From assembly GCA_963712805.1 (NCBI GenBank), contig CAVQJV010000036.1, positions 111,219 to 175,218 of the forward strand: 64,000 nt of DNA. The letters run 5' to 3'. Position numbers and translations under genes: made by a program. Source of the stretch: an uncultured Acidobacteriota bacterium. GTDB taxonomy: Bacteria; Acidobacteriota; Thermoanaerobaculia; Thermoanaerobaculales; Sulfomarinibacteraceae. Positions 1 to 64,000 of this stretch are shown here, piece by piece. The notes under the pieces are model-generated. The model did no database searches, was not told the origin of the DNA, and worked only from the letters and a program-made list of their open reading frames with translations. The number at the start of each line of letters is the position of its first letter. Positions within the stretch are counted from its first letter, which is position 1.

Positions 1-1073
1 GCCAGCTCGTCTGGGAAGAGGTGATGGAGGCGGAGAAGGAACTTCAGCCCCTCACCATGCCGCAGGTGCGCGAGGTCAAATTCGCCGACGATGGCTCCTT
101 CCAGTTCGTCGCTGAACTCGAGGTTCGGCCGAACTACGAGCTTCCCGATCTCTCCACGGCCACGCTGCCGGAGGTGTCTCTCGACCTCACCGACGGCGAA
201 ATCGACACCGAGATCGAGACTCTCCGGGAGCAGCAGGCCGTCTGGGAGCCGGTGGAAGATCAGGAAGCCGTCGATGGAATGCTCATCGAGGCCGATCTCG
301 TCGGTGTGATGGAAGACTCCGACGAGGAACCCTATGAAGAGAACGACGCCCGGTTTGTCCTCGGTGGCGACGGGTTGCCGCCCGAGATCAACGAGGCGCT
401 CCAGGGAGCCAAGGCCGGTGACGAAAAGGTTGCCGTCAAGGTCTTTCCCGAAGACGACGACAACAAAGAGCGAGCGGGTAAGAAAGTCACCTACACCGTC
501 AAGGTCAAGGCCCTCAAGGCCAGAGCCCTTCCCGAAGTTGACGACGAACTCGCCAAGACCCTCGGTCTCGAGGACCTCGCCGAACTCAAGCTGCGGCTCA
601 AGGAAGCGCTGTCGCGGCGGAAGCTCGCCGAGCGTCGGGATGTATGGCGGCGGTCCTTGCTCGATCAGCTCTCCGTGGGAATCGACCTCAATTCCCTGCC
701 CTCCTCACTCGTTCAGAATGCCGTCAGCGAACGGGTGAATCGTTTTGCCTACGAGATGGCCATGCGGGGCGCCGGTCCGGAAGATGGAAATTTCGACTGG
801 CAGGAACTTTCGGCCAAGGCCGAACCCGCCGCCCGGCGGCACGTCGCCGACAACCTCATCATCGAACAGTTGGCCATGAAGTGGAAGACTCCGGTCCCCG
901 AGGCCGAGGTCGAGGCCTATATCGCCGCGGACGCCTCCCGACTCGGAATCCCGCCGACGGAGCACAAGGCCAATCTCGCCGCGGAGGAAAAACTCGAATC
1001 CATCCGCCACGCCGCTCTGCTGACCGCGGTGGTTGACGAGATGATCCGTCAAGCGGGTGGGGAGGTGGATTGA
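1..1073 (+). CDS. tig: Trigger factor, C-terminal ~350 aa (5' end outside the window)
   Basis: Frame is open to the window edge. Sequence is trigger-factor-like (PPIase and C-terminal arm region, e.g. [22 protein letters not shown]). Classic tig-clpP-clpX-lon synteny. Stop TGA overlaps the clpP ATG (TGATG). Confidence 0.9.
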
Positions 1074-1657
1074 TGTTGGTTCCGGTCGTTGTCGAGCAGA
1101 CCAGCCGCGGTGAGCGCGCCTACGATATCTACTCGCGGCTGCTCAAGGACAATGTCATCTTCCTGGGATCGGCCATCGATGACCATGTCGCCTCTCTCGT
1201 GATTGCCCAGCTCCTCTTTTTGGAGGCGGAGAACCCCGAGAAGGACATCTATCTCTACGTCAACAGCCCCGGGGGCGCCATCACCTCCGGTCTCGCCATC
1301 TACGACACAATGCAGTACGTTAAGCCCGATGTGGCCACCATCGCCCTCGGTCAGGCGGCGTCCATGGGCGCCATCCTCCTCGCCGGGGGCGCGTCGGGCA
1401 AGAGATTCGCCTTGCCGCACAGCCGGGTCCTGCTCCACCAGCCGCTGATGTCCGGTCTCGGAGGCCAGGCGACGGACATCGACATCCACGCCAAAGACAT
1501 CATGCGCATGCGAGAACGGTTGAACACGATCCTGGCCAAGCACACCGGACAACCCATGGACAAGATCAATCTCGATACCGAACGCGACTTCATTCTCGAG
1601 GCGGATGCGGCCAAAGACTACGGCATCATCGACAAGATCATTGTTTCCAGAGAGTAG
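1073..1657 (+). CDS. clpP: ATP-dependent Clp protease proteolytic subunit
   Basis: [28 protein letters not shown] and GQAASMGA (catalytic Ser context) are canonical ClpP. ATG at 1073 overlaps the tig stop; the ORF track starts at a TTG at 1070. Confidence 0.97.
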
Positions 1658-1692
1658 ACCTAAAATGGGATACAATGAACCGAGGAGGATAG

Positions 1693-2928
1693 ATGTCGAA
1701 TCGAGATGGTGACGTACTTCGGTGCAGCTTTTGCGGAAAAAGCCAGCACGAGGTGCGCAAACTCATCGCCGGACCCACGGTTTATATCTGCAACGAATGC
1801 GTTGAGGTCTGTCTCGACATCATCGCCGAGGATCGCGTCCACGAAGCCAAGGGCCGCCAGCAGGTGCTGGCCAAACCACCGGAGATCAAAGCCTATATCG
1901 ATGAGTATGTCATCGGTCAGGAAATGGCGAAGAAGAAACTCGCCGTAGCGGTCTACAACCACTATCGCCGGATCGAGTACCAACGGGGTCGGAACACCAA
2001 CGACGTCGAGCTGTCCAAGTCGAACATCCTCCTCATCGGACCGACCGGAACCGGCAAGACCCTTCTCGCCCAGACGCTCGCTCGCCAGCTCCAGGTCCCG
2101 TTCACCATCGTCGACGCCACGACTCTCACCGAAGCCGGCTATGTCGGCGAGGATGTGGAGAACATCCTCCTCCGCCTCTACCAGGCCGCCAATGGCGACC
2201 GCGAAGCGGCGGAGCGGGGCATCGTCTACATCGACGAGATCGACAAGGTGGCGCGCAAGGCCGAAAACCCGTCGATCACCCGTGATGTCTCCGGTGAGGG
2301 TGTGCAGCAGGCGCTTCTGAAGATTCTCGAGGGCACCGTCGCCAACGTGCCCCCACAGGGCGGTCGCAAGCACCCCCACCAGGAGTTCCTCCAGATCGAC
2401 ACCACCAATATCCTGTTTATCTGTGGTGGCGCATTTGTCGGACTCGAGGATCTCATCGCGAATCGACTCAATCAGAAGATGATGGGTTTCGGTGCGGATC
2501 TTTCGGGTAACAAGCCCGATATGGCCGACCTCCTCGAGGAGGTTCACCCCGAAGACCTCATCAAGTACGGCATGATCCCAGAGTTCGTCGGCCGGATTCC
2601 GGTCGTTGCGACACTGCACGAACTCGACCACGATGCTCTCGTTCGGATCCTCACCGAGCCGAAGAACTCTCTCGTCCGCCAGTATGAGACGGTCCTCGGT
2701 TTCGAGGGTGTTGACCTGAGCTTCGAAGCGGACGCTCTTGCTGCGGTGGCCAAGGAGGCCATTACCCGCAAGGTGGGCGCCCGCGGTCTGCGCATCATTC
2801 TCGAGGAGCTGATGCTCGACATCATGTACCAGATTCCGGCGTTACCCGACCTCAAGGAGTTGACGATTACCCGGGATGTGGTCGAACGTCGGGTTGAGCC
2901 GCTCCCGGCTGTGAGAAAGGTAAGCTGA
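1693..2928 (+). CDS. clpX: ATP-dependent Clp protease ATP-binding subunit ClpX
   Basis: N-terminal zinc finger CSFCGK..CNEC, Walker [18 protein letters not shown], and the GYVG pore loop. Confidence 0.97.
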
Positions 2929-3007
2929 GACTTCTCCGGCGCGCCACCGCGTCCCCTTCAACCACTACCACCGGCCCGAACACACTCCCCATGAAGAAAG
3001 ACACAAG

Positions 3008-5410
3008 ATGACAGCAGTCCGTGATACCCAGACGCTCGCCATCGTTCCGTTGCGGGACATGGTCGTATTTCCGCACATGATGGCGCCTTTCGTGGTCGGG
3101 CGACGACCCTCGGTGGTGGCCCTCGAGCGCGCCCTCGAACGACCCGACAAGAGGCTTTTTCTCGCGACCCAGCGCGATCCGAAGATCGATGAGCCGAGTC
3201 TTGTTGACATCCACGAACTCGGGGTGGTGGCGCGGGTTGTGCAGCATCTCCAACTTGCCTCGGGCAACATCAAGGTCATGGTCGAAGGGCTCGAGCGTGC
3301 ACGGCTTCGTGAAGTCGTCGCCGACTCCGAGTGTCTGATGGCGAGGGTGGAGGTCGAGGCCATCGAGGTCGGCGAGGACCAGGCATTGAGCCGCTATATG
3401 GCCCAGTTGACGGAATTCTTCAAAGAGTACGCCAAGCTCTCCCACCATCTTTCGGCCGAAGGGGTGCTCGCCTCCCTCCAAACCGATGATCCGGACCAGT
3501 TCGCCGACATCCTCGCCGCCCATCTCAACCAACCGACGGCGGAGAAGCAACGGTTGCTCGAACTGCTCAACCCCCTCGATCGGCTGCAGCGGCTCAATGA
3601 TCTCCTCGATGTCGAGATCGAGAAGCTCAACATCGACCGGCGTCTATCGTCACGGGTCAAAAAGCAGATGGAGAAGGCGCAGCGCGAGTACTATCTGTCG
3701 GAGAAGATCAAGGCCATCAATGAGGAGTTGGGGCGAAACGACACTACCGAGGAACTCGCCGAACTCAAAGAGCAGATCGACGCGTCGGGTATGACCGACG
3801 AGGCCAAGGAAAAGGCCATCATCGAGATCCGTCGTCTCGAAGGGATGCCGCCGGTCTCAGCCGAAGCGGGAGTCTCACGTAACTACGTCGACTGGTTGCT
3901 CGCGGTCCCGTGGTCCGCGTCGTCGCGAGAGATCCGGGACATTTCGCGGGCTGAGAACGTCCTCAATGAAGACCACTTCGGGCTCGAGAAGGTCAAGGAA
4001 CGCATCCTGGAGTTTCTCGCGGTGCGGCAACTCGTCCGCAAGACCGGTGGCACGATCCTGTGTTTTGTCGGTCCTCCGGGAGTGGGCAAGACCTCCCTCG
4101 CGCGATCCATCGCCCGTGCAACGGGACGCAATTTCGTCCGGCTGTCCCTGGGTGGCGTGCGGGATGAGGCCGAGATCCGCGGTCACCGGCGGACGTATAT
4201 CGGCGCCTTCCCCGGCCAGATCATTCAGATGATGCGCAAGGCGAGCACCGTCAACCCGGTGCTGCTTCTCGACGAGGTCGACAAGATGGCGGCCGACTTC
4301 CGCGGCGACCCCGCCGGCGCCCTCCTCGAAGTCCTCGATCCCGAGCAGAACAACACCTTTCACGACCACTATCTCGATGTCGAGTACGATCTTTCCAAGG
4401 TGCTCTTCATCTGTACGGCCAATGTGACCCACCCGATCCCGCCCGCCCTGCTCGATCGGATGGAGAAGGTCGAGCTTTCGGGCTACACCCACCACGAAAA
4501 ACTCCAGATCGCCCAGGGCTTCCTGGTCCCGCGGCAGACCGAAAGACACGGGCTGAAAAGGTACCACGTCGACTTCACCGACGACGGTGTACGGTTCCTG
4601 ATCGACGGCTACACCCGCGAGGCCGGGGTGAGGAACCTCGAGCGCGAGATCTCCTCAATCTGCCGCAAACTCGCGCGAAAGGTGCTCAAGGAGAAGATCA
4701 AAGCCAAGGACGCGGTTCTCGAGATCACACCCGAGTCGGTCGCTGAACTTCTCGGCCAACCGAGGTACCGAACTCAGAAGCGTGATCAGGATCCCGAGAT
4801 CGGTGCGGCGGTGGGGCTCGCCTGGACTCAGGTCGGCGGCGAGCTGCTGACCACCGAAGTGACGCTCATGCGAGGCAAGGGCGTCCTTACGCTCACCGGC
4901 CAACTCGGTGACGTGATGCAGGAGTCGGCCCGCGCCGCGCTGTCCTTTGTCCGCTCCAAGGCCGATGAACTCGGAATCGACCCCGAGGTCTTCGCCGGCC
5001 AGGATGTCCACCTCCACGTTCCCGAGGGCGCGATTCCCAAGGATGGACCTTCGGCCGGCATCACCCTCGCGATCGCGCTGATCTCGGCGTTCACCAAGGT
5101 CCCGGTTCGGGTCGACGTGGCCATGACCGGGGAGATTACGTTGCGCGGCCGAGTCCTGCCGGTCGGAGGAGTCAAGGAAAAGGTCCTGGCGGCCTATCGG
5201 GCCGGGATCCGCGAGGTGATCCTCCCCGATGAGAACGCAAAGGACCTCGAGGAGATCCCCGAGGACGTGCGCGCGGAGATCCAATTCCATTTCGTCGACC
5301 ATATGGACAAGGTCATCGCCAACGCCCTGGTGCGCGAAGTGGACACGGACGTCTCAGCCACGCCTGGTGAGGTTGCCTCGCACGTGGATTCGCCGCCGAT
5401 GGCTCATTGA
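3008..5410 (+). CDS. lon: Lon protease
   Basis: 800 aa. LON N-domain ([15 protein letters not shown]), Walker [10 protein letters not shown], and protease Ser motif KDGPSAG. Confidence 0.97.
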
Positions 5411-5424
5411 CAGAGTGAAAAAGA

Positions 5425-6015
5425 GTGGAAATACGTGAGGTCAGTTTTCGTAAATCGGCGCTGAAGCCGTCGGATCGACCGCAGGAGTTCTTTCCCCATG
5501 TTGCGGTCGCCGGACGCTCCAATGTCGGTAAGTCGAGCCTGCTCAATTGGCTGCTGCGTCAGAACATGGCGAAGGTGGCCAAGGCGCCGGGCAAGACACG
5601 AATGCTCAACTTCTTCCTCGTCAACCGGTCCTTCTTCTTGGTCGATCTGCCGGGTTACGGCTACGCCAAGGTCGGACGGGCGCTGCAAGAGGAGTGGGGA
5701 CGGGAGCTTGGGAACTACCTCGCGACAGAAGAGAGACTGGCCGGGGTCATCACCCTGGTGGACATCAGGCACGGGCCGACCGATCTTGATCTCGGTCTTC
5801 AGGAGATGTTGCTCGCGACCGGAAAAGAACGCCTCGTGGTGCTCACCAAGGCCGACAAGGTCAATCGCGGTAAGCGTGCGGGGATGCAGTTTCAGGTTCA
5901 AAAAGAACTCGGTTTGGCGCGTCCGCCCGCGGTGGTGAGCGTCAAGACCGGAGAAGGTCGAAAAGAACTGCTCGAGAGTATCGACGAGCTTGTTCAAGCA
6001 TGGCGATCAAGATAA
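5425..6015 (+). CDS. engB: Ribosome biogenesis GTP-binding protein YsxC/EngB
   Basis: G1 [12 protein letters not shown] and [10 protein letters not shown], the typical EngB signature. 196 aa. Confidence 0.9.
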
Positions 6016-6028
6016 CGGAGAAACTCAA

Positions 6029-7390
6029 ATGGGACGCAAGAAAAAAACCAACGAAGACCCGGTTGTGATTCCCCTCGATCTCGATGACGAGATCGAGGAA
6101 CGGGAACAGGCCGCCGCCGCCGCCGCCGCGCAGGAGGGCCGCCTCGATCTCACCCAGCTCAAAGAGATGACCATCAATGAGCTCTGCGGTGTGGCCAAAT
6201 CGCTCAAAGTAGAGAACCCGGCAGGGATGCGGCGGCAGGATCTCATCTTCCGGATTCTCCAGCGGCAAACCGAGCGAGAGGGCTTGATCTTCGGCGAGGG
6301 TGTGCTCGAGGTGCTGCCGGAGGGCTTTGGCTTTCTGCGCGCCCCGGAGTACAACTATCTGCCGGGTCCGGATGACATTTATGTCTCACCGTCGCAGATC
6401 CGGCGGTTCAACCTCCACACCGGCGACACGGTCTCGGGTCAGATCCGACCGCCGAAAGAGGGTGAGCGCTACTTTGCCCTGATCAAGGTCGAGGCCATCA
6501 ACTTCGAGCCGCCCGAGGTGGCCATGGAGAAAGTGCACTTCGACAATCTCACGCCGCTCTATCCGGATGAGTGGCTGAGACTCGAGGTCGAGAGGAACAT
6601 GACCTCGCGGGTCATGGATCTCGCGACCCCGCTCGGCAAGGGTCAGCGTGGTCTCCTGGTGGCTCCGCCGCGGACCGGTAAGACCATGATGTTGCAGGCG
6701 ATAGCCAACTCCATCACCACCAATGACCCGGAAGTCACTCTCATCGTCCTGCTCATCGACGAGCGGCCGGAGGAAGTCACCGACATGCAGCGTTCGGTGC
6801 GCGGCGAGGTCATCTCGTCGACCTTCGACGAGCCCGCGACTCGCCACGTTCAGGTGGCGGAGATGGTGATCGAGAAGGCCAAGCGTCTGGTCGAACACAA
6901 ACGGGACGTCGTGATCCTCCTCGACTCCATTACCCGGCTCGCACGCGCCTACAACACCGTGGTGCCGCCGTCGGGCAAAGTGCTCTCCGGCGGTGTCGAC
7001 TCCAACGCGCTGCAGAAACCCAAGAGATTCTTCGGCGCCGCGCGCAATATCGAGGAGGGTGGCAGTCTGACCATCGTCGGCACCGCCCTCATCGACACCG
7101 GTTCGCGGATGGACGATGTGATCTTCGAGGAGTTCAAGGGCACTGGCAACATGGAGGTCCACCTCGACCGCAAGCTCGTCGAGCGCCGGGTCTTTCCCTC
7201 CATCGACATCCACAGGTCCGGGACCCGCAAAGAAGAGCTTCTCATCGACGAGTGGGAGCTTCGCCGGATCTGGGTTCTGCGCAAGGTGCTTTCGTCCCTC
7301 TCCCCGGTCGAGGCCATGGAGCTGCTGCTCGAGCGGCTCGGGGGCACACCGACCAACAAGGAGTTTCTCGAAGCGATGTCGCAGGGGTAG
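6029..7390 (+). CDS. rho: Transcription termination factor Rho
   Basis: Rho N-terminal and RNA-binding region ([18 protein letters not shown]), Walker [20 protein letters not shown] chose the ATG at 6029 (GGAG 8 nt upstream) because the 5990 start overlaps engB. Confidence 0.95.
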
Positions 7391-7430
7391 CAATTCGTCG
7401 GACGAATTGCGGTGGCGCGTCGGACGCGCC
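7390..7430 (+). terminator. Two tandem perfect hairpins directly after the rho stop
   Basis: gcaattcgtc-g-gacgaattgc (7390-7410) and ggcgcgtc-g-gacgcgcc (7414-7430). Both are centred on GTCGGAC. There is no U-tract. Confidence 0.35.
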
Positions 7431-7535
7431 AATACGGGCAAGAGGCTTGACACGCGGTGATCCTCAAAACGAAGCGGAAACCACCGGCGGGTTTCCTGCT
7501 TGACAGGCAAGGCCACAAAAGAGAGACTCGGTCGC

Positions 7536-8603
7536 ATGACGGTTTCAGAGATCCTCGACAAGGCGGTGGCGGGCGAACGGATTGACCGCGGGGAGATCGA
7601 GAGACTCTTCGCCGAGGGCTCTCTCCTCGAACTCGGCCAGGCGGCGGACGCCGTCAGGCGGAGGAAGGCCCAGGAGGGCGTCGCCTCCTACATCATCGAC
7701 CGCAACATCAACTACACGAATGTCTGTATCTATCGCTGTCGTTTCTGCGCCTTCTACCGGACCAAGAATGCCAGCGACGCCTATGTTCTCCCGTTCTCGG
7801 AAATCGCCGACAAGGTGGCCGAAACCGTCGCCGCCGGTGGGACCGGGATTCTCCTCCAGGGCGGTGTCCATCCCGATCTCCGCATGGAGTTCTACGAAGA
7901 TCTCTTGCGGCAACTCAAGGCGAGTTTTCCCGAGATCCATCTCCATGCCTTCTCCGTTCCCGAGATCTGGTTTCTCTCCAAGGCGGAGAAACTGCCGGTC
8001 AAAGAGGTCATCTTGCGGCTCATGGCCGCCGGGCTGGAGTCGATCCCGGGTGGCGGCGCCGAGATCCTCGAGGATGAGACCAGGCGTCGGATCTTCGCGC
8101 GCGCGAAGGCAAGCACCAGCCAGTGGCTCGATGTCCACGGTGTGGCGCACGATCTCGGGCTGCGGACCACTGCCACGATGATGTTCGGGGTTGGCGAGCC
8201 GATCACGGCTCGGGTCGAGCATTTTCTCGGCGTCCGCGACCTCCAGGATCGAACCGGCGGCTTCACCGCCTTTATCCCGTGGACCTTTCAGGATCAAAGC
8301 ACTGATTTGGAGGGCGAAGTGGAGTCCGCCGGCGGTTTCGACTATCTCCGGACTCTCGCCATCGCCAGGCTGACCTTCGACAACCTCGACCACGTTCAGG
8401 GATCGTGGGTGACCCAGGGCGCCAAGATCGGTCAGCTCTCGCTCTTCTTCGGCGCCGATGACCTCGGGTCCATCATGCTCGAGGAGAATGTGGTCGCCGC
8501 GGCAGGGGTCGAGTTCCGCATGACCCAGCGCGACATGGAACGAACGATCCGCGAGGCGGGGCTCACGCCGCGGCAACGCAGGACGTTGTACGAGCCGTTG
8601 TAA
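7536..8603 (+). CDS. Radical SAM enzyme of the MqnC/MqnE family (futalosine menaquinone pathway)
   Basis: [17 protein letters not shown] (CxxxCxxC cluster), GGVHPD, and FIPWTFQ typical of MqnC/MqnE/CofH-like enzymes. I cannot separate MqnC from MqnE by eye. Start is ATG 7536; the ORF track TTG is at 7500. Confidence 0.75.
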
Positions 8604-8621
8604 TTCGCTTTCGCGAATTAC
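8600..8621. terminator. Hairpin spanning the gap between the convergent stop codons of the mqn-like gene and rng
   Basis: gtaattcgc-tttc-gcgaattac. 9-bp perfect stem. Loop is TTTC on the plus strand and GAAA on the minus strand. Confidence 0.4.
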
Positions 8622-10102
8622 TATCCGATGATCTCGAATTGTTCCTGGTGCTGCAGCGGGTTCTCCCGCAGGATCACCTGGACGCTGTGGACTTCCTCGA
8701 GCTCTCGCAGTAATTCGCGGAACGGCCCCTGGAGAAAATGCGAGACCTCGGGATGGACCACCAATGAGAGCTGGTCGCTGAGGCCGGCGGTCACAGCCTC
8801 GAGGAGGTTGCGTCGGATCTCGAGACAGATGGTGGCGAGGGCCTTGATTCGCCCGGAGCCGTGGCAGTAGGGGCATTCTCGGCTCAAGGTTCGATCGAGA
8901 CTCGGTCGGGTCCGTTTCCGGGTGAGCTGGATGAGGCCGAATTCCGACATGGGCAGGAGCTGGATCCGTGCCGAGTCGCCGTCGAGTTCGGTCTCGAGGG
9001 CCTGATAGAGCTCGAGACGATGAGCCGGGTCCTCCATGTCGATGAAATCGATGACAACGATGCCGCCGAGGTCTCGAAGTCGAAGCTGTCTGGCGACTTC
9101 CCGCACCGCTTCGAGGTTGAGGGTGAAAACGGTTTCTTCGAGGGATTTCGTGCCGACATACTTGCCGGTATTGATGTCGATCGCCACGAGGGCCTCGGTT
9201 TGATTGACGACCAGATAGCCGCCGGATTTGAGCCACACCTTCGGCCTCAGCGCTTTCTCGAGTTCCCGGTCGATACCGAAGGCGCTCATGAGATCGGTCG
9301 ACTTTCGGAAGAGTTTGAGCCGGGGAACGAGGCTCGGATCCGACTGTTCGAGGAATTCGAGAACTTCCTCGAACGCCTCTTCGTCGTCGACCCATGCCTC
9401 CTGCACCGCTGAGGTCAGGGTGTCCCGGACCGCGCGCAGGACCGGGCTCAGCTCATGGTGGACGAGATAGGGCGCGTTGGTTCTCTCCGTAGCGGTCTGG
9501 ATCTGTTTCCAGAGGTTGACGAGATAGCGTCGATCCGCCTCCAACTCGACGCGACCCTGTCCCTCCCCCGCGGTGCGGACGATCCATCCGCCGCCGCCGA
9601 ACCCGTCGGTCACCGCCTTGAGCCGCTCGCGCTCGTCGTCGTCGGTGATCCTTCGCGAGACGCCGAGTTGTTCCACGGTGGGCATGTAGACCAAAAAGCG
9701 TCCGGGCAGGGTGATATGAGTGGTCAGCCGGGCACCCTTGGTGCCGATGGGGTCCTTCACGACCTGGACGAGGATCTCCTGCCCTTGTCGGAGGAGATCA
9801 CCGATGTCGGTTTCCGCGAACTCGCTGGGTCCGGGCTCGTCATCGACCCTGAAGATGTCCGTGAATTCATCCATGATGCCACCGGCCTCACGGACGTAGA
9901 GAAAGCCGTCTCGGGGCAGCCCAAGATCGATAAACGCCGCCTGCATGCCCGGAAGGACGCGGGTGACCCGGCCCTTGTAGAGATTGCCGACCACCGATGA
10001 AGTCCGGTGTCGTTCCGCTCGGTAGCTCACCAGGCGCGACTTCTCGCGCAGGGCCACTCGGGTTTCGAATGGGTTGACCGAGAGAAAGAGGATGGAGTTC
10101 AT
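8621..10102 (-). CDS. rng: Ribonuclease G/E family (Rng/CafA)
   Basis: MNSILFLSVNPFETRVAL, S1 domain GNLYKGRVTRVLPGMQAAFIDLG, and the catalytic region VVIDFIDM. The ATG at 10102 overlaps the rodA stop (TGATG). The 811-aa ORF in the track is an upstream shadow extension. Confidence 0.9.
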   Translation of the reverse strand: MNSILFLSVNPFETRVALREKSRLVSYRAERHRTSSVVGNLYKGRVTRVLPGMQAAFIDLGLPRDGFLYVREAGGIMDEFTDIFRVDDEPGPSEFAETDIGDLLRQGQEILVQVVKDPIGTKGARLTTHITLPGRFLVYMPTVEQLGVSRRITDDDERERLKAVTDGFGGGGWIVRTAGEGQGRVELEADRRYLVNLWKQIQTATERTNAPYLVHHELSPVLRAVRDTLTSAVQEAWVDDEEAFEEVLEFLEQSDPSLVPRLKLFRKSTDLMSAFGIDRELEKALRPKVWLKSGGYLVVNQTEALVAIDINTGKYVGTKSLEETVFTLNLEAVREVARQLRLRDLGGIVVIDFIDMEDPAHRLELYQALETELDGDSARIQLLPMSEFGLIQLTRKRTRPSLDRTLSRECPYCHGSGRIKALATICLEIRRNLLEAVTAGLSDQLSLVVHPEVSHFLQGPFRELLRELEEVHSVQVILRENPLQHQEQFEIIG

Positions 10103-11178
10103 CACTGATTCACCAAACGATGCCGCCATACCGACTGTACCGCACCGAGGGCCGCACAGGTCGAAAGCAGCGACGAGCCGCCGTAGGAAAAGAGCGGCAG
10201 CGTGATTCCTGTCGTCGGCAATAGCCCGAGAACCATTCCGAGATTGACCACCACCTGAAACGCGAGCCACGCGCAGACAAGGACCGCCAAGACGAGACCG
10301 AAGCGGTTCTCCGCGACAACCGCCACCATCCCGATGCGATAGAGCAGCAAGGCATAGGCCAGGAGGAGACCGGTCGCTCCGAAAAACCCGGTTGCTTCGG
10401 CCCAGACGGCAAACGCGAAGTCGGTGTGCTGAGCCGGGAGGAACCGAAGCAGCGACTGCGAGCCGTGGCCGACCCCTTGGCCGGCCAGCCCGCCTGCGCC
10501 AACGGCGATCTTCGACTGCCGCACCTGGTAGCCGACACCGTACGGGTCGCGCTCGGGGTCGAGGACGGTCATGACCCGTTCCTTCTGGAAATCCCTCAAC
10601 ACCGTGTGCCAGCCGATGACACCGACCAAAATGCCGAGGGCGACGAGAGCGATCCACGCCCAGCGCGGAAGACCGCCGATCCACAGGGCGGCGACGGCCA
10701 CCGGAAAATAGGTCAGCGTTACCCCGAGATCCGGCTCGAGCGCGACCAGACCGGCCGCCGTGCCGACGACGGCGACCAATACCGCCGCCCCCTTGGCCGA
10801 AAGCCGGTAGCCGCTCCGGCGGCCGAGCCATGCTGCGACCATGAGGATCGTTGCCACCCGGGCGAATTCGCTCGGCTGGATGGTCAGAGGACCCAAGGCA
10901 AACCAGCCCCGGGTGCCGCTGCGGATCTGGCCGAAGAAGAGGACCGCCACCAACGCGGCGAGGCCGACAAGATAGACCAGGGGGGCGACGCGAGGGTAGA
11001 GATCGACCCGGACGCGAGAAAGAGCCAACAGCGTCAACATACCGGCGCAGGCCCACAGGAGCTGCCGGGCCAGGAGCTGGGGTCCGACGACGCCCGCCAC
11101 CGCATTCTGGGTCACCAGCGACGCCCCGAGAATGCCGGCGACGGCCAGAATCAGCCAGGCGTCGATGCGGTTTTCCAT
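10102..11178 (-). CDS. rodA: Rod shape-determining protein RodA (SEDS family)
   Basis: Polytopic FtsW/RodA/SpoVE sequence (FQPSEFAR, GITLPLFSYGGSS). Lies downstream of mrdA. Confidence 0.92.
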   Translation of the reverse strand: MENRIDAWLILAVAGILGASLVTQNAVAGVVGPQLLARQLLWACAGMLTLLALSRVRVDLYPRVAPLVYLVGLAALVAVLFFGQIRSGTRGWFALGPLTIQPSEFARVATILMVAAWLGRRSGYRLSAKGAAVLVAVVGTAAGLVALEPDLGVTLTYFPVAVAALWIGGLPRWAWIALVALGILVGVIGWHTVLRDFQKERVMTVLDPERDPYGVGYQVRQSKIAVGAGGLAGQGVGHGSQSLLRFLPAQHTDFAFAVWAEATGFFGATGLLLAYALLLYRIGMVAVVAENRFGLVLAVLVCAWLAFQVVVNLGMVLGLLPTTGITLPLFSYGGSSLLSTCAALGAVQSVWRHRLVNQ

Positions 11179-11187
11179 GCCCTGATC

Positions 11188-12978
11188 TTACCTCTCCTGG
11201 TCCCGGTCGGGTGCCGGGCCGACATGCTCTCCGAGGGCCGCCGACAGGATGGTCGAAGCGGTCGGCGCTGCGATGCTCCCGCCTCCCCCGCCGTGCTCGA
11301 CGACCACGGCGACGACGATCTGCGGATCATCGATGGGCGCCCAACCGACGAACCAGGCGTGGTGCTGGAGGTGCGGCGCCAAATCCTTCGAATCCACTCC
11401 CTCCTGGAGGCGGGCCACCTGCGCGGTTCCGGTCTTTCCAGCCACCGGGAGCGCCGCCAATGATCGAGCCGTTCCCTGGTCGCCGTGGACCACCAGCTCG
11501 AGGCCGCGCTTGACCAGCTCGAGCTGTGACGGGTCCAGGTTGAGATCGACGGGTACGGAGCCCTCCGGGTTCACCACGACATGCGGGGTGACCAACCGGC
11601 CGCCGTTGGCGAGCGCCGAGAATCCCCGGGCCAACTGGATGGCGGTCGCGAGAACCGGGCCCTGACCGATGGACACCGACACCGCCTCGCCTGGATACCA
11701 CGGCGTGCCCCGTACGCGACGGCTCCACTCGGGACTCCCGATGAGACCCGACACCTCCGACGGCAGACCGATCCCGGTACGACGACCGAAACCGAAGATC
11801 TGAAGCCACCCGGCCATCCGGTCGATTCCCAGCCGCTGACCGAGTTGGTAGTAGTAGACGTCGCACGATGCCTCGAGGGATCGCAAGAGGTTGACCTTGC
11901 CATGGCCGCCCCGGCGCCAACACCGGAACCGGTGGCCATAGAGAGTCACCCCCCCGGTGCACTGAACCGTCCAGTCGGGAGTGACGACACCTTCCGTCAG
12001 CGCGGCGAGTGCGAGAAAGGGTTTGATGGTGGAACCAGGTGGGTAGGTTCCCTGCAGACACCGATCCTGAAGCGGAAGACGCGGGTCCTCGGCGAGCTCC
12101 TTCCAGTCCTCGGTCGAGAGTTTTCCCGAGAACAGCTCGGGGTTGAAGGACGGCGCCGAGTACAGTGCTCGAACGGCGCCGTTTTTCGGGTCGATGGCCG
12201 CGACTGCCCCGCCCCGATCGCCGAGCGCCTCGGCTGCGACCTGCTGGAGGTTGGCGTCGAGGGTGACAGCGAGGTCCTTTCCCGATGCCGAAGGACTCTC
12301 CCGTACCACCCCGAGTTGGCGGCCCACCGCTGAGACCACCACAAAGCGTTCACCGGCCCGACCGCTGAGAAAACCATCGGCGAGAGCCTCGATACCGATG
12401 GCGCCGACGCGGGAGTTCGGATCGAGCCCCGGGTTCGCCACCAACTCCTCCTCCGATACCATTCGCAGGTGTCCGACGGCGTGGGCGACGGCGGGACCGA
12501 AGGGGTAGTGCCGGCGAAAACCGGCGACGATGGAGAGTTCCGGATGATCGCTCTGATGGGCGCGCACCCGCGAGACCTGGTTCCAGTCCAGGTTTTCGCC
12601 CACGACCATCGGTGCGAGGCGATCGACTCTCCGTCTGTTGACCCGATCATAAAGAGGAGCCGCCTTGCCGACTCCGAGATCGGCGACGAAGAGCACGGTC
12701 TCATCGAGGTTTCGGGCCTCATCCGGGAAAAGAAGGAGATTCCAGGTCGGGAGGTTGTCGGCCAGGACCTGGCCGCGGCGGTCGTAGATTCGGCCCCGTA
12801 CCGCGGCCAGGGGAAGGCGGCGAAGACGATTGTTCTCGGCCATTTGCCGCCAATGGGCGCCCTCGATGAGCTGGAGTTGGGCCATGCGGAAATGAAGAGC
12901 GCCGAGGATGACGAAGATCAACAGCAGGAGCATCATGCCGCGTCGCCGAACCGGACCGAGATCTTCCCGAATCTCCAC
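11188..12978 (-). CDS. mrdA: Penicillin-binding protein 2 (elongasome transpeptidase)
   Basis: PBP dimerisation and transpeptidase motifs (STIKP, GKTGTAQ). The GTG at 12978 overlaps the mreD stop (TAGTG). The longer 688-aa ORF overlaps mreD out of frame. Confidence 0.9.
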   Translation of the reverse strand: MEIREDLGPVRRRGMMLLLLIFVILGALHFRMAQLQLIEGAHWRQMAENNRLRRLPLAAVRGRIYDRRGQVLADNLPTWNLLLFPDEARNLDETVLFVADLGVGKAAPLYDRVNRRRVDRLAPMVVGENLDWNQVSRVRAHQSDHPELSIVAGFRRHYPFGPAVAHAVGHLRMVSEEELVANPGLDPNSRVGAIGIEALADGFLSGRAGERFVVVSAVGRQLGVVRESPSASGKDLAVTLDANLQQVAAEALGDRGGAVAAIDPKNGAVRALYSAPSFNPELFSGKLSTEDWKELAEDPRLPLQDRCLQGTYPPGSTIKPFLALAALTEGVVTPDWTVQCTGGVTLYGHRFRCWRRGGHGKVNLLRSLEASCDVYYYQLGQRLGIDRMAGWLQIFGFGRRTGIGLPSEVSGLIGSPEWSRRVRGTPWYPGEAVSVSIGQGPVLATAIQLARGFSALANGGRLVTPHVVVNPEGSVPVDLNLDPSQLELVKRGLELVVHGDQGTARSLAALPVAGKTGTAQVARLQEGVDSKDLAPHLQHHAWFVGWAPIDDPQIVVAVVVEHGGGGGSIAAPTASTILSAALGEHVGPAPDRDQER

Positions 12979-13472
12979 TATCGGAGTTTCCTCGCCCGGT
13001 GCGTGATCCACCGCGTCGGCAGATCGAGGGCGATCATCCAACCGACCAGGCCGCACCACAACGAGGTGAGAACGACGCTCAGGAGAACATAGCTCCCGGT
13101 CAGTTCGGCGGCGAGCCCGAGGGGCATGAGAGCGACGTGCCGAACGACGATCATCAGACCGGCCCCGAGGGCGCCGAAGGCGACCCACGCTCTCGGTGAC
13201 CGGTCGGCGACCAGCGGCACGACAAAGCCGACGGCCACCGCCGAAGCACTCCACGCGATGGCGCCCGGACCGACGACCGGCTCGAGGACCAGATCCCAGG
13301 CGAGACCGAGGAGGAGGGCAGAATGGGGCCAGCGCCGATCCGCCATCAAGAGCGGCGGCCCGACGACGAAGACCATGGGCAAAAGGATGGCTGTCAACCA
13401 GGTCGGTGACTCCGGCAAACCCAAGGCGACCTGAGCGACGAGGGCGAAGGTGACGAGGATGGCCGCCTTCAC
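12978..13472 (-). CDS. mreD: Rod shape-determining protein MreD
   Basis: 164-aa polytopic membrane protein between mreC and mrdA. Overlaps the mreC stop by 4 nt. Confidence 0.8.
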   Translation of the reverse strand: MKAAILVTFALVAQVALGLPESPTWLTAILLPMVFVVGPPLLMADRRWPHSALLLGLAWDLVLEPVVGPGAIAWSASAVAVGFVVPLVADRSPRAWVAFGALGAGLMIVVRHVALMPLGLAAELTGSYVLLSVVLTSLWCGLVGWMIALDLPTRWITHRARKLR

Positions 13473-14299
13473 GGTGCCATCTCTCTCGAGGAAGAAGGGA
13501 CCATCCAGCCGTCGAGTAGAAGAACGACCCGAACGGTGGCGAGGGCCGCAGCAGGTGCAGCGCGGACCTCCAAAAAGGCCTTGTCGCTCTCTCGGACGGA
13601 CGTGACCCTGCCCACCGCGAGTCCTGGCGGATAGATCCCGTCAGCGCCGCTGGTCACGAGTTCGTCACCCCGCAAGAGTTGAGCCTGGCGTGGGATGAAC
13701 TGGATTTCGAGTTCGCCGGTGTCGGCGCCGACGGCGAGGCCCTGGACCCGGCCGTCAGAGGTCTGGATGGCGACGGCTGCGACCGGGTGAGTGATGAGTT
13801 CGATCCAACATCGACGTCCCTCGGAACGGATGACTCGGCCGATGACACCGGTTGAGGCGACGGCGGGGGTGTCGGCGGGGATTCGGCGATTGAGAGAGAC
13901 CAGGGCGATCATGCGTCCTCGCGCCAGATCCCGGAAGGTCGTGCGAGCCGGAACCGCGGTGGCCGTGAGATTTGGGACCAAACCCGCCAGCGAGTTGAGT
14001 TCGAGGTGGGCCGCCATGTCCTCGGCCATGATCCGGTTGAGCGCCTTGGTCGTTTCGAGTTCGAGTTGAAGCTCCCGGTTCGTCACCAGCAGGGTTGCCG
14101 ATTCGGACACCCCTTTTATGGCATCGCCGACAAACGAGCCGATGGCCTCGCCGGTCCAAAGGACGGGCGAGATCGCCGCCCGCACCCAGACCGAGATCAC
14201 CCGTTCACCGTCGGGTGTCTGGACCTGTGCCGCCGCGAGGATTTCGAGCAGAATCCACAGGAGCACGGTACGCAAAACGAGAATCCGCCGATCGGTCAC
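13469..14299 (-). CDS. mreC: Rod shape-determining protein MreC
   Basis: N-terminal TM, coiled coil (NRELQLELETTKALN) and beta-barrel region (GIYPPGLAVGRV). Position is between mreB and mreD. Confidence 0.9.
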   Translation of the reverse strand: MTDRRILVLRTVLLWILLEILAAAQVQTPDGERVISVWVRAAISPVLWTGEAIGSFVGDAIKGVSESATLLVTNRELQLELETTKALNRIMAEDMAAHLELNSLAGLVPNLTATAVPARTTFRDLARGRMIALVSLNRRIPADTPAVASTGVIGRVIRSEGRRCWIELITHPVAAVAIQTSDGRVQGLAVGADTGELEIQFIPRQAQLLRGDELVTSGADGIYPPGLAVGRVTSVRESDKAFLEVRAAPAAALATVRVVLLLDGWMVPSSSREMAP

Positions 14300-14402
14300 G
14301 CGCGCAGACTCAACCTTTCAGCGCCGATGGGCGGCCGATCAGAAAATGTTGGCGATCCGGAGTTCTCGCCGTCGGGGGATAGAGGCGGTGAAAGCGTTCT
14401 GC

Positions 14403-15427
<1,025 letters not shown>

Positions 15428-15431
<4 letters not shown>

Positions 15432-16855
15432 TAAACCTCCACGAAGACCCGCTCATTTCGGCTGGTCTCGTTGCCTGCCGGATCGGTGGCCAGGACTTCG
15501 ATCATGTTCCACCCCTCGCGAGGGATCTCGATCATCTTTCGAAAATGACCGTCGGCGTCGGTCACGACCCGTTCGCCGTTGACGGTCACCGCGGCGCCGG
15601 ACTCGGTTCGGCCCTGGACGATAAACATGGCGCCGAGTTGCTGGGTCGGCATGAGAGTGAGTTGGGGCGCGATGCGGTCGGCGAGAATGGCGCGTTCGAG
15701 AGACGAGTAGATCCTCAAACGACGGACCTGGGACCACTCGCTCTCGACGTCGCTCTCACCCACCAGCGACGCTCGCCAGAAATACGTTCCGGGGGCGACA
15801 ATCTTCAAGCGGGCGCTGTCGGAGCGGATATCCCGGCTTTCGACCTCCATGGCTTCGTCGACAAACCGTCGCGAGCGGCTTACCTGGAGGTGGACTGCCT
15901 GGCCCTCGGCCCGGCCGCGCCACTCGAGGGCGACCACCTCATCCTTCTTCATGTCGATGCTGGCGTTGTTCTGGGGTGCGAGCAGAAGTGGGGGGTTCGG
16001 GATCGCTCTGGTCGATGACAGAACGCCGGCGTTGCTGGACTCCACCTGTTGGCGACTGGCGAGGACGACCTCGGCGCCATCGGCGCCACGAACCCGCGCG
16101 CCGCCGTCAAATGTGGCGATCCGGGTCGCGCCGTCGGGGCCGTCATCCACATCGACCTCGACCCGACTGTCGCTGGCGATTTCGGTCTCGGTGGTGTCGG
16201 TGGTGACCTTTGACGTCGAACCTGAGGTCATGACGTGGATTCGACCGATCCGCATCTTGACCGTCCCACTCGAGTTCTCGGATTCGGTGCGGTGTTGGAT
16301 TTCGAGCAACGAGTTCTGGGAGATCCGGTAGAGGCTCCCGTCGGTGAAGAGAATCTCCGCCGAGCCGTCCCGCCCGCTGCGGATGAAGTCGCCGTTGAAA
16401 ACCGGAGTTCGTGGTTGCGCGTTATCCCACTCCGACTGACCCGCCCGTTGGAATTGAACACGCCCTTCGAGGCTGAAAAACTCACCGACTCCGGCGAGGT
16501 GGCGGGTGCCCGATCCGGCGAGGGCGAGAAAACGAAGCCGGGCGCTGTCGGCCTCGGACTCCGCCATCGACCAACGATCCTCGAGGTAGTTTTCACGGGC
16601 AAGCTCGAGTTGAGCCGAAGCTTGACCCAATTCCCGCCGGAGATTCTGCGGCAGAACCAGGGCTTCGGCCTTGGATTCGGCCAATTCGGCGGCTTCGATC
16701 GCCTTTCGAGCGAGCGCTTCGGGAGGAAGATTGAGGCGTTGGTATGCAAGGAAGACCAGACCGGCGGCAACAACTCCGGTAATCACGATGGCGAGGATCC
16801 GCCGAATGTTCGTGAGTTTGATGACATACCAGTCAATCTGGATCGAGCTTCGCAC
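15428..16855 (-). CDS. Membrane-anchored FecR-domain protein with Ig-like repeats, translationally coupled to mreB
   Basis: TM segment [19 protein letters not shown] and a FecR-like stretch ([32 protein letters not shown]). Its stop overlaps the mreB ATG (ATGA). Start is uncertain: I prefer the GTG at 16855 (GGAGGA 9 nt upstream) over the track start at 16918. Confidence 0.5.
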
Positions 16856-16983
16856 GCAGTTAATCCTCCATCTCGAACCGTAACATGCTCGTTCATAAGC
16901 AGCAAGGAGCCGCACCACCCTTGCGCCCTCATCGAAGCTCGGGTAGACTTCGCTGTCCTGATCGGGTCCTTGGGAGGACGTTC

Positions 16984-18939
16984 ATGGCTTTGAAATGGCT
17001 TCGTGACAATCTGCGCCACCTCAAGTTCATTCTTTGGGGCGTTGTCGCCGTATTCGTACTTTTGGTTTTTGTCGATTGGGGAGCCGGCGGATCCGGTGGC
17101 CCCGGTGGAACCGGCGACACCGCCGTTCGAGTTGGCGACACCGTCATCTCCAGAAACGAGTTTCTCGGTCAGATGCGCCGCTTCGAGCAGCAGTACTCGC
17201 AGCAGTTCGGCGACCGTTGGGATGAGATCAAGGGCCAGATCAATCTCTATGATGAAACCGTGGCTTATTTCACCAACCGGACGCTCCTCCTCGAGGAGGC
17301 TGACCGGACCGGCATCTCGGTTTCCGAACAGGAACTTCGAGATGACATTCTGAACACCGTGTTGTTCCAGGATGAGAACGGCGAGTTTGTCGGAGCAGAG
17401 ACCTATGAGCGGATTCTCCGCGGCTATCTGCAGATGACTCCGGCCGAGTTTGAACGCTCGCGCAAGAATGATCTGTCGCTCACCAAACTCACTTCGATGA
17501 TGCAACGCGGAGTCTACGTCGGGGACGACGAGGTCGAGCAGAGCATCCGGCGTGAGCGTGAACTTGCGGATTTCGACGCGATCATGCTGCCGTATGAGCG
17601 CTTCCTCAGTGAGGTCTCCATCAGCGAGGACGAGGCGAGAGCCCACTACGAGGCCACCACCGACGAATATCAGCGTGAAGAACAGCGGGTCATCCGTTAT
17701 CTCGTGGTCGAAACCTCCAGGCTTCGGCGGCAGCTTCCGGTGGATGACACGGAGCTTCAGGCGTACTACGACGACCATCTCGATGAATTCCTCGAGGACG
17801 AGCAGGCAAGGGCCGCTCATATTCTCATTCGCGTCGCGCCCGATGCCGATGTCGATACCCAGAACGACGCGGAGCTCCGCGCGAAAGGCGTCGCACAAAT
17901 CGCGCGCGCCGGCGGCGAATTCGCCGTTCTCGCCGAGAAGCACTCCGACGATCCCGGCTCAAAGGACAAAGGTGGAGATCTCGGCTGGTTCGGTCGCGGG
18001 CGAATGGTCCCCGAGTTTGACGAGGCGGTTTTCAGCGCCAAGCCCGGAGACATCGTCGGTCCGGTGAAGAGCCAGTTCGGTTACCACATCATCAAGGTCG
18101 ACGGATTCCGGCCGGAGAGCCAACGCCCGTTTGAAGACGTCGTGGAACAGGTTCGCTTCCGCGTCCTCGAGGGACGTGCCTCGATCGAGGCCGAGAAGCG
18201 TGCCCGAGAGCTCACGAGCCGTCTCCAGGGAAATCCTGCCGCGGACGAAGATGGATGGCAGCTCATCGCCGACGAGGACGAGGCAGTGGTGCTCAACGAG
18301 AGCCCGCCGACCGCCGCGAGTCAACCGATTCCGGGCACCGGCGAAGGCCCCGAGTTCACCACCGAGGTCTTTGGAGTGGATGTCGGCGCCGTCAGGGGTC
18401 CGCGGGCCATTCCGCGCGGCTGGATGGTATGGCAGCTCTCGGAGATCAGACCCGAAGGGTTGGCGCCGTTCGAAGATGTCCAACAACGGGTCGAGACGAG
18501 TCTGCGTCGGGAACGGGCCCTCGAAATTGCGACCCTGCGAGCCACCGAGGTGGCGACGCTGTGGCGGGACGGTGGCGACGCCGACACCCTCGCCGAGACT
18601 TTCAATGGCACCGTTGCCCAGGCGCGTGACCATCGATGGGGCACGCCCGTGGGCACCATCGGGTCAACTGCGGCCCTCGACGAAGCGGTCTTCGGGAGTG
18701 CTGAGGGCGGTATCGTCGGCCCGATCCGGATTGGTGACCGTGGATCAGCGGTGGCGCGGATCGAAACGCTCCGTCTCATCGGCCCCGCCGAGTTGACGAG
18801 CGAGCGTGACGCCGTCCGGGCCCGGCTGCTTGCCGAGCGCGCGCAGCAGTTGCTCATCGCCATCGTCAACGAACGGCGGCGAGATACCGTTGTCACGGCC
18901 GATGACGCCTTCCGGCAGGCGTTCAGTCGGCAAGGCTAG
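16984..18939 (+). CDS. Periplasmic chaperone / parvulin-type peptidyl-prolyl isomerase (PpiD-like)
   Basis: N-terminal anchor [29 protein letters not shown], a SurA-N-like region, and parvulin motif [27 protein letters not shown]. Confidence 0.8.
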
Positions 18940-18957
18940 TTCGGCTCGGCGACCAAG

Positions 18958-19524
18958 ATGATCGGGCGACTCGAGGGCCGGATCCACCAGATCGATCCGG
19001 GTCGGGTCATCGTCGATGTCGGCGGCGTCGGGTATCTCGTCTCGACCACCCTGCGAGCGATCCAGAACCTCCCCGAGGGGCAGAGCGCCGTGCTGCTCAT
19101 TCACACCAGGGTCAAGGACGACGGTATCGAGCTCTACGGTTTTTCCGGCACCGATGAGCTCGAGGCCTTCGAGCGCCTCATCGCCGTCGCGGGAGTGGGA
19201 CCTCGGATCGCATTGGCGGTGCTGTCTTCGTTGGCGCCCGATGAACTCGCATCGGTGGTGGCCGGCGGCGATCTTGCACGGTTGACCATGACGCCGGGGG
19301 TTGGGAGGAAGACCGCGCAGCGGATCCTCCTCGAACTCAAGGGCAAGCTGAGTGCCACCGCGACCACGGGCGGCGATCTTCGGGGCGACGCCGCATCGGC
19401 GCTGGTCAACCTCGGTTACCGGCAGGCGCAGGCCATGCAGGCAGTCGAGGCCGTCATGGCCGACAACCCCTCAGGCGAGGTCGGCGAAGTCCTCCGTCTC
19501 GCCCTGCAGTACCTGACGAAGTAG
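18958..19524 (+). CDS. ruvA: Holliday junction DNA helicase RuvA
   Basis: MIGRLEGRI..VDVGGVGYLV, HhH region GVGPRIALAVLS and GVGRKTAQRILLELK. Confidence 0.95.
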   Translation: MIGRLEGRIHQIDPGRVIVDVGGVGYLVSTTLRAIQNLPEGQSAVLLIHTRVKDDGIELYGFSGTDELEAFERLIAVAGVGPRIALAVLSSLAPDELASVVAGGDLARLTMTPGVGRKTAQRILLELKGKLSATATTGGDLRGDAASALVNLGYRQAQAMQAVEAVMADNPSGEVGEVLRLALQYLTK

Positions 19525-19830
19525 CGTTTCGCGTTACATTCGATCCCGATCCCGATCCCGGACGACCCACCGCCGCCGGTCGGACCGGCGGCTCTTCGTC
19601 TTCGGTGCTCGGATCCGCTGAATGTCGGGAATTCACCGATCCCTGCGCGCCGAAGCCGAGCTGTGACTCCGTCACGGCCGCGGGTCTTTCGGCATCGCGG
19701 CCGGCGCAGAGGTCCCTCATGACCCGGATCTTCTCCCGCGGCCCGGCAGTGAGGTCCGTACCGAAAGACTCCATTGCGATGTCTTCGAGCCCTCCTTAGT
19801 GTCTTGGTGTCTTCGTGGTTGCAATGACAA

Positions 19831-19894
19831 GACCCCGAGACCCCAAGACCCCAAGACCCCAAGACCCCAGGACCCCAGGACCCCACGACCTCAA
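19831..19894 (+). repeat. 8-bp tandem repeat (GACCCCAA-like, 8 units) in the ruvA-ruvB spacer
   Basis: gaccccga gaccccaa x3 gaccccag x2 gaccccac gacctcaa. The unit length is not a multiple of 3. Confidence 0.9.
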
Positions 19895-19922
19895 CCCCCT
19901 CAATCTCGTGTACCCTCAATCC

Positions 19923-20951
19923 ATGACCAGTGAAGTTCTGGCTCCCGATCTCGGCCCGGGCGAAAAGCGCTTCGAGGAGACGCTGCGGCCGCGTCATCTC
20001 GAGGAGTTTATCGGCCAGGAGCGGCTCGTGACCAACCTCGGGGTTTTCATGAGCGCTGCTCGCGACCGCGGAGAGAGCCTCGATCATGTGTTGATTTTCG
20101 GGCCCCCGGGTCTCGGCAAGACCACCCTCGCCCACATCGTCGCCAACGAGATGGACGCGGAGATCCACGTGACCTCGGGTCCGGTGCTCGAGAGACCGGG
20201 CGACCTCGCGGCCATGCTGACCAATCTCCAGCCCGGTGATGTGCTCTTCGTCGACGAGATCCACCGGCTTCCCGCGGCCGTGGAGGAAATCCTCTACCCG
20301 GCAATGGAGGATTACGAGCTCGACATCATCATCGGCCAGGGGCCCGCCGCACGCAGCGTTCGGCTCACCCTCCCCCACTTCACCCTCGTCGGCGCCACGA
20401 CCCGGACCGGTCTGCTGACCGCGCCGCTGCGGGATCGCTTCGGCATCGTCCACCGGCTCGAGTTCTATCCGCCCGAAGAGCTTGCCGCCATCATCGAACG
20501 ATCGGCCCGGATCCTCGATATCGCCGTCGAGAACGAAGCCCGGGACGAGGTCGCGAAGAGGTCCCGCGGAACACCGAGAATCGCCAACCGCCTGTTGCGC
20601 CGCGTCCGGGACTTCGCACACCACCTCGGCAGTGATGGCGTGACCCTCGAGGCGGCCGATTTCGGGCTCGAACACATGGAGGTCGACGCCTTCGGTCTCG
20701 ATCACCTCGACCGCCAGCTCCTCACGACCATCATCGAAATCTATAATGGCGGACCGGTGGGTCTCAAGGCTCTCGCGGCATCGCTCGGGGAGGATCGGGG
20801 CACCCTCGAGGACATCAATGAGCCCTATCTCCTCCAGATCGGATTGCTCCAACGAACCCCACGCGGCCGGATGGTGACTCCGCGGGCCTACAGACACCTG
20901 GGGCTCGCGCCCCCGGCGGTCGGTGGGACCCTCTTCGAGGAGGCGGATTGA
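19923..20951 (+). CDS. ruvB: Holliday junction DNA helicase RuvB
   Basis: [15 protein letters not shown], Walker [22 protein letters not shown] chose the ATG at 19923. The 19815 extension would translate the 8-bp repeat, so I rejected it. Confidence 0.95.
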
Positions 20952-21880
20952 GGTCGATCCCGATCATCGTCAACCCGACCGCCGGCGGGGGCCGGCTTCT
21001 GCGATCGTTTACGGATCTCGACGCAGCCGGGCACCGATGCGGGGTCGAGCTCGATTGGCGCCACACCGAGCATCCCGGTCACGGCGCCGAACTCGCCCGT
21101 GAAGCGGCCGCCGCCGGTCATCCGTTGGTCCTCGCCTACGGCGGTGACGGCACCTACAACGAGGTTGCCCGCGGCCTGCTCGGAAGCGACACCGCCCTCG
21201 GCGTCCTGCCCGGCGGGACGACCTCGGTTCTCGCCTACGAGTTCGGAATTCCCCGACCGGCCACCCGCGCCCTCGAGGCGATCGTCCTCGGCCGCGACCG
21301 TGCCATGCGGGTCGGGCGGACCGACCGCGGTGAGCTCTTCTTGCTCATGCTGTCGTCGGGGCCCGATGTCGTCGTGCTCGAGCGCCTCGAGATGGGTCTC
21401 AAGAAGATCGGTCGGTCGGGGGTCGCCCTCCAGGCCGTTCGCGAACTCATCCGGTTCAAATCCATGCCCGCGTTCGAAGTTGTTGCCGGAGGCACGACCA
21501 CCACCGCAGGTTGGGCCATTGTCGGGACCAGCAGGTCGTATGCCGGACCGTACCACGCAACCCCCGGCGCCAATCCATTCACCCCAACCTTCGAAATCGT
21601 GGTCCAGCGAACCGTGGGGCGTCGATTTGCCGTGCCCTTCGCCCTCGGTATGCCTCTCGGCCGCCATGTGAGAAGGCGCGACGTCTGGCGTGCGATGGTC
21701 GACGAAGTCGAGCTCATCCCCAACGCTGGTGTGCCGATGAGGTATCAGATCGACGGCGATCTCGCCGGCGAGTTGCCGGTCAGGGCCGCCATCGATCCCG
21801 AGCTGCTCCTCGTGCGAATCCCCGGCGCCGCCCGTGATCCGGTGCTGGCGAGGAGGACCGCGTCTGCAACGGCGGGGTGA
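20948..21880 (+). CDS. Diacylglycerol/lipid kinase family protein (YegS/BmrU-like)
   Basis: [19 protein letters not shown] and [10 protein letters not shown] form the DAGK catalytic-domain signature. Overlaps the ruvB stop by 4 nt. Confidence 0.85.
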
Positions 21881-21960
21881 GCGCGGCTCGCTGCGACCAT
21901 CGCACCGAGAAACCCCGGATAGCGCAGATGGGCGCTGATACGTTGCGCCATCGCAGGGTC

Positions 21961-22048
21961 GCATCGCAAAGACCGCCAAGAGCATCCAACCCAAAGGGGC
22001 GCAAAGACATCGCATTATTGACCCATCGCAAGGCCTCTGCCTCTGCCA
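21961..22048 (+). repeat. Partial copy of the dispersed intergenic repeat family (tail motifs only)
   Basis: gcatcgcaaagaccgccaagagc and ggcgcaaagacatcgca match the tails of the copies at 46096-46235 and 49758-49890, followed by cctctgcctctg. Lies between convergent genes. Confidence 0.5.
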
Positions 22049-22070
22049 CGGAAACGGGCGCGGGCGGGGT

Positions 22071-23003
22071 CTACCCCAGACCCTCGAAGAGATCGGTGGA
22101 GATGTACCGTTCGGATGTCGAGGGCGCAATGAAGACGATGATCCTGTCGGCGAACTCCTTCCGGGCGGCGACCTCGAGAGCGGCTGCACACGCGGCGCCG
22201 GTGGAGATGCCGCCGAGGATGCCTTCTTCCCGAGCAAGACGGCGGGCGGTGGCGAACGCGGTGTCGTTGGAGACCTGAATGACCTCGTCTATGATCGAGG
22301 TATCGACGTTGTCCGGGATGAAACCGGCGCCGATTCCCTGGATGCGATGCGCACCCGGCTGGCCCCCGGAAAGGACCGGCGAATCCGTCGGTTCGACGGC
22401 GATAATGCGGGTCGCCGGCCGGCGCTTCTTCCAGACTCGGCCGACGCCGGTGATGGTGCCGCCGGTTCCGACACCGGCGATGAAAGCCGCCATCTGTCCG
22501 TCGGTGTCCTGCCACAGCTCCTGGGCGGTGGTGGCGCTGTGGATTTCGGGGTTGGCGGGGTTGGAAAACTGGCCCGGCATGACCGAGTCCGGAATTTCAC
22601 TCATGAGTTGCTCGGCCCGTGCGCTCGCGCCCTTCATACCGTCGGCGGCAGGGGTCAGAATGAGCTCGGCGCCAAGCAGGGCCAGCACCTGTCGGCGTTC
22701 TTTTGACATGGATTCGGGCATGGTGAGGACACAACGGTAGCCGCGAGCCGCGGCAACCATGGCGAGGGCGATTCCGGTATTGCCGGAGGTCGGCTCAATA
22801 ATGGTCGAGCGACCCGGAGTCAACTTGCCGTCGCGTTCGAGGGCATCGATCATGGCGACGCCGATCCGGTCCTTGACCGAGTGGGCAGGGTTGAAGAACT
22901 CGAGTTTGGCGATGACTCTTCCCGGAAGGTCGGCGGCGATCCGACCGAGCTCCACGAGCGGGGTGTTGCCGATCAACGAGGTGACATCGGTTGCGATCTT
23001 CAT
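22071..23003 (-). CDS. cysK: Cysteine synthase A (O-acetylserine sulfhydrylase)
   Basis: [12 protein letters not shown]-Lys motif [27 protein letters not shown]. Confidence 0.95.
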
Positions 23004-23034
23004 AAACTCTCCCTATGGTCGACGTTTCGTGCCT

Positions 23035-23418
23035 TTAGATTGAATAGTCGGGTGTCGCGGGTATCTGGTCCCAGCGGGCCAGATCGGCAAGGCTGATGGT
23101 GGAGATGCTCTCGTTCACCGCGCGCTCGATCCTGTTCGCCAGGCGGTCGAGGGCGGGCGGTAGGGATGTCTCGGTACCCTGCGGGCGATAGACCTCCCCC
23201 ACCGAGATCGTGTCGGGTGCCTTGGCCAGGGTGACGCCGCCATTCGGGCCGCGCCGGCTGAGAACCCAGCCGGTCCGGGCGAGTTCGGCGAGCAGCCGCG
23301 AAAGATAGGCCGAAGGGATCCCGCGCCGTGAGGCGATTTCAGCCGTCGACCGGCCGTCGGGCCAGCTGTGGGCGAGCTCCACGAGGGCTTCGAGACGATA
23401 TTGCTCGGTTCGATTCAT
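23035..23418 (-). CDS. Rrf2 family transcriptional regulator (CymR/IscR-like)
   Basis: Winged-helix sequence (STAEIASRRGIPSAYLSRLLAELARTGWVLSRRGPNGGVTLAK). Lies directly upstream of cysK in the same orientation. An alternative ATG is at 23433. Confidence 0.85.
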   Translation of the reverse strand: MNRTEQYRLEALVELAHSWPDGRSTAEIASRRGIPSAYLSRLLAELARTGWVLSRRGPNGGVTLAKAPDTISVGEVYRPQGTETSLPPALDRLANRIERAVNESISTISLADLARWDQIPATPDYSI

Positions 23419-23526
23419 GATAAACATAATCATTAATATACTGAATAAAATTCCCGGGCGCTGACGACCCGCGCGAAACAAGGCCGAGATCGTGATTTCG
23501 GGTACAATGTCGGACCGGAGGAAGCA

Positions 23527-24517
<991 letters not shown>

Positions 24518-24521
24518 ATCC

Positions 24522-25811
24522 ATGCGCGTCCTCGTTCTCGGATCGGGTGCCCGCGAACACGCGATTGTCCACATCATGGCGAGGGCGCCATCGGTCGATC
24601 GCCTCTTTGCCGCACCGGGCAACCCGGGGATGGCGGGCGATGCAGATCTCCTCGATCTCGATCTGGCGGATCTCGACGGGCTGGCCGATGCCGCCGCCGA
24701 GTTCAACGTCGATCTCACCGTCGTCGGGCCCGAGGTGCCTTTGGCCGACGGCATCGGTGATGTCTTCGCCCGGCGCGGGTTGCTGCTTTTCGGCCCGTTG
24801 GCCGCCGCCGCCGAGCTCGAGGCGAGCAAGGTCTTCGCCAAGGAGTTCTGTTTTCGTCACGGCATCCCGACAGCCGCAGCGGAAATCGTCCAAACCGCCG
24901 AGGACGCCGCGCGTGCAGCGCGGGGTTTCGGGTTCCCGGTGGTTCTCAAGGCCGATGGACTCGCCGCCGGCAAAGGGGTTCTGATTGTCCGATCCGAGGA
25001 TGAACTCGAGGCCGCTCTCGATGATCTCTTCGTCAGCCGCCGATTCGGCGCCGCGTCCGATCGAGTGCTCGTTGAGGAGTGCCTCGAGGGACCCGAGGTC
25101 TCCTTCATGGTGATCAGCGATGGAGCGAGGACCGAGAGCATTGCGACCTCACACGACTACAAGAGGGTCGGTGATGGCGACTCCGGTCCGAATACCGGTG
25201 GGATGGGTTCCCATTCGCCCGCCTTCGCCCTTGATGACGAACTCCGTGAGGAGATCCTGAAAACGGTCATCCGGCCCACCATCGCAGGAATGGCGGCCGA
25301 GGGTCGCGAGTATCGCGGCATTCTCTACGCCGGGCTGATGCTCACCACCGACGGACCCAAGGTGCTCGAGTTCAATTGTCGTCTCGGTGATCCGGAGACC
25401 CAGTCGGTGCTCCGACGATTCGACGGCGACCTCGCCGCGGTCTTCGCCGATGCCGCGCGCGGCCGGCTCGAGCCGGGATGCATGGGATGGAAAGACGAGG
25501 TTGCCGCCTGTGTCGTCATCGCCGCCGAAGACTATCCAGGCAGCCCTCGGATCGGCGATGAAATATCCGGACTCGACGCCGCCGAGGCGCTCCCCGGCGT
25601 GGTGGTCTTCCACGCGGGCACCAAAAAGGACGGAGATCGGCTGCTCACCGCAGGCGGCCGGGTCCTCTCGGTGACGGCCACCGGTCCGACCCTCGCCGAC
25701 GCCATCGATCTCGCCTACCGCGGGGTTCGGCGTATCGGTATCAGGGGAGCGCATTTCAGATTCGATATTGGAGCCGATACTCTGGCGATGAGGGAGCGAT
25801 CACATGCCTGA
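24522..25811 (+). CDS. purD: Phosphoribosylamine-glycine ligase
   Basis: MRVLVLGSGAREHA, ATP-grasp region, EFNCRLGDPETQ. Confidence 0.95.
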   Translation: MRVLVLGSGAREHAIVHIMARAPSVDRLFAAPGNPGMAGDADLLDLDLADLDGLADAAAEFNVDLTVVGPEVPLADGIGDVFARRGLLLFGPLAAAAELEASKVFAKEFCFRHGIPTAAAEIVQTAEDAARAARGFGFPVVLKADGLAAGKGVLIVRSEDELEAALDDLFVSRRFGAASDRVLVEECLEGPEVSFMVISDGARTESIATSHDYKRVGDGDSGPNTGGMGSHSPAFALDDELREEILKTVIRPTIAGMAAEGREYRGILYAGLMLTTDGPKVLEFNCRLGDPETQSVLRRFDGDLAAVFADAARGRLEPGCMGWKDEVAACVVIAAEDYPGSPRIGDEISGLDAAEALPGVVVFHAGTKKDGDRLLTAGGRVLSVTATGPTLADAIDLAYRGVRRIGIRGAHFRFDIGADTLAMRERSHA

Positions 25812-26325
25812 TCTCGATGTTCTCATGTTGATGGGCTCGGCGAGCGACTGGAAGTACCTCCAGGGCGCCGTTGCGGTCTTGAACGATCTCGGACTCTCCT
25901 CGCGGGTCAAGGTCTCTTCCGCCCATCGTACCCCCGAGCGAACCCTCGAGCTGGTTCGACAGGCCGAAGCCGACGGGTGCCGGGTCATGATCTGCGCCGC
26001 CGGGATGGCGGCGCACCTCGCCGGGGTGGTCGCCGGCCATACGATCCGGCCGGTGTTGGGCGTGCCCCTGCCCGGTGGTGTCCTCGATGGGGTCGACGCC
26101 CTCCTCTCGACGGTGCAGATGCCCGGCGGGATACCGGTGGCGACCTTTGCCGTGGGTTCGGCAGGGGCCAAGAATGCCGCCTTCTTTGCTGCCCAGATCG
26201 TGGCTGGGGAGCGACCCGACGTCGCCCGAGCCCTCGCCGAGGCGCGTCGGGCGGGCGCCGAGGGCGTGGCCAGCGCCGACGCGCGAATTCAAACCGAACT
26301 CGATGAGAAAGGGACGACTCAGTGA
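25804..26325 (+). CDS. purE: N5-carboxyaminoimidazole ribonucleotide mutase
   Basis: MGSASDW, SAHRTP and AGMAAHLAGV are canonical PurE. Overlaps the purD end. Confidence 0.95.
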   Translation: MPDLDVLMLMGSASDWKYLQGAVAVLNDLGLSSRVKVSSAHRTPERTLELVRQAEADGCRVMICAAGMAAHLAGVVAGHTIRPVLGVPLPGGVLDGVDALLSTVQMPGGIPVATFAVGSAGAKNAAFFAAQIVAGERPDVARALAEARRAGAEGVASADARIQTELDEKGTTQ

Positions 26326-27023
26326 CATCTTCCTTTGCCGAAATGCAGGTCACGCCGCGGGTCGAGGATCTGGTCCCCGTGATCATCGATACCGAACTCC
26401 CTGCGATGCCCTGCCGAACCGGCACGCTCGAAGTTCGCCACGACTCGCACTACCTCGTGGAAACCCCGGACGGGCAGTTTCTCGGGCGGGTGAGCCTCTT
26501 TGCGCTGCCGGTATTCAGAAAACGCTCCGGACCGATGGGTCGGGTTATTCGACTGGCCTCGGATGAAGACCAGAAGCGGAGCGAGGACACCCATCACATC
26601 GAGCGTGAGATCGAGGGATTTCTTCGCCGCCGGACCCGCGAGCTCGGGCTTGACATGCGGGGTATCAAGGCCCGGTTGCCCTTGACCGGCCGCAAAGCCG
26701 TGATTTACTTCACCGCCGAGAGGCGGCTCGATTTTCGGCCCGTCCTGCGCGAACTCGGTCGCCGGTATCGCCGACGGGTGGAGATGCGGCCCCTCGGGGT
26801 CCGTGACGGCGCGCGGATCTGCGGTGGTCTCGGTCCGTGCGGGCGTTGCCTGTGTTGCTCCACTTTTATGGACAGGTTCCACTCGGTGACGGTTCGGATG
26901 GCGAAACGGCAACACCTCAGCCTCAACCCGACAAAGATTTCCGGTCTCTGTGGACGACTGATGTGCTGTCTGGCCCACGAGGTCGATCAATATCCCGATG
27001 TCGGAAAGCGGTCGCGGAACTAA
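26322..27023 (+). CDS. PSP1 C-terminal domain protein (YaaT/RicT-like)
   Basis: AVIYFTAERRLDFRPVLRELGRRYRRRVEMRPLGVRD and the Cys-rich motifs GLGPCGRCLCC and CGRLMCCL. Confidence 0.8.
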   Translation: MTSSFAEMQVTPRVEDLVPVIIDTELPAMPCRTGTLEVRHDSHYLVETPDGQFLGRVSLFALPVFRKRSGPMGRVIRLASDEDQKRSEDTHHIEREIEGFLRRRTRELGLDMRGIKARLPLTGRKAVIYFTAERRLDFRPVLRELGRRYRRRVEMRPLGVRDGARICGGLGPCGRCLCCSTFMDRFHSVTVRMAKRQHLSLNPTKISGLCGRLMCCLAHEVDQYPDVGKRSRN

Positions 27024-27165
27024 CAACCCGAGGCCCCTCCCGGTTCTGCCGTCAGAACACCACGAGACAGGGTGCCATGGTTTTGTTACCCTTGATGCAC
27101 AATTCCCCTACTTCATGCATCCGGGTCTCCCCTCCCGCCGAGCATGGGGTGCTAGGAGCGATCAA

Positions 27166-27507
27166 ATGTCCGACCGCAAACTCATCCGTCCATCGATGAC
27201 CGAGATGATGGACAGATTTCCGACCCGAGGCACGACCGGCAGACGAAAGCAGGTGCCGGCCGAGCAGACCAACGCCGAGAGCTTCTACTACCTCAAACAG
27301 ATGCAGGGTCGAACGACCATGGTGGTGGTCCTCACCGACGGGACCGAACTCGTCGGGTGGATCGAGTGGTATGACAAAAGCTGTCTCAAGCTGAACCGCG
27401 ATAAGGCGCCGAACCTCCTCATCTTCAAACACTCGATCAAGTTCATGTTCAAGGAGGAGGAACTCCACCAGCGCCGCCGTCGTCGGCCGGCCGAGACGAG
27501 CCGATAA
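27166..27507 (+). CDS. Hfq-like Sm-fold RNA-binding protein with N- and C-terminal extensions
   Basis: FYYLKQMQGRTTMVVVLTDGTELVGWIEWYDKSCLKLNRDKAPNLLIFKHSIKFM aligns position by position with the Hfq Sm1/Sm2 pattern (V.V.L..G..L.G.I...D; YKHAI here reads FKHSI). AGGAG lies 8 nt upstream of the ATG. The C-terminal tail is Arg-rich. Confidence 0.6.
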   Translation: MSDRKLIRPSMTEMMDRFPTRGTTGRRKQVPAEQTNAESFYYLKQMQGRTTMVVVLTDGTELVGWIEWYDKSCLKLNRDKAPNLLIFKHSIKFMFKEEELHQRRRRRPAETSR

Positions 27508-27524
27508 GACCGGCGATTAACCCC

Positions 27525-28154
27525 CTACCGCGACCCGTGCAAGACCTGTTCGATACGGCTGATGACGAAATCCAGCGCGACGGTGTTGAAGCCACCCTCG
27601 GGGATGATGAGGTCCGCGTATCGCTTGGAGGGCTCGACAAATTCGAGGTGCATCGGGCGGACGCTCTCGCACCACTGGTCCATCACCGATTGCACGGTTC
27701 TCCCGCGTTGGGAGAGATCACGCCGCAACCGGCGGATCAGCCGGATATCCGAGTCGGTATCGACAAAGAGCTTGACATCGATGAGTTTCCGAACGGCGGC
27801 GACGGCCAATATCAGGATGCCCTCGAGCAACACCACCGGACGCGGCTCGACCACCTGGACCTCGTCGGTGCGGACGTGATTTGCGAAATCGTACACGGGT
27901 AGCGGGGCCGGCCGACCGGAGGTGAGGAGATCGAGATGGGCGACCAACAGCGTCTCCTCGATGGCATCCGGGTGATCGAAATTGTGCCGGACGCGGCGCT
28001 CGACATCGATGTGGGAGAGATCCCGATAGTAGCGATCCTGATGAACCGAGACGATCCTGTCGGCGCCGACGCGGCGGACGATCTCATCAGCCACCGTGGT
28101 CTTCCCGGAACCGGTGCCGCCGGCAACTCCGATCACGAGAGGTGAGATGGTCAT
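27525..28154 (-). CDS. udk: Uridine kinase
   Basis: IGVAGGTGSGKTT, NFDHPDA, VLLEGIL, FVDTDSDIRLIRRLRRD. Confidence 0.93.
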   Translation of the reverse strand: MTISPLVIGVAGGTGSGKTTVADEIVRRVGADRIVSVHQDRYYRDLSHIDVERRVRHNFDHPDAIEETLLVAHLDLLTSGRPAPLPVYDFANHVRTDEVQVVEPRPVVLLEGILILAVAAVRKLIDVKLFVDTDSDIRLIRRLRRDLSQRGRTVQSVMDQWCESVRPMHLEFVEPSKRYADLIIPEGGFNTVALDFVISRIEQVLHGSR

Positions 28155-28166
28155 GGCCTTCGGCCG

Positions 28167-29111
28167 TCAGAGGTACTTGATCGTCTCGGCTGCGGTGGTT
28201 GCATCCGGGCCGTCGGGAGCGACCACCAGGTATTTCTCGAACTGGGCCTTGGCCCCTTCGAGGTCACCGGTGCGCAGCAGCAGCATGCCGTACTCGAAGA
28301 GACATTTCGCGAACTCCGGATCGACGGCGAGGCACTGCTCGAGGTAGGGACGTGCGGCCTCGTCATCCATCTTGTTGAGAAAACCGGCAGCCTGGTTGAA
28401 GAGGGTTGCCGGGTCATCCGGATTGAGCCCCTGATACTGTTCGAGATACGCGGCTTGAGCCTCGCTGTCGCCGACCATGCCGGCCGCGTTGGATGCCACT
28501 GCGAGGCATTTTTGCGACTCGTCGTCCTCCTCGAGACAGCGCCGCGCGGTCGCCAGAGCGAGCTCGGCGTCACCAGAGTTGAAATCGATGCCAGCCATGA
28601 TCTCGAGCGCCTCGATCAGATCGGGCATCGCCACGAGGGCGTCTTCGAGTCGGGCGCGGCCCTCGGCGGTCTTGCCCGCCTCGAGCAGCTCCTGCGCCTC
28701 GCCGAACTCCTTGTATCCCGGTTGCTCCATCACTTCCTGCTGCCGTGCCTTCGAGATCTCCTCCGGTGTCGACAATTCGAAGGTGAACTCGTTGTCGGTG
28801 GTACCGACAGCGACCTTGATCTCCTCCTTGTAGTCGAGGAAACCCGGAGCGGTCACGAAGAAGAGATAGCTGTTCGTGGCATCGAGGATGAGGACCTTGA
28901 ACCGGCCGTCATTGTCGGTCTCGAGGACTTTGTTGTACTTGGGGAGGGCTTCGCAGGTGATCGTGATCGTCGCCCCGGCGACGGGCTCGCCATCGGTTCC
29001 GACAACGGAGCCCCCGATGCGGGCCTGGGGCCCCGCGATGGCGGACCCGATGCCCATGACCATGGTGAGAACAGCCACGAGGGCGAGGGGTACGGTGATG
29101 TGATGGCGCAT
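28167..29111 (-). CDS. Secreted protein: carboxypeptidase-regulatory-like beta-sandwich plus TPR repeats
   Basis: Signal peptide (MRHHITVPLALVAVLTMVMGIGSAIA), CarboxypepD_reg-like GSVVGTDGEPVAGATITI..TDNDGRFKV, then TPR-like helical repeats. Confidence 0.7.
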   Translation of the reverse strand: MRHHITVPLALVAVLTMVMGIGSAIAGPQARIGGSVVGTDGEPVAGATITITCEALPKYNKVLETDNDGRFKVLILDATNSYLFFVTAPGFLDYKEEIKVAVGTTDNEFTFELSTPEEISKARQQEVMEQPGYKEFGEAQELLEAGKTAEGRARLEDALVAMPDLIEALEIMAGIDFNSGDAELALATARRCLEEDDESQKCLAVASNAAGMVGDSEAQAAYLEQYQGLNPDDPATLFNQAAGFLNKMDDEAARPYLEQCLAVDPEFAKCLFEYGMLLLRTGDLEGAKAQFEKYLVVAPDGPDATTAAETIKYL

Positions 29112-29165
29112 TTGAGACCTCCAAGCCGCCGGTCGGACTCAGGATACTCGCATTCCCGGCAGGGC

Positions 29166-30071
29166 TCAACGTGGCCCCAACCCGAGCATGGCGCGAGTCA
29201 CGTGGTGAGCGACGGTGGGGTTTTCCCGCAGGCGGCGCATGGAGTAGGGATACCAGTCGCGACCGAAAGGAACATAGACCCGCAGCCGGTGTCCCCTGTC
29301 GAGGATCATCCGGCGAAGCTCGGGATCGACCCCGAGGAGCATCTGGAACTCGTACTGCGACGGCTCGAGTCCGAGGCGGTCCACGGCGGTCATCCCCGCC
29401 CAGACCAGGTGGGCGTCGTGGGTGGCAATTCCGACATAGGCGCCGCCGCCGATGAGCTTTTCCATCGTCGAGATGAAATTGGCGCGGACGGTCTCGTACT
29501 GCTTCCATGCAATGGACCGCGGCTCGCGGTAGATCCCCTTGCACAGTCGAATATTCGGTTTGAGCGGCAGGAGGTCATTGATGTCTTCGACGGTCCGGTG
29601 AAGATAGGCCTGGAGCACGACACCGACATGGCCGACCTCGGAATGGAGCCGACGGTAGATCTCGAGGGTCGCATCGGTGCAGGTGTGATCCTCCATATCG
29701 ATGCGGACGAAGTTGTCGAGTCTGGCCGCGCTCTCGACGATGGTTTTGATGTTCGCGTAACACATGGTCGTATCGATCTTGAGACCGAGCATGGTCGGTT
29801 TGATGGAGACGTTGGCCTCGACCTTCTCGCGATCGATGGTCTCCAGGAGTTCGAGGTACTGTGCGACGGCCGCCTCGGCCCTGCCCGGTTCGTGGACCTC
29901 CTCTCCGAGGACGTCCACCGTCGCCATGGCCCCCTCGGTGTTGAGTTCCCGGATGGCGTTCATGGCATCGGAAATCTCTTCACCCGCGACATAGCGCTGC
30001 GAGACCTTCCTGACGATGGGTTTGGGCACAAAGGGCATTCCGTGTCGGATCAACTGGTCGAAAAGCGTCAT
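29166..30071 (-). CDS. Proline dehydrogenase (monofunctional PutA-like)
   Basis: VSIKPTMLG, VRIDMEDH, LQAYL, CKGIY, IATHD and YVPFG match the proline dehydrogenase family. The ATG at 30071 overlaps the comF stop (TGATG). Confidence 0.85.
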   Translation of the reverse strand: MTLFDQLIRHGMPFVPKPIVRKVSQRYVAGEEISDAMNAIRELNTEGAMATVDVLGEEVHEPGRAEAAVAQYLELLETIDREKVEANVSIKPTMLGLKIDTTMCYANIKTIVESAARLDNFVRIDMEDHTCTDATLEIYRRLHSEVGHVGVVLQAYLHRTVEDINDLLPLKPNIRLCKGIYREPRSIAWKQYETVRANFISTMEKLIGGGAYVGIATHDAHLVWAGMTAVDRLGLEPSQYEFQMLLGVDPELRRMILDRGHRLRVYVPFGRDWYPYSMRRLRENPTVAHHVTRAMLGLGPR

Positions 30072-30808
30072 CACATTCTCCTGGAATCGGTTGCATGGGC
30101 GATGGTTGCGCAGAATACGGCTTCGGCCCCGGCCGAGAGCAGACTGTCGGCGGCGCGGTGCAGGGTTGTTCCGGTGGTGCAGACGTCGTCGATGAGTAGT
30201 ACGCGGTGGCCCCGCAGCCTCCGGTTTGATGAGAAGCTGCCCCGAGGCAACTGCTTTCGCTGAGCGCGGGTGCGTCCCGCCTGACGGCGAAGACCATGGC
30301 GTCGCAGAACGCGGGTGACGGGTCGATCGACAGCCCGTCCCACCTCGTCGCTGATGAGACGGGCCGCGCTCGATCCTCGGCGAAAACGACGGATGTCGTG
30401 GGACGGGATCGAGGTGACCATGGTGATCTCGTCGAACCAAGTCGCGACGGCGATCCGGGCCGCCAGACGACGGCCCAGCGGCCGCGCGATCTCATCGTGG
30501 CCTCGGTGTTTGAGGGCAAGGACCGCGAGTCGAAGAACCCCGTCGTACTCGCCCCACAACACGGTGGCGGACTGCGGTGGAGGCGAGGCGACGCATTCGA
30601 GGCAGGGTTGACTGTCGCTGTCAGCGGGGACGCCACAGCGCGGACAGCACGGTCCGGAGATGGGATGAAGGCGGCTGCGGCACGAGCCGCACAGGCCGCG
30701 GTCCTCTCCGGCGAGCACATCCTCACATGCCACGCACAGAGCCGGCAGCAGAATCCCTTTAAGGGCAGCCCTCACAGCGACTCGCACGGGCCCAATCCTA
30801 GCCCGCAT
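30071..30808 (-). CDS. comF: ComF family protein / amidophosphoribosyltransferase-like
   Basis: N-terminal Cys pairs (CVACED..CGSC, CPRCG..CLEC) and PRTase motif VLLIDDVCTTGTT. Confidence 0.8.
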   Translation of the reverse strand: MRARIGPVRVAVRAALKGILLPALCVACEDVLAGEDRGLCGSCRSRLHPISGPCCPRCGVPADSDSQPCLECVASPPPQSATVLWGEYDGVLRLAVLALKHRGHDEIARPLGRRLAARIAVATWFDEITMVTSIPSHDIRRFRRGSSAARLISDEVGRAVDRPVTRVLRRHGLRRQAGRTRAQRKQLPRGSFSSNRRLRGHRVLLIDDVCTTGTTLHRAADSLLSAGAEAVFCATIAHATDSRRM

Positions 30809-30847
30809 CCGGTCTCAGGACAAGACTGTTCGGTAGACTGTTCGACC

Positions 30848-31327
30848 ATGCGTGTGGCTGCCGACACGCTGTTTGAAATCGGGGATGAACGCCTCGCGCT
30901 ATACTCGGTTGATGCGATTTCACTGCCACCCATTGCGGGGGAACTGATGCCCCATCTCGTGCTCCGTGGAGCTGTTGATTTTCATCGAGCCGGGACCGAG
31001 CTCGATCTCGGCGTCATCCGCTGGGGCCGGGCGGTCATCAAGACCAGCGACGTCTGGAAGCGCTCGGATGGCGAGGCCCTGCTCGCCGACGGAGTGGTCG
31101 TGGAGCTGGGTCGGCCTCTTCATCCGGTCGCTCTGGTCGCTGGCCGGGATGGGGACACGGTCGTCAGATTGTGGCCGGTGGTCGAGGTCGAACGGACCCC
31201 GGCGGTCCAGCATTGGCTCGGAGCCATTGCCCGCAGCCTCCAGGCTCTGGGTTGCGGGCCGGTGCGGACGACCAATATCGGCGGCGAGATTCTCAAAGGT
31301 CTCGATCTCGATCTCGATCTCGACTGA
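30848..31327 (+). CDS. Hypothetical protein, 159 aa, with C-terminal LDLDLDLD tail
   Basis: ORF in the sense-like frame with no recognisable motifs. The tail is encoded by a CTCGAT hexamer repeat (31300-31324). Confidence 0.4.
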   Translation: MRVAADTLFEIGDERLALYSVDAISLPPIAGELMPHLVLRGAVDFHRAGTELDLGVIRWGRAVIKTSDVWKRSDGEALLADGVVVELGRPLHPVALVAGRDGDTVVRLWPVVEVERTPAVQHWLGAIARSLQALGCGPVRTTNIGGEILKGLDLDLDLD

Positions 31328-31470
31328 GTCCGAACCTCGCACTGCCGAACAAGCCACACCGCCAACTCGGATGGTAATCAGCCCTATCGCAACCGACGGC
31401 GGACTCCGGACAGGTGAGTTCTGCGATGGGCTGACGGCTGAAAGCCGAGAGCTCGGGGCGATGCCCCGGC

Positions 31471-32022
31471 CTACGGACCGATCTCCTCTTCGATCTCGAG
31501 CAGCTTTTCCTTCTGGGCGGCTTCGAGGTTGTTGATCTGGTCCTGGACGCCTTCGGTGACGAGGCCGCTCGGAGCGGTGGTGCCTTCGCCCCCGGCGGTG
31601 ATCGTGAGGGCGTGACGCGCCTTATCGAGTTCGTATTGGGCCTTGCGAAGGCTTGCCGACGATGGCCTGACCGCGTAACCGCGGAGTTCGCCGGTGGCGG
31701 AGCGGATGGCGACCGAGGCGTGCAGCTCGGGACTCGGTGAGGCGGCCCCGGCGGCCCAACTCGCGGCGGTCGATGAGATGGTTTTGAGGTCCTCAAGGTG
31801 GTTTGGGATCGAGTCGGGGTCTGCGCTGAGGCCCTCGAGAAGGGTGATGAGTTCGAAGGCGCGTTCCCGGTCGAAGCTCGATCTCTCGACCCCCTCCTCC
31901 CGGAGTTCGGTGGCGATGACGGCGAGAGCATCGCGTTTGGCGGTGACGTCTCGGCTCTGGAGAAAGACGACAACCGCCATGGAGATCACGACAACCAGGA
32001 TGAGTATTCCGGAGATCCGCAT
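31471..32022 (-). CDS. Hypothetical membrane-anchored coiled-coil protein
   Basis: N-terminal TM MRISGILILVVVISMAVVVFL followed by helical, charged sequence. The start is uncertain (the track ORF extends to 32133). Confidence 0.45.
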   Translation of the reverse strand: MRISGILILVVVISMAVVVFLQSRDVTAKRDALAVIATELREEGVERSSFDRERAFELITLLEGLSADPDSIPNHLEDLKTISSTAASWAAGAASPSPELHASVAIRSATGELRGYAVRPSSASLRKAQYELDKARHALTITAGGEGTTAPSGLVTEGVQDQINNLEAAQKEKLLEIEEEIGP

Positions 32023-32165
32023 GATCCGAGTATAGGGCCGCCGGCGCCGCTGGGAGTGTCTGGGGTCAGGGCGTCCACTTCCGAGGACGTTCTCGCCGGG
32101 GTCGGATGGTCGGGAGGGGCTCCGGGTTGGCACGGAGATTGCGCCCTTTCGGACTGGAGGTCGTC

Positions 32166-33053
32166 ATGACTCGGATCAAGATTCTGTTGCGCACCCTCGC
32201 CCTTTTCTCCATCGCTGCCGTCGCCCCACCGGCGGCCGCCCAGCTCTCGCTGCAGTGGATCGTGCCCGCAGCGGCGAACACCGCGGGGCTCAATGGGACT
32301 TATTGGCATACCGATTTGTCGGTTCACAATCCCCACTCATTCGAGCTTCCGGTGATCCTTCAGTTTCTCCCGAGCAATACTGACAACCGGCAGGCCGATA
32401 CTCTGTATCTCACCATCGAGCCGTGGGCGACGTTCAATCTGTGGGATGTTCTCGGAGCGGACTATTTCGCCATCGATGGAACAGGCGCGATCCTCGTTTT
32501 CGCGGATTGGGAGCTGCCGTGTGATCCCGCGGAGGACTGCGACTTTTTGGTCACATCCCGGACCTACACCCTTGACCCCGGTGGCGCAAGCGGTGAGTAC
32601 GGCCAGACCATCCCCGGATCGAGCACCTGGGTCGGGATCGATTGGAGCACGCTCGGCTATGCCGCCGGCATCCTCAACGACGGTCTGAACTTCAGGACGA
32701 ATATCGGGATCGCATCGTGGAGTGCGGACTGGACATCGGTTGTGGTGGATGTTCAAGACACCGACGGAGCCATCCTCGAGAGCCTGACCATGGACGTGCC
32801 GCCCTTCGGTCACATCCAGCAGCGGCTTTTGACCACTCTCGAAGGGGGCTCTCTGGTTTTCTGGCTCGAGGATGGACCGGATGATGCGCTCGTTTTCGGA
32901 TACTCGTCGGTCGTCGACGAGACCACCGGTGATGCCAGCTTCCAACTGGCTCAGCCTTCCACCGTGGGTTTTGATCTCGACGAAGGTCAGCCAGAACGTC
33001 GGTCTTCGCCGTTCGAGCCCCGCCGTCGACATCTCCCGTGGGGGACCGCGTGA
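32166..33053 (+). CDS. Secreted hypothetical protein
   Basis: GGAGG 5 nt upstream. Signal peptide MTRIKILLRTLALFSIAAVAPPAAAQ. The remainder looks beta-rich with no recognised catalytic motif. Confidence 0.6.
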   Translation: MTRIKILLRTLALFSIAAVAPPAAAQLSLQWIVPAAANTAGLNGTYWHTDLSVHNPHSFELPVILQFLPSNTDNRQADTLYLTIEPWATFNLWDVLGADYFAIDGTGAILVFADWELPCDPAEDCDFLVTSRTYTLDPGGASGEYGQTIPGSSTWVGIDWSTLGYAAGILNDGLNFRTNIGIASWSADWTSVVVDVQDTDGAILESLTMDVPPFGHIQQRLLTTLEGGSLVFWLEDGPDDALVFGYSSVVDETTGDASFQLAQPSTVGFDLDEGQPERRSSPFEPRRRHLPWGTA

Positions 33054-33259
33054 GATCGATGGCGGTATCGGTGGGGTCCGCCTCCGCTGACGAGTCCGGG
33101 TTGGATGAGTGGCGCGATGGTCGCTGCAGGCTACAATGGCGACTGGGTTGATCTCGGTGGTGAATCGAGACAACCAATGTCGATGAATACACCCAATCGA
33201 GCGGGTACCGCGGTTGAGTCCTTCGGCTCAACCGGCATCCGCGGTCGGCCGGAGGGCTG

Positions 33260-35389
33260 ATGGTTCAATTCGAAAACCAGTACCGACAGATCAAGGTCAA
33301 GATCGTGTACTACGGACCGGCGCTGGGCGGAAAGACGACGTGTCTCCAACATGTCCACCGGATCTCGGACCCCCAGCGTCGAAGTCGGCTTTACTCGCTC
33401 AACACGGCATCGGACCGCACCCTCTTTTTTGATCTTCTTTCGCTCAATCTGGGCCGCATCCGTGGATACCGGCTCGCGATCCAGCTCTACACCGTACCCG
33501 GTCAGGTCCAGTACAACGCCACGAGACGGACGGTTCTCGCGGGCGCCGATGGAGTGGTTTTTGTCGCCGATTCTCAACACGACCAGCACGAGGCCAATCT
33601 CCAGTCACTTGCGAATCTCAAGGAGAATCTCGAGGCCAACGGGATCGATCCCACGAGTCTGCCGCTGGTGCTGCAATACAACAAGAGGGACTTGGCGAAA
33701 CTGGTTCCCATCGACGAACTCGAGCGCACCCTCAATGACGGTGGGCTGCCGTCGTTTCCCACCGTCGCCATAACCGGAGACGGTGTGATGGACGCATTTG
33801 CAGCCATCACCGAGAACACCTTGGTGTCGCTGGCGGATCGTCTCGGTATCGACACCACCGGCCATGCGATCGAGCGACTCAAGCAACAGACACGGGCCGC
33901 CCTCGAACCCTTTCTCAACGTGTCGAGGCCTCCGGCGCCCGCCGATGACATCGAGATCACGGCGCCCGAACATCCGCCCGACGAGACCGGACCGTTGCCC
34001 CAGGAAACCCTGGTCAGAGAGGCGGTTCGCGCCAACCTGGCCATGACCGATCTGAGCTCACAGCTCGAGATCGCGAGCCGGCAACTCGAACGCAAAGCGC
34101 GCGTCACCAGGGCCATCGTCGACTTCGGACGCACCATCGCCCACCAGCGGGATCCGGCGGATGTGCTTCGATTGCTCCTCAAGACCGCGGTGTCTCGTCT
34201 CGAGGTGCAGGCTGCGGCCGTATTGATCGTGCCGGTGGCAGGACAGCTGAGAGAAGCGGTCGTCCACGGTGTCGAGCACGATCCCCTTCTGGCGTCGGTG
34301 ATCGAGTCGACCACTGCGGCGGGGGCGGTGGCTTCGACCGGCGAGCCGGTCCTCATCGCCAGCGATCTCGAGGGGGCGACCGCCGGTTCGGTCCAGATGG
34401 CGGTGGAGAAGGCGGGTTTTGCCTCCGCCATCGCGGTGCCGTTGACCGCCCAGGATCGGCTCCTGGGCCTGCTCTGTGTCTATGGCGGACACGATCGAAG
34501 TTCCCTGGATGAGGAGGAACTCGAGCTCGCGAGTATCCTCGGCGCCACCGCCGCCATGGGCTATTCCAACGCCCTCGCCTTCCGCCAACTCCAGGACTCG
34601 AACACCGGGCTCGAAAGCGCCGTCGATCAACGAACCGACGAGCTCAAGACCACCCTCGACGAGGTTCGCCGCCTCAACGACGAACTCAGCCGTCTCGATC
34701 GAATCAAGAACGAACTCATCTCTCGGATGTCCGAGCAGCTCAACCCACCCGTGTCATCGCTGGTCACGGCCGCGGGTGCGCTTGACAGTCTCCGCGGGGC
34801 GCCGCCTGAGAAAACGGCGCGGTTCCTCGACATCATCCGAAAACAGGCCGACACCCTCGCAGAGATCATGGACAGTGTCGGCCAGGCGTCCCTCCTCGCG
34901 ACCGATCACGGTGCGCCGAGTTCCGACCCTGCGTCGCTGCCGGAAGTGCTCCGGCGGGCGGTTGCGCCGCTCAGGGACCTCGCCAAACAGCTCGAGGTGG
35001 AAATCAAGGTACTGCGCCCCGGCAACCTCGAGACCATCACCTGTCACGCCGACGCCATCTCGACAGCCCTGCGGGCGGTCATCAAGAACGCGCTCGAACA
35101 CAATCGAGCCGGAGGCGAGGTTCGGATCGAGGTCCGCCGGGTGCTTCGAGGATCCGATCCCTGGATCGAGTTCAAGATCTCCGACACCGGTGATGGCATT
35201 CCCGAAACCGATCTCGATCGTGTCTTCGAGGCGTTTTGGCAGGGGGAACCAGGGGTGAGGGGCGAGTCTCGAGGAATCGGTCTCGGCCTCACGATCGCCA
35301 AGCAGGTCATGGGGCGCCACGGTGGTCGGATCTCCGTCACCCGACGATCACCCGAGGGCACTGAGGTGTCCATGACCCTGCCCCAGTAG
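33260..35389 (+). CDS. MglA-type Ras-like GTPase fused to GAF and a His-less HisKA/HATPase_c (pseudo histidine kinase)
   Basis: The N-terminus matches MglA (KIVYYGPALGGKTT, DRTLFFD, LYTVPGQ, QYNKRD). A GAF-like block ends ..AVPLTAQDRLLGLLCVY. The H-box reads RMSEQLNPPV instead of SHELRTPL. N box KNALEHN, G1 DTGDGIP and G2 GIGLGLTIAK are intact. Confidence 0.85.
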   Translation: MVQFENQYRQIKVKIVYYGPALGGKTTCLQHVHRISDPQRRSRLYSLNTASDRTLFFDLLSLNLGRIRGYRLAIQLYTVPGQVQYNATRRTVLAGADGVVFVADSQHDQHEANLQSLANLKENLEANGIDPTSLPLVLQYNKRDLAKLVPIDELERTLNDGGLPSFPTVAITGDGVMDAFAAITENTLVSLADRLGIDTTGHAIERLKQQTRAALEPFLNVSRPPAPADDIEITAPEHPPDETGPLPQETLVREAVRANLAMTDLSSQLEIASRQLERKARVTRAIVDFGRTIAHQRDPADVLRLLLKTAVSRLEVQAAAVLIVPVAGQLREAVVHGVEHDPLLASVIESTTAAGAVASTGEPVLIASDLEGATAGSVQMAVEKAGFASAIAVPLTAQDRLLGLLCVYGGHDRSSLDEEELELASILGATAAMGYSNALAFRQLQDSNTGLESAVDQRTDELKTTLDEVRRLNDELSRLDRIKNELISRMSEQLNPPVSSLVTAAGALDSLRGAPPEKTARFLDIIRKQADTLAEIMDSVGQASLLATDHGAPSSDPASLPEVLRRAVAPLRDLAKQLEVEIKVLRPGNLETITCHADAISTALRAVIKNALEHNRAGGEVRIEVRRVLRGSDPWIEFKISDTGDGIPETDLDRVFEAFWQGEPGVRGESRGIGLGLTIAKQVMGRHGGRISVTRRSPEGTEVSMTLPQ

Positions 35390-35397
35390 CTGGAACG

Positions 35398-36773
35398 TCA
35401 ATCCTCGGCGGTTGGCACCGGTGGCAGGCCCTCCACCGCCAACCGGGCCGCGGTTGCTGCGCGTTGGAGCTGCTGTGGCGTCGCGAACTCGAGCACGGAC
35501 TCGTCATTGGGCATGGTTTTCGGCCAGACCGCAGCCGAGGGAATGAGGCCGCGGCTCACATGGAGGCAGGCGCCGAGTTCGGTGGGGACTTTTCCTTCGA
35601 GGACGAAGCGAAAATCGACGGGGAAATCGGCGAGATGTCCCAGACCCGCACCGATCCGGCGTGGGAGTTCTCTCAGCAACGTCCGGCGGATTCCGTGGTG
35701 CGGCACCGGGAGCGCGGCGAGCACCCACAAGACGAGATCGGTGGGAACCGTGATGAGGTGGGCGGCGAGCTGAGCTGCTCCTGGATCGACACCGAGCACT
35801 TCGGCGGCCGCAGCGGCGCCCCTGGACCAGACGATGGCGACGCGCCGGGTCAGGCGATCGAGAGTCCCGGCGCGGCCGCGTTGCCACTTCTTGGCATCGG
35901 TGAGATCCGGCCAAAGCTCGAGCGACGCCGCGAATTCGTCGACATGTTCGATCCCCATGGGCGGCTGCAGGTCCGGAGAACGGATCGAGCACGCGAGCAC
36001 CATCAGGTTCCAGGTTGCCTGGGGAAGGCCGAAGAGCCGAACCCGACCGGTGGTATCGAGAGAGGCGGCCATGATCTCGCCGTGATCGGCGGGCTGAGGA
36101 ACGAGACCGGTGCTCGACGCCAGCCACTGGGCGAGGCTCGCCATGACGTTGCGGATGATGTCGTGGAGGGCGTTGATCTGATCGCCGTCAACAGGATCGT
36201 CGCTCGGGATTCCCCGCTGCACGAGGTGCCAAAAAAGCTCTCGACGGCCTCCTCGTCGAGCGGCAGCGCTGGTGACGGGGAGGTCTTTCTCACCTGTTTG
36301 GACTCATCCATGCGACGAGCGGAATCGAGGAGCAGTCTGCTCGGCGTGAGGCTGAGATAAAGACCGGAAGGATCTCGGATCGGGTGACCCGGGTCGAGCT
36401 CGAAGCGGAGTTCCGATGAGTCGAGGATCCGACCCATCATGAGTTCGGCGAGGACCGTCAGGCTGGCCCCGAGGGCGGTCTCGGTGATGGCCCTCTCGGC
36501 GAGAAGGACATCGGTGAAGAGCTCGTGGCGAAGCATGGCGGTCGAGAGTAACCGGCGCACCGACGCCGCCGGGAGCAATCCGTCCCGAGAGAGCCAGGTG
36601 GCGAGACGCTCTTCCGGAACGGTCGACGAAACATAGACAATCCGCCCGTGAAGAAAATCGAGTCTCCGCTCTCCGATTTCATCGGAAAGGGTCAGCCGCC
36701 CGGTTTGACCGCCGAGTTCGAGCCAGTGCAAGAGATCGCCCAAGTGAAGACGATCCAGATTTCCCCGGATCAT
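35398..36773 (-). pseudogene. DUF4388 (PATAN-type) domain protein, frame broken at an A6/T6 run (36231-36236)
   Basis: N-terminus MIRGNLDRLHLGDLLHWLELGGQTGRLTL is typical DUF4388. ORF 36003..36773 turns into S/R/P-rich text after ..EEAVESFF, while ORF 35398..36222 continues sensibly (WHLVQRGIPSDD...). One extra T would fuse them into about 458 aa. Confidence 0.7.
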
Positions 36774-36829
36774 CCGGCAATTATACCCGGATCCTCACCG
36801 TCTTTGGGCAACCCAGGTACCATGACGGG

Positions 36830-37699
36830 GTGAGAATTCTCGTCCTCAGCGCCCGGCCGGAAACCGCCAGCAACCGACGTCTCATGGAGGCCGCCGCGAG
36901 TGCGGGTGTCACCTTGGATCTCGTCAATGCCACCGATCTGACCGCGACGGCCGCCGGTCGGATCTGCGGTGGTCGAGATGTCGGCCTCGAGGAGACCCCC
37001 GATGTGGTTCTGGCGCGAGTCGGTAACTGGCGGCCCGACAGCATGCTCGCTCTCCTCGAAACCTTGACAGGACGGGGTGCGGCGACCCCGAATCCGGCTT
37101 CGGCGATTCGCCTCGGGAGGGACCACTGGCGGACAGCCCAGGCCCTTTCCATATCGGGGATACCGGTGCCTCAGACCTTGGCCGGCGCCGACCCGGAGGC
37201 GCTTGCGGTCGCCGCGAAGGAGTATCTCGAGTTTCCGGTGGTGGTCAAGCAACGACGATCGCGGATGGGAGTCGGGGTGATCAGGTGCCGGACGCTGGAT
37301 CACCTCGAGGCCGTTCTCGACTCACTCTGGCGTCTCGGAGATGAAATCGTCGTTCAGCAATACCACGAAACCGGAGGCAGGAGTTTTCGTCTGCTGGTTG
37401 TGGGCTCGCGAGTTGTGGCGTCGACGTGCTTCGAGGCGACCGGTTCGGAGTGGCGCTCCAACGCCGCCCGCGGAGGTGTGGCGACGGCGTTCGCGCCCGA
37501 CGACAACGCCGTCGCCCTCGCCTTGGCGGCGACTCGGAGCACGGGTCTGGGGATCTGCGGTGTCGACCTCCTGCCGACACGCGACGGAGTTCTGGTCTGC
37601 GAAATCAACCCGACGCCGGGGTTTTCGAGCCTTGAACGTGCCACCGGGGTGGACGTGGCAGGCGCCATCGTCGCCCACCTCGTCTCCCTGGCCGGCTGA
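36830..37699 (+). CDS. RimK-family ATP-grasp ligase
   Basis: RILVLSARPETASNRRLMEAA, FPVVVKQRRSRMGVGV, and CEINPTPGF at the C-terminus match the RimK/LysX-like ATP-grasp family. GTG start. Confidence 0.8.
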   Translation: MRILVLSARPETASNRRLMEAAASAGVTLDLVNATDLTATAAGRICGGRDVGLEETPDVVLARVGNWRPDSMLALLETLTGRGAATPNPASAIRLGRDHWRTAQALSISGIPVPQTLAGADPEALAVAAKEYLEFPVVVKQRRSRMGVGVIRCRTLDHLEAVLDSLWRLGDEIVVQQYHETGGRSFRLLVVGSRVVASTCFEATGSEWRSNAARGGVATAFAPDDNAVALALAATRSTGLGICGVDLLPTRDGVLVCEINPTPGFSSLERATGVDVAGAIVAHLVSLAG

Positions 37700-37798
37700 G
37701 CTCCACGCCTACGGGCCGGCCCCGACGTCTCACCGGGTTTCTTGACGGGGGCGGTGAGGCATCATCGACCGCAGTCGATCGCGGGTGCGAAGTCCGGG

Positions 37799-38311
37799 TT
37801 ATTGGGCTTCGTTGATGGCGGCGGGAGCCGGTCGACCTGCGAGTTCACGGTCGATCATGAGCAGACCGTGCGGGTTGGATTCGACCATCTTGACCTGGTG
37901 GAAGAGGGTGTCGGCGGTCGCCTCCTCCTCGACCTGCTCGCTGACATACCAGTGGAGCATGACAGTGGTGGCGTGGTCGTTCTCGGAAGTGGCGAGATCG
38001 ACGAGTTTGTTGATTCGTTCGGAGATGGCGCGTTCGTGGTTGAGGACCGTCTCAACAGCCGCCGACGCCGATGCCCACTCCCGGGTCGGAGCATCGATGG
38101 GAAGCAACTGCACCGTGCCTCCCCGCTCGTTGACGAAATCAAAGAGTTTCATGGCGTGATTCGACTCCTCCTGGGCCTGGATTCGCATCCAGTGGGCGAA
38201 ACCATCGAGATGATTGGCCGTGAAGTAGGCGGAGACCGAGAGATAGAGATAAAAAGAGAAGAATTCCGCGTGAATCTGGTTATTGAGTGCTTTTTCAACC
38301 TTGGGGTTCAT
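37799..38311 (-). CDS. ftn: Ferritin (non-heme, Ftn type)
   Basis: LNNQIHAEFFSFYLYLSVSAYF, QAQEESNHAMKLFDF and LHWYVSEQVEEE carry the ferroxidase-centre residues. Confidence 0.9.
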   Translation of the reverse strand: MNPKVEKALNNQIHAEFFSFYLYLSVSAYFTANHLDGFAHWMRIQAQEESNHAMKLFDFVNERGGTVQLLPIDAPTREWASASAAVETVLNHERAISERINKLVDLATSENDHATTVMLHWYVSEQVEEEATADTLFHQVKMVESNPHGLLMIDRELAGRPAPAAINEAQ

Positions 38312-38425
38312 GTGCTCTCCAATCGAGGGGATGTTCGTATCAGTCGGGTCGCCGGGCGACAGGCGTTGAGAGAATAACCCAGGAGGCTCCGGCTGTCATC
38401 CCGGTGAGTGGTTTCTCAACCCGGA

Positions 38426-39358
38426 TCACGGCTGGTCGGGACTCACCGTTTGAGGCAGCCACGGAGCCATGACCGGCTCCATCCAAGGACGAATATTGTT
38501 GCTGCTTCCGGATCGTCCCCACTGAACGGCGGCGGCGCGGTCATCGGGCAGTGGCCGGCCGGCGATCCAGAAAATGGCCCAGGCGAGTACCAAAGTCACC
38601 GCGAGAAGACCGAAGCCACGGGCCGCCACCGGCGTCACCGGGTGGGTCAAGGGCGCCGGATAGCCGATCCATGCCGCCATCAGAACGACGAGGAGCGGCA
38701 CCCCTGCCGTGATGCTCGCCTCGAGCTGGAACTCGGCGCGAAGGGTGGTCGTGGCGACCGCCCATGCCAGGGGAATCGGCGCAAGGTGGACGGCGACGAG
38801 CACCAAACGACGGCTGCGGCGGAGATGATAACGGGTGATCCGCGCGATGGCGATGAGTCGAAGCACGATGGGCACGATGACCGCCGCGACCAGGGCTGGA
38901 CACAACCATCGAAGTTCGAGGGGGAGGTCGCGAAACAGGAGCCAGCGAGCGAGGTGGTTGGTTTCGGGGTCGAGAGCCGGTTGCCATGAAGCGCTGATCA
39001 CCGCGGCCATCCAGGCCAACTGAACGACAAAGAGTTGCGACGAGAGGCTCTTGAGCCGGAGCGACAACGGGATGGCCAATGCTGCGACCGCCAGTGGTGC
39101 TATCCACGAACCGAGCCAGTAACCGGAAGCCGAGGGCAGAGAGGCGAAGTTGAGGACCGGTTGATTGACCAGCGCCCAGGCCTGACGATCCCACGGCACG
39201 CTGAGGCCGATCCACCCGGCCTTCGCCAGCAGCGCCCCGAGGCCCTGGCCGCCGGCGGCGACAAAGAGCGAAACGGGCAGGGCGATGAGTCCGGCCAACC
39301 AGCTTGCCAGCAGACCCATGGGTGCCAGGGGATCGGGCCGTCGATTCACCGGCGGCAT
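38426..39358 (-). CDS. Hypothetical polytopic membrane protein
   Basis: Multiple hydrophobic segments and no recognisable motifs. I prefer the ATG at 39358 (MPPVNRR) over 39388. Confidence 0.5.
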   Translation of the reverse strand: MPPVNRRPDPLAPMGLLASWLAGLIALPVSLFVAAGGQGLGALLAKAGWIGLSVPWDRQAWALVNQPVLNFASLPSASGYWLGSWIAPLAVAALAIPLSLRLKSLSSQLFVVQLAWMAAVISASWQPALDPETNHLARWLLFRDLPLELRWLCPALVAAVIVPIVLRLIAIARITRYHLRRSRRLVLVAVHLAPIPLAWAVATTTLRAEFQLEASITAGVPLLVVLMAAWIGYPAPLTHPVTPVAARGFGLLAVTLVLAWAIFWIAGRPLPDDRAAAVQWGRSGSSNNIRPWMEPVMAPWLPQTVSPDQP

Positions 39359-39374
39359 GCTACCATGCCGCCGG
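39349..39374. repeat. Perfect 11-bp inverted repeat (4-bp spacer) covering two divergent start codons
   Basis: ccggcggcatg-ctac-catgccgccgg. Each arm encodes Met-Pro-Pro of one of the two divergent genes. Confidence 0.8.
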
Positions 39375-41398
39375 ATATGAGAGTCCAAACCACTCTGCTC
39401 AAAGGTGTTTTCAGCGCTTCATTTGCTCTGATCGCAGCCGCAGTTTTGATTCCTGAGGCCCGGGCCCAGGCCCTTTTGGTCGAGCGGCTTCCAGGCGGAA
39501 CCCAGCTCGTTCTGGTCAACCAGCCCTTGGCCGATGCGACCACCCTTGTGTGGCCCGAGGTCTCCGATGACCAGGAAGCGGTGATCGTTCGACTCACTGT
39601 TGGTCGGCTCACCATTGCAGCGGATGTCGATGCCGCCTTCGGGGCCACCCAGACCGAGGGCCTGCCGACACCGGTGCCCGCGGTGATCGTCGCGGTTGGC
39701 GGGGCATCGGCGGATGAGTTGTCGTCACTTCTCGAACGGGTCCTCGGTGATCGTCCCGCGGCGTCGGTGGTCTTGCCCTCGCCGCCGGTCCTGGTGGAGG
39801 GCGGCCTTGATCGCAGGCTCGGCGCTCCGGGGAGTGAGGCACTGTTGCGGTTCGAGCTCTTGCTGCCACCGCCCGGCGATGCGCGGCGAAGCTCGGTAGA
39901 GGTGCTCTGGGATCTCGTGCCCCAACTCCTGTCCGACACCATCCCGATCCTCCAGAGTCGGGTCGAGGACGATCGCGGTGTGCTCGAAGGTCGTGTCGAT
40001 GCGGATATTGCCGAGATCACCGTCAGTGACCTGCGGCTCCAGCTGGCGCGGATTGCCTCGGATCCCAACCTCCAGGCCGATGATGTGGCCGAGGCGCGTC
40101 GCCGCCTTCAGGTGCGCCGCTACGCGGCGCTCGAGGAACACCCGGACGCTGCGGTGAAGGTCTTGGAGCGTTGGCTCTCGGGTGGTGAGGAGGCGGTTCG
40201 AGAACTCGTTTTCGGAACCCAGGCCGTCACGATCCAGAGTGTGCGTGAAGCCGCCGCCGAGTGGTTGCCCACCCACCCGGGACACGCGCAGTTGATCCTG
40301 CCCCCGCGGGTTTTCAACCCGCGGTTTGCGGTTGAGCCGCAGATCCACCAACTCGGGAACGACCTGACTGCGGCCATCCTCGAACGCGCCAGCGCGCCGG
40401 TGTCGGTGGTGGTTCTGCGACCGGTGGTGGTTCCGGATTTCGATGGCGAGGTCACAGCGACGGTTCTCGCTCGGATGGCGCGGGAGCTGCGATCGGCCGA
40501 GAGCCGTCCGGGTTTCGTACGGGTGCGAACAGATCCGCCCCTGATCGAGGTCGCCGGACCGGCGGATGGACTCGGCGAGCTCTTGGAGCAGCTCACAGGC
40601 GCCTATGTCGCGGTGGTCTCGGATCGCGCACCCGTGACCACCTATGGCGATGATGCTCGGCGGCGAGCCCTCGATCTCATGGCCGGTCTGCTCGGTGTGA
40701 CGGAGGCCGAGGATCCCTCGCCGGCGGCCCTCCTCCGCGCGGGCAACCTCGCCCTCGGCGTGGTCGCAACCGATGCCGAGGCGGCGGCCGAGGCCCTCGG
40801 CAAATTCTGGGCGGTCGAATCGAGCGACGGTGGTGCGACGGATGTCCAGAGCGTGCCTGCGGTCCCGCGCACCCGGGTCGCCGCCGCCGGGGACGAGTCG
40901 GTCCTGGTGGTGGCCCTCGAAACGGAGTTCGGCGGCAACGAGGCCGTCTCCATGGTTCTGCGCGAGCTTCTCGAAACCCGCGCCGGCGCCCTGTGGCCCG
41001 ACAGCCGGGTTGAGGTGCTTCGTCCGTATGTACCGGGACGTTCACTGCTGCTCATCGAGGTTGCGGCGGACGAAACCGTGGACGGCGTCGAGCGGGCGGT
41101 TGTCCGAAAGTGGTCGTCCCTCATCTCCGGCGCCGGCGAAGCGGAGCTCGCCCCGGTCAAGCGTCGGGTGGCGGCGGCCGCGAGCGCCGAAATGAGCGGC
41201 GTCGCCGGCCACGCCCGACTCTGTGCCGCGACAGCGGCGGGAGCCTCGAGGTGGCGCCAACCGGCGGAGTTCGAGCTCGAGATCCTGACCGTGGATGTGG
41301 AGATGATCAACCTGATCCTGAAGAGGTTCTCCGATTTCTCTACCCTCGAGACAACCGGCGCGGGCGTCCTGCTCATCACCGAGCTCCAGGGCCGTTGA
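39365..41398 (+). CDS. Secreted insulinase (M16)-like protein without a zinc motif
   Basis: Signal-like N-terminus (LLKGVFSASFALIAAAVLIPEARAQ). Two-lobed Ala/Leu-rich sequence reminiscent of M16 inactive domains (LVERLPGGTQLVLV). No HxxEH is present. The family call is weak. Confidence 0.4.
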   Translation: MPPDMRVQTTLLKGVFSASFALIAAAVLIPEARAQALLVERLPGGTQLVLVNQPLADATTLVWPEVSDDQEAVIVRLTVGRLTIAADVDAAFGATQTEGLPTPVPAVIVAVGGASADELSSLLERVLGDRPAASVVLPSPPVLVEGGLDRRLGAPGSEALLRFELLLPPPGDARRSSVEVLWDLVPQLLSDTIPILQSRVEDDRGVLEGRVDADIAEITVSDLRLQLARIASDPNLQADDVAEARRRLQVRRYAALEEHPDAAVKVLERWLSGGEEAVRELVFGTQAVTIQSVREAAAEWLPTHPGHAQLILPPRVFNPRFAVEPQIHQLGNDLTAAILERASAPVSVVVLRPVVVPDFDGEVTATVLARMARELRSAESRPGFVRVRTDPPLIEVAGPADGLGELLEQLTGAYVAVVSDRAPVTTYGDDARRRALDLMAGLLGVTEAEDPSPAALLRAGNLALGVVATDAEAAAEALGKFWAVESSDGGATDVQSVPAVPRTRVAAAGDESVLVVALETEFGGNEAVSMVLRELLETRAGALWPDSRVEVLRPYVPGRSLLLIEVAADETVDGVERAVVRKWSSLISGAGEAELAPVKRRVAAAASAEMSGVAGHARLCAATAAGASRWRQPAEFELEILTVDVEMINLILKRFSDFSTLETTGAGVLLITELQGR

Positions 41399-41440
41399 GT
41401 CGAGTGGTATTGTTCGCCCGATGGACGGGCTGGAGGGTGC

Positions 41441-42670
41441 ATGAAGTCGAAGATCGATGAACAGTTGGCCTATCTGACCAAGGGTTGTGTCGATGTCGTG
41501 CCGGAGCCCGAGCTCAAAGCCAAGCTCGAGAAATCCCTCGCGACCGGCAAGCCCATGACAATCAAAGTCGGTTTCGATCCGTCGGCGCCGGATCTTCACC
41601 TCGGCCATACCGTGGTCATCCGCAAGATGCGTCATTTCCAGCAACTCGGGCATCGAGTGATTTTCCTCATCGGTGATTTCACCGGTCTCATCGGCGACCC
41701 TACGGGCAAGAAAGCGACCCGGCCGCAGCTGACCGAAGAAGAAATCGAGGCCAACGCCGCGACCTACAAACGACAGATCTACAAGCTCCTCGATCCCGAG
41801 ACGACCGTCATCGACTTTAACTCGCGATGGCTCGGAAAACTGGGTTCGGCGGGTTGGATTCGACTCGCCGCCAAGGTCACCGTGGCGCAGATGCTCGAGC
41901 GCGACGACTTCAAAAAGCGATACGAGTCACAGCAGCCGATTTCGCTCCACGAATTTCTCTATCCGTTGGCGCAAGCCTATGATTCGGTGGCGCTCGAGGT
42001 TGATGTCGAACTCGGCGGGACCGATCAGCTCTTCAACCTCTTGGTCGGCCGCCACCTCATGCGTGAACACGGGCAGGAACCGCAGATCGTCATGACCCTG
42101 CCGCTGCTCGAAGGTCTCGACGGGGTCGAGAAGATGTCCAAGTCCCTCGGCAACTATGTCGCGGTGGAGGATCCGCCCTTCGAGATGTTCGGCAAACTCA
42201 TGTCGATCTCGGACGATCTCATGTGGAAGTACTGGCTGCTCCTTTCGGATCGCACCCAGGCCGAGATCGAGGCGGATCGTGCGCGGGTGGCCGACGGCAA
42301 ACTCCACCCCATGGATGCCAAGAAACAACTCGCGAGCGCCATCGTCGCCGAATTTCATTCGGCCGATGACGCCGTGGCTGCGCAGTACGAGTTCGAACGG
42401 GTCTTTTCGGACCGAAATCTGCCCCAGGATATTCCCGATATCGAACTCGCGGTGGATGACGAGACCATCCTGCTCGCCAAAGCGTTGGTTCTCGCCGAAC
42501 TGGCGCCGTCGAATTCGGAAGCCAGGCGACTCATCACCCAGGGCGGAGTCAAGGTCGAAGGCGAACCGGTGCGAGACATCAAGGCAACCCTTGATGCGGG
42601 CTCCCCGGGTCCGATCCTGGTTCAGGTCGGAAAACGGAAACACGCGAGATTGAGTTTGCAGCGAGGCTGA
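41441..42670 (+). CDS. tyrS: Tyrosine-tRNA ligase
   Basis: HIGH motif (DLHLGH), KMSKS present, and a C-terminal S4-like domain (SNSEARRLITQGGVKVEG). Confidence 0.96.
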   Translation: MKSKIDEQLAYLTKGCVDVVPEPELKAKLEKSLATGKPMTIKVGFDPSAPDLHLGHTVVIRKMRHFQQLGHRVIFLIGDFTGLIGDPTGKKATRPQLTEEEIEANAATYKRQIYKLLDPETTVIDFNSRWLGKLGSAGWIRLAAKVTVAQMLERDDFKKRYESQQPISLHEFLYPLAQAYDSVALEVDVELGGTDQLFNLLVGRHLMREHGQEPQIVMTLPLLEGLDGVEKMSKSLGNYVAVEDPPFEMFGKLMSISDDLMWKYWLLLSDRTQAEIEADRARVADGKLHPMDAKKQLASAIVAEFHSADDAVAAQYEFERVFSDRNLPQDIPDIELAVDDETILLAKALVLAELAPSNSEARRLITQGGVKVEGEPVRDIKATLDAGSPGPILVQVGKRKHARLSLQRG

Positions 42671-42690
42671 GTCTTCAGCCGGTTTTGGGC

Positions 42691-42724
42691 AAAAAAGAAC
42701 CCCGCGTGCGCGGGGTTCTTTTTT
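42691..42724. terminator. Bidirectional intrinsic terminator between tyrS and fur
   Basis: aaaaaa-gaaccccgc-gtgc-gcggggttc-tttttt. GC-rich 9-bp stem flanked by A6 and T6. Confidence 0.8.
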
Positions 42725-42738
42725 CCCGAAAATTCGGT

Positions 42739-43206
42739 CTAGAAGAATGAGGTTTCCTGCTCGACCTTCTGGCCTTCCTCGCTGAGGCCTTGGATCTGAA
42801 TTGAGATAAAGGCCGGGCGGAACTTGTGGTCCTGGCAGATCCTGCGGAGGCGCTCATCGAGATCCGAGTCCCAGAACTCGATGATCTTGCCGGTAGCGGT
42901 GCAGACCATGTGGTGGTGGCCGCCGCCGGGCTCCATCTTCTCGTAGAAGTAGTGTTCGCGGCCGAGCCGGCTCTTGCGAACGAGACCGCACTGGACCAAG
43001 AGGTCAAGGGTGCGGTAGACCGTCGCTCGCGAGACCTTGCGCTGTTTGACCTTCATCCGAGCGAGAAGATCGTCGGCGTCGAGGTGCTCGTTGGTGTTGA
43101 AGATCTCATCCAGAAGAGCGAGGCGCTCCTGGGTGACCTTGAGATTGTTCTCTCTCAGGTACTGGATGAAGAGCTTTTGTGCGCGCTGGGATAACTTTGA
43201 TGTCAT
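42739..43206 (-). CDS. fur: Fur family transcriptional regulator
   Basis: RATVYRTLDLLVQCGLV (winged helix) and metal site HHHMVC. 155 aa. Confidence 0.9.
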   Translation of the reverse strand: MTSKLSQRAQKLFIQYLRENNLKVTQERLALLDEIFNTNEHLDADDLLARMKVKQRKVSRATVYRTLDLLVQCGLVRKSRLGREHYFYEKMEPGGGHHHMVCTATGKIIEFWDSDLDERLRRICQDHKFRPAFISIQIQGLSEEGQKVEQETSFF

Positions 43207-43334
43207 AAACCTAATCCAGACTCATTTTCATTGTCTCAACCCACGTTAGTGTAGATGCGACTTCGTGTCAAGAGGTCTTTCGCAAGAAGCGCCTTTGAAT
43301 GTGACCAGTTGTGCGGCAGGTTCTGGGCGGGCGC

Positions 43335-43356
43335 TAATTCTCATTTATCAATTGAT
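43335..43356. promoter_or_regulatory. AT-rich element with a 10-bp palindrome in the fur / bd-like oxidase divergent region (candidate Fur-type operator)
   Basis: taattctcatttATCAATTGAT stands out as AT-rich against the GC-rich surroundings. Resemblance to the Fur-box consensus is only partial. Confidence 0.3.
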
Positions 43357-43452
43357 GGTTGAGCAAGCATTCCGTCTTTAGATTCATAGAGTTGCGGGTC
43401 TGACCGGCGGGTGGTACGGTGAATCCGAGCGCTGTTCCAACGAGGAGGACGT

Positions 43453-44982
43453 ATGGATTATCCGATTTGGAATGTTGCCATGGGTGGTGGTGTGCTGATG
43501 GCCTGGGTGGCGATCACCCACGTCATCGTTTCCCATTTTGCCATCGGTGGCGGTCTGATCATCGTCGTAACCGAGACCCTGGCGGTGAAGCGATCGGACC
43601 CCGAGCTGCGCGAGCTCGCCCGGCGATCCTCGTTGGTGTTGATTCTGGTCTCGACGGTCTTCGGCGCCATCTCCGGGGTCGGGATCTGGGTGGTTGCGGG
43701 TCTGATCTCACCGGGTGCCATCGCGGCCCTGATCCACAACTATGTCTGGGGGTGGGCCATCGAGTGGGTCTTCTTCGTCCTCGAGATCGTCGCCGCCCTG
43801 GTCTACTACACGACCTGGGACAGGATCTCCAAGGGCGCCCATCTCATGGTCGGTTGGCTCTACTTCATCGGCGCCTATTTATCGCTGGTGGTCATCAACG
43901 GCATTATCAGCTTCATGCTCACCCCGGGGGGGTGGCTCTCGAGTCACGCGTTCTGGGATGGCTTCTTCAACCCCACCTACTGGCCCTCGTTGGTGCTGCG
44001 CACCGGAATCTGCATTCTCATGGCAGTCGCCTTCATGTTGTGGCCGGCCTTCAAGGCCGCAGCTGATCGCAGATCGGACCTCGCACGTTATCTCGGGTGG
44101 TGGTTCGTCGGCGGGGTGTTCCTGAGTTATGCCGGCTATCGCTGGTGGGAGGCGGTCCTCCCGGACACGGTCAAGGCGCTCTTCCTCGGCGAGACCCCGA
44201 CCCTGGCCGGACTCGCCGCCACGCGTTCCTTCACCCTCTGGTCGCTGGCCCTCGGGCTGGCGGTCACGATCCTGGCGCTGCTGCTTGCGCCCAAACTCGC
44301 TCGCGGTCTGACAGCGGCCGTCCTCATGATCGGCGCTTTCGGTTTCTTCGGCGGATACGAGCGTTTGCGCGAGGGCACCCGCAAGCCGTTCCTGATTCAC
44401 AGCCACCTCTTTTCCAACGGGCTTCTCGTCAGCCAGATCGACGAGATCAACGACAAGGGCATCGCGGCTCACTCGGGATGGGTGGCGGCGGGAGACCCCT
44501 CGCCCGAGGCCCTTGGTGGGCGCATTTTCGCCGCCCAGTGCTCGAGCTGCCACACTCTTGACGGTTACCAGAGCATCCGTGAGGTCTTGCCAACCGTTGC
44601 CGATATGGAGCTCGTGGCGGCCGATGATCCGCCGGGGTCGGGCGCGGTCCACTACCGCACCCAATGCTCAGCATGCCACGGCGAGATCGAGTACGAGGAA
44701 ATGGTCGAAATGCTCCCCACCCTGAAAGAGATCCAGGATGATCCTGACTTCATCCGAGAACTCAACCTGGGGATGATCACCATGACCGTGGTCGAGCTCA
44801 AGGAGATGGGCGCCGAACTGGCCGCCTTCGACCGGAAAACCACCTTTGACATGCGCCGGATCGATCGACCATATATGCCACCCTTTGTCGGCACCGACGA
44901 AGAGGCGGAGGCGCTGGCGGTCTACCTCGCGTCTCTGGACAGCGCGGCGACCGGACACGCCACGAGCGGAGGTGAGCGATGA
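43453..44982 (+). CDS. Cytochrome bd subunit I (CydA)-like membrane protein fused to a C-terminal di-heme cytochrome c domain
   Basis: The N-terminus parallels CydA helices (ITHVIVSHFAIGGG, WAIEWVFFVLEIVAALVYY, WDRISKGAHLMVGWLYFIGAYLS). The C-terminal soluble part has two CxxCH motifs (CSSCH, CSACH). GAGGAGG RBS. Confidence 0.75.
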   Translation: MDYPIWNVAMGGGVLMAWVAITHVIVSHFAIGGGLIIVVTETLAVKRSDPELRELARRSSLVLILVSTVFGAISGVGIWVVAGLISPGAIAALIHNYVWGWAIEWVFFVLEIVAALVYYTTWDRISKGAHLMVGWLYFIGAYLSLVVINGIISFMLTPGGWLSSHAFWDGFFNPTYWPSLVLRTGICILMAVAFMLWPAFKAAADRRSDLARYLGWWFVGGVFLSYAGYRWWEAVLPDTVKALFLGETPTLAGLAATRSFTLWSLALGLAVTILALLLAPKLARGLTAAVLMIGAFGFFGGYERLREGTRKPFLIHSHLFSNGLLVSQIDEINDKGIAAHSGWVAAGDPSPEALGGRIFAAQCSSCHTLDGYQSIREVLPTVADMELVAADDPPGSGAVHYRTQCSACHGEIEYEEMVEMLPTLKEIQDDPDFIRELNLGMITMTVVELKEMGAELAAFDRKTTFDMRRIDRPYMPPFVGTDEEAEALAVYLASLDSAATGHATSGGER

Positions 44983-46074
44983 ACACCGATTTGATACCGG
45001 CCCTCGACGCCGCGGGTATGCCGGGACCGCCCTGGCTCTTTCACTTCCTTCTGGTTTTCACGTTTTTTCTCCACCTCATTTTCATGAACCTCACCCTCGG
45101 TGGGACCTTGATCGCGTTCATCGCCAATCTGCGGGGCGGCGGCCGGTCAATCGATCCCAACACCGTGTTCGCCAAGCGCCTCATGGCGGTCAACACCTAC
45201 GCCATCTCCCTTGCCATCACCACCGGTGTCGCACCGCTGCTCTTTGTTCAGGTCCTCTACCAGCAGTACTTCTACACCGGCACCATCCTCCTCGGTTGGA
45301 TCTGGTTCAACATGCTGGTCCTGTTGATGATCGGCTACTACGCGGCCTATCTGCACAAGAAATTCAGGGGCCCGTGGCTCGGGGTCTCGGCCGTGACCTT
45401 CTTCGGAATCGCCATGACTCACGTGGCGGTCCACCTCATCCACGTCCAACCCGCGAAATGGGCGCAGTTCGACGTCGGTCCGCTGAGTGTTCTCGGCGAC
45501 CCGACCTACTGGCCGCGGCTCCTCCACTTCGTCCTCGCCGCCATCACCTTTGCGGCGCTCGTCGCCGGTTGGTGGGCGGTTCGCCGGGCACGGGCCGGCG
45601 ACGATGTCGAGCTCAACACGAGCATCGCCAAGAGCGCCTGGCGCTGGGCGCTGTGGGCCACCGTGCTGGTGGTGGTGGACGGCTTCATCCTGCTCGGCGT
45701 GCTGCCGAAGCCGGTCCTTCTTGGAGTCATGCGCGGCGGTCTCGCAATCCTCGGACCCCTCGACGATCTCGATTCTGCTCGGGATCGGGCTGTTGATGAT
45801 GTTGGCTCGGGTGTCGAATCCGGTGGAGAAGCCCGGCCTCGTCTCCGGGACGCTCGCGGCACTGACGCTGACCATCGCGGTCATGTCCGTCACTCGGCAT
45901 CAGGTGCGGGTGCTCTATCTCGAGCCGGCCACCTCGCAGTTCCAGGCGACTGTCGTTCCCCAGTGGGGGAATTTCATCCTCTTCGCAGTTCTGTTGGTGT
46001 TCGGGCTCGCAACGGTCTTCTGGATGGTCCGCCGGGTCGTGACCAGCCCGGCCGAGGGCGACGAAGCTGCGTAG
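44979..46074 (+). pseudogene. Polytopic membrane partner of the CydA-like gene, frame broken at a CCCC run (45756-45759)
   Basis: ATGA overlap with the upstream gene. Frame 1 is hydrophobic up to ..MRGGLAILGP and then turns R/G/D-rich. The +1 frame continues as membrane protein (TISILLGIGLLMMLARV...FILFAVLLVFGLATVFWMV) to the TAG at 46074. Confidence 0.55.
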
Positions 46075-46095
46075 CTCTCAACGTGAGGCGACGAG

Positions 46096-46235
46096 CCACA
46101 GAGGCATCGAGCTACCGAGGATTGCGTGGCTATCGAGCGGCACATCCTCGGATGAGCGGCCGTTCGTCCTTCAACGGCGAGTGAACCGCAAAGGCCGCCA
46201 AGAGTTCTCTCGCGAAGAGCGCCAAGCATCGCAGG
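46096..46235 (+). repeat. Dispersed intergenic repeat, copy B1 (head CCACAGAGGC)
   Basis: Head ccacagaggc, internal hairpin ccgaggat..atcctcgg, gtgaaccgcaaaggccgccaaga, tail gcgccaagcatcgca. Collinear with 49758-49890. Confidence 0.65.
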
Positions 46236-46400
46236 GTTCTTTTGCCCCCAAGAACCCCGTTCGTTGTCCCTCTCCGTTCGTGCCGGCTCATTTTCTCGAG
46301 AGGTGTTGGGTTGGGGCATGGTGACACCGTCTTTGGTCCGGTTACCTCGAAGGTTCTGCGACAGTCAGCCACCATCAACGATTCGCGCAACAATCTCTAT

Positions 46401-46544
46401 GATGCGATGCCTTTGCGCTACTTTGAGGTGTTCCTGCTTGGCGATCTTGGCGGTTTACTTACCGCAGCGGCAACCGCGGTAGCTCCGACAACGGCGAACC
46501 GATCCAGACCCACGAGCCCTCTCGGTGCCTCTGGGCCTCTGTGG
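46401..46544 (-). repeat. Dispersed intergenic repeat, copy B2 (inverted relative to B1)
   Basis: The reverse complement reads ccacagaggcccagagg...gtaagtaaaccgccaagatcgccaag...gcgcaaaggcatcgca. With B1 it gives outward-facing CCACAGAGGC termini at 46096 and 46544. Confidence 0.65.
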
Positions 46545-46575
46545 TCAGCCGGTGGCGTTCCGGTCAGGCGGCGTC

Positions 46576-46869
46576 TCAGTCGTGGACGCCCGCCCACTGA
46601 TCGGGGGTGAGGGTGCGCATCTCGAGGGCGTGGATGTCGGTGGTCATGAGTTCGCCGAGGGCCTCATAGACGAGGCGTTGGGCGGCGACTCTGGAGAGTC
46701 CTTCGAAGCGAGGTGAAACCACAAGGACACGGTAGTGGCCGCCACCGCCCTGGGCGCCGAGGTGGCCGGTGTGGTGGGCGCTGTCATCCTCGATCTCGAT
46801 GTGGATTGGATCGAGACCGTTCTCGAGGCGGGTGCGGATGATCTCGGCGCGATCTTCTCCTCGTGGCAT
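46576..46869 (-). CDS. bolA: BolA family protein
   Basis: IEIEDDSAHHTGH, YRVLVVSPRFEGLSRVAAQRLVYEAL, IHALEMRTLTPDQW. GGAGG RBS before the ATG at 46869. Confidence 0.85.
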   Translation of the reverse strand: MPRGEDRAEIIRTRLENGLDPIHIEIEDDSAHHTGHLGAQGGGGHYRVLVVSPRFEGLSRVAAQRLVYEALGELMTTDIHALEMRTLTPDQWAGVHD

Positions 46870-46961
46870 GGTCCCTCCGTATCTCAACTCGCTCCTGAGT
46901 GAAACCACAAAGGGGAATACTCTCTTCCCGCGAGCCCATCCTCGCGGGGCTGGACGATTGC

Positions 46962-47162
46962 CTACTTGGGATCGACGCTCTTGGTGCTCGAGTTCGAGTC
47001 CGACTCGTCCTTCTCGTCGTTGCCGGTCTTGATGGAGTCTTTGAAGTTCCTGATCCCCTCTCCAAGCCCCTTGCCGAGACGGGGGAGCTTGTTGACGCCG
47101 AAAATCAAGATCACGATCGCGAGAATTATCAGCAACTCGGGCACACCGAGTGATCCGAACAT
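46962..47162 (-). CDS. tatA: Twin-arginine translocase subunit TatA/E
   Basis: [41 protein letters not shown] is canonical TatA. GGAGG RBS. Confidence 0.9.
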
Positions 47163-47248
47163 TGAGACCTCCGTCCGGGATGCGCGGCATCCCACCCGCC
47201 CAGTCTAACCCAAGATGGGTCGTTCTGGCGTATGAGGTCTGCCCGTTC

Positions 47249-48199
47249 TCAGGCTTTGAGGAGAGCCACGGTGTGGTCGTCGGCGCCGCGGTGCTCGAGG
47301 GGTTCGATGAGGTTTCGGGCGAGATCGATCATCCACTGTCGATACTCGGTGCGGCCGGCAACGGAAAATCGGGCAAAGGTCCCCAGCACCTTGAGACCCC
47401 GTTGGATCCGCACCGCGGCCGCCCGTTCCCGCCATCCGGGCTCGGCTCGGGTATGGTGTGCCCAACTTGCGAGGATCTCGCACCGTTGAACCGACGACAG
47501 CAGCCTGGTCGCGGCGCGCTCGGAGGTCAACGATACCGCGTCGTAGGTATCGGGCCCGACGAGAATGTCCTGGATGTCAATGATCCCGATAGACCCATCC
47601 TGGCCGATGAGTAAATTGTTGAGGTGGTAGTCACGGTGGCACACCCGCCGCGGATGGCTCCCGACCTCGGCCGCGAGCTCGTCGAGCCAGCGACCCAGCG
47701 CCGCCGAGGGATTCCCTGATCTGTAGTGACGGACGAACCACAGCTCGAATCCTGCAAGTTCCCAACGCAATCGATGTCGATCGAGGGGCGGATTCCAGAG
47801 CGGGAGTTCTTCGACGGCGCACCCGGACAGGATTTCGAGGGGCTTGAGTATCTCCTCGACCAGCCTCCGACGGTCGTCCGGTGCCGCGGCCTCGAAGGCG
47901 GCTTCGGCATCTTCCCTGCCGAGATCCGAGAGCACGGCCTGACCGGCCGGCGGATCGCACCCTAGGATCTCGGGGACGTTCAATCCGCGCCGAAGGCACC
48001 ACGAAAGGACCTCGAGATCATCGGTGAGGCGGTTGCGAATGGCGGCCGGGTACTCCACGAGGATCGCGGTCCGGCCATCGGCGGCCCACAACCGGCTGTA
48101 GCGGCGTGGCGACGCGTCTCCGGTGAGGGCGTCTCTCCTGGCCCAATCGGCGAACTGCGGCGGTTTGAAAGTCGTCATCGGCATCATGGTCTTCCCCAT
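47249..48199 (-). CDS. Aminoglycoside phosphotransferase (APH/ChoK) family kinase, AmgK-like
   Basis: Catalytic HRDYHLNNLL and IIDIQD motifs. Substrate cannot be inferred by eye. Confidence 0.7.
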   Translation of the reverse strand: MGKTMMPMTTFKPPQFADWARRDALTGDASPRRYSRLWAADGRTAILVEYPAAIRNRLTDDLEVLSWCLRRGLNVPEILGCDPPAGQAVLSDLGREDAEAAFEAAAPDDRRRLVEEILKPLEILSGCAVEELPLWNPPLDRHRLRWELAGFELWFVRHYRSGNPSAALGRWLDELAAEVGSHPRRVCHRDYHLNNLLIGQDGSIGIIDIQDILVGPDTYDAVSLTSERAATRLLSSVQRCEILASWAHHTRAEPGWRERAAAVRIQRGLKVLGTFARFSVAGRTEYRQWMIDLARNLIEPLEHRGADDHTVALLKA

Positions 48200-48304
48200 G
48201 GACGCTACACCACGCGGTGCCGGGGAGCAACGATCGGGTCCACAACCTCGTTTCCCCCCACCTCGTCGCCAAATGGTGTAGCCTTATCGTTCGTGGGAGG
48301 ATTG

Positions 48305-48673
48305 GTGGACAACGAGCGATCCAAGAAACTCAGAAAGCTCCTCGAGCGACTCGGTACCGCGATCCACGCATCCGTGGTCCACTCGGACGAAGTGAAGGTC
48401 TGTCTGGATGAACTCCAATCCCTCGGTTGGGAGGCGGTGATGTTCCTCGAGGCGAATCTCGGTTGCCGGTCGGACGAAGGCGCGGACTCCGCCGATGGGA
48501 CCCTCCGTATCCATGTCGGCGCCACCGATGGCGAGTCCGAATACCGAATCGTTCCCAACGATGCCCGCTGGCTCGCCTCGATCGGGATCTCGCCGACCAA
48601 ACGGCGCAGTCATCCGCAACGACCGCTGCCGCCGCTGAATCAGCCTTTCCCGCCGGCACGCGATGAAGGCTGA
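48305..48673 (+). CDS. Hypothetical protein
   Basis: ORF with GGGAGGA before the GTG at 48305 (the track start is 48293). No recognisable motifs. Confidence 0.35.
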   Translation: MDNERSKKLRKLLERLGTAIHASVVHSDEVKVCLDELQSLGWEAVMFLEANLGCRSDEGADSADGTLRIHVGATDGESEYRIVPNDARWLASIGISPTKRRSHPQRPLPPLNQPFPPARDEG

Positions 48674-48689
48674 ATAGGCGGGTCACGGG

Positions 48690-49745
48690 ATGACAGGCCT
48701 TGTTGATTCACGTGTCAATCTCGTCGGCAGGACGCCGAGCGAGATCGCCTCCCTCCTCGAGGGCCATGTGGATCGGTCGTACCGGGCCCGTCAGGTCGCC
48801 CAGTGGATCGTCGATAGGAACGCAGGCGATTTTTCCGAGATGACCAATCTGACCAAGAAAATGCGAGCCGAACTCGGGTTGCATTTTCGGATTGTCGACC
48901 CCGAGATCCTCGACGAGAGCGCGAGTGGCGATGGCTCGGTCAAATGGCTCTTCGGGCTGTCGGACGGCGTCACCATCGAGGGTGTCTCCATGCCCGAGAA
49001 CGGGAAGCTCACCATGTGCCTGTCTTCCCAGGCCGGCTGCGCGGTTGGTTGTACCTTCTGTGTCACCGGGGCGCTCGGCGCCGGACGCAACCTCAGACCG
49101 GACGAGATCGTCGGTCAATACCGGGTGATGCTTCGGCAACTCGATGAGCCCGTCGATCGAGTCAACATCGTATTCATGGGTATGGGTGAACCGCTACTCA
49201 ACACCGGCCATCTCGGCCCGGCCCTGGAAACCCTGTACGAACGGGTGAGTCCCAGACGCATCACGGTTTCGACCTCGGGCATTCTGCCCGGAATCAAGTG
49301 GCTGGCGGGGTTGCCCCGCCGACCCAAGCTCGCGGTCTCGCTCAATGCCCCCGATCAGGAGCGGCGGGAGTTACTGATGCCCATTGCACGGCGGTATCCG
49401 TTGCCTGAGCTCATGACCGAGCTCAGGGCGTTCCCCCTCGAGCGCGGCCGACGCATCACCTTCGAGTATGTTCTTATCCGCGGCCTCAACGATTCCGTAC
49501 CCGATGCTCAGACCCTCGTTCGACTGATCCGCGGGATCCCGTGCAAGATCAACGTCATTCCGCTCAACGAGGACGCGGAGCATTTTCCACAGCACCGCCG
49601 TCCCGATGACGAGACCATCAATCGCTTCGCCGTCACCCTGCGGGATGCCGGACTCACGGTCACCGTGCGCTGGTCCAAGGGTCTCGATGTCGACGCCGCG
49701 TGCGGTCAACTCAAGGGCCGCCATCAATCCCGCCTGCCCGGTTAG
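48690..49745 (+). CDS. rlmN: 23S rRNA/tRNA (adenine-C2)-methyltransferase RlmN (radical SAM)
   Basis: CLSSQAGCAVGCTFCVTG cluster, MGMGEPL, and the C-terminal catalytic Cys context AACGQL. Confidence 0.93.
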   Translation: MTGLVDSRVNLVGRTPSEIASLLEGHVDRSYRARQVAQWIVDRNAGDFSEMTNLTKKMRAELGLHFRIVDPEILDESASGDGSVKWLFGLSDGVTIEGVSMPENGKLTMCLSSQAGCAVGCTFCVTGALGAGRNLRPDEIVGQYRVMLRQLDEPVDRVNIVFMGMGEPLLNTGHLGPALETLYERVSPRRITVSTSGILPGIKWLAGLPRRPKLAVSLNAPDQERRELLMPIARRYPLPELMTELRAFPLERGRRITFEYVLIRGLNDSVPDAQTLVRLIRGIPCKINVIPLNEDAEHFPQHRRPDDETINRFAVTLRDAGLTVTVRWSKGLDVDAACGQLKGRHQSRLPG

Positions 49746-49757
49746 TTCACAGATATC

Positions 49758-49890
49758 CCACAGAGGCGCAGGGCAATCGATCGGTCGAGGATGCTTCGCC
49801 CTCGATGGGTCGACCCTGGTTCCTTCATCAGTAAGTGAACCGCTAAGATCGCCAAGAAGGAGCATCGCCAAGGGCGCCAAGACAATCGCA
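49758..49890 (+). repeat. Dispersed intergenic repeat, copy C1
   Basis: ccacagaggc..tcgagg/cctcga hairpin..gtaagtgaaccgctaagatcgccaagaagg..gcgccaagacaatcgca. Collinear with B1 and with the reverse complement of B2. Confidence 0.65.
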
Positions 49891-49895
49891 CTCTA

Positions 49896-50017
49896 GCGCT
49901 TGCGGTGTGGCGTTTTTTGTGATGCCACTCAAGAACTCCGCACACGACCCATCGGTCGATGAGCCGAAGGCCCAGAGCGCGCTCGAGCACCGAAAATGGC
50001 CCTCCGTGACTCTGTGG
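49896..50017 (-). repeat. Degenerate inverted copy C2 of the same repeat family
   Basis: The reverse complement starts ccacagagtcacggagg. With C1 it gives outward-facing CCACAGAG termini at 49758 and 50017. The interior is more diverged. Confidence 0.4.
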
Positions 50018-50039
50018 TCCAACTTCGGCGTCGACGTGT

Positions 50040-50744
50040 TCAGTTGTTGAGATAGACCATCGACCACTGGCGGCCGGCGGCGGCGCCGTCCCGCCTGTAC
50101 GACGCGAGTTCGGCTGACTCGAAGGTGCAGGAGCCGACGGTCTCGATGTTCTCCGCCGCGACGCCGAGGGCCTCGAGACGGGCGGCGAGGAAGCCGCGAA
50201 GGTCGACGTGGTCTCCTGAGAGCCAAAGAGAATCGTCGAGATCGAAGCGTCGAAGGGCTTCGGTGACCTCGGGTCCGACCTCGTAGCACGAGCCGCACAC
50301 CGAGGGGCCGAGGGCGACTCGAAGACGGTCGGGAGGCGTCTGGTGGTTCGCCAACCGCGCCACGGCGGCGCCGACGATATCGGCGGCGCAGCCCCGCCAA
50401 CCCGAGTGGATGGCGGCGACAACCCCATCGCCGGCGAGCAACACCGGCACGCAATCGGCGGTCCAAACCAGCAGCCCGACCCCCGGGGTCGTCGTCACCA
50501 GACCATCGCCCGAACCGAGATTCACCACCTCGAGCCCACCGGCACAGACTTCGTGAATCGTTCGGCCGTGGATCTGATCGCAGTACCTGAGTCGTCGAGC
50601 CCGGTTGTCGAGGATAGCCGCGAGACGCGAGGGATCCCCGGCCGCACCGGTGGCCGGCCCGAGCGCGAAGGTCATGGTCAGGGCACCATCACTGCGCACA
50701 AGGGTCCGATCGCGACCCACGGTCTCTTCGCGCCAGACGTTCAT
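50040..50744 (-). CDS. YfiH/PgeF family (laccase-domain) protein
   Basis: QIHGRTIH, TADCVPVLL, AAIHSGWRG, CGSCYEVG and the HxCxH-type residues of the DUF152 family. Start is uncertain (ATG 50744 or an upstream GTG). Confidence 0.85.
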   Translation of the reverse strand: MNVWREETVGRDRTLVRSDGALTMTFALGPATGAAGDPSRLAAILDNRARRLRYCDQIHGRTIHEVCAGGLEVVNLGSGDGLVTTTPGVGLLVWTADCVPVLLAGDGVVAAIHSGWRGCAADIVGAAVARLANHQTPPDRLRVALGPSVCGSCYEVGPEVTEALRRFDLDDSLWLSGDHVDLRGFLAARLEALGVAAENIETVGSCTFESAELASYRRDGAAAGRQWSMVYLNN

Positions 50745-51024
50745 CGGGCGATGTTCTGTCACGGTGTTGCTCCCGACCCCAATGGTACAATGCGGGCCCC
50801 GGAGGCAGCGTGTTTCAACCGACTCTTCAGGGCCGTCGAGCACCCTTCGATGCCGAGTTCGATGCCCCACCAGCAAGCTGCTCAGGGCGGATTTCCGCCA
50901 TACCATCGGGCGCCCCAACCACGAGGCCCGGACGACGACACAATAAACGGCTCTTTGTGAAGTCCTTCGTGTCTTTGGGCCTTTGTGGTTGCGACGGGAC
51001 GGGGTTCTCTAGGGAGCCCGTGGC

Positions 51025-51693
51025 GTGATCCGAATCCGCGGCGTCACCAAGGACTATGATCGGCGGCAGATTCTCCGCGGCGTCGATCTCTCGGTTGACG
51101 ACGGTGAGATGGTCTTTCTCACCGGCCCGTCCGGTGCCGGAAAGACGACGCTGTTGCGCTTGCTCTACGCCGCGGAGCGACCCACCGATGGCGAGATCTG
51201 GGTCGCCGGAAGTCGGATCGACACCCTCCCTCGGTCGGAATTGCCGCAGCTCCGGCGGAAGATCGGGGTCATCTTCCAGGACTTCAAACTGCTGCGACGA
51301 AAGACGGTCCTTGAAAACGTCACTTTTGTCCTGAGGTTTCACGGTATCCCGCAGCGCGAAGCCCATCGGCGGGCCTACCAGGTCCTCAAGCGTCTCGGTC
51401 TTCACCATCGCCAGTCTGCGCTGCCGGAGTCCCTGTCCGGCGGCGAGCAACAGCGGGTCGCCATCGCGCGGGCCCTGGTTTACCAACCCCGGTTGATTCT
51501 GGCCGATGAGCCCACCGGCAATCTCGATGCCGATCTCGCTTCGGAGCTTCTCTCACTGCTGTGTGATATCAACTACCAGGGCGCCACTGTGGTCCTCGCG
51601 ACCCACGATCACGCGCTGCTGGAGTCCCTGCCCGCACGAACCCTGGTTCTTCGCCGGGGCGAGATCGACTATGACGGGATGTGGCCGCCTTGA
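51025..51693 (+). CDS. ftsE: Cell division ATP-binding protein FtsE
   Basis: Walker A GPSGAGKTT, signature LSGGEQQR, Walker B ILADEPTGNLD. GTG start. Confidence 0.9.
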   Translation: MIRIRGVTKDYDRRQILRGVDLSVDDGEMVFLTGPSGAGKTTLLRLLYAAERPTDGEIWVAGSRIDTLPRSELPQLRRKIGVIFQDFKLLRRKTVLENVTFVLRFHGIPQREAHRRAYQVLKRLGLHHRQSALPESLSGGEQQRVAIARALVYQPRLILADEPTGNLDADLASELLSLLCDINYQGATVVLATHDHALLESLPARTLVLRRGEIDYDGMWPP

Positions 51694-52544
51694 TTCGTCA
51701 TGCCCTTGCCGAGGGTTGGCTCATTTTACGCAGTCGTGGCCCCATCTCACCGGTCCTCGCCTTGGCACTGGCGATCCCGATCAGCCTTGCCGGAGTGACG
51801 GTGAGCGTGCGCCAATGGCTCGAGCCGGTGATCGATCTCAGTGACCGCGAGAGTGTCGTTGCGGTCCTGCTGCACCCCCGGTTGGATGAGAGCCAACGAC
51901 GGCTTTGGATCGGCGATGAGGGTCGTTCTCATCCGGACTGGAAACTCGTTGAAGTCGAACCGGAGGAGCTGGCCAAAAGGCTCGCGTCCTGGTTTCCCTA
52001 CCTCGAAGAGGTCCTGAACCGTGAAGGGCCTCAGATGTTGCCCCATATGGTCGAGATCACGACCCGCAGCCCGCAGAGCGTGCTCGAACTCAAGGATACG
52101 ACCGCGGTGCTCGCCGTAGGCCCGACCTCATCGGTGAATCGGGTGGTCGGCCTGGTCGCGAGACGGCTCGCCCTCGTTCTTCTCCTCGTTGCCGGCGCCC
52201 TGGGTGCCGGAGCGGTTCTCCTCGCGGCGATATGGGTCCATCTCGAACTCCATCGGAACTCCGAGGAGATTGCCATCATGCGACTCATGGGCGCCACCGA
52301 AGCGACCGTCAGGGGGCCCTTTCTCGTGGCTGTGGCGGCCCCGGCACTGCTCGCTGCAGTGATCTCGGTGGCGCTGACGGTGGTCGCGGTCGGGTGGATG
52401 GCACAGATCGCGGTGCCTCTCGGTCTCGCGGCGAAGCACGCTTCCCTCGTGGTCCTGGCGAGCCAAGTTCTCGGTGCGGTCGGGTTGCCGATGATCGCCG
52501 CGTTCATCACCCTCGAACGTCACGCCTCGAGCGAGGAAGGCTGA
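51681..52544 (+). CDS. ftsX: Cell division permease FtsX-like
   Basis: Overlaps the ftsE end. N-terminal TM, periplasmic loop, three C-terminal TMs with an FtsX-type motif (IAIMRLMGAT). Confidence 0.8.
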   Translation: MAALIRHALAEGWLILRSRGPISPVLALALAIPISLAGVTVSVRQWLEPVIDLSDRESVVAVLLHPRLDESQRRLWIGDEGRSHPDWKLVEVEPEELAKRLASWFPYLEEVLNREGPQMLPHMVEITTRSPQSVLELKDTTAVLAVGPTSSVNRVVGLVARRLALVLLLVAGALGAGAVLLAAIWVHLELHRNSEEIAIMRLMGATEATVRGPFLVAVAAPALLAAVISVALTVVAVGWMAQIAVPLGLAAKHASLVVLASQVLGAVGLPMIAAFITLERHASSEEG

Positions 52545-52562
52545 CACTCCGGAGCACGAGAA

Positions 52563-52584
52563 AACGCGGCCTTTCGGCCGCGTT
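52563..52584. terminator. Hairpin between convergent ftsX and the TPR gene
   Basis: aacgcggcc-tttc-ggccgcgtt. 9-bp perfect stem. Loop is TTTC/GAAA, flanked by gaaa and gttcgtt. Confidence 0.6.
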
Positions 52585-52613
52585 GTTCGTTGCTGGTTGT
52601 GCGAGACGTGGGT

Positions 52614-53858
52614 CTATTTGCAGGTCTCGGAGTACTGTCTCTGGAGCACGGTGAGCTGCTCGCGCATCTGCCGTGCGCTCTCCATGTCGCCGAGTTTCTC
52701 GAACTCTTCCGCCTGCATCGCGAGGGCGTCGATCTTGGTCTTGAACTCCCGGCATTCTGCGGCGAACTTCTCATTCTCACCCTGGGCGGCGATCTTCTCA
52801 TCCATGGCGGCGGCCTGACGGCTGTTGCCGGCCTCGGAATAGGCCTGCTTGGCCTTCGCGTAGTCACGGTCCTTTTCGTACACATAGCCCATCTGGTTGT
52901 AGATCTTCTTGCGAAGATCGGCGTTGCCGCTGGCCTGGGTCAGAGCCTGCTGCAGTGAGGACAGTGCGCTCTTGTAGTTGCCGAGCGAGGTGTAGCACTG
53001 ACCGATATAGTAGTGCACCAGGGCGTTGCTCGACTTCTGGGCCTTGGCCTTTTCGAACCAGGCCAGTGCCTTCGAGTACTGCTGCGCGCCAAGCCAACTC
53101 TCACCGGCGAGCAGATTGTGTTCGAAGTTCGGTTCGGCTTTGGCAAGATTCTCCGCGATAGTTGCGGCGTCGTTGTAGTACTTGGACTTTTCCGTCGCCG
53201 ACCCGGTCCGTCGGGCGACGGAGGTGGCGGCGCGAACCGCATAGCGACCGCAGGTCTCGTTTTTGGGATCGAGCTCGTAGCCCCGCTTGAATGCCGCAAA
53301 AGCAGCCTTGTCGTTTCCGGCTTCATCCTGGGCGACACCGAGAGCCTGATAGAGGTCGGGATTGGATGAGTCCGCCTTGACCTGGGCGTCAAGGACGCTG
53401 ACCGCCTCGCTGCCGCGGTTGGTCTCGGTGGCAGCCTTGGCAAAGAGCAGGGCGTAATTCGACCGATAGCTCGCGGGAAGCTTGCTGAAGTTCACGGCTT
53501 TCAAGGTCGAATAGGCGTCGTTGTACTGCTTGGCCTGATTGAGGGTCTGTCCGAGGGTGATGGGGTACATCGGGTTCGGCGTTTCGTTGGCCGAGTCGAG
53601 CTCGACCGCCTTGCGAAAACTGCCCAACGCAGCCGAGACGTTGCCTTGGGCACGGCGGCTCAGCCCGAGCATGTAGTGGGTTGCCGGTTCATTGGGCTGA
53701 CTCTCGATGACCGCCTCGAACTCTTGCGCGGCCTTGGCGTAGTCCTTTGCCTTGAAAGCGGCGATCCCAGCGGCGTAATCCGCCGAGACCGGGGAACCCG
53801 TCCCGATCGCGATGATGATTGCAACGCCGATCGTCCAGCGGCCTATTGTCGATTTCAT
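52614..53858 (-). CDS. Secreted TPR-repeat protein, last gene of the Ton-like operon
   Basis: GGGAGG RBS. Signal-like N-terminus MKSTIGRWTIGVAIIIAIGTGSPVSA. Many TPR units (AxxYxxAxxxFxxAl pattern) and a C-terminal coiled coil ending in ..SETCK. Confidence 0.75.
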   Translation of the reverse strand: MKSTIGRWTIGVAIIIAIGTGSPVSADYAAGIAAFKAKDYAKAAQEFEAVIESQPNEPATHYMLGLSRRAQGNVSAALGSFRKAVELDSANETPNPMYPITLGQTLNQAKQYNDAYSTLKAVNFSKLPASYRSNYALLFAKAATETNRGSEAVSVLDAQVKADSSNPDLYQALGVAQDEAGNDKAAFAAFKRGYELDPKNETCGRYAVRAATSVARRTGSATEKSKYYNDAATIAENLAKAEPNFEHNLLAGESWLGAQQYSKALAWFEKAKAQKSSNALVHYYIGQCYTSLGNYKSALSSLQQALTQASGNADLRKKIYNQMGYVYEKDRDYAKAKQAYSEAGNSRQAAAMDEKIAAQGENEKFAAECREFKTKIDALAMQAEEFEKLGDMESARQMREQLTVLQRQYSETCK

Positions 53859-53883
53859 GAATTGGTGCCTCCCTGAGTTAACG

Positions 53884-54723
53884 TCAACGCGCCGGGACGC
53901 TTCCGGCGTCCCCGAGTAGTGGTCGGACTTGCTCGTCGAACATGGCGGCAACATCGGCGCCCTTGAGCAGGGAGATCGCGTCGCTGTGCTGTTCGACCAT
54001 CGTTCTGATCGCGTCAAAACCGGCGCCCTGCTCGATCAGGGTTCGGGCGCCGGCATACTGCTTGTCGATTGTGTTTTTTCCGCTGTCACCGACCACATTG
54101 AGGGCGACCGACATGATCCGGTTGGCGAGACCGATCAATGTGACCGGACTCGGACCCTGATGCGTCGATCCCGATGTCGAATCCTCGGTTTCGGACCGCA
54201 GGGCAACCAGCCCCGAGGTGATCATTCCAAAAAGGAGTTTGGAGACGTCGAAGGCCGACCAATGCAGCTGTTCGCCGATCTCCTCGATGGTGTGCTCGTC
54301 ATCGATGCGAGTCACGAGAATCCACTCATGTGGACTCAAGGTAACCTGATCGCTCTGGTCCCTTGATTTGAAGAAAGGAATGAGATCGAGGGAGGGTATC
54401 TTTCGCGACAACACGCGCCACTCGTCGAGCCGACGGGCGGCCTCCATCATCAAGTTGGCATTGGAAAGGTGGATCGTCACCGCCTCGGTCTCTTCACCGG
54501 GGTTGAAGGTGAACTCGCCCTCGGACCAGATCGCCATCTCGTAGACGGCGTTGTCGCCACGCAGGGTGTTGACCGCCGCATCGACGATCTGGCCGTCACG
54601 AAGATAGATCTTACCGACCTCGTCGTGACGGGTGACCGAAAACACACCGGTCTTTCCCGAGACGCTGACCATTTGAATCACGTCTGGTAGAGAGAGCTCG
54701 GAAAGAGACCCTTGCAATGCCAT
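53884..54723 (-). CDS. DUF4388 (PATAN-type) domain protein inside the Ton-like operon
   Basis: MALQGSLSELSLPDVIQMVSVSGKTGVFSV..GKIYLRDGQIVDA is a typical DUF4388 N-terminus. Lies 19 nt after tonB and 25 nt before the TPR gene. Confidence 0.7.
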   Translation of the reverse strand: MALQGSLSELSLPDVIQMVSVSGKTGVFSVTRHDEVGKIYLRDGQIVDAAVNTLRGDNAVYEMAIWSEGEFTFNPGEETEAVTIHLSNANLMMEAARRLDEWRVLSRKIPSLDLIPFFKSRDQSDQVTLSPHEWILVTRIDDEHTIEEIGEQLHWSAFDVSKLLFGMITSGLVALRSETEDSTSGSTHQGPSPVTLIGLANRIMSVALNVVGDSGKNTIDKQYAGARTLIEQGAGFDAIRTMVEQHSDAISLLKGADVAAMFDEQVRPLLGDAGSVPAR

Positions 54724-54742
54724 GGACTGTCCGTCCGCGATC

Positions 54743-55468
54743 CTACTGCAGGTTGAACCGTACAGTCAGAATGTACAGCACCTCCACCGGTTTCCCATTG
54801 AGGGTCGACGGCTTGAACTTCCACTTCCGAACGGCGTCGTCCGCCGCCTCGGTGAGACCGAGCGGCAATGGTCGAAGAACCTTCACATCCTGGACGTTGC
54901 CATCTTTGCCGATGGTGCACTCGAGGACCACGACACCCTGGATTCGGGCGCGGCGCGCAGCTTCGGGGTAGACCGGGTTCGGTCCGCTGAGCTTCTCGGG
55001 TTCGGTGATGTTGCCGCCGACGACGAAGCGTACCGGCCCCTCAGGCTCTGGTGGCGGTGGTGCGTCCGGGATTCCGAGAACCAAGTTGTCATCGGGGATG
55101 AAATCGATGTCCTCGTCGGGCTCGTCATCACGGATGGGCTCGGGCTCGTCGGGCGTCGGGTCCGGGATCGGAACCTTCTTGCTCTTGGGTTTCGGGATCT
55201 GCTGGAGCTCCTGCTTGGGAGGCTGCTTGAACTTGACTTGCTTGACCACGTAGATCTTGGTCTTTTTCTCGGTCGCGTCCTTGAGGCCGCCGGCGAAGGT
55301 CGGCCAGTGAAACGCGAAGATAAAGACGTGCAGGATGACGGCGACGGCGATCGCGACGCGGGTGAGCTTTTTGTCCTGCTGCTCTTCCTGCGCGATGATC
55401 TCGATGGTGGTCAGCTTCATCTTGGGGTCAGGCGCCTTGGATGCTGGTGTTTTGGGCGTCTCGGTCAT
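54743..55468 (-). CDS. tonB: TonB family protein
   Basis: N-terminal TM, Pro/Lys/Glu-rich spacer (PKPKSKKVPIPDPTPDEPEP) and TonB-C domain (PVYPEAARRARIQGVVVLECTI..DGNV). GAGGAGG RBS. Confidence 0.85.
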   Translation of the reverse strand: MTETPKTPASKAPDPKMKLTTIEIIAQEEQQDKKLTRVAIAVAVILHVFIFAFHWPTFAGGLKDATEKKTKIYVVKQVKFKQPPKQELQQIPKPKSKKVPIPDPTPDEPEPIRDDEPDEDIDFIPDDNLVLGIPDAPPPPEPEGPVRFVVGGNITEPEKLSGPNPVYPEAARRARIQGVVVLECTIGKDGNVQDVKVLRPLPLGLTEAADDAVRKWKFKPSTLNGKPVEVLYILTVRFNLQ

Positions 55469-55478
55469 GTCGTCCTCC

Positions 55479-55991
55479 TCACCCCATTCCCAGGAGGTTC
55501 CAGATGTTCTCGATTTCCCGCTGGGTCGGAATCGAGATGGTCTTGATTTCGGTCAGATCATTGCCGTGGACATCCTTGTACAGGGCTCTGCGTTCTTCGC
55601 TGCCTGCAATCGGTTCGGTCCACTCTTCGTTGGCTCGGCGGAGCAGATCGAAGATGCTGATCATGTCGCCGTAGGAAGCGTCCGGATCGGTCCGGAGAAT
55701 CACCGGCTTGTCGGGGTTCTGCAGCAGCTTCTCGAGCACGTACGGCAGCAACTGCTCCCTCGGCAGGGCCTTCTTGTCGACTTCGATGGACCCACCCGGT
55801 GTGACGTGAACTTCGATGGCGTCTTCCTGCTTGATCTCGGGGGTGTCGGTCTCCTCGGGGAGGGCGAAATCAAGGCCGCGGGTTGCCGAGAAGGCGGAGG
55901 TGATCATGAAGTAGATGATCAGCAGGAACGAGATATCGGCCATGGATCCGGTGAAGATCTCGGAGGCGATTTCTTTCTTTTTGATATTCAT
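55479..55991 (-). CDS. exbD: Biopolymer transport protein ExbD/TolR
   Basis: MADISFLLIIYFMITS TM containing the conserved Asp, then an ExbD periplasmic domain. Confidence 0.85.
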   Translation of the reverse strand: MNIKKKEIASEIFTGSMADISFLLIIYFMITSAFSATRGLDFALPEETDTPEIKQEDAIEVHVTPGGSIEVDKKALPREQLLPYVLEKLLQNPDKPVILRTDPDASYGDMISIFDLLRRANEEWTEPIAGSEERRALYKDVHGNDLTEIKTISIPTQREIENIWNLLGMG

Positions 55992-56005
55992 CGTCGTCCC
56001 CCGGC

Positions 56006-56449
56006 CTACAGTTCCGCTGCCGTCAGCTGCTCGGAAAGCAGGAAGATGTACTTCACCTTCGATTGCTTGAGCGCATCGAGCACTTCGTCCACCACCGCGT
56101 AAGGGGCGTCCTTATCGGCCTTGAGGATGAACTCCGCGTTGGGGTTCTTCGCCACCTCCGTTGATGCGAAGGTGATCACCTCTTCGATGGTGGCCACCGG
56201 GAGCGCCATTTCCTCGCCGGTGGAAACCCGGATCGTCGATCCCATGTTGGGTGGGGAGATGGAGATCACCGCCGCCTTTTCGGGGATCTTCTTGCGGATC
56301 CAGGTCTCGGGCAGGTTCATCTGCGTTTTGTCCACCTCGACCTTGTAGGTCAGGACAAAGAAAACGATCAAGAGGAAGACGATATCCGCCATGGAAGCGG
56401 TAAAGATCGCCGCCCCGGTTCCTCGGTCTCTGCCGCGAATCAGTGCCAT
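56006..56449 (-). CDS. exbD: Biopolymer transport protein ExbD/TolR (second copy)
   Basis: SMADIVFLLIVFFVLT TM with Asp. ExbD-like C-terminus (ILKADKDAPYAVVDEVLDAL). Confidence 0.85.
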   Translation of the reverse strand: MALIRGRDRGTGAAIFTASMADIVFLLIVFFVLTYKVEVDKTQMNLPETWIRKKIPEKAAVISISPPNMGSTIRVSTGEEMALPVATIEEVITFASTEVAKNPNAEFILKADKDAPYAVVDEVLDALKQSKVKYIFLLSEQLTAAEL

Positions 56450-56477
56450 CGCGGTCTCCCTTCCTCAGGTCGTGTTC

Positions 56478-57107
56478 TCACTCAGCGCTCCCGTCCATCT
56501 CGGTGAAGGTTTCGAGGAGCATGTTGGTTGCGGTTTCGATGTCGCGAACAAAGCGTGTGATCTTCGTCGTGTACCAGTTGTAGGCGAGCTGGGCCGGAAT
56601 CGCGATGATGAGACCGGCGGCGGTGGTGATGAGCGCCTCGGAGATCCCGACGGCAACCGCTGCCGGATTGGTCAGACCCTGCTCCGCGAGAGTGGCAAAC
56701 GATTTGATCATGCCGGCGACGGTTCCGAGGAAGCCGAGCATGGGAGCAACGTTGGCCGTGGTCGCAAGAACGCCCATTCGTTTTTCCAAACGATCGAGCT
56801 CATAAAGAGCGGCGTTCTCGATGGTCTTCTCGATGTCTTCACGACTGTGGCCGTAACGCAGCAGACCGGCCTTCATCACCGAAGCAACGGGTCCGCGATT
56901 ACTCTCACAGGCTTTGATGGCTTCTTTGACATTGCGGTTGACCAACAGCGCCTTACGGATCTTGGTCAGAAACTCATTGACGTTGATCCTCGCCTTGGTC
57001 AGCACGATGAATCGCTCGATGATGACGGTCAGTGCCAACAGCGAAAAGAAGAGCAACGGCCACATGAAGATCCCACCCTGGCGGAATAGATCTGCTACTT
57101 GTCCCAC
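56478..57107 (-). CDS. exbB: MotA/TolQ/ExbB proton channel protein
   Basis: GGIFMWPLLFFSLLALTVIIER, LATTANVAPMLGFLGTVAGMI, ALITTAAGLIIAIPA. Confidence 0.9.
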   Translation of the reverse strand: MGQVADLFRQGGIFMWPLLFFSLLALTVIIERFIVLTKARINVNEFLTKIRKALLVNRNVKEAIKACESNRGPVASVMKAGLLRYGHSREDIEKTIENAALYELDRLEKRMGVLATTANVAPMLGFLGTVAGMIKSFATLAEQGLTNPAAVAVGISEALITTAAGLIIAIPAQLAYNWYTTKITRFVRDIETATNMLLETFTEMDGSAE

Positions 57108-57325
57108 GTTCTTGCCTCCTCCTAGTTAGAGTTCGACGAGCGGGAAAAGTTCCAATCCCGACCGACGAGCTATTGTGAACGAGCATTTAAACCAACACAA
57201 GAGGCAAAGCCACTCGCGGCCACCACCATTTCGCGTTCTTCTCCAAATGATGAAGGCAGTGCATCCTAGCATGGGGTTTTCGCGACCGTCAACGACGAGC
57301 GCACCGAGTTTTACAGCGCTTACAT

Positions 57326-57811
57326 TTAACGTCGGGCAACCGCTGCCACGACACGGCTGTGAACATGGGTCAAAGCGACCCCGGCGGCGTCCGCGGCATC
57401 GCTCGGAGGAGTCTCGGTGAGGCCGAGAAGACGCGCCACCATGAACGCGACCTGCTGTTTCTCCGCGGTGCCGTGACCGACCATGGCGGATTTGACCTGG
57501 GCGGGGGTATATGGGTGGACCGGAATCTCGATTCGACCGAGAGCGGCGAGCAGCACGCCGCGACTCTCGGCGAGGATCAGACCCGACTTGGGGTTGCGGC
57601 CGCTGAATCCGGATTCCACTGCTGCGCAATCCGGATCGAGCTCGGTGATGAGCGCGGAGAATCGGCGATCGAGATCCGCCAACCGTGTCGCATGGTCGGA
57701 TCCCTTGGGTCGCACGATCCCGCAGCCCTCGAGAAGGGTCCGGTTGCCGGTCGCGACGATGAGCGCCCAACCGGTGGCCCGGGATCCAGGGTCAACGCCG
57801 AGAACTCTCAC
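57326..57811 (-). CDS. ruvC: Crossover junction endodeoxyribonuclease RuvC
   Basis: MRVLGVDPGSRATGWA with the catalytic acidic residues. 161 aa, downstream of yebC. Confidence 0.93.
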   Translation of the reverse strand: MRVLGVDPGSRATGWALIVATGNRTLLEGCGIVRPKGSDHATRLADLDRRFSALITELDPDCAAVESGFSGRNPKSGLILAESRGVLLAALGRIEIPVHPYTPAQVKSAMVGHGTAEKQQVAFMVARLLGLTETPPSDAADAAGVALTHVHSRVVAAVARR

Positions 57812-57844
57812 CGATCCTGCTTTCGGTGGAGGACGCTTCGGCGA

Positions 57845-58594
57845 TCAAGCGTCTTCCATGTCCTCGTCGTCGATGTCGAAATTGGACCACACGTTCTGCA
57901 CGTCGTCCTGGTCGTCAAAGGCCTCCATGAGCCGGATCATCTGCTGCGCGTTCTTACCGTCGAGCTTCTGGGTCGTGGAAGGCTCCATGTCGATTTCGGC
58001 CGATTCGACCTCGATGCCGGAGGCTTCGAGGCTCTCCTTGACCACGTGAAGCTCTTCCGGCGCCGTGGAGATCCTGAAGAACTCGCTGTCCTCGGTGTCG
58101 AGGTTTTCGGCGCCGGCTTCCAGGGCCTGCTCCAACAGGGTGATTTCATCAAGCTCGTCGGTGCGGGCGATGAGGAGGAGGCCCTTGCGGGTGAAGAGCC
58201 AGGACACGCAGCCGTTCTCACCGAGGTTTCCGCCGTTTTTGGCGAAAATGTGACGGACCTCCGGCGTGGTTCGGTTGCGGTTGTCGGTGAGGGTCTGCAG
58301 CAGGACCGCCGCCCCTCCAGGACCGTAGCCCTCGTATTGGACCTCCTCATAAATGACGCCGGGAATCTCCCCGGTGCCGCGATCGATGGCCCGGCTGATG
58401 TTGTCGGCCGGCATGTTGGCGGTCTTGGCGGCGGTGACTGCGGAGCGGAGTCGGGGGTTGGCATCGATGTCGCCGCCGGACTCGCGCGCCGAGACGGTGA
58501 TCTCTCGAATGAGTTTGGTGAAGAGCTTGCCGCGCTTGGCGTCGGCCCGCCCTTTTTTGTGTTTGATGGTGCTCCACTTGTTGTGGCCGGACAT
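57845..58594 (-). CDS. yebC: YebC/PmpR family DNA-binding transcriptional regulator
   Basis: MSGHNKWSTIKHKKG..DAKRGKLFTKL is canonical. Confidence 0.95.
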   Translation of the reverse strand: MSGHNKWSTIKHKKGRADAKRGKLFTKLIREITVSARESGGDIDANPRLRSAVTAAKTANMPADNISRAIDRGTGEIPGVIYEEVQYEGYGPGGAAVLLQTLTDNRNRTTPEVRHIFAKNGGNLGENGCVSWLFTRKGLLLIARTDELDEITLLEQALEAGAENLDTEDSEFFRISTAPEELHVVKESLEASGIEVESAEIDMEPSTTQKLDGKNAQQMIRLMEAFDDQDDVQNVWSNFDIDDEDMEDA

Positions 58595-58680
58595 TGATCC
58601 TCCTGTTTACGCCCCTGTTCCAAAGGGCCAAGCGCATGTATTATAACCGTCTTGCACCTCCAGTAGGAGTGCGGCCGCGG

Positions 58681-58708
58681 TTGACTTTGGGTACCGGTCG
58701 CAGATAAT
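58681..58708 (+). promoter_or_regulatory. Candidate sigma70-type promoter for the Ser/Thr kinase gene
   Basis: TTGACT (58681-58686), 16-nt spacer, GATAAT (58703-58708). Lies 44 nt upstream of the ATG at 58752. Confidence 0.35.
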
Positions 58709-58751
58709 GAGAACGGGCCCTTCGAACCGGGGAGCATTCAGGGACGATTCA

Positions 58752-61455
58752 ATGAGCGCAAACATTCTACTCATCGAGTACGAGCAGAGTACCGTCGATG
58801 GTATCAGGCAATGCCACTGCCGGAGGCGGTCACCGCCTCGAGGTGGCCGGTAGTCTGGACGCCGCGGTTGAGGCTTGTGCCCATTTCGAACCCAAGATCG
58901 TCATCATCACCGCACAGCTGCCGCAGATTCCCGTCGGGGATGCCATCACCCAACTTCGGGGCCGGGCCGGTCTGCGGGTCACCCCGTTCTTGATTCTGAT
59001 GCCGGGATACCAGGGTGATGACTCCAAGGCCGATGCCGAAGAGGTCGGCGCTCAGGACATTGTCTCGCTCCCATTCGCGGCCGAAGAGATCCGAAACAAG
59101 ATCGAGGCGTTGATTCGGGCGTCGGCTGCGATTCTCACGACCCAGGCGGTGCCGCAGGAGACGCTGGACGCCTTACGCCGGGGTCAAGCCGAGGACGACG
59201 GCCAGTCGTTCAGTTCCGACGACCTCTTCGCCGACATTCTCTCCGATGTCGAGAGAGATGGACCGGTCGACAAAAAGACGACCGCCGCGACCTCACAGCG
59301 AGTCTTCGACTCCAAGGTCGACAGTGCTTTGGCCGACATGCTCGGCGACGCCGGTGAAGTCCGCGAGCATCGGCGGTCGAAGCCGAGTGCCGATGTCGAC
59401 GCCATGCTTTCCAAGACCCTGGCCGGGCTCGAGCTGTCGCCGTCGACGACGACCAAGAAGAAGACTCCGAACGAGCCGATCAAGGAGACCGCCGCTGCCG
59501 GCGAACCGGGCCCGCCTCCCGGGCCCGCCCCCGAGGCCGAGCCGCCGAAGGCCGAACCCATCGCCGAATCCGCGGCGGAGAAGAAGACGCCGGTCGACCG
59601 GACCTCGACGGTTTCCCCGGGAACGACCTTTGGACAGTACGTCCTCGAGGAGCGCATCGCGACCGGGGGGATGGCCCAGGTCTACAAGGCCCGCATGCTC
59701 GGTCTCGAGGGGTTCCAGAAGACCGTCGCCATCAAGAGAATCCTGCCCCACCTCACAAGCAACGAAGAGTTCGTCAGCATGTTCGTCGATGAGGCCAAAC
59801 TGGCGGCCCAACTCAACCATCCGAACATCATTCATATCTACGATCTCGGCAAGATCGACAGTTCCTATTTCATTGCCATGGAGTACATCGAGGGGCGCGA
59901 TCTTCGGTCAATCCTCGACCAGTGCCGTCAGCGCGATGTCCGGGTGCCGATCCCCATCGCTTTGTATATCGCCAATCTGCTTGCGAGCGGACTCGACTAC
60001 GCGCACAAGAAGCGCGATTTCGACAATCGCGACCTCGGATTGGTCCACCGGGACGTCTCGCCGCAGAATGTGCTCATCTCCTCCGACGGAGAGATCAAGC
60101 TCTGCGACTTCGGGATCGCCAAGGCGGCCTCCAAGGCGTCGCACACCCGCGCCGGCGCGCTCAAGGGCAAGCTGCAGTACATGTCTCCCGAGCAGGCCTG
60201 GGGAAAGGACATCGATCACCGATCGGATGTCTTCTCCCTCGGAGTCGTGCTCTACGAGATGTTGACGGCGCACAAGGTGTTTACCGGCGATTCCGAGCTG
60301 TCGATCCTCGAGCAGGTCCGCAACCCGGTTGTCGCGGTTCCCTCGAGCGTGGTGCCGGCGATTCCCGCCGAGGTCGACCGCATCGTCTCAAAGGCGCTCT
60401 CACCGGAGCGAACCGATCGCTATCAATCCGCGCTGGATCTTCAGCGCGAGTTCGAGGTCCTTCTCAAGGGCCAGGGATGGGAGCCGGATACCGCGGCCCT
60501 GGTCGGCTTCATTGGCGAACTCGAATCGGGTGCGGAAATCACGGATTATCCCGCCGCCCTCCCGGAGGCTGCAACTTCGGTCACACCGCCCGTCGAGCCG
60601 CCGCCGGGCCCGCCGGTCAAACCGCCGGCGAAAGAACCGGAGCCGGCTCGGAAGAAGGCCGTCAAACCGGTGGTTCTGGCTGAAACCGTGGCGGAGATCG
60701 AGGCCGCCGACGCGCCGCCGACGAGGGGCGCCGGCAAGTGGCTGTGGATCGCGATCGCGACGGTCGTGCTTGCGCTCATCGCGGGATGGTGGTTTTTCAT
60801 GGGTCCGGGCTCCGGAGGGGGTGACTCCACCGCGGTGCCGACGCCTGTTCCGGCCGCCGTGACCGTGGAACAGACCCCCACCGTCACCGATGGGCTGATG
60901 GACGAGGCGGAACTCCTGGAACGCGCGCGTGAGGTGGCTTCGGCCGAGATGGCCAAGCAGGAGCAGGAACTCAGGGATCGGCTCGAGAAGGAGTTCCCGA
61001 CACCGACGCCGCTGCCGCCGACCGAGACCCCGACCGAGACCCCGACCGAGACCCCGACCCCGAGTCCGACGGCGACCAAGAGACCACCGACACCGACTCG
61101 GGTGCCGCCGACGGCGACGCCGATCCCCAACACGCCGACTCCGGTTGTTCTCGAGGGGGACATCGTCGACGCGGGACCCGGCGTCACCGCCCCGGTCCTG
61201 CTCAACCGGGTGAATCCGGTCTATCCCCCCATCGCTCAGCGCGCGGGGATCAGCGGCGAGGTGACGGCACAGCTTCTCGTCGGAATCGACGGTCGGGTCG
61301 AAGAAGTCCGAGATATCGTCGCGTCCAAGACGGGTGTCGGGTTCGAACACGCGACTGAAGATGCGGTGCGCCAGTGGCGATATCGTCCCGCGACCAAGAA
61401 CGGCGTCAAGGTCCGGGTGTGGGTTCGAATCACGGTAAATCTCACGTTGAACTGA
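58752..61455 (+). CDS. Pseudo-receiver / Ser-Thr protein kinase / TM / Pro-Thr-rich linker / TonB C-terminal domain fusion (N-terminal frame break near 58805-58830)
   Basis: The intact ORF is 58798..61455. A short ORF from the ATG at 58752 encodes MSANILLIEYEQSTVDGIRQ (receiver beta1) in the -1 frame. Kinase motifs are ATGGMAQVY, VAIKRI, HRDVSPQN and DFGIAKA. TM is WLWIAIATVVLALIAGWWFFMG, followed by PTETPTETPTETPT. The TonB-C domain reads NPVYPPIAQRAGISGEVTAQLLVGIDGRV. Confidence 0.8.
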
Positions 61456-61469
61456 CTGTGGAGGACGAG

Positions 61470-61700
61470 ATGGGTGCAACTCTGACCGATGACCAACGGA
61501 GCTTCTACGAGGATGCGCGCTCGCGCACCAAAGCCGAGATTGATGAGTTCGAAAGCCAGATTCAGGTTGAACTCGACAAAGTCAAGGACCGGATCCAGGG
61601 GCTCAAGCAAGGGGCTGATGCGGCCCGCCAGATGTATGCTGCGGCCTGCCTCATGCTCGGCGAGCCGAACGAGTTCGAAGAGGACGATAGCGAGGATTAG
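61470..61700 (+). CDS. Small acidic coiled-coil protein (76 aa), hypothetical
   Basis: GGAGGA about 6 nt upstream of the ATG. Helical, charged sequence ending EFEEDDSED. A hairpin follows at 61729-61749. Confidence 0.4.
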   Translation: MGATLTDDQRSFYEDARSRTKAEIDEFESQIQVELDKVKDRIQGLKQGADAARQMYAAACLMLGEPNEFEEDDSED

Positions 61701-61728
61701 GGTCTCGAACCTCGTTCTCGACGAGCGT

Positions 61729-61749
61729 AACCCCGGCAGGCCCGGGGTT
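61729..61749 (+). terminator. Hairpin downstream of the small acidic ORF
   Basis: aaccccgg-caggc-ccggggtt followed by t. 8-bp GC-rich stem with a weak U-tract. Confidence 0.4.
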
Positions 61750-61850
61750 TCGCTGCCTGAGAGGGCCGGGTCGAACGAACGAGTAGACGACGTCGTCCGG
61801 AACCCAGTCGGACGTACAAACCGATCGGGTAGAAGCGGAGGGCGGCAGAA

Positions 61851-62654
61851 TTGACGGCGCAGACCGAGGGCGTGCCCAAAGGGCTGTGGATCAAGTGCGA
61901 TGCGTGTCGCGAGATTCTGTATCACCGGGAGGTCTCGGGTAATCTGGACGTGTGTCCGCGATGCGGCTATCACTTTCGGATCAGCGCCTCGCGGCGACTC
62001 GATCTTCTCTTCGACAACCAGCGCTACAAGAAGTTCTTTGGTCGGGTTCAATCGGCCGATCCGCTGGATTTTGTCGATTCGAAACCCTATCGCGATCGAC
62101 TCAAGGTCTACAACCGGAAGTTCGACGGCTCTGACGCCGTCGTCGTGGCCCAGGGTGAGATCGAAAAGCAGGCCGCGGTGGTGGCCGCCATGGAATTCGG
62201 TTTCATGGGCGGGTCCATGGGTTCGGCCGTGGGTGAAAAGATCACCCGCGCCATCGAGCGCTGTCTGGATCGGAAGCTGCCGTTGGTCGTGGTCTCGGCT
62301 TCGGGCGGTGCGAGGATGCAAGAGGGCATCCTGTCTCTGATGCAGATGGCCAAAATCGCCGCCGGCCTGGCTCAGATGCGTGACAAACATCTCGGCTATA
62401 TCTCGATCCTCACCGATCCGACCACGGGCGGCGTCACCGCCTCCTACGCCATGCTCGGTGATGTCAACATCGCCGAGCCGGGAGCACTCATCGGTTTTGC
62501 GGGTCCGCGGGTCATCGAGCAGACGATCCGGCAGAAGCTGCCGGAGGGTTTTCAGCGATCGGAGTTCCTGCTCGAACACGGCATGCTCGATCTCGTGGTG
62601 CCGCGCCGGGAGCTCAAGGCCACCGTCGCCCGATGCCTGAGATTCTTCCGCTGA
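61851..62654 (+). CDS. accD: Acetyl-CoA carboxylase carboxyltransferase beta subunit
   Basis: Zinc ribbon CDACREILY..CPRCGYHFR, GFMGGSMG, SGGARMQEG. TTG start with GGAGGG 8 nt upstream. Confidence 0.93.
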   Translation: MTAQTEGVPKGLWIKCDACREILYHREVSGNLDVCPRCGYHFRISASRRLDLLFDNQRYKKFFGRVQSADPLDFVDSKPYRDRLKVYNRKFDGSDAVVVAQGEIEKQAAVVAAMEFGFMGGSMGSAVGEKITRAIERCLDRKLPLVVVSASGGARMQEGILSLMQMAKIAAGLAQMRDKHLGYISILTDPTTGGVTASYAMLGDVNIAEPGALIGFAGPRVIEQTIRQKLPEGFQRSEFLLEHGMLDLVVPRRELKATVARCLRFFR

Positions 62655-63847
62655 GGCTGAGAAACCGTCGTCAAGGGCGGATCCGCCCCGAACTCGGACC
62701 CATCCGCGATGCTCTCGCACGTCTTGGCAATCCTCAGGCGGCCACCCCTTCGATTCTCATCGTCGGAACCAACGGCAAGGGCTCCACGGCCGCCATCCTC
62801 GAGGCGGTCCTTGAAGCACACGGCGTCTCGACCGGTCTCACCACGTCGCCCCATCTCGTCTCGGTCGAGGAGCGAATCCGAATTCGCGGTCGAACCATCG
62901 ACCGGGTCAGCCTCGAGCATCATCTCGAATCCCTGGCCGAGGATGAGGACCTGACATTTTTCGAGACCATCACCAGCGCCGCATTTCTCGCCTTTGCCGA
63001 GGCCGGGGTCGAGGTCGCCGTGCTCGAAGCGGGAATGGGTGGAAGCTGGGATGCAACCAGGGTGGCTGCAAGCACCATCGCGGGCATCACCAATGTCGGT
63101 TCGGATCACGCCGCGTGGCTCGGCGAAGACGTCCTCGAACGTGCGCGCGACAAGGGCGCTCCGTTGCGTTCGGCCTCCCGGGCGGTGTTGGGATCCGGGC
63201 TCGCACCCGAGCTCGTTTCCGCCCTGGGATCGCCGCACGCCGTGCCCGCGAGTGAGATCATCGAGGTCAGGGCCGGCGATGACGGCCGACTTCTCATCGC
63301 CTGGGATGACATCACCATCGAGGCGCCCGCCCCGCTCCCCGGCGGGCACCAGGTCGCGAACGTCCAACTCGCCCTGGCTCTCGCACGCTGCGCCGAAGCC
63401 GAAGGTCTCCTCGCCCGTCTCGAACCCGAGGCGGTCGTTCGCGGCCTCGCCAATGTCCGTTGGCCCGGTCGGCTTTCCGAACATTGTCTCGGCGGGAGGA
63501 AGATCCTCGTCGATGGCGCCCACAATCTCGAGGGTGCCGAGGCTCTGGCGGCTCATCTCTCCAGCCGCCCCGAAAGGTACAACCTCCTGTTCTCTTGTCT
63601 CGACGACAAGGACGTTGGCGCCATGGCCGGCGTCCTCGAACCCGTAGTCGGCACGATCGCGGTTTGCCAACTCAACGACGAACGGGCGATGCCGGTGGAT
63701 CGAATTGCGGCCGCCTTTTCGACTACACTTCTCGCGTCGGATCCCCTGGCGGCCCTGGACTGCCTGCCGGATCCGGTGGTGGCAGCCGGGAGCCTTCGTT
63801 TGGTTGGAGCGCTCCTCGAGCATGCCGAGGAGGGAGTCGGATCATGA
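62633..63847 (+). CDS. folC: Bifunctional folylpolyglutamate synthase / dihydrofolate synthase
   Basis: VGTNGKGST P-loop, SPHLVSVEERI, DGAHN. The classical accD-folC pair. Confidence 0.9.
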   Translation: MPEILPLRLRNRRQGRIRPELGPIRDALARLGNPQAATPSILIVGTNGKGSTAAILEAVLEAHGVSTGLTTSPHLVSVEERIRIRGRTIDRVSLEHHLESLAEDEDLTFFETITSAAFLAFAEAGVEVAVLEAGMGGSWDATRVAASTIAGITNVGSDHAAWLGEDVLERARDKGAPLRSASRAVLGSGLAPELVSALGSPHAVPASEIIEVRAGDDGRLLIAWDDITIEAPAPLPGGHQVANVQLALALARCAEAEGLLARLEPEAVVRGLANVRWPGRLSEHCLGGRKILVDGAHNLEGAEALAAHLSSRPERYNLLFSCLDDKDVGAMAGVLEPVVGTIAVCQLNDERAMPVDRIAAAFSTTLLASDPLAALDCLPDPVVAAGSLRLVGALLEHAEEGVGS

Positions 63848-64000
63848 ACGGCCCCGTCATCCGCGATCGAGGTTTCTTGGAGGACCGGGAAGCACGACAC
63901 CTCGCCCCCTGGGCGGTTCTCTCGACTGAAGCCGTTCGCCGCCGGTCTGCCGACCGGGCCGAGGAGAGCTCTCGGCTCGCGTTTCAGCGCGACCGCGACC
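63844..64000 (+). CDS. dGTPase-like HD-domain triphosphohydrolase, N-terminal fragment (runs off the window)
   Basis: ATGA overlap with the folC stop. The frame is open to the window end. ..SRLAFQRDRD matches the conserved FxRDRDRI start of dGTP triphosphohydrolase-like proteins. Confidence 0.65.
   Translation, partial: MNGPVIRDRGFLEDREARHLAPWAVLSTEAVRRRSADRAEESSRLAFQRDRD

Follow-up and report, generated by a model that had tools for sequence, protein, structure and literature searches.

Within the window, by which we mean the entire 64-kb stretch of DNA analyzed here, we found a complete gene for a 709 aa protein in which an MglA-type G domain is followed by a GAF domain and then by a DHp/CA histidine kinase core (aa 479–709). 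The translated ORF begins with an ATG that has GGAGGG 5 nt upstream, and an uninterrupted single ORF is present in >115 homologues as well. An earlier note had described this fusion from the letters of the sequence on the strength of several short motifs, and each of them was found in the ORF translation and could be assigned a position. In profile searches, Pfam detected GAF_2, GAF, and HATPase_c, phmmer assigned the N-terminus to MglA, and HisKA was sub-threshold. The domain matches are far beyond chance, bearing out the claim that MglA, GAF, and DHp/CA are combined in one polypeptide. The coordinates of the gene, its domains, and the neighboring features are collected in Table 1.

Table 1. 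Features at the fusion locus, in window coordinates
Feature	Position (nt)	Strand	Basis
−10-like hexamer TACAAT	33132..33137	+	upstream-region alignment
Leader hairpin, 10-bp stem, CUUC loop	33211..33234	+	MFE fold, z = −2.3
Second small hairpin	33244..33261	+	loop and 3′ arm cover Shine-Dalgarno sequence and start codon
MglA-GAF-DHp-CA fusion gene, complete	33260..35389	+	ORF list, translation; stop codon 35387–35389
Group-1 MglA-type G domain, aa 1–195	33260..33844	+	phmmer, Foldseek, invariant residues
Tether, aa 196–296	33845..34147	+	AF2 secondary structure, pLDDT, invariant columns
GAF domain, aa 297–433	34148..34558	+	Pfam GAF_2, GAF; AF2
Signaling helix and degenerate DHp, aa 434–547	34559..34900	+	HisKA sub-threshold, AF2, HK853 alignment
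Glu492 codon, acceptor-His position	34733..34735	+	HK853 and family alignments
CA (HATPase_c) domain, aa 556–709	34925..35386	+	Pfam 8.6e-23, invariant residues
PATAN (PatA_N/DUF4388) gene, convergent neighbor	35398..36773	−	L001 alignment, tblastn in two frames

Upstream of the gene, a hexamer of the form (G)TACAAT or TAGAAT is shared by the window and loci L001 (that of a relative with 91% protein identity), L003, L004, and L006. Its conservation suggests that the fusion gene may be transcribed from a promoter of its own, with a leader of ~115 nt. A scan for the sigma-70 consensus made no promoter call, including at TACAAT. The stable leader hairpin reported in the earlier note does exist, but it had been misplaced by ~4 nt and its stability is modest (z only −2.3). 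A hairpin with a different stem sequence lies at the same place in L001, and L003 and L004 are without one. We considered and rejected a role as terminator because there is no T-tract; a terminator scan was also negative. The second hairpin has the same structure in L001. Neither the leader nor the rest of the window matched Rfam, and no tRNA was found.

Over aa 7–191, the protein is ~50% identical to MglA of Myxococcus xanthus and Thermus thermophilus, with phmmer E values of 2.9e-54 (M. xanthus, 5ymx) and 1.8e-43 (T. thermophilus, 3t12), and the G-domain model aligned with MglA structures at Foldseek TM scores of 0.80–0.84 (0.84 for 6h17). The P-loop IVYYGPALGGKTT occupies aa 15–27 (GPALGGKT at G19–T26), the switch region DRTLFFD aa 52–58, the G3 motif LYTVPGQ aa 76–82 (T78-V-P-G-Q82), and the G4 motif QYNKRD aa 139–144 (N141-K-R-D144); a G5 motif, A170-x-x-G, is also present. 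Two hallmarks of Group-1 MglA proteins are TVPGQ, in which Thr stands where Ras has Asp, and an intrinsic Arg beside the Thr of G2 (PMC4316618). Here, T78 is the Thr that replaces Asp and the Arg finger R53 adjoins T54 (D52-R53-T54), placing the domain in the MglA family, as had been proposed, and not among generic P-loop proteins. The G1–G5 catalytic residues, including R53 and Q82, were invariant in 117 of 117 homologues. The N-terminal domain is a predicted Group-1 MglA GTPase with all catalytic residues intact.

The tether behind the G domain consists of a conserved helix (aa 202–219), a Pro-rich, predicted disordered segment (aa 220–247), and a long helix (aa 248–295) that runs into the GAF domain and contains the invariant residues L251, E254, A255, V256, R257, N259, M262, and T263. 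The GTPase had been called "hard-wired" to the sensory part of the protein. The fusion itself is real, but the term overstates its rigidity because the G domain is joined through the predicted disordered segment. The AF2 monomer model gave no confident inter-domain packing (pTM 0.41) and did not support a G-domain/DHp interface. The GAF-like domain of the earlier note was recovered by Pfam above threshold (GAF_2, 6.4e-14, 52.8 bits against a cut-off of 28.6; GAF, 4.2e-13, 50.4 bits), and AF2 modeled the GAF fold with confidence over aa 299–417 (pLDDT about 85–94).

Beyond the GAF domain, AF2 modeled a continuous helix (aa 418–510) and a second helix (aa 516–547). A helical hairpin fold is thus still predicted, while the Pfam HisKA score of 21.7 bits fell short of the 26.9 cut-off, as is expected with a degenerate H-box. 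This H-box, SEQLNPPV (aa 491–498, nt 34730–34753), has E492 opposite His260 of HK853 in a BLASTP alignment, and it has lost not only the His but also the acidic residue at +1 (Q493) and the Thr at +4 (P496). Profile and pairwise alignments alike placed no His at the acceptor site, in agreement with the His-to-Glu replacement described earlier. The accompanying claim that the helix has no other His also held: neither DHp helix has one, and the only nearby His, H550, is an unconserved residue of the DHp-CA loop. No other conserved residue of the DHp, His or otherwise, emerged from the family alignment as a candidate acceptor. Within the window's own clade, residue 492 varies (A/E/T/D/G/S/V/N), and therefore no replacement acceptor is under selection there.

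The ATP-binding boxes had been judged intact, and we found N, G1, F, and G2 all present. The motifs KNALEHN (aa 609–615), DTGDGIP (aa 642–648), and GIGLGLTIAK (aa 672–681) retain N610, D642, G644, G646, G672, G674, and G676, and N610, D642, G644, G646, and GxGxG showed no variation among the 117 homologues, regardless of H-box state. The C-terminal DHp/CA core keeps the histidine kinase fold, with a TM score of 0.75 to the pseudokinase DivL (4q20) and likewise 0.75 to HK853 (Foldseek), together with all ATP-binding residues. When the window protein was compared with its 91% relative at L001 (dS 0.31), dN/dS was 0.16 overall, 0.09 in the G domain, 0.18 in the GAF domain, 0.21 in the CA, and 0.23 in the DHp. 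By this sequence measure, purifying selection acts on the entire protein, DHp and CA included. Mean pairwise identity of the DHp was 0.85 among His-bearing members of the family and 0.55 among His-less members, and that of the G domain was steady at 0.78–0.83 across both. The protein therefore shows the sequence characters of a pseudo-histidine kinase, namely, a retained kinase fold, an absent acceptor His, and purifying selection.

The fusion belongs to a large family. We found >115 full-length homologues (52–91% identity) in Thermoanaerobaculia-like Acidobacteriota, and the full-length homologous ORF recurred in >115 clusters from independent samples. The MglA-GAF-kinase architecture is common in Acidobacteriota metagenomes, and remoter MglA-(GAF/PAS)-kinase fusions extend to Holophagae, Myxococcia, and Modulibacteria; the cultured Holophagae Geothrix paludis SG195 and Holophaga foetida DSM 6591 encode related MglA-PAS-kinase-REC hybrids. 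MglA-GAF proteins without a kinase occur too, and a Pfam scan of 68 "MglA plus extension" proteins found low-complexity tails only. The acceptor column of 117 close homologues contains Leu (48), Ala (22), His (14), Ser (9), Asp (7), Glu (5), Thr (5), and Gly (5). Every member of the window's clade has a non-His residue there, the largest clade has Leu in an otherwise conserved H-box, and one subclade has Ser (SSELRTPVTSL). Canonical SHExxTP with His was present in 31 of 45 distant 50%-cluster representatives, and because most distant members keep this H-box, the alignments indicate that the His is ancestral in the wider family. Fitch parsimony on a rough NJ tree also placed His at the root, with at least five His/non-His changes.

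No characterized or specifically annotated family with this architecture was found in databases or literature, a search of the literature on MglA-kinase fusions returned nothing relevant, and in databases the proteins go under generic names ("ATP-binding protein", "signal transduction histidine kinase/SRP receptor beta"). The earlier note had proposed an uncharacterized signaling logic, and the novelty of the architecture stands insofar as no named family matches it. The logic is, however, no separate invention: since the architecture is common and most of its distant members are ordinary His-bearing kinases with REC partners, it is better seen as derived from a two-component kinase by degeneration.

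Gene neighborhoods differed with the state of the H-box. REC genes were neighbors at 8 of the 12 fusion loci with the His and at 0 of the 17 without it (Fisher p = 1.2e-4, kinship of loci ignored), although four of the 12 His-bearing loci were also without an adjacent REC. At L005, L015, and L016, the fusion gene is immediately preceded by a REC-HisKA-HATPase gene and followed by a gene for a single-domain REC protein. There is no REC within 20 kb of the window gene, and no second kinase gene was found near His-less fusion genes. Consistent with the previous failure to recognize mglB in the window, Pfam found no Roadblock/LC7 domain among its called genes, and an MglB-seeded jackhmmer search of all six-frame window ORFs of ≥60 aa gave no match. 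Nor did mglB occur in the 6–10 kb around any of the fusion loci; this search did detect mglB beside stand-alone mglA in the positive controls L065 and L086.

The PATAN protein encoded next to the fusion gene is 458 aa in relatives (PF14332, 1.9e-16 on the L001 orthologue), and in the window a T6 run (36231–36236) has a 1-nt deletion that breaks the gene in two. PATAN has been associated with Group 1/5 mglA and with mglB (PMC4316618), and the protein is a candidate, putative partner of the fusion protein. Within the syntenic clade, most loci have the gene in this position; it is absent in L009 and from distant fusion loci. Because the whole neighborhood of the clade is syntenic (purD...tyrS, fur, cydA), the adjacency carries little weight, and we downgraded it as evidence of a functional link. 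Three upstream genes, encoding proteins of 126 aa, 183 aa (membrane-anchored), and 306 aa (with a signal peptide), were considered as partners or as a hidden MglB and set aside, as they had no Pfam or MglB match; they are part of a block of conserved housekeeping synteny.

The reading we favor, in which we place an even measure of confidence and doubt, is that the gene encodes a pseudo-histidine kinase that selection has maintained, that no longer takes part in phosphotransfer, and whose signaling runs through its MglA switch. It would be a cytoplasmic, presumably dimeric signaling protein that descended from a genuine MglA-GAF-histidine kinase and lost autophosphorylation and the feeding of a response regulator. 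The GAF-signaling helix-DHp-CA unit may be a scaffold whose conformation depends on ligand and ATP and which either controls whether the tethered MglA domain is in its GTP or GDP state or responds to that state. For output, partner proteins would bind to the MglA domain or to the surface of the pseudokinase. If MglA and PATAN biology is taken as a guide, the most plausible partners would be polarity or type IV pilus/motility components, for example, the neighboring PATAN protein. GAP and GEF activities might be supplied by genes elsewhere in the genome or by the protein's own C-terminal part.

Alternatively, the CA may still be a working phosphotransferase with a non-canonical acceptor, which we consider unlikely but deserving of serious attention. 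The acceptor could be the His of a second histidine kinase in a heterodimer, or else a Ser, Thr, or Tyr residue in a partner protein or in the G domain of the same polypeptide. Anti-sigma-factor kinases, which have the same ATPase fold, phosphorylate Ser, and Ser occupies the acceptor position in one subclade of the family. Kinase-kinase partnerships exist in the family as well, given the REC-HisKA-HATPase kinase that adjoins His-bearing relatives, but no such second gene accompanies the His-less ones. The invariance of the N, G1, F, and G2 residues irrespective of the H-box and the purifying selection on the CA also favor a working kinase; strict invariance of the ATP site would exceed the needs of DivL-type scaffolding, and continued catalysis fits it equally well. 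Against this, the DHp offers no conserved alternative acceptor, and at the acceptor position itself the largest clade has Leu and the window's own clade a variety of residues. H33 and H31 of the G domain, which we examined as acceptors and rejected, are also usual in the consensus of kinase-less acidobacterial MglA.

We think it rather improbable that the GAF-DHp-CA part is a built-in GAP, GEF, or effector acting on the tethered MglA in cis in place of MglB/RomRX. The lack of MglB in the window and around the fusion loci, the conserved helix and invariant tether residues between the G domain and GAF, and the existence of kinase-less MglA-GAF proteins would fit such an arrangement. Yet mglB could sit elsewhere in the genome, and the flexible 30-residue linker and low pTM come with no predicted interface. 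Moreover, the Arg finger and Gln that Group-1 MglA itself provides are positioned by a Roadblock dimer in known cases (PMC4316618). A broader version, to which we give similarly little credence, is a one-component small-GTPase sensor in which a GAF ligand and ATP on a dead kinase core would control the MglA GTP/GDP cycle or effector exposure, with repeated His loss marking a switch from phosphorelay to GTPase output in Acidobacteria. A decaying remnant, or a His loss or fusion created by sequencing or assembly error, is effectively refuted. The homopolymer frameshift in the PATAN gene indicates that the assembly may contain indel errors, and the DHp and CA do evolve faster than the G domain, but the recurrence of the full-length ORF in independent samples, the low overall dN/dS, the invariant nucleotide-binding residues, and the non-His residue in every clade member all speak against it.

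The gene comes from a large, unnamed, mainly acidobacterial family of sensor kinases that begin with an MglA module, and the members of this family make up a natural series. Some have both the His and REC partners, others (the Leu clade) are without the His but have kept the H-box conserved, and in a third group, to which the window gene belongs, the His is missing from an H-box that has itself degenerated. The series is suited to asking how a two-component kinase becomes a pseudokinase and what a GTPase adds to kinase signaling, and G. paludis SG195 and H. foetida DSM 6591 provide a cultured entry point for experiments. The sequence data on the family do not yet establish a new biochemical principle.

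The nearest comparison is with the His-bearing MglA-GAF-HisKA-HATPase_c kinases of Thermoanaerobaculia-like genomes (P0054 in L005, P0107, and the L024–L026 genes), which have the same domain order at 53–58% identity and occupy the same chromosomal neighborhood. Unlike the window protein, they keep S-H-E-L-K/R-T-P, pass the Pfam HisKA threshold, and often have REC genes adjacent. MglA is the model of bacterial Ras-like polarity control. The MglA proteins of M. xanthus and T. thermophilus share the P-loop, intrinsic Arg finger, TVPGQ, and NKxD with the fusion G domain, but they are stand-alone proteins of ~195 aa usually encoded with their GAP MglB, whereas the window G domain forms the N-terminal part of a longer protein with no mglB nearby. 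With 709 aa and three further domains, the fusion protein lies outside the single-domain, 150–240 aa definition of the MglA family. MglA has been cataloged and studied almost only as a stand-alone protein, and the main survey retained proteins of ≤240 aa (PMC4316618).

The actinobacterial conservon likewise links the function of a histidine kinase to that of an MglA-family GTPase; no response regulator takes part, and the GTPase is the proposed output (PMC4316618). Its components, the kinase CvnA, MglB-like CvnB, CvnC, and MglA-like CvnD, are separate proteins, whereas kinase core and GTPase are fused here. CvnD belongs to Group 2 (GTPGQ, no Arg finger) and the window G domain to Group 1 (TVPGQ with Arg finger); the kinase CvnA is a membrane protein and has kept the His, and an MglB homologue is always present. 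With a Group-1 G3, no Roadblock gene, and a fusion instead of four genes, the window locus is not a conservon.

DivL of Caulobacter (PMC4211667, PMC5361649), PsmA of Streptomyces (PMC12963549), and RetS also have a HisKA-type DHp/CA fold without the acceptor His, in their case repurposed for protein-protein signaling, often in cell polarity. DivL has Tyr at the acceptor site, PAS domains, and a membrane anchor, and the window protein has Glu492. Unlike the window fusion, none of the three has a GTPase domain. ROCO proteins (Roc GTPase-COR-kinase, e.g., LRRK2) have an unrelated kinase fold and a Roc-COR tandem instead of MglA, so that no homology is implied, but they follow an analogous logic in that a single polypeptide contains both a kinase and a Ras-like GTPase.

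The gene under study is a single uninterrupted ORF in a window of 63% G+C, and all of the motifs quoted in the earlier note were found in place in its translation, the H-box codons also being checked in the nucleotide sequence. Since Pfam has no sensitive MglA model (Ras and Arf matches were sub-threshold), we assigned the N-terminal domain by direct search of PDB sequences. Residues 7-191 matched M. xanthus MglA (E=2.9e-54) and T. thermophilus MglA (1.8e-43). Group 1 MglA is defined by the G3 sequence TVPGQ and an intrinsic arginine beside the G2 threonine (PMC4316618); both hallmarks are present, the arginine within D52-R53-T54, confirming the MglA-type G domain proposed earlier. HisKA at aa 483-540 scored 21.7 bits, under the Pfam cut-off of 26.9. 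BLASTP against the histidine kinase HK853 placed S-E492-Q-L-N-P-P opposite S-H260-E-L-R-T-P, so the reported replacement of the phospho-acceptor His by Glu also holds. We conclude that the protein is a Group 1 MglA domain joined to a GAF domain and a HisKA-type kinase core (DHp and CA domains) that lacks the acceptor His.

Features of the fusion gene, its product and its surroundings (aa, residues of the product; other positions, nucleotides of the window)
Feature	Position	Strand	Remarks
Upstream synteny			purD, purE, PSP1, hfq, udk, TPR protein, proline dehydrogenase, comF-like
Immediate upstream genes			126-aa protein; 183-aa membrane-anchored protein; 306-aa protein with signal peptide
-10-like hexamer	33132-33137	+	TACAAT; conserved in several relatives
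Leader hairpin	33211-33234	+	10 bp; z=-2.3
Second hairpin	33244-33261	+	over Shine-Dalgarno and AUG; fold prediction
Fusion gene	33260-35389	+	709 aa; ATG start; GGAGGG Shine-Dalgarno 5 nt upstream
G domain	aa 1-195		AlphaFold2 model
Short conserved helix	aa 202-219		AlphaFold2 model
Pro-rich segment	aa 220-247		AlphaFold2 model; predicted disordered
Long helix running into GAF	aa 248-295		AlphaFold2 model
GAF/GAF_2	aa 297-433		Pfam, ~1e-13
GAF	aa 299-417		AlphaFold2 model
Signalling helix and DHp helix 1	aa 418-510		AlphaFold2 model; one unbroken helix
DHp helix 2	aa 516-547		AlphaFold2 model
CA domain	aa 556-709		AlphaFold2 model
HATPase_c	aa 597-708		Pfam, 8.6e-23
Split PATAN/DUF4388 gene	35398-36773	-	two frames; 1 nt missing from T6 run 36231-36236 compared with the 91% relative
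Downstream synteny			rimK, ferritin, tyrS, fur, cydA

A search of 5.8 billion proteins returned at least 117 full-length homologues of identical architecture (52-91% identity), annotated generically ('ATP-binding protein', 'signal transduction histidine kinase/SRP receptor beta', sometimes 'MglA'); the named sources were Thermoanaerobaculales or Holophagae MAGs. The acceptor column of these 117 holds L (48), A (22), H (14), S (9), D (7), E, T and G (5 each), and V and N (1 each). Among more distant 50%-identity representatives, MglA-GAF-kinase fusions extended to ~27% identity, alongside MglA-kinase fusions lacking GAF, kinase-free MglA-GAF proteins, and many MglA proteins with Pro-rich tails containing no Pfam domain. 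Tailed MglA appears common among the retrieved representatives: dozens of 300-800 aa proteins (P0179-P0268) carry such long C-terminal extensions. Most GTDB species genomes with the family are acidobacterial (Thermoanaerobaculia, Ca. Sulfomarinibacteraceae, Ca. Polarisedimenticolaceae and Holophagae), and outliers occur in Myxococcia, 'Deltaproteobacteria' and Ca. Vecturithrix/Moduliflexus. MglA-PAS-HATPase_c-REC hybrids, in which PAS replaces GAF, occur in the cultured Geothrix paludis SG195 (L074 5977-8403) and Holophaga foetida DSM 6591 (L057 5884-8361), which offer tractable relatives.

A canonical S-H-E-x-x-T-P box was present in 31 of the 45 distant representatives with a recognisable DHp. 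Fitch parsimony on a neighbour-joining tree of 145 full-length sequences, which is approximate and not maximum-likelihood, placed His at the root with at least five His/non-His changes; the reconstructed states show the His-less condition to be derived from His-bearing kinases. Three His-less clades differ in what they kept. The box S-L-D/E-L-R-T-P-V-T-S-L is strictly conserved throughout the Leu clade (48/48), and the Ser clade likewise retains the box with Ser at the acceptor position. In the window's clade the acceptor residue varies (A/E/T/D/G/S/V/N), and members have also lost the acidic residue at +1 and the +4 Thr. In HisKA kinases these two residues form the E/DxxT/N motif, which serves catalysis and phosphatase activity.

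The fusion gene lies inside a housekeeping block that is syntenic across the clade; Pfam scans gave no match for the three proteins immediately upstream. Flanking genes for receiver (REC) domains accompany 8 of 12 His-bearing loci vs none of 17 His-less loci (Fisher p=1.2e-4, not corrected for phylogeny). In three His-bearing loci (L005, L015 and L016) the fusion gene lies between an abutting upstream REC-HisKA-HATPase gene and a gene for a single-domain REC protein, and in Polarisedimenticolaceae (L024-L026) a REC gene is immediately upstream. At L005 (6886-10722), as at L015 and L016, the end of the REC-HisKA-HATPase_c gene (371 aa) overlaps the fusion start, and the REC protein that follows has 124 aa. 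This apparent three-gene unit looks like a multi-kinase phosphorelay that was lost in the window's lineage. The REC pattern is more informative than the adjacency of a convergent gene directly downstream, which encodes a 458-aa PATAN (PF14332) protein in seven of the eight syntenic-clade loci read with gene calls. Group 1/5 mglA and mglB have both been noted to have PATAN genes nearby (PMC4316618), and a preprint describes cyanobacterial PATAN response regulators acting on the type IV pilus motor (bioRxiv 10.1101/2021.06.11.447907). Evidence for a functional link to the fusion is nevertheless weak, because synteny extends over the entire region, because L009 (a relative's locus) and distant fusion loci have no PATAN gene, and because the window's copy is split, either as a real pseudogene or by a homopolymer sequencing error.

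The 5'-leader hairpin that the earlier note put at about 33217-33236 exists, although its position is slightly different and its z-score modest. Both leader hairpins recur at matching places in the 91% relative, the first with a different stem sequence, and are absent from the 70% and 64% relatives; they are a minor, lineage-specific feature. The first is not a terminator, since it has no T-tract, and Rfam gave no match for the leader. The small hairpin around the Shine-Dalgarno and start codon hints at translational control, and the TACAAT hexamer suggests a promoter of the gene's own with a ~115-nt leader.

An AlphaFold2 model built from 68 family members (mean pLDDT 75.7, pTM 0.41) gave no confident inter-domain packing. 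In Foldseek comparisons the N-terminal part matched MglA (TM 0.80-0.84) and the C-terminal part matched HK853 and the pseudokinase DivL equally (TM 0.75); no PDB entry had the complete architecture. The earlier note called the G domain 'hard-wired', but the Pro-rich segment, predicted to be disordered, makes the link a flexible tether and not a rigid fusion. Conservation of aa 202-296 (window 33863-34147) equals that of the catalytic motifs, and the region may serve in dimerisation or in docking of the G domain. The helix directly after the G domain is conserved, and L251, E254, A255, V256, R257, N259, M262 and T263 of the pre-GAF helix are invariant in 68 aligned homologues.

Decay or artefact is a very improbable account of the gene, being contradicted by its conservation. 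The GTPase residues G19, K25, T26, D52, R53, T54, T78-Q82 and N141-D144 are invariant in the 117 close homologues, as are the ATP-binding residues N610, D642, G644, G646, G672, G674 and G676 of the CA domain, irrespective of H-box state. In pairwise comparisons the G domain averages 0.77 identity, and GAF, DHp and CA 0.55-0.57. DHp identity is 0.85 within His-bearing vs 0.55 within His-less members, consistent with relaxed constraint after His loss, the His-bearing group being smaller and somewhat more closely related; the DHp alignment of close homologues contained no other conserved His. Against the 91% relative (dS 0.31), dN/dS was 0.09 for G, 0.18 for GAF, 0.23 for DHp and 0.21 for CA, and the low DHp and CA values indicate that the dead kinase core is still under purifying selection. 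As judged from these substitution patterns, selection maintains the fusion gene with both nucleotide-binding sites intact.

We give about an even chance to the reading that the protein has dropped out of His-Asp phosphotransfer and functions as a pseudokinase. Its GAF/DHp/CA unit, coupled to the GTPase switch, would change conformation with ligand and ATP, and the output would pass through contacts with other proteins, possibly polarity or pilus components. The invariant ATP site speaks for a CA domain that is still catalytic and acts on a non-canonical acceptor, a rival that we consider unlikely. Less probable again, and overlapping with the pseudokinase reading, is that the C-terminal part regulates the GTPase in cis and replaces the GAP MglB. 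The earlier failure to recognise mglB in the window was borne out: Pfam scans of its called genes (remaining genes at 24.5-45 kb being identified by synteny with L001, the 91% relative) found none, and M. xanthus MglB (verified identical to PDB 6h5b_B), used as a jackhmmer seed against all six-frame ORFs of the window and 89 loci, had no match at fusion genes and matched only next to stand-alone mglA in L065 and L086.

Elsewhere in the window, an 885-aa protein (58798-61452, +) combines, unusually, an N-terminus weakly similar to REC (E=7e-4) with a Ser/Thr protein kinase domain and, at its C-terminus, a TonB_C domain, and its gene adjoins an exbB-exbD-exbD-tonB cluster (54746-57107, -). Two neighbouring ~180-aa ORFs (8861-9409 and 9455-9997, +) with coding-like GC3 and no Pfam match are flanked by an mqnC-like radical SAM gene and a rodA-pbp2-mreC-mreB cluster.

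Our literature search turned up no account of MglA-kinase fusions; the main published survey of Ras-like GTPases in prokaryotes focused on proteins no longer than 240 aa (PMC4316618). The interest of these proteins lies in the family and in the evolutionary series it forms. The closest systems are stand-alone MglA/MglB, the actinobacterial conservon and pseudo-histidine kinases such as DivL (PMC4211667), PsmA (PMC12963549) and RetS. The fusion protein has the Group 1 G-domain sequence but, unlike stand-alone MglA, a small GTPase of one domain, it has further domains and no mglB linked to it, and it lacks the acceptor His that defines histidine kinases. In the conservon a kinase and an MglA-like GTPase are likewise combined, but in trans, whereas here both reside in one protein.

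Follow-up and report, generated by a model that had tools for sequence, protein, structure and literature searches.

A conserved protein family of Thermoanaerobaculia joining an aspartate-less receiver, a Hanks-type Ser/Thr kinase and a C-terminal TonB domain

Receptor-type Hanks kinases are understood mainly in Gram-positives and mycobacteria, with PASTA domains reading cell-wall precursors, and much less is known of how outer-membrane or periplasmic status is converted to Ser/Thr phosphorylation in bacteria that have an outer membrane. The PASTA kinases PknB (Mycobacterium tuberculosis), StkP (Streptococcus pneumoniae) and Stk1 (Staphylococcus aureus) include the closest solved kinase domains to the one examined here. 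In a different type of system, FecR-type anti-sigma factors bind the N-terminal signalling domain of a transporter and act via an ECF sigma factor. The N-terminal domain of the protein described below is related to the aspartate-less receivers (ALRs), 12% of which have Ser, Thr or Tyr at the phospho-Asp position (Maule et al. 2015, PMC4395418). No modification at the former phospho-Asp position of ALRs had been described as of 2015, and whether Ser/Thr phosphorylation can regulate these sites, a question raised in the ALR literature, was unanswered at that date (PMC4395418).

The gene was found in a stretch of 64000 nucleotides (hereafter the window) from an uncultured Acidobacteriota bacterium (GenBank accession number CAVQJV010000036.1; coordinates 111219 to 175218). 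A long forward-strand ORF of 885 aa (coordinates 58798 to 61455; first start codon ATG at 58798) was present in the ORF listing and ended at 61455, as given in a preliminary description of the region. That description had also proposed a five-part protein consisting of a receiver, a kinase, a transmembrane (TM) helix, a Pro/Thr-rich linker and a TonB C-terminal domain. All of the parts were recovered using HMM searches, sequence matches to PDB entries and the AlphaFold model of the closest homologue, P0001, but the N-terminus is out of frame in the window.

Relatives were found in at least 99 species-representative genomes, almost all with a Thermoanaerobaculia label or the broader label Acidobacteriota, and the three-domain architecture recurs in more than 120 clusters at 90% identity. 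A few relatives carry odd bin labels. Within Acidobacteriota, the gene is conserved as an orthologue throughout the class Thermoanaerobaculia. By these counts the architecture is a common one, but a literature search found no paper describing it, and the only database label, 'TonB family protein', hides the kinase.

The preliminary description had treated positions 58752 to 61455 as a single frame. This did not hold, as the ATG at 58752 is not in frame with the long ORF and a frameshift had been read across silently. The 5′ end of the kinase gene (coordinates 58752 to 58808, forward strand), which includes the start codon, receiver strand β1 and the beginning of α1 (MSANILLIEYEQSTVDGIR), is in a different frame, which reads MSANILLIEYEQSTVDGIRQCHCRRRSPPRGGR from the ATG at 58752 and meets a stop codon at 58851–58853. 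Homologues begin MSANILLIEYEQSSVDG. The frame is shifted at coordinates 58807 to 58812 (forward strand; AGGCAATGCC) by a base that is missing from all of the related sequences examined. Removal of a single base anywhere in 58806–58815 produces a 900-aa ORF, the same length as P0001, and as given the window copy has ~19 N-terminal residues out of frame.

The extra base is probably an assembly error, in which case the intact protein would be 900 aa. It was absent from eight of eight contigs that span the site, drawn from six DNA runs other than the source reads of the window, and two of these contigs, X4 and X5, are otherwise 100% identical to the window (coordinates 58700–58920 and 58773–58901, respectively). 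An RNA-derived contig also has one base fewer than the window at this site (AGG|AATGCC), no homologue carries the extra base and the receiver is in one frame in all 80 of 80 genome loci. Relative to L005, L009, L006 and L001, the base is an uncompensated +1 and the sole uncompensated coding indel across ~13 kb. A real frameshift in the source organism, making the gene either a recent pseudogene or one that directs synthesis of an N-truncated protein from the ATG at 58798, would leave the window copy without receiver strand β1. The window sequence as given does have the base, and its version was reproduced in none of the other runs compared; against this stand X4 and X5, the six runs, the single-frame loci and the isolated nature of the indel, and the remainder of the ORF is intact and conserved. 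A real frameshift is thus considered improbable. The late starts of homologues P0002 (871 aa) and P0014 (872 aa) raised the possibility that frameshifting in the receiver is recurrent or programmed, which was also rejected. As the sequence upstream of P0002 is in frame, its late start reflects the gene-caller's choice of an internal ATG, and the start of P0014 is 37 nt from a contig end.

The remainder of the receiver is encoded in the frame of the long ORF (coordinates 58798 to 59127, forward strand). The match to Pfam Response_reg (PF00072) covers residues 13–103 of the window ORF and starts at profile position 24; as β1 is off-frame, it scores only 20.2 bits, under the cutoff of 30.2, whereas P0001 scores 31.5 bits. 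Across the family, 22 of 22 N-termini matched this profile (best E-value 5.9e-12), and a profile built from the same 22 N-termini matched solved receivers over their full length (3lte, E-value 1.8e-11; PhoP; PhoB). Residues 1–130 of the P0001 model form a (βα)5 fold of five strand-helix units with pLDDT above 90. The family profile thus bears out the initial identification of a CheY-like receiver with Thr at the phospho-acceptor position (IVIITAQLP).

In alignments to solved receivers, the Thr of IVIIT occupies the phospho-Asp position at the end of β3, and this residue is Thr in 107 of 115 homologues, Asn in six and Ala in two, with Thr in the window. The next residue is Ser in 113 of 115, producing a nearly invariant Thr-Ser pair. 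The acidic pocket consists of E9 (113/115), Y10 (110/115) and E11 (113/115). The E-Y of the EYE pocket noted previously aligns with the DD pair (DD/DDE) across the family, though in the window it is not in frame with the rest of the domain. The β5 Lys is replaced by Arg in 109 of 115 homologues and by Leu in the window, where Pro also takes the place of the β4 Ser/Thr. As the phospho-Asp, D-D pair and β5 Lys of a canonical phosphorylatable receiver are all replaced in the window and in most homologues, the domain was grouped with the ALRs (PMC4395418). The pocket is more decayed in the clade that includes the window (A54, P84 and L106), making a role as a phospho-switch doubtful in that clade.

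A cytoplasmic linker (coordinates 59128 to 59622, forward strand) that is predicted to be disordered (pLDDT below 50) follows the receiver. It includes three short helical motifs, TQAVPQETLDALRR, SSDDLFADILSDVE and DVDAMLSKTLAGLE, in which invariant or nearly invariant residues stand within an otherwise variable stretch of the alignment. The Hanks-type Ser/Thr kinase domain (coordinates 59638 to 60426, forward strand) matched Pkinase (PF00069) with an E-value of 1.4e-40 (ORF residues 281–543; 139.8 bits against a cutoff of 31.7; profile positions 1–253 of 263). The window copy includes the glycine loop (ATGGMAQV), VAIK, the αC Glu (DEAK), HRDVSPQN, DFG and SPE, upholding the earlier call of a complete Hanks kinase from VAIK, HRD and DFG, and VAIK, the αC Glu, HRD, Asn, DFG, SPE and the glycine loop are invariant in 115 homologues. 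The closest PDB matches were StkP and PknB (E-value 1e-44; about 33–35% identity). A Foldseek search with the full-length model also retrieved PknB (E-value 4e-20), but gave kinase-domain matches only and none that bears on placement of the receiver against the kinase. The Lys of the HRDxKxxN catalytic loop is missing and is replaced by a Ser that is invariant in the family (HRDVSPQN), aligned to the Lys of StkP HRDLKPQN. Full kinase activity is therefore not to be assumed. Mean column conservation is 0.83 for the kinase and 0.76 for the receiver.

The ORF includes one hydrophobic segment (residues 649–667), the sole segment above 1.6 on the Kyte-Doolittle scale, in agreement with the single TM helix proposed previously. 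This helix (WLWIAIATVVLALIAGWWFF; coordinates 60733 to 60801, forward strand; peak 2.23) corresponds to residues 661–683 in the P0001 model and is preceded by about 645 predicted cytoplasmic residues comprising the receiver and kinase. As the only TM helix comes after an ATP-dependent kinase, an N-in/C-out topology is predicted, and the flanking charges agree, with Lys/Arg residues averaging 3.05 in the N-side flank and 1.45 in the C-side flank across 115 homologues. The periplasmic C-terminus of the preliminary description is consistent with both observations. A TonB-type His was not found in the window helix and was present in or near the helix in only one of 115 homologues, whereas the helix of the neighbouring TonB (AIAVAVILHVFIF) carries His. 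Coupling to ExbBD is therefore unlikely.

Beyond the membrane, a predicted periplasmic helix of 30 residues (GLMDEAELLERAREVASAEMAKQEQELRDRLEKEF; coordinates 60904 to 60993, forward strand) is conserved (column conservation 0.73) and is modelled in P0001 at residues 718–747 with pLDDT of 82–89. It is followed by a Pro/Thr-rich spacer (coordinates 60994 to 61152, forward strand) that is disordered in the model and is kept across the family with a mean column conservation of 0.80. The spacer contains a 12-nt tandem repeat, CCGACCGAGACC, which encodes TETPTETPTETP. Three copies had been reported at 61021–61056, and the repeat was found to be perfect (100% matches) and to extend over 3.5 copies at 61018–61059. 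The distance from TM helix to C-terminal domain is about 138 residues in the kinase and about 104 in the neighbouring TonB. Overall, the receiver, kinase core, TM helix, periplasmic helix and TonB_C domain (residues 800–900) are ordered in the P0001 model and the linkers are disordered.

The C-terminal TonB_C domain (NPVYPPIAQRAGISGEV ... WRYRPATKNG ...) and stop codon occupy coordinates 61213 to 61455 (forward strand), and the string quoted for this domain in the preliminary description is found in the translation. The last ~90 aa, where a TonB-C fold had been proposed, matched TonB_C (PF03544; ORF residues 806–881) with an E-value of 2e-16 and 60.6 bits against a cutoff of 24.6, as well as TIGR01352 (tonB_Cterm; 41.8 bits against 27.1). 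The closest structure was the E. coli TonB C-terminal domain (1u07, E-value 8.2e-10), and the domain is modelled in P0001 with pLDDT above 90. Both the canonical NPVYP motif and the strand region at the C-terminus with which TonB binds TonB boxes are retained. A recent copy of the adjacent tonB was rejected as the origin of this domain, as it shares only 40% identity with the C-terminal domain of the neighbouring TonB. In the same genomes, mean identity to the window copy is 58.5% for the kinase TonB_C domain and 86% for the C-terminal domain of the true TonB. The kinase TonB_C thus evolves faster, which fits poorly with recognition of the same wide range of TonB boxes and better with a single co-evolving partner or looser anchoring.

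InterPro lists architectures that combine Pkinase with TonB_C. No other kinase-TonB_C fusion was seen when a representative library was searched with the C-terminal domain and ten long matches were scanned. The ranking was dominated by proteins with three to eight tandem TonB_C domains, and the ten long matches were nine BlaR1-like M56 proteins and one with TonB_C repeats only.

An exbB-exbD-exbD-tonB cassette, identified by matches to MotA_ExbB, ExbD (twice) and TonB_C, was found upstream on the reverse strand (coordinates 54743 to 57107), providing context and a putative link only. The preliminary description had drawn attention to this Ton-like operon 1.6 kb away. The distance is correct, as exbB ends at 57107, about 1.6 kb from the kinase gene. 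However, the cassette and the kinase gene lie on opposite strands and have ruvC and yebC between them, and a block of ~20 kb (TPR, DUF4388, tonB, exbD, exbD, exbB, ruvC, yebC, kinase, small ORF, accD, folC) is syntenic across the class. Though the cassette adjoins the kinase in most loci, it is missing in at least 11 loci with enough upstream sequence, and has been lost in Thermoanaerobaculaceae-type loci and others. As the entire block is syntenic and the cassette is not obligatory, its proximity carries no specific weight as evidence, and conserved synteny was rejected as a sign of a functional link. The ten largest ORFs of the window include no TonB-dependent transporter, and no tRNA genes or Rfam matches were found anywhere in the window. 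An indel at 57156 relative to related loci raised the possibility that exbB is also frameshifted near its 5′ end, but this was rejected, as an in-frame stop is just upstream of the GTG start. The longer exbB call in L001 looks over-extended.

An ORF for an acidic helical protein of 76 aa (coordinates 61470 to 61700, forward strand) begins 14 nt downstream of the kinase stop codon. It is conserved in every related locus with downstream sequence, with an invariant KAARQMY.AAC motif in the alignment, and matched nothing in Pfam or NCBIfam. In close relatives, metatranscriptome contigs cover the kinase gene and run across its junction with the small ORF, and the 76-aa product is a candidate partner or substrate of the kinase.

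The identities and order of the domains, fold confidence, the single TM helix, conservation, distribution and synteny are the data on which the following reading rests. The protein is tentatively proposed, at somewhat short of an even chance, to be a bitopic receptor-type Hanks Ser/Thr kinase with an unenergised TonB_C domain that docks on an envelope partner, where both partner and signal are putative. We infer the topology, ligand, activation, substrates and role of the ALR domain as follows. Without drive from ExbBD, the TonB_C domain would dock by β-strand addition, the mode used by the C-terminal domains of TonB and TolA, pairing with a strand exposed on a partner in the outer membrane or periplasm. 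The TonB box of a TonB-dependent transporter is the leading candidate, and the sensing of transporter occupancy suggested in the preliminary description is a hypothesis. Occupancy or clustering of docked domains may then alter the oligomeric state of the kinase and autophosphorylation of its activation loop, so that envelope status would be converted to cytoplasmic Ser/Thr phosphorylation, parallel to the way PASTA domains feed PknB and StkP. The ALR domain could serve in cis as a regulatory or dimerisation module, and the product of the small ORF may be a partner or substrate. A more specific version, in which the TonB_C domain binds the TonB boxes of loaded transporters to bring about Ser/Thr phosphorylation and the kinase also phosphorylates its own receiver on the conserved Thr that replaces the phospho-Asp, is decidedly improbable. 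If true, it would represent a trans-envelope route distinct from TonB energy transduction and FecA-FecR-sigma signalling, and the self-phosphorylated Thr would re-create a receiver-type switch with phospho-Thr.

An association with peptidoglycan has been reported for C-terminal domains of TonB. The TonB_C domain might be a passive anchor to peptidoglycan or a structural outer-membrane component that positions the kinase, with the signal sensed elsewhere, for example by the receiver-like domain and linker motifs. This would fit a C-terminal domain that is less constrained than that of the true TonB, and a protein in which the most conserved parts, namely the kinase, receiver and linker motifs, are cytoplasmic. 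However, the domain has retained the NPVYP motif and C-terminal strand region for TonB-box binding, and the conserved periplasmic helix and Pro/Thr spacer would give a reach to the outer membrane that exceeds the need of a peptidoglycan anchor, making this explanation unlikely, though a genuine contender. An ExbBD-energised alternative TonB for a dedicated transporter, with the kinase and receiver regulating or reporting transport, is very improbable. The TonB-like layout of N-in TM helix, proline-rich spacer and TonB_C domain, and the exbB-exbD-exbD-tonB cassette alongside in most genomes, are in keeping with it, but the TM helix is without the conserved His that the neighbouring TonB has, the cassette already includes its own tonB, and the loci without the cassette, the opposite strand and the intervening ruvC and yebC all argue against it.

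The family joins a domain known for gripping outer-membrane transporters to a Hanks kinase, making it a candidate new input module, in a single gene that has been kept throughout a class of Acidobacteriota widespread in sediment and soil. The Thr-Ser pair at the phospho-Asp site of a kinase-fused receiver also provides a natural test case for modification of such sites.

When compared with known systems, the protein follows the general plan of the PASTA kinases, in which a Hanks kinase in the cytoplasm is joined through a disordered juxtamembrane segment and a single TM helix to an envelope-binding module outside the cytoplasm. NCBIfam NF033483 (PknB_PASTA_kin) matched residues 279–690 over model positions 7–377, but its 300 bits fall short of the cutoff of 450, and no Pfam PASTA match was found in the ORF. 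It differs from the PASTA kinases in the TonB_C domain on a long Pro/Thr spacer, the N-terminal aspartate-less receiver, the catalytic-loop Ser and the diderm host. With TonB (E. coli; 1u07, 2gsk, 2grx) it shares TonB_C membership and the order of N-in TM helix, proline-rich spacer, which is Pro/Thr-rich and of about the same length as that of TonB itself, and C-terminal domain. The 40% identity given above is to the neighbouring TonB, encoded 3 kb away. However, the ~645 residues before the TM helix stand where TonB has a short tail, the signature His (S-x3-H motif) is absent, the spacer is PT-rich rather than EP/KP-rich and the C-terminal domain is less constrained.

The N-terminal domain has a receiver fold with the phospho-Asp replaced, like the ALRs RitR and FrzS (PMC4395418). 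Unlike these, it shares a polypeptide with a Ser/Thr kinase and has the nearly invariant Thr-Ser, together with Tyr for one pocket acid, Arg for the β5 Lys and no DNA-binding or other output domain. The BlaR1-like M56 sensors provide a precedent for TonB_C as the extracytoplasmic module of a membrane signal transducer, but these are multi-pass metalloprotease sensors with three to five tandem TonB_C domains, whereas the kinase is single-pass with one. The proposed arrangement is similar in idea to FecA-FecR-FecI signalling, in which the state of an outer-membrane transporter is read by an inner-membrane protein extending across the periplasm, but here the putative reader is a TonB_C domain, the link to a transporter is hypothetical and the output would be Ser/Thr phosphorylation.

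The kinase gene had been assigned to 58752–61455 in the preliminary description, its translation giving a receiver-like domain, a Hanks kinase, a transmembrane (TM) helix, a Pro/Thr linker and a TonB_C domain, in that order. This architecture was borne out by profile matches, solved structures and an AlphaFold model, but in the window a frameshift splits the gene. The long ORF (885 aa; + strand; coordinates 58798–61455) has ATG 58798 as its first in-frame start codon, and the start used previously, ATG 58752, is in another frame, which translates as MSANILLIEYEQSTVDGIRQCHCRRRSPPRGGR and reaches a stop at 58851–58853. The nearest homologues are ~900 aa long and have the N-terminus MSANILLIEYEQSSVDGVRNAIAGG.HHLKVAG..., of which the first ~19 residues are found in one frame of the window and all the rest in the next. 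As removal of any one base in 58806–58815 restores a 900 aa ORF, the frameshift had been crossed unnoticed, and the acidic 'EYE' pocket and the remaining protein do not form one frame in the window copy.

The extra base, at 58807–58812, was missing from all eight contigs covering the site, which were assembled from six independent public DNA runs. Two of these eight, from runs X4 and X5, show no other difference from the window across the stretches that they cover, 58700–58920 and 58773–58901, respectively, and a metatranscriptome contig reads AGG directly followed by AATGCC at the site, again without the extra base. When ~13 kb of the window was compared with four related genomes, this was the sole uncompensated coding indel, the remaining non-multiple-of-three indels being compensating pairs or intergenic, and the receiver is encoded in one frame at 80 of 80 related genome loci. 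Late starts in two homologues, considered as further frameshifts, were artefacts, one of gene calling and one of a contig end. The extra base is thus most likely an assembly error, as judged from these comparisons. A less likely reading is that the frameshift is genuine and confined to the window copy as a private mutation of the source population, which is conceivable because the window's version of 58807–58812 was reproduced in none of the runs read.

The kinase domain (Pkinase match at residues 281–543, E 1.4e-40) has StkP and PknB as its nearest solved structures (E 1e-44), and Foldseek matched the predicted model to PknB/StkP-type kinases at E 4e-20. The glycine loop, VAIK, alphaC Glu, HRD, Asn, DFG and SPE are invariant across the family. 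Ser/Thr kinases typically carry Lys in the catalytic loop (HRDLKPxN), as StkP and PknB do, whereas the loop of this family (HRDVSPQN; 60124–60147, + strand) is atypical in having an invariant Ser at that position, and the window kinase has an insertion of ~8 residues (KKRDFDNRDLG) just before HRD relative to StkP. The receiver–kinase linker (59128–59622, + strand) is disordered and variable apart from three short amphipathic motifs that are conserved (TQA.PQE.L.ALRR, SDDLF.DILSDVE and DVDA.LS.TLAGL), which could be docking or autoregulatory elements.

The sole hydrophobic segment above threshold in the ORF is at residues 649–667, and the flanking Lys/Arg count, averaged over 115 homologues, is 3.05 on the N side versus 1.45 on the C side, supporting the proposed topology with the C-terminus out. 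The TM helix is followed by a conserved periplasmic helix and then the Pro/Thr spacer, which includes a 12 nt tandem repeat (61018–61059, + strand; 3.5 copies, 100% matches). The predicted TonB_C domain was confirmed by an over-cutoff match at residues 806–881 (E 2e-16), a TIGR01352 match exceeding its cutoff and matches to E. coli TonB C-terminal domain structures (E 8.2e-10). It is 40% identical to its counterpart in the TonB whose gene lies 3 kb away, with which it has an NPVYP motif in common, and is ~138 residues from the TM helix versus ~104 in that TonB. In the AlphaFold model of P0001 (the closest intact homologue, 900 aa), built from a 115-sequence alignment with a mean pLDDT of 70.4, the receiver and TonB_C domains both exceed 90, the kinase core is good, helices are present at 661–683 and 718–747, and the linkers are disordered.

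Except for the P0001 model and the family receiver positions, residues are numbered by the 885 aa ORF, P0001 numbers being higher by 15. The Response_reg match to the window ORF begins at profile position 24 and scores 20.2 bits, below the cutoff of 30.2, and the same profile matches 22 of 22 intact family N-termini (best E 5.9e-12). A profile of family N-termini gave full-length matches to solved receivers (3lte, E 1.8e-11; also PhoP, PhoB, PleD and CheY), with family E9-Y10 aligned to the acidic DD pair, T53 to the phospho-Asp, S84 to the beta4 Thr/Ser and R106 to the beta5 Lys. Conservation among 115 homologues is high at E9 (113), Y10 (110), E11 (113), S84 (102) and R106 (109), and T53 is found in 107, with Asn in 6 and Ala in 2, next to an S54 present in 113. 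On this alignment the family N-terminal domain is an aspartate-less receiver sensu Maule et al. 2015 (PMC4395418), a group in which Ser/Thr/Tyr occupies the former Asp site in 12% and modification of that site was undescribed as of 2015. The near-invariant Thr-Ser at this site, together with the fused Ser/Thr kinase, prompts speculation about a phospho-Thr switch. However, the window receiver retains T53 but deviates from the family at A54, P84 and L106, and the more degraded pocket in the window's own clade would count against such a switch.

The best 120 database matches to the kinase (47–82% identity, E <=1.5e-264) nearly all have Pkinase and TonB_C, most also have Response_reg, and those entries that carry a name go under 'TonB family protein'. 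Scanning a single genome for each species gave 99 relatives, almost all of them in metagenome-assembled genomes labelled Thermoanaerobaculia, Thermoanaerobaculales, Sulfomarinibacteraceae, Holophagae or Acidobacteriota; a few bin labels are odd. As nearly all are so labelled, the family appears, as far as seen, to be common inside one class and confined there. Literature searches found no paper describing the receiver–kinase–TonB_C architecture; the family is widespread in its class, yet undescribed, and adds an aspartate-less receiver and a new kind of sensor module to a Hanks kinase of the receptor type.

Upstream of the kinase gene, on the opposite strand, are yebC, ruvC, exbB, exbD, exbD, tonB, a DUF4388 gene and a TPR gene, and downstream, on the same strand, are a 76 aa ORF, accD and folC. 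The DUF4388/PatA_N-domain protein gene (53884–54723, − strand) and the large TPR protein gene (52614–54017, − strand) are directly downstream of tonB in the Ton cassette, and both are conserved at most related loci. Synteny of the entire block extends to relatives with as little as ~50% identity. However, exbB-exbD-exbD-tonB is missing beside the kinase gene in at least 11 loci having enough upstream sequence (L045, L061, L067, L070, L072–L076, L081 and L083), several of which retain yebC, ruvC and DUF4388, the last still adjoining ruvC. The constant companions are the divergent yebC-ruvC and the small ORF. The closeness of the kinase gene to the Ton operon is therefore a matter of lineage synteny, not an obligatory link.

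The acidic, helical 76 aa ORF (61470–61700, + strand) starts 14 nt past the kinase stop and is strongly conserved. It occupies the equivalent place at all related loci for which downstream sequence exists, overlapping the kinase stop in some, and has a nearly invariant motif, KAARQMY.AAC..LG.PN; it matched no family in Pfam or NCBIfam. A start at GTG 61374, from a mechanical ORF list, would overlap the kinase gene and is probably an over-extension. Metatranscriptome contigs of related populations match parts of the kinase gene and bridge its junction with the small ORF, suggesting co-transcription, though DNA can be present in libraries of this kind.

No TonB-dependent transporter was found in the ten largest ORFs of the window, where the one further sign of trans-envelope signalling was an ORF (15428–16918, − strand) that combines a glucodextranase-B-like domain with a match to the FecR domain (E 4.4e-07); Lon, RNase E/G, PBP2, a SurA-like PPIase and a GAF histidine kinase are among the rest. 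ORFs at 28455–30263 (+), 39035–41398 (+) and 7545–9395 (−), of 602, 787 and 616 aa, had no Pfam match at E 1e-5, and the last, which overlaps further ORFs, is perhaps not a real gene. No tRNA genes or Rfam families at gathering threshold were found within the 64 kb window (1–64000).

The gene product is most likely a single-pass receptor kinase with the catalytic and receiver-like domains inside and TonB_C outside on a spacer. The TonB helix uses a His with ExbB/ExbD, and only 1 of 115 homologues has His in the TM helix; as the Ton cassette also has its own tonB, TonB_C is presumably not energised by ExbBD. An alternative TonB driven by ExbBD is disfavoured by the same lack of His, by the opposite strand of the cassette and by the loci without it. 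TonB and TolA C-terminal domains attach to a strand exposed by a partner in the envelope, and by analogy TonB_C of the receptor kinase would be a docking or sensing module, binding of which might modulate kinase oligomerisation and activation-loop phosphorylation, as in PASTA kinases. The candidate ligand that first suggests itself is a TonB box. However, mean identity to the window copy over 53 genomes is 58.5% for the kinase C-terminal domain versus 86% for that of the true TonB (the cassette tonB product), which agrees better with a single co-evolving partner, or with the rival role of a passive anchor, than with a kinase TonB_C that reads the same wide range of TonB boxes. The functional link to transporters and the nearby Ton operon is hypothetical and somewhat weakened.

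The best library matches to the kinase TonB_C were BlaR1-like M56 peptidase membrane proteins from outside the window with 3–5 tandem TonB_C domains (P0121, P0125, P0199, P0202, P0210, P0212, P0229, P0254 and P0264), and in a further database protein, P0162, the only recognised domains are 7 TonB_C copies. As the BlaR1-like M56 proteins are sensors, TonB_C is thus found on other membrane signal transducers too.
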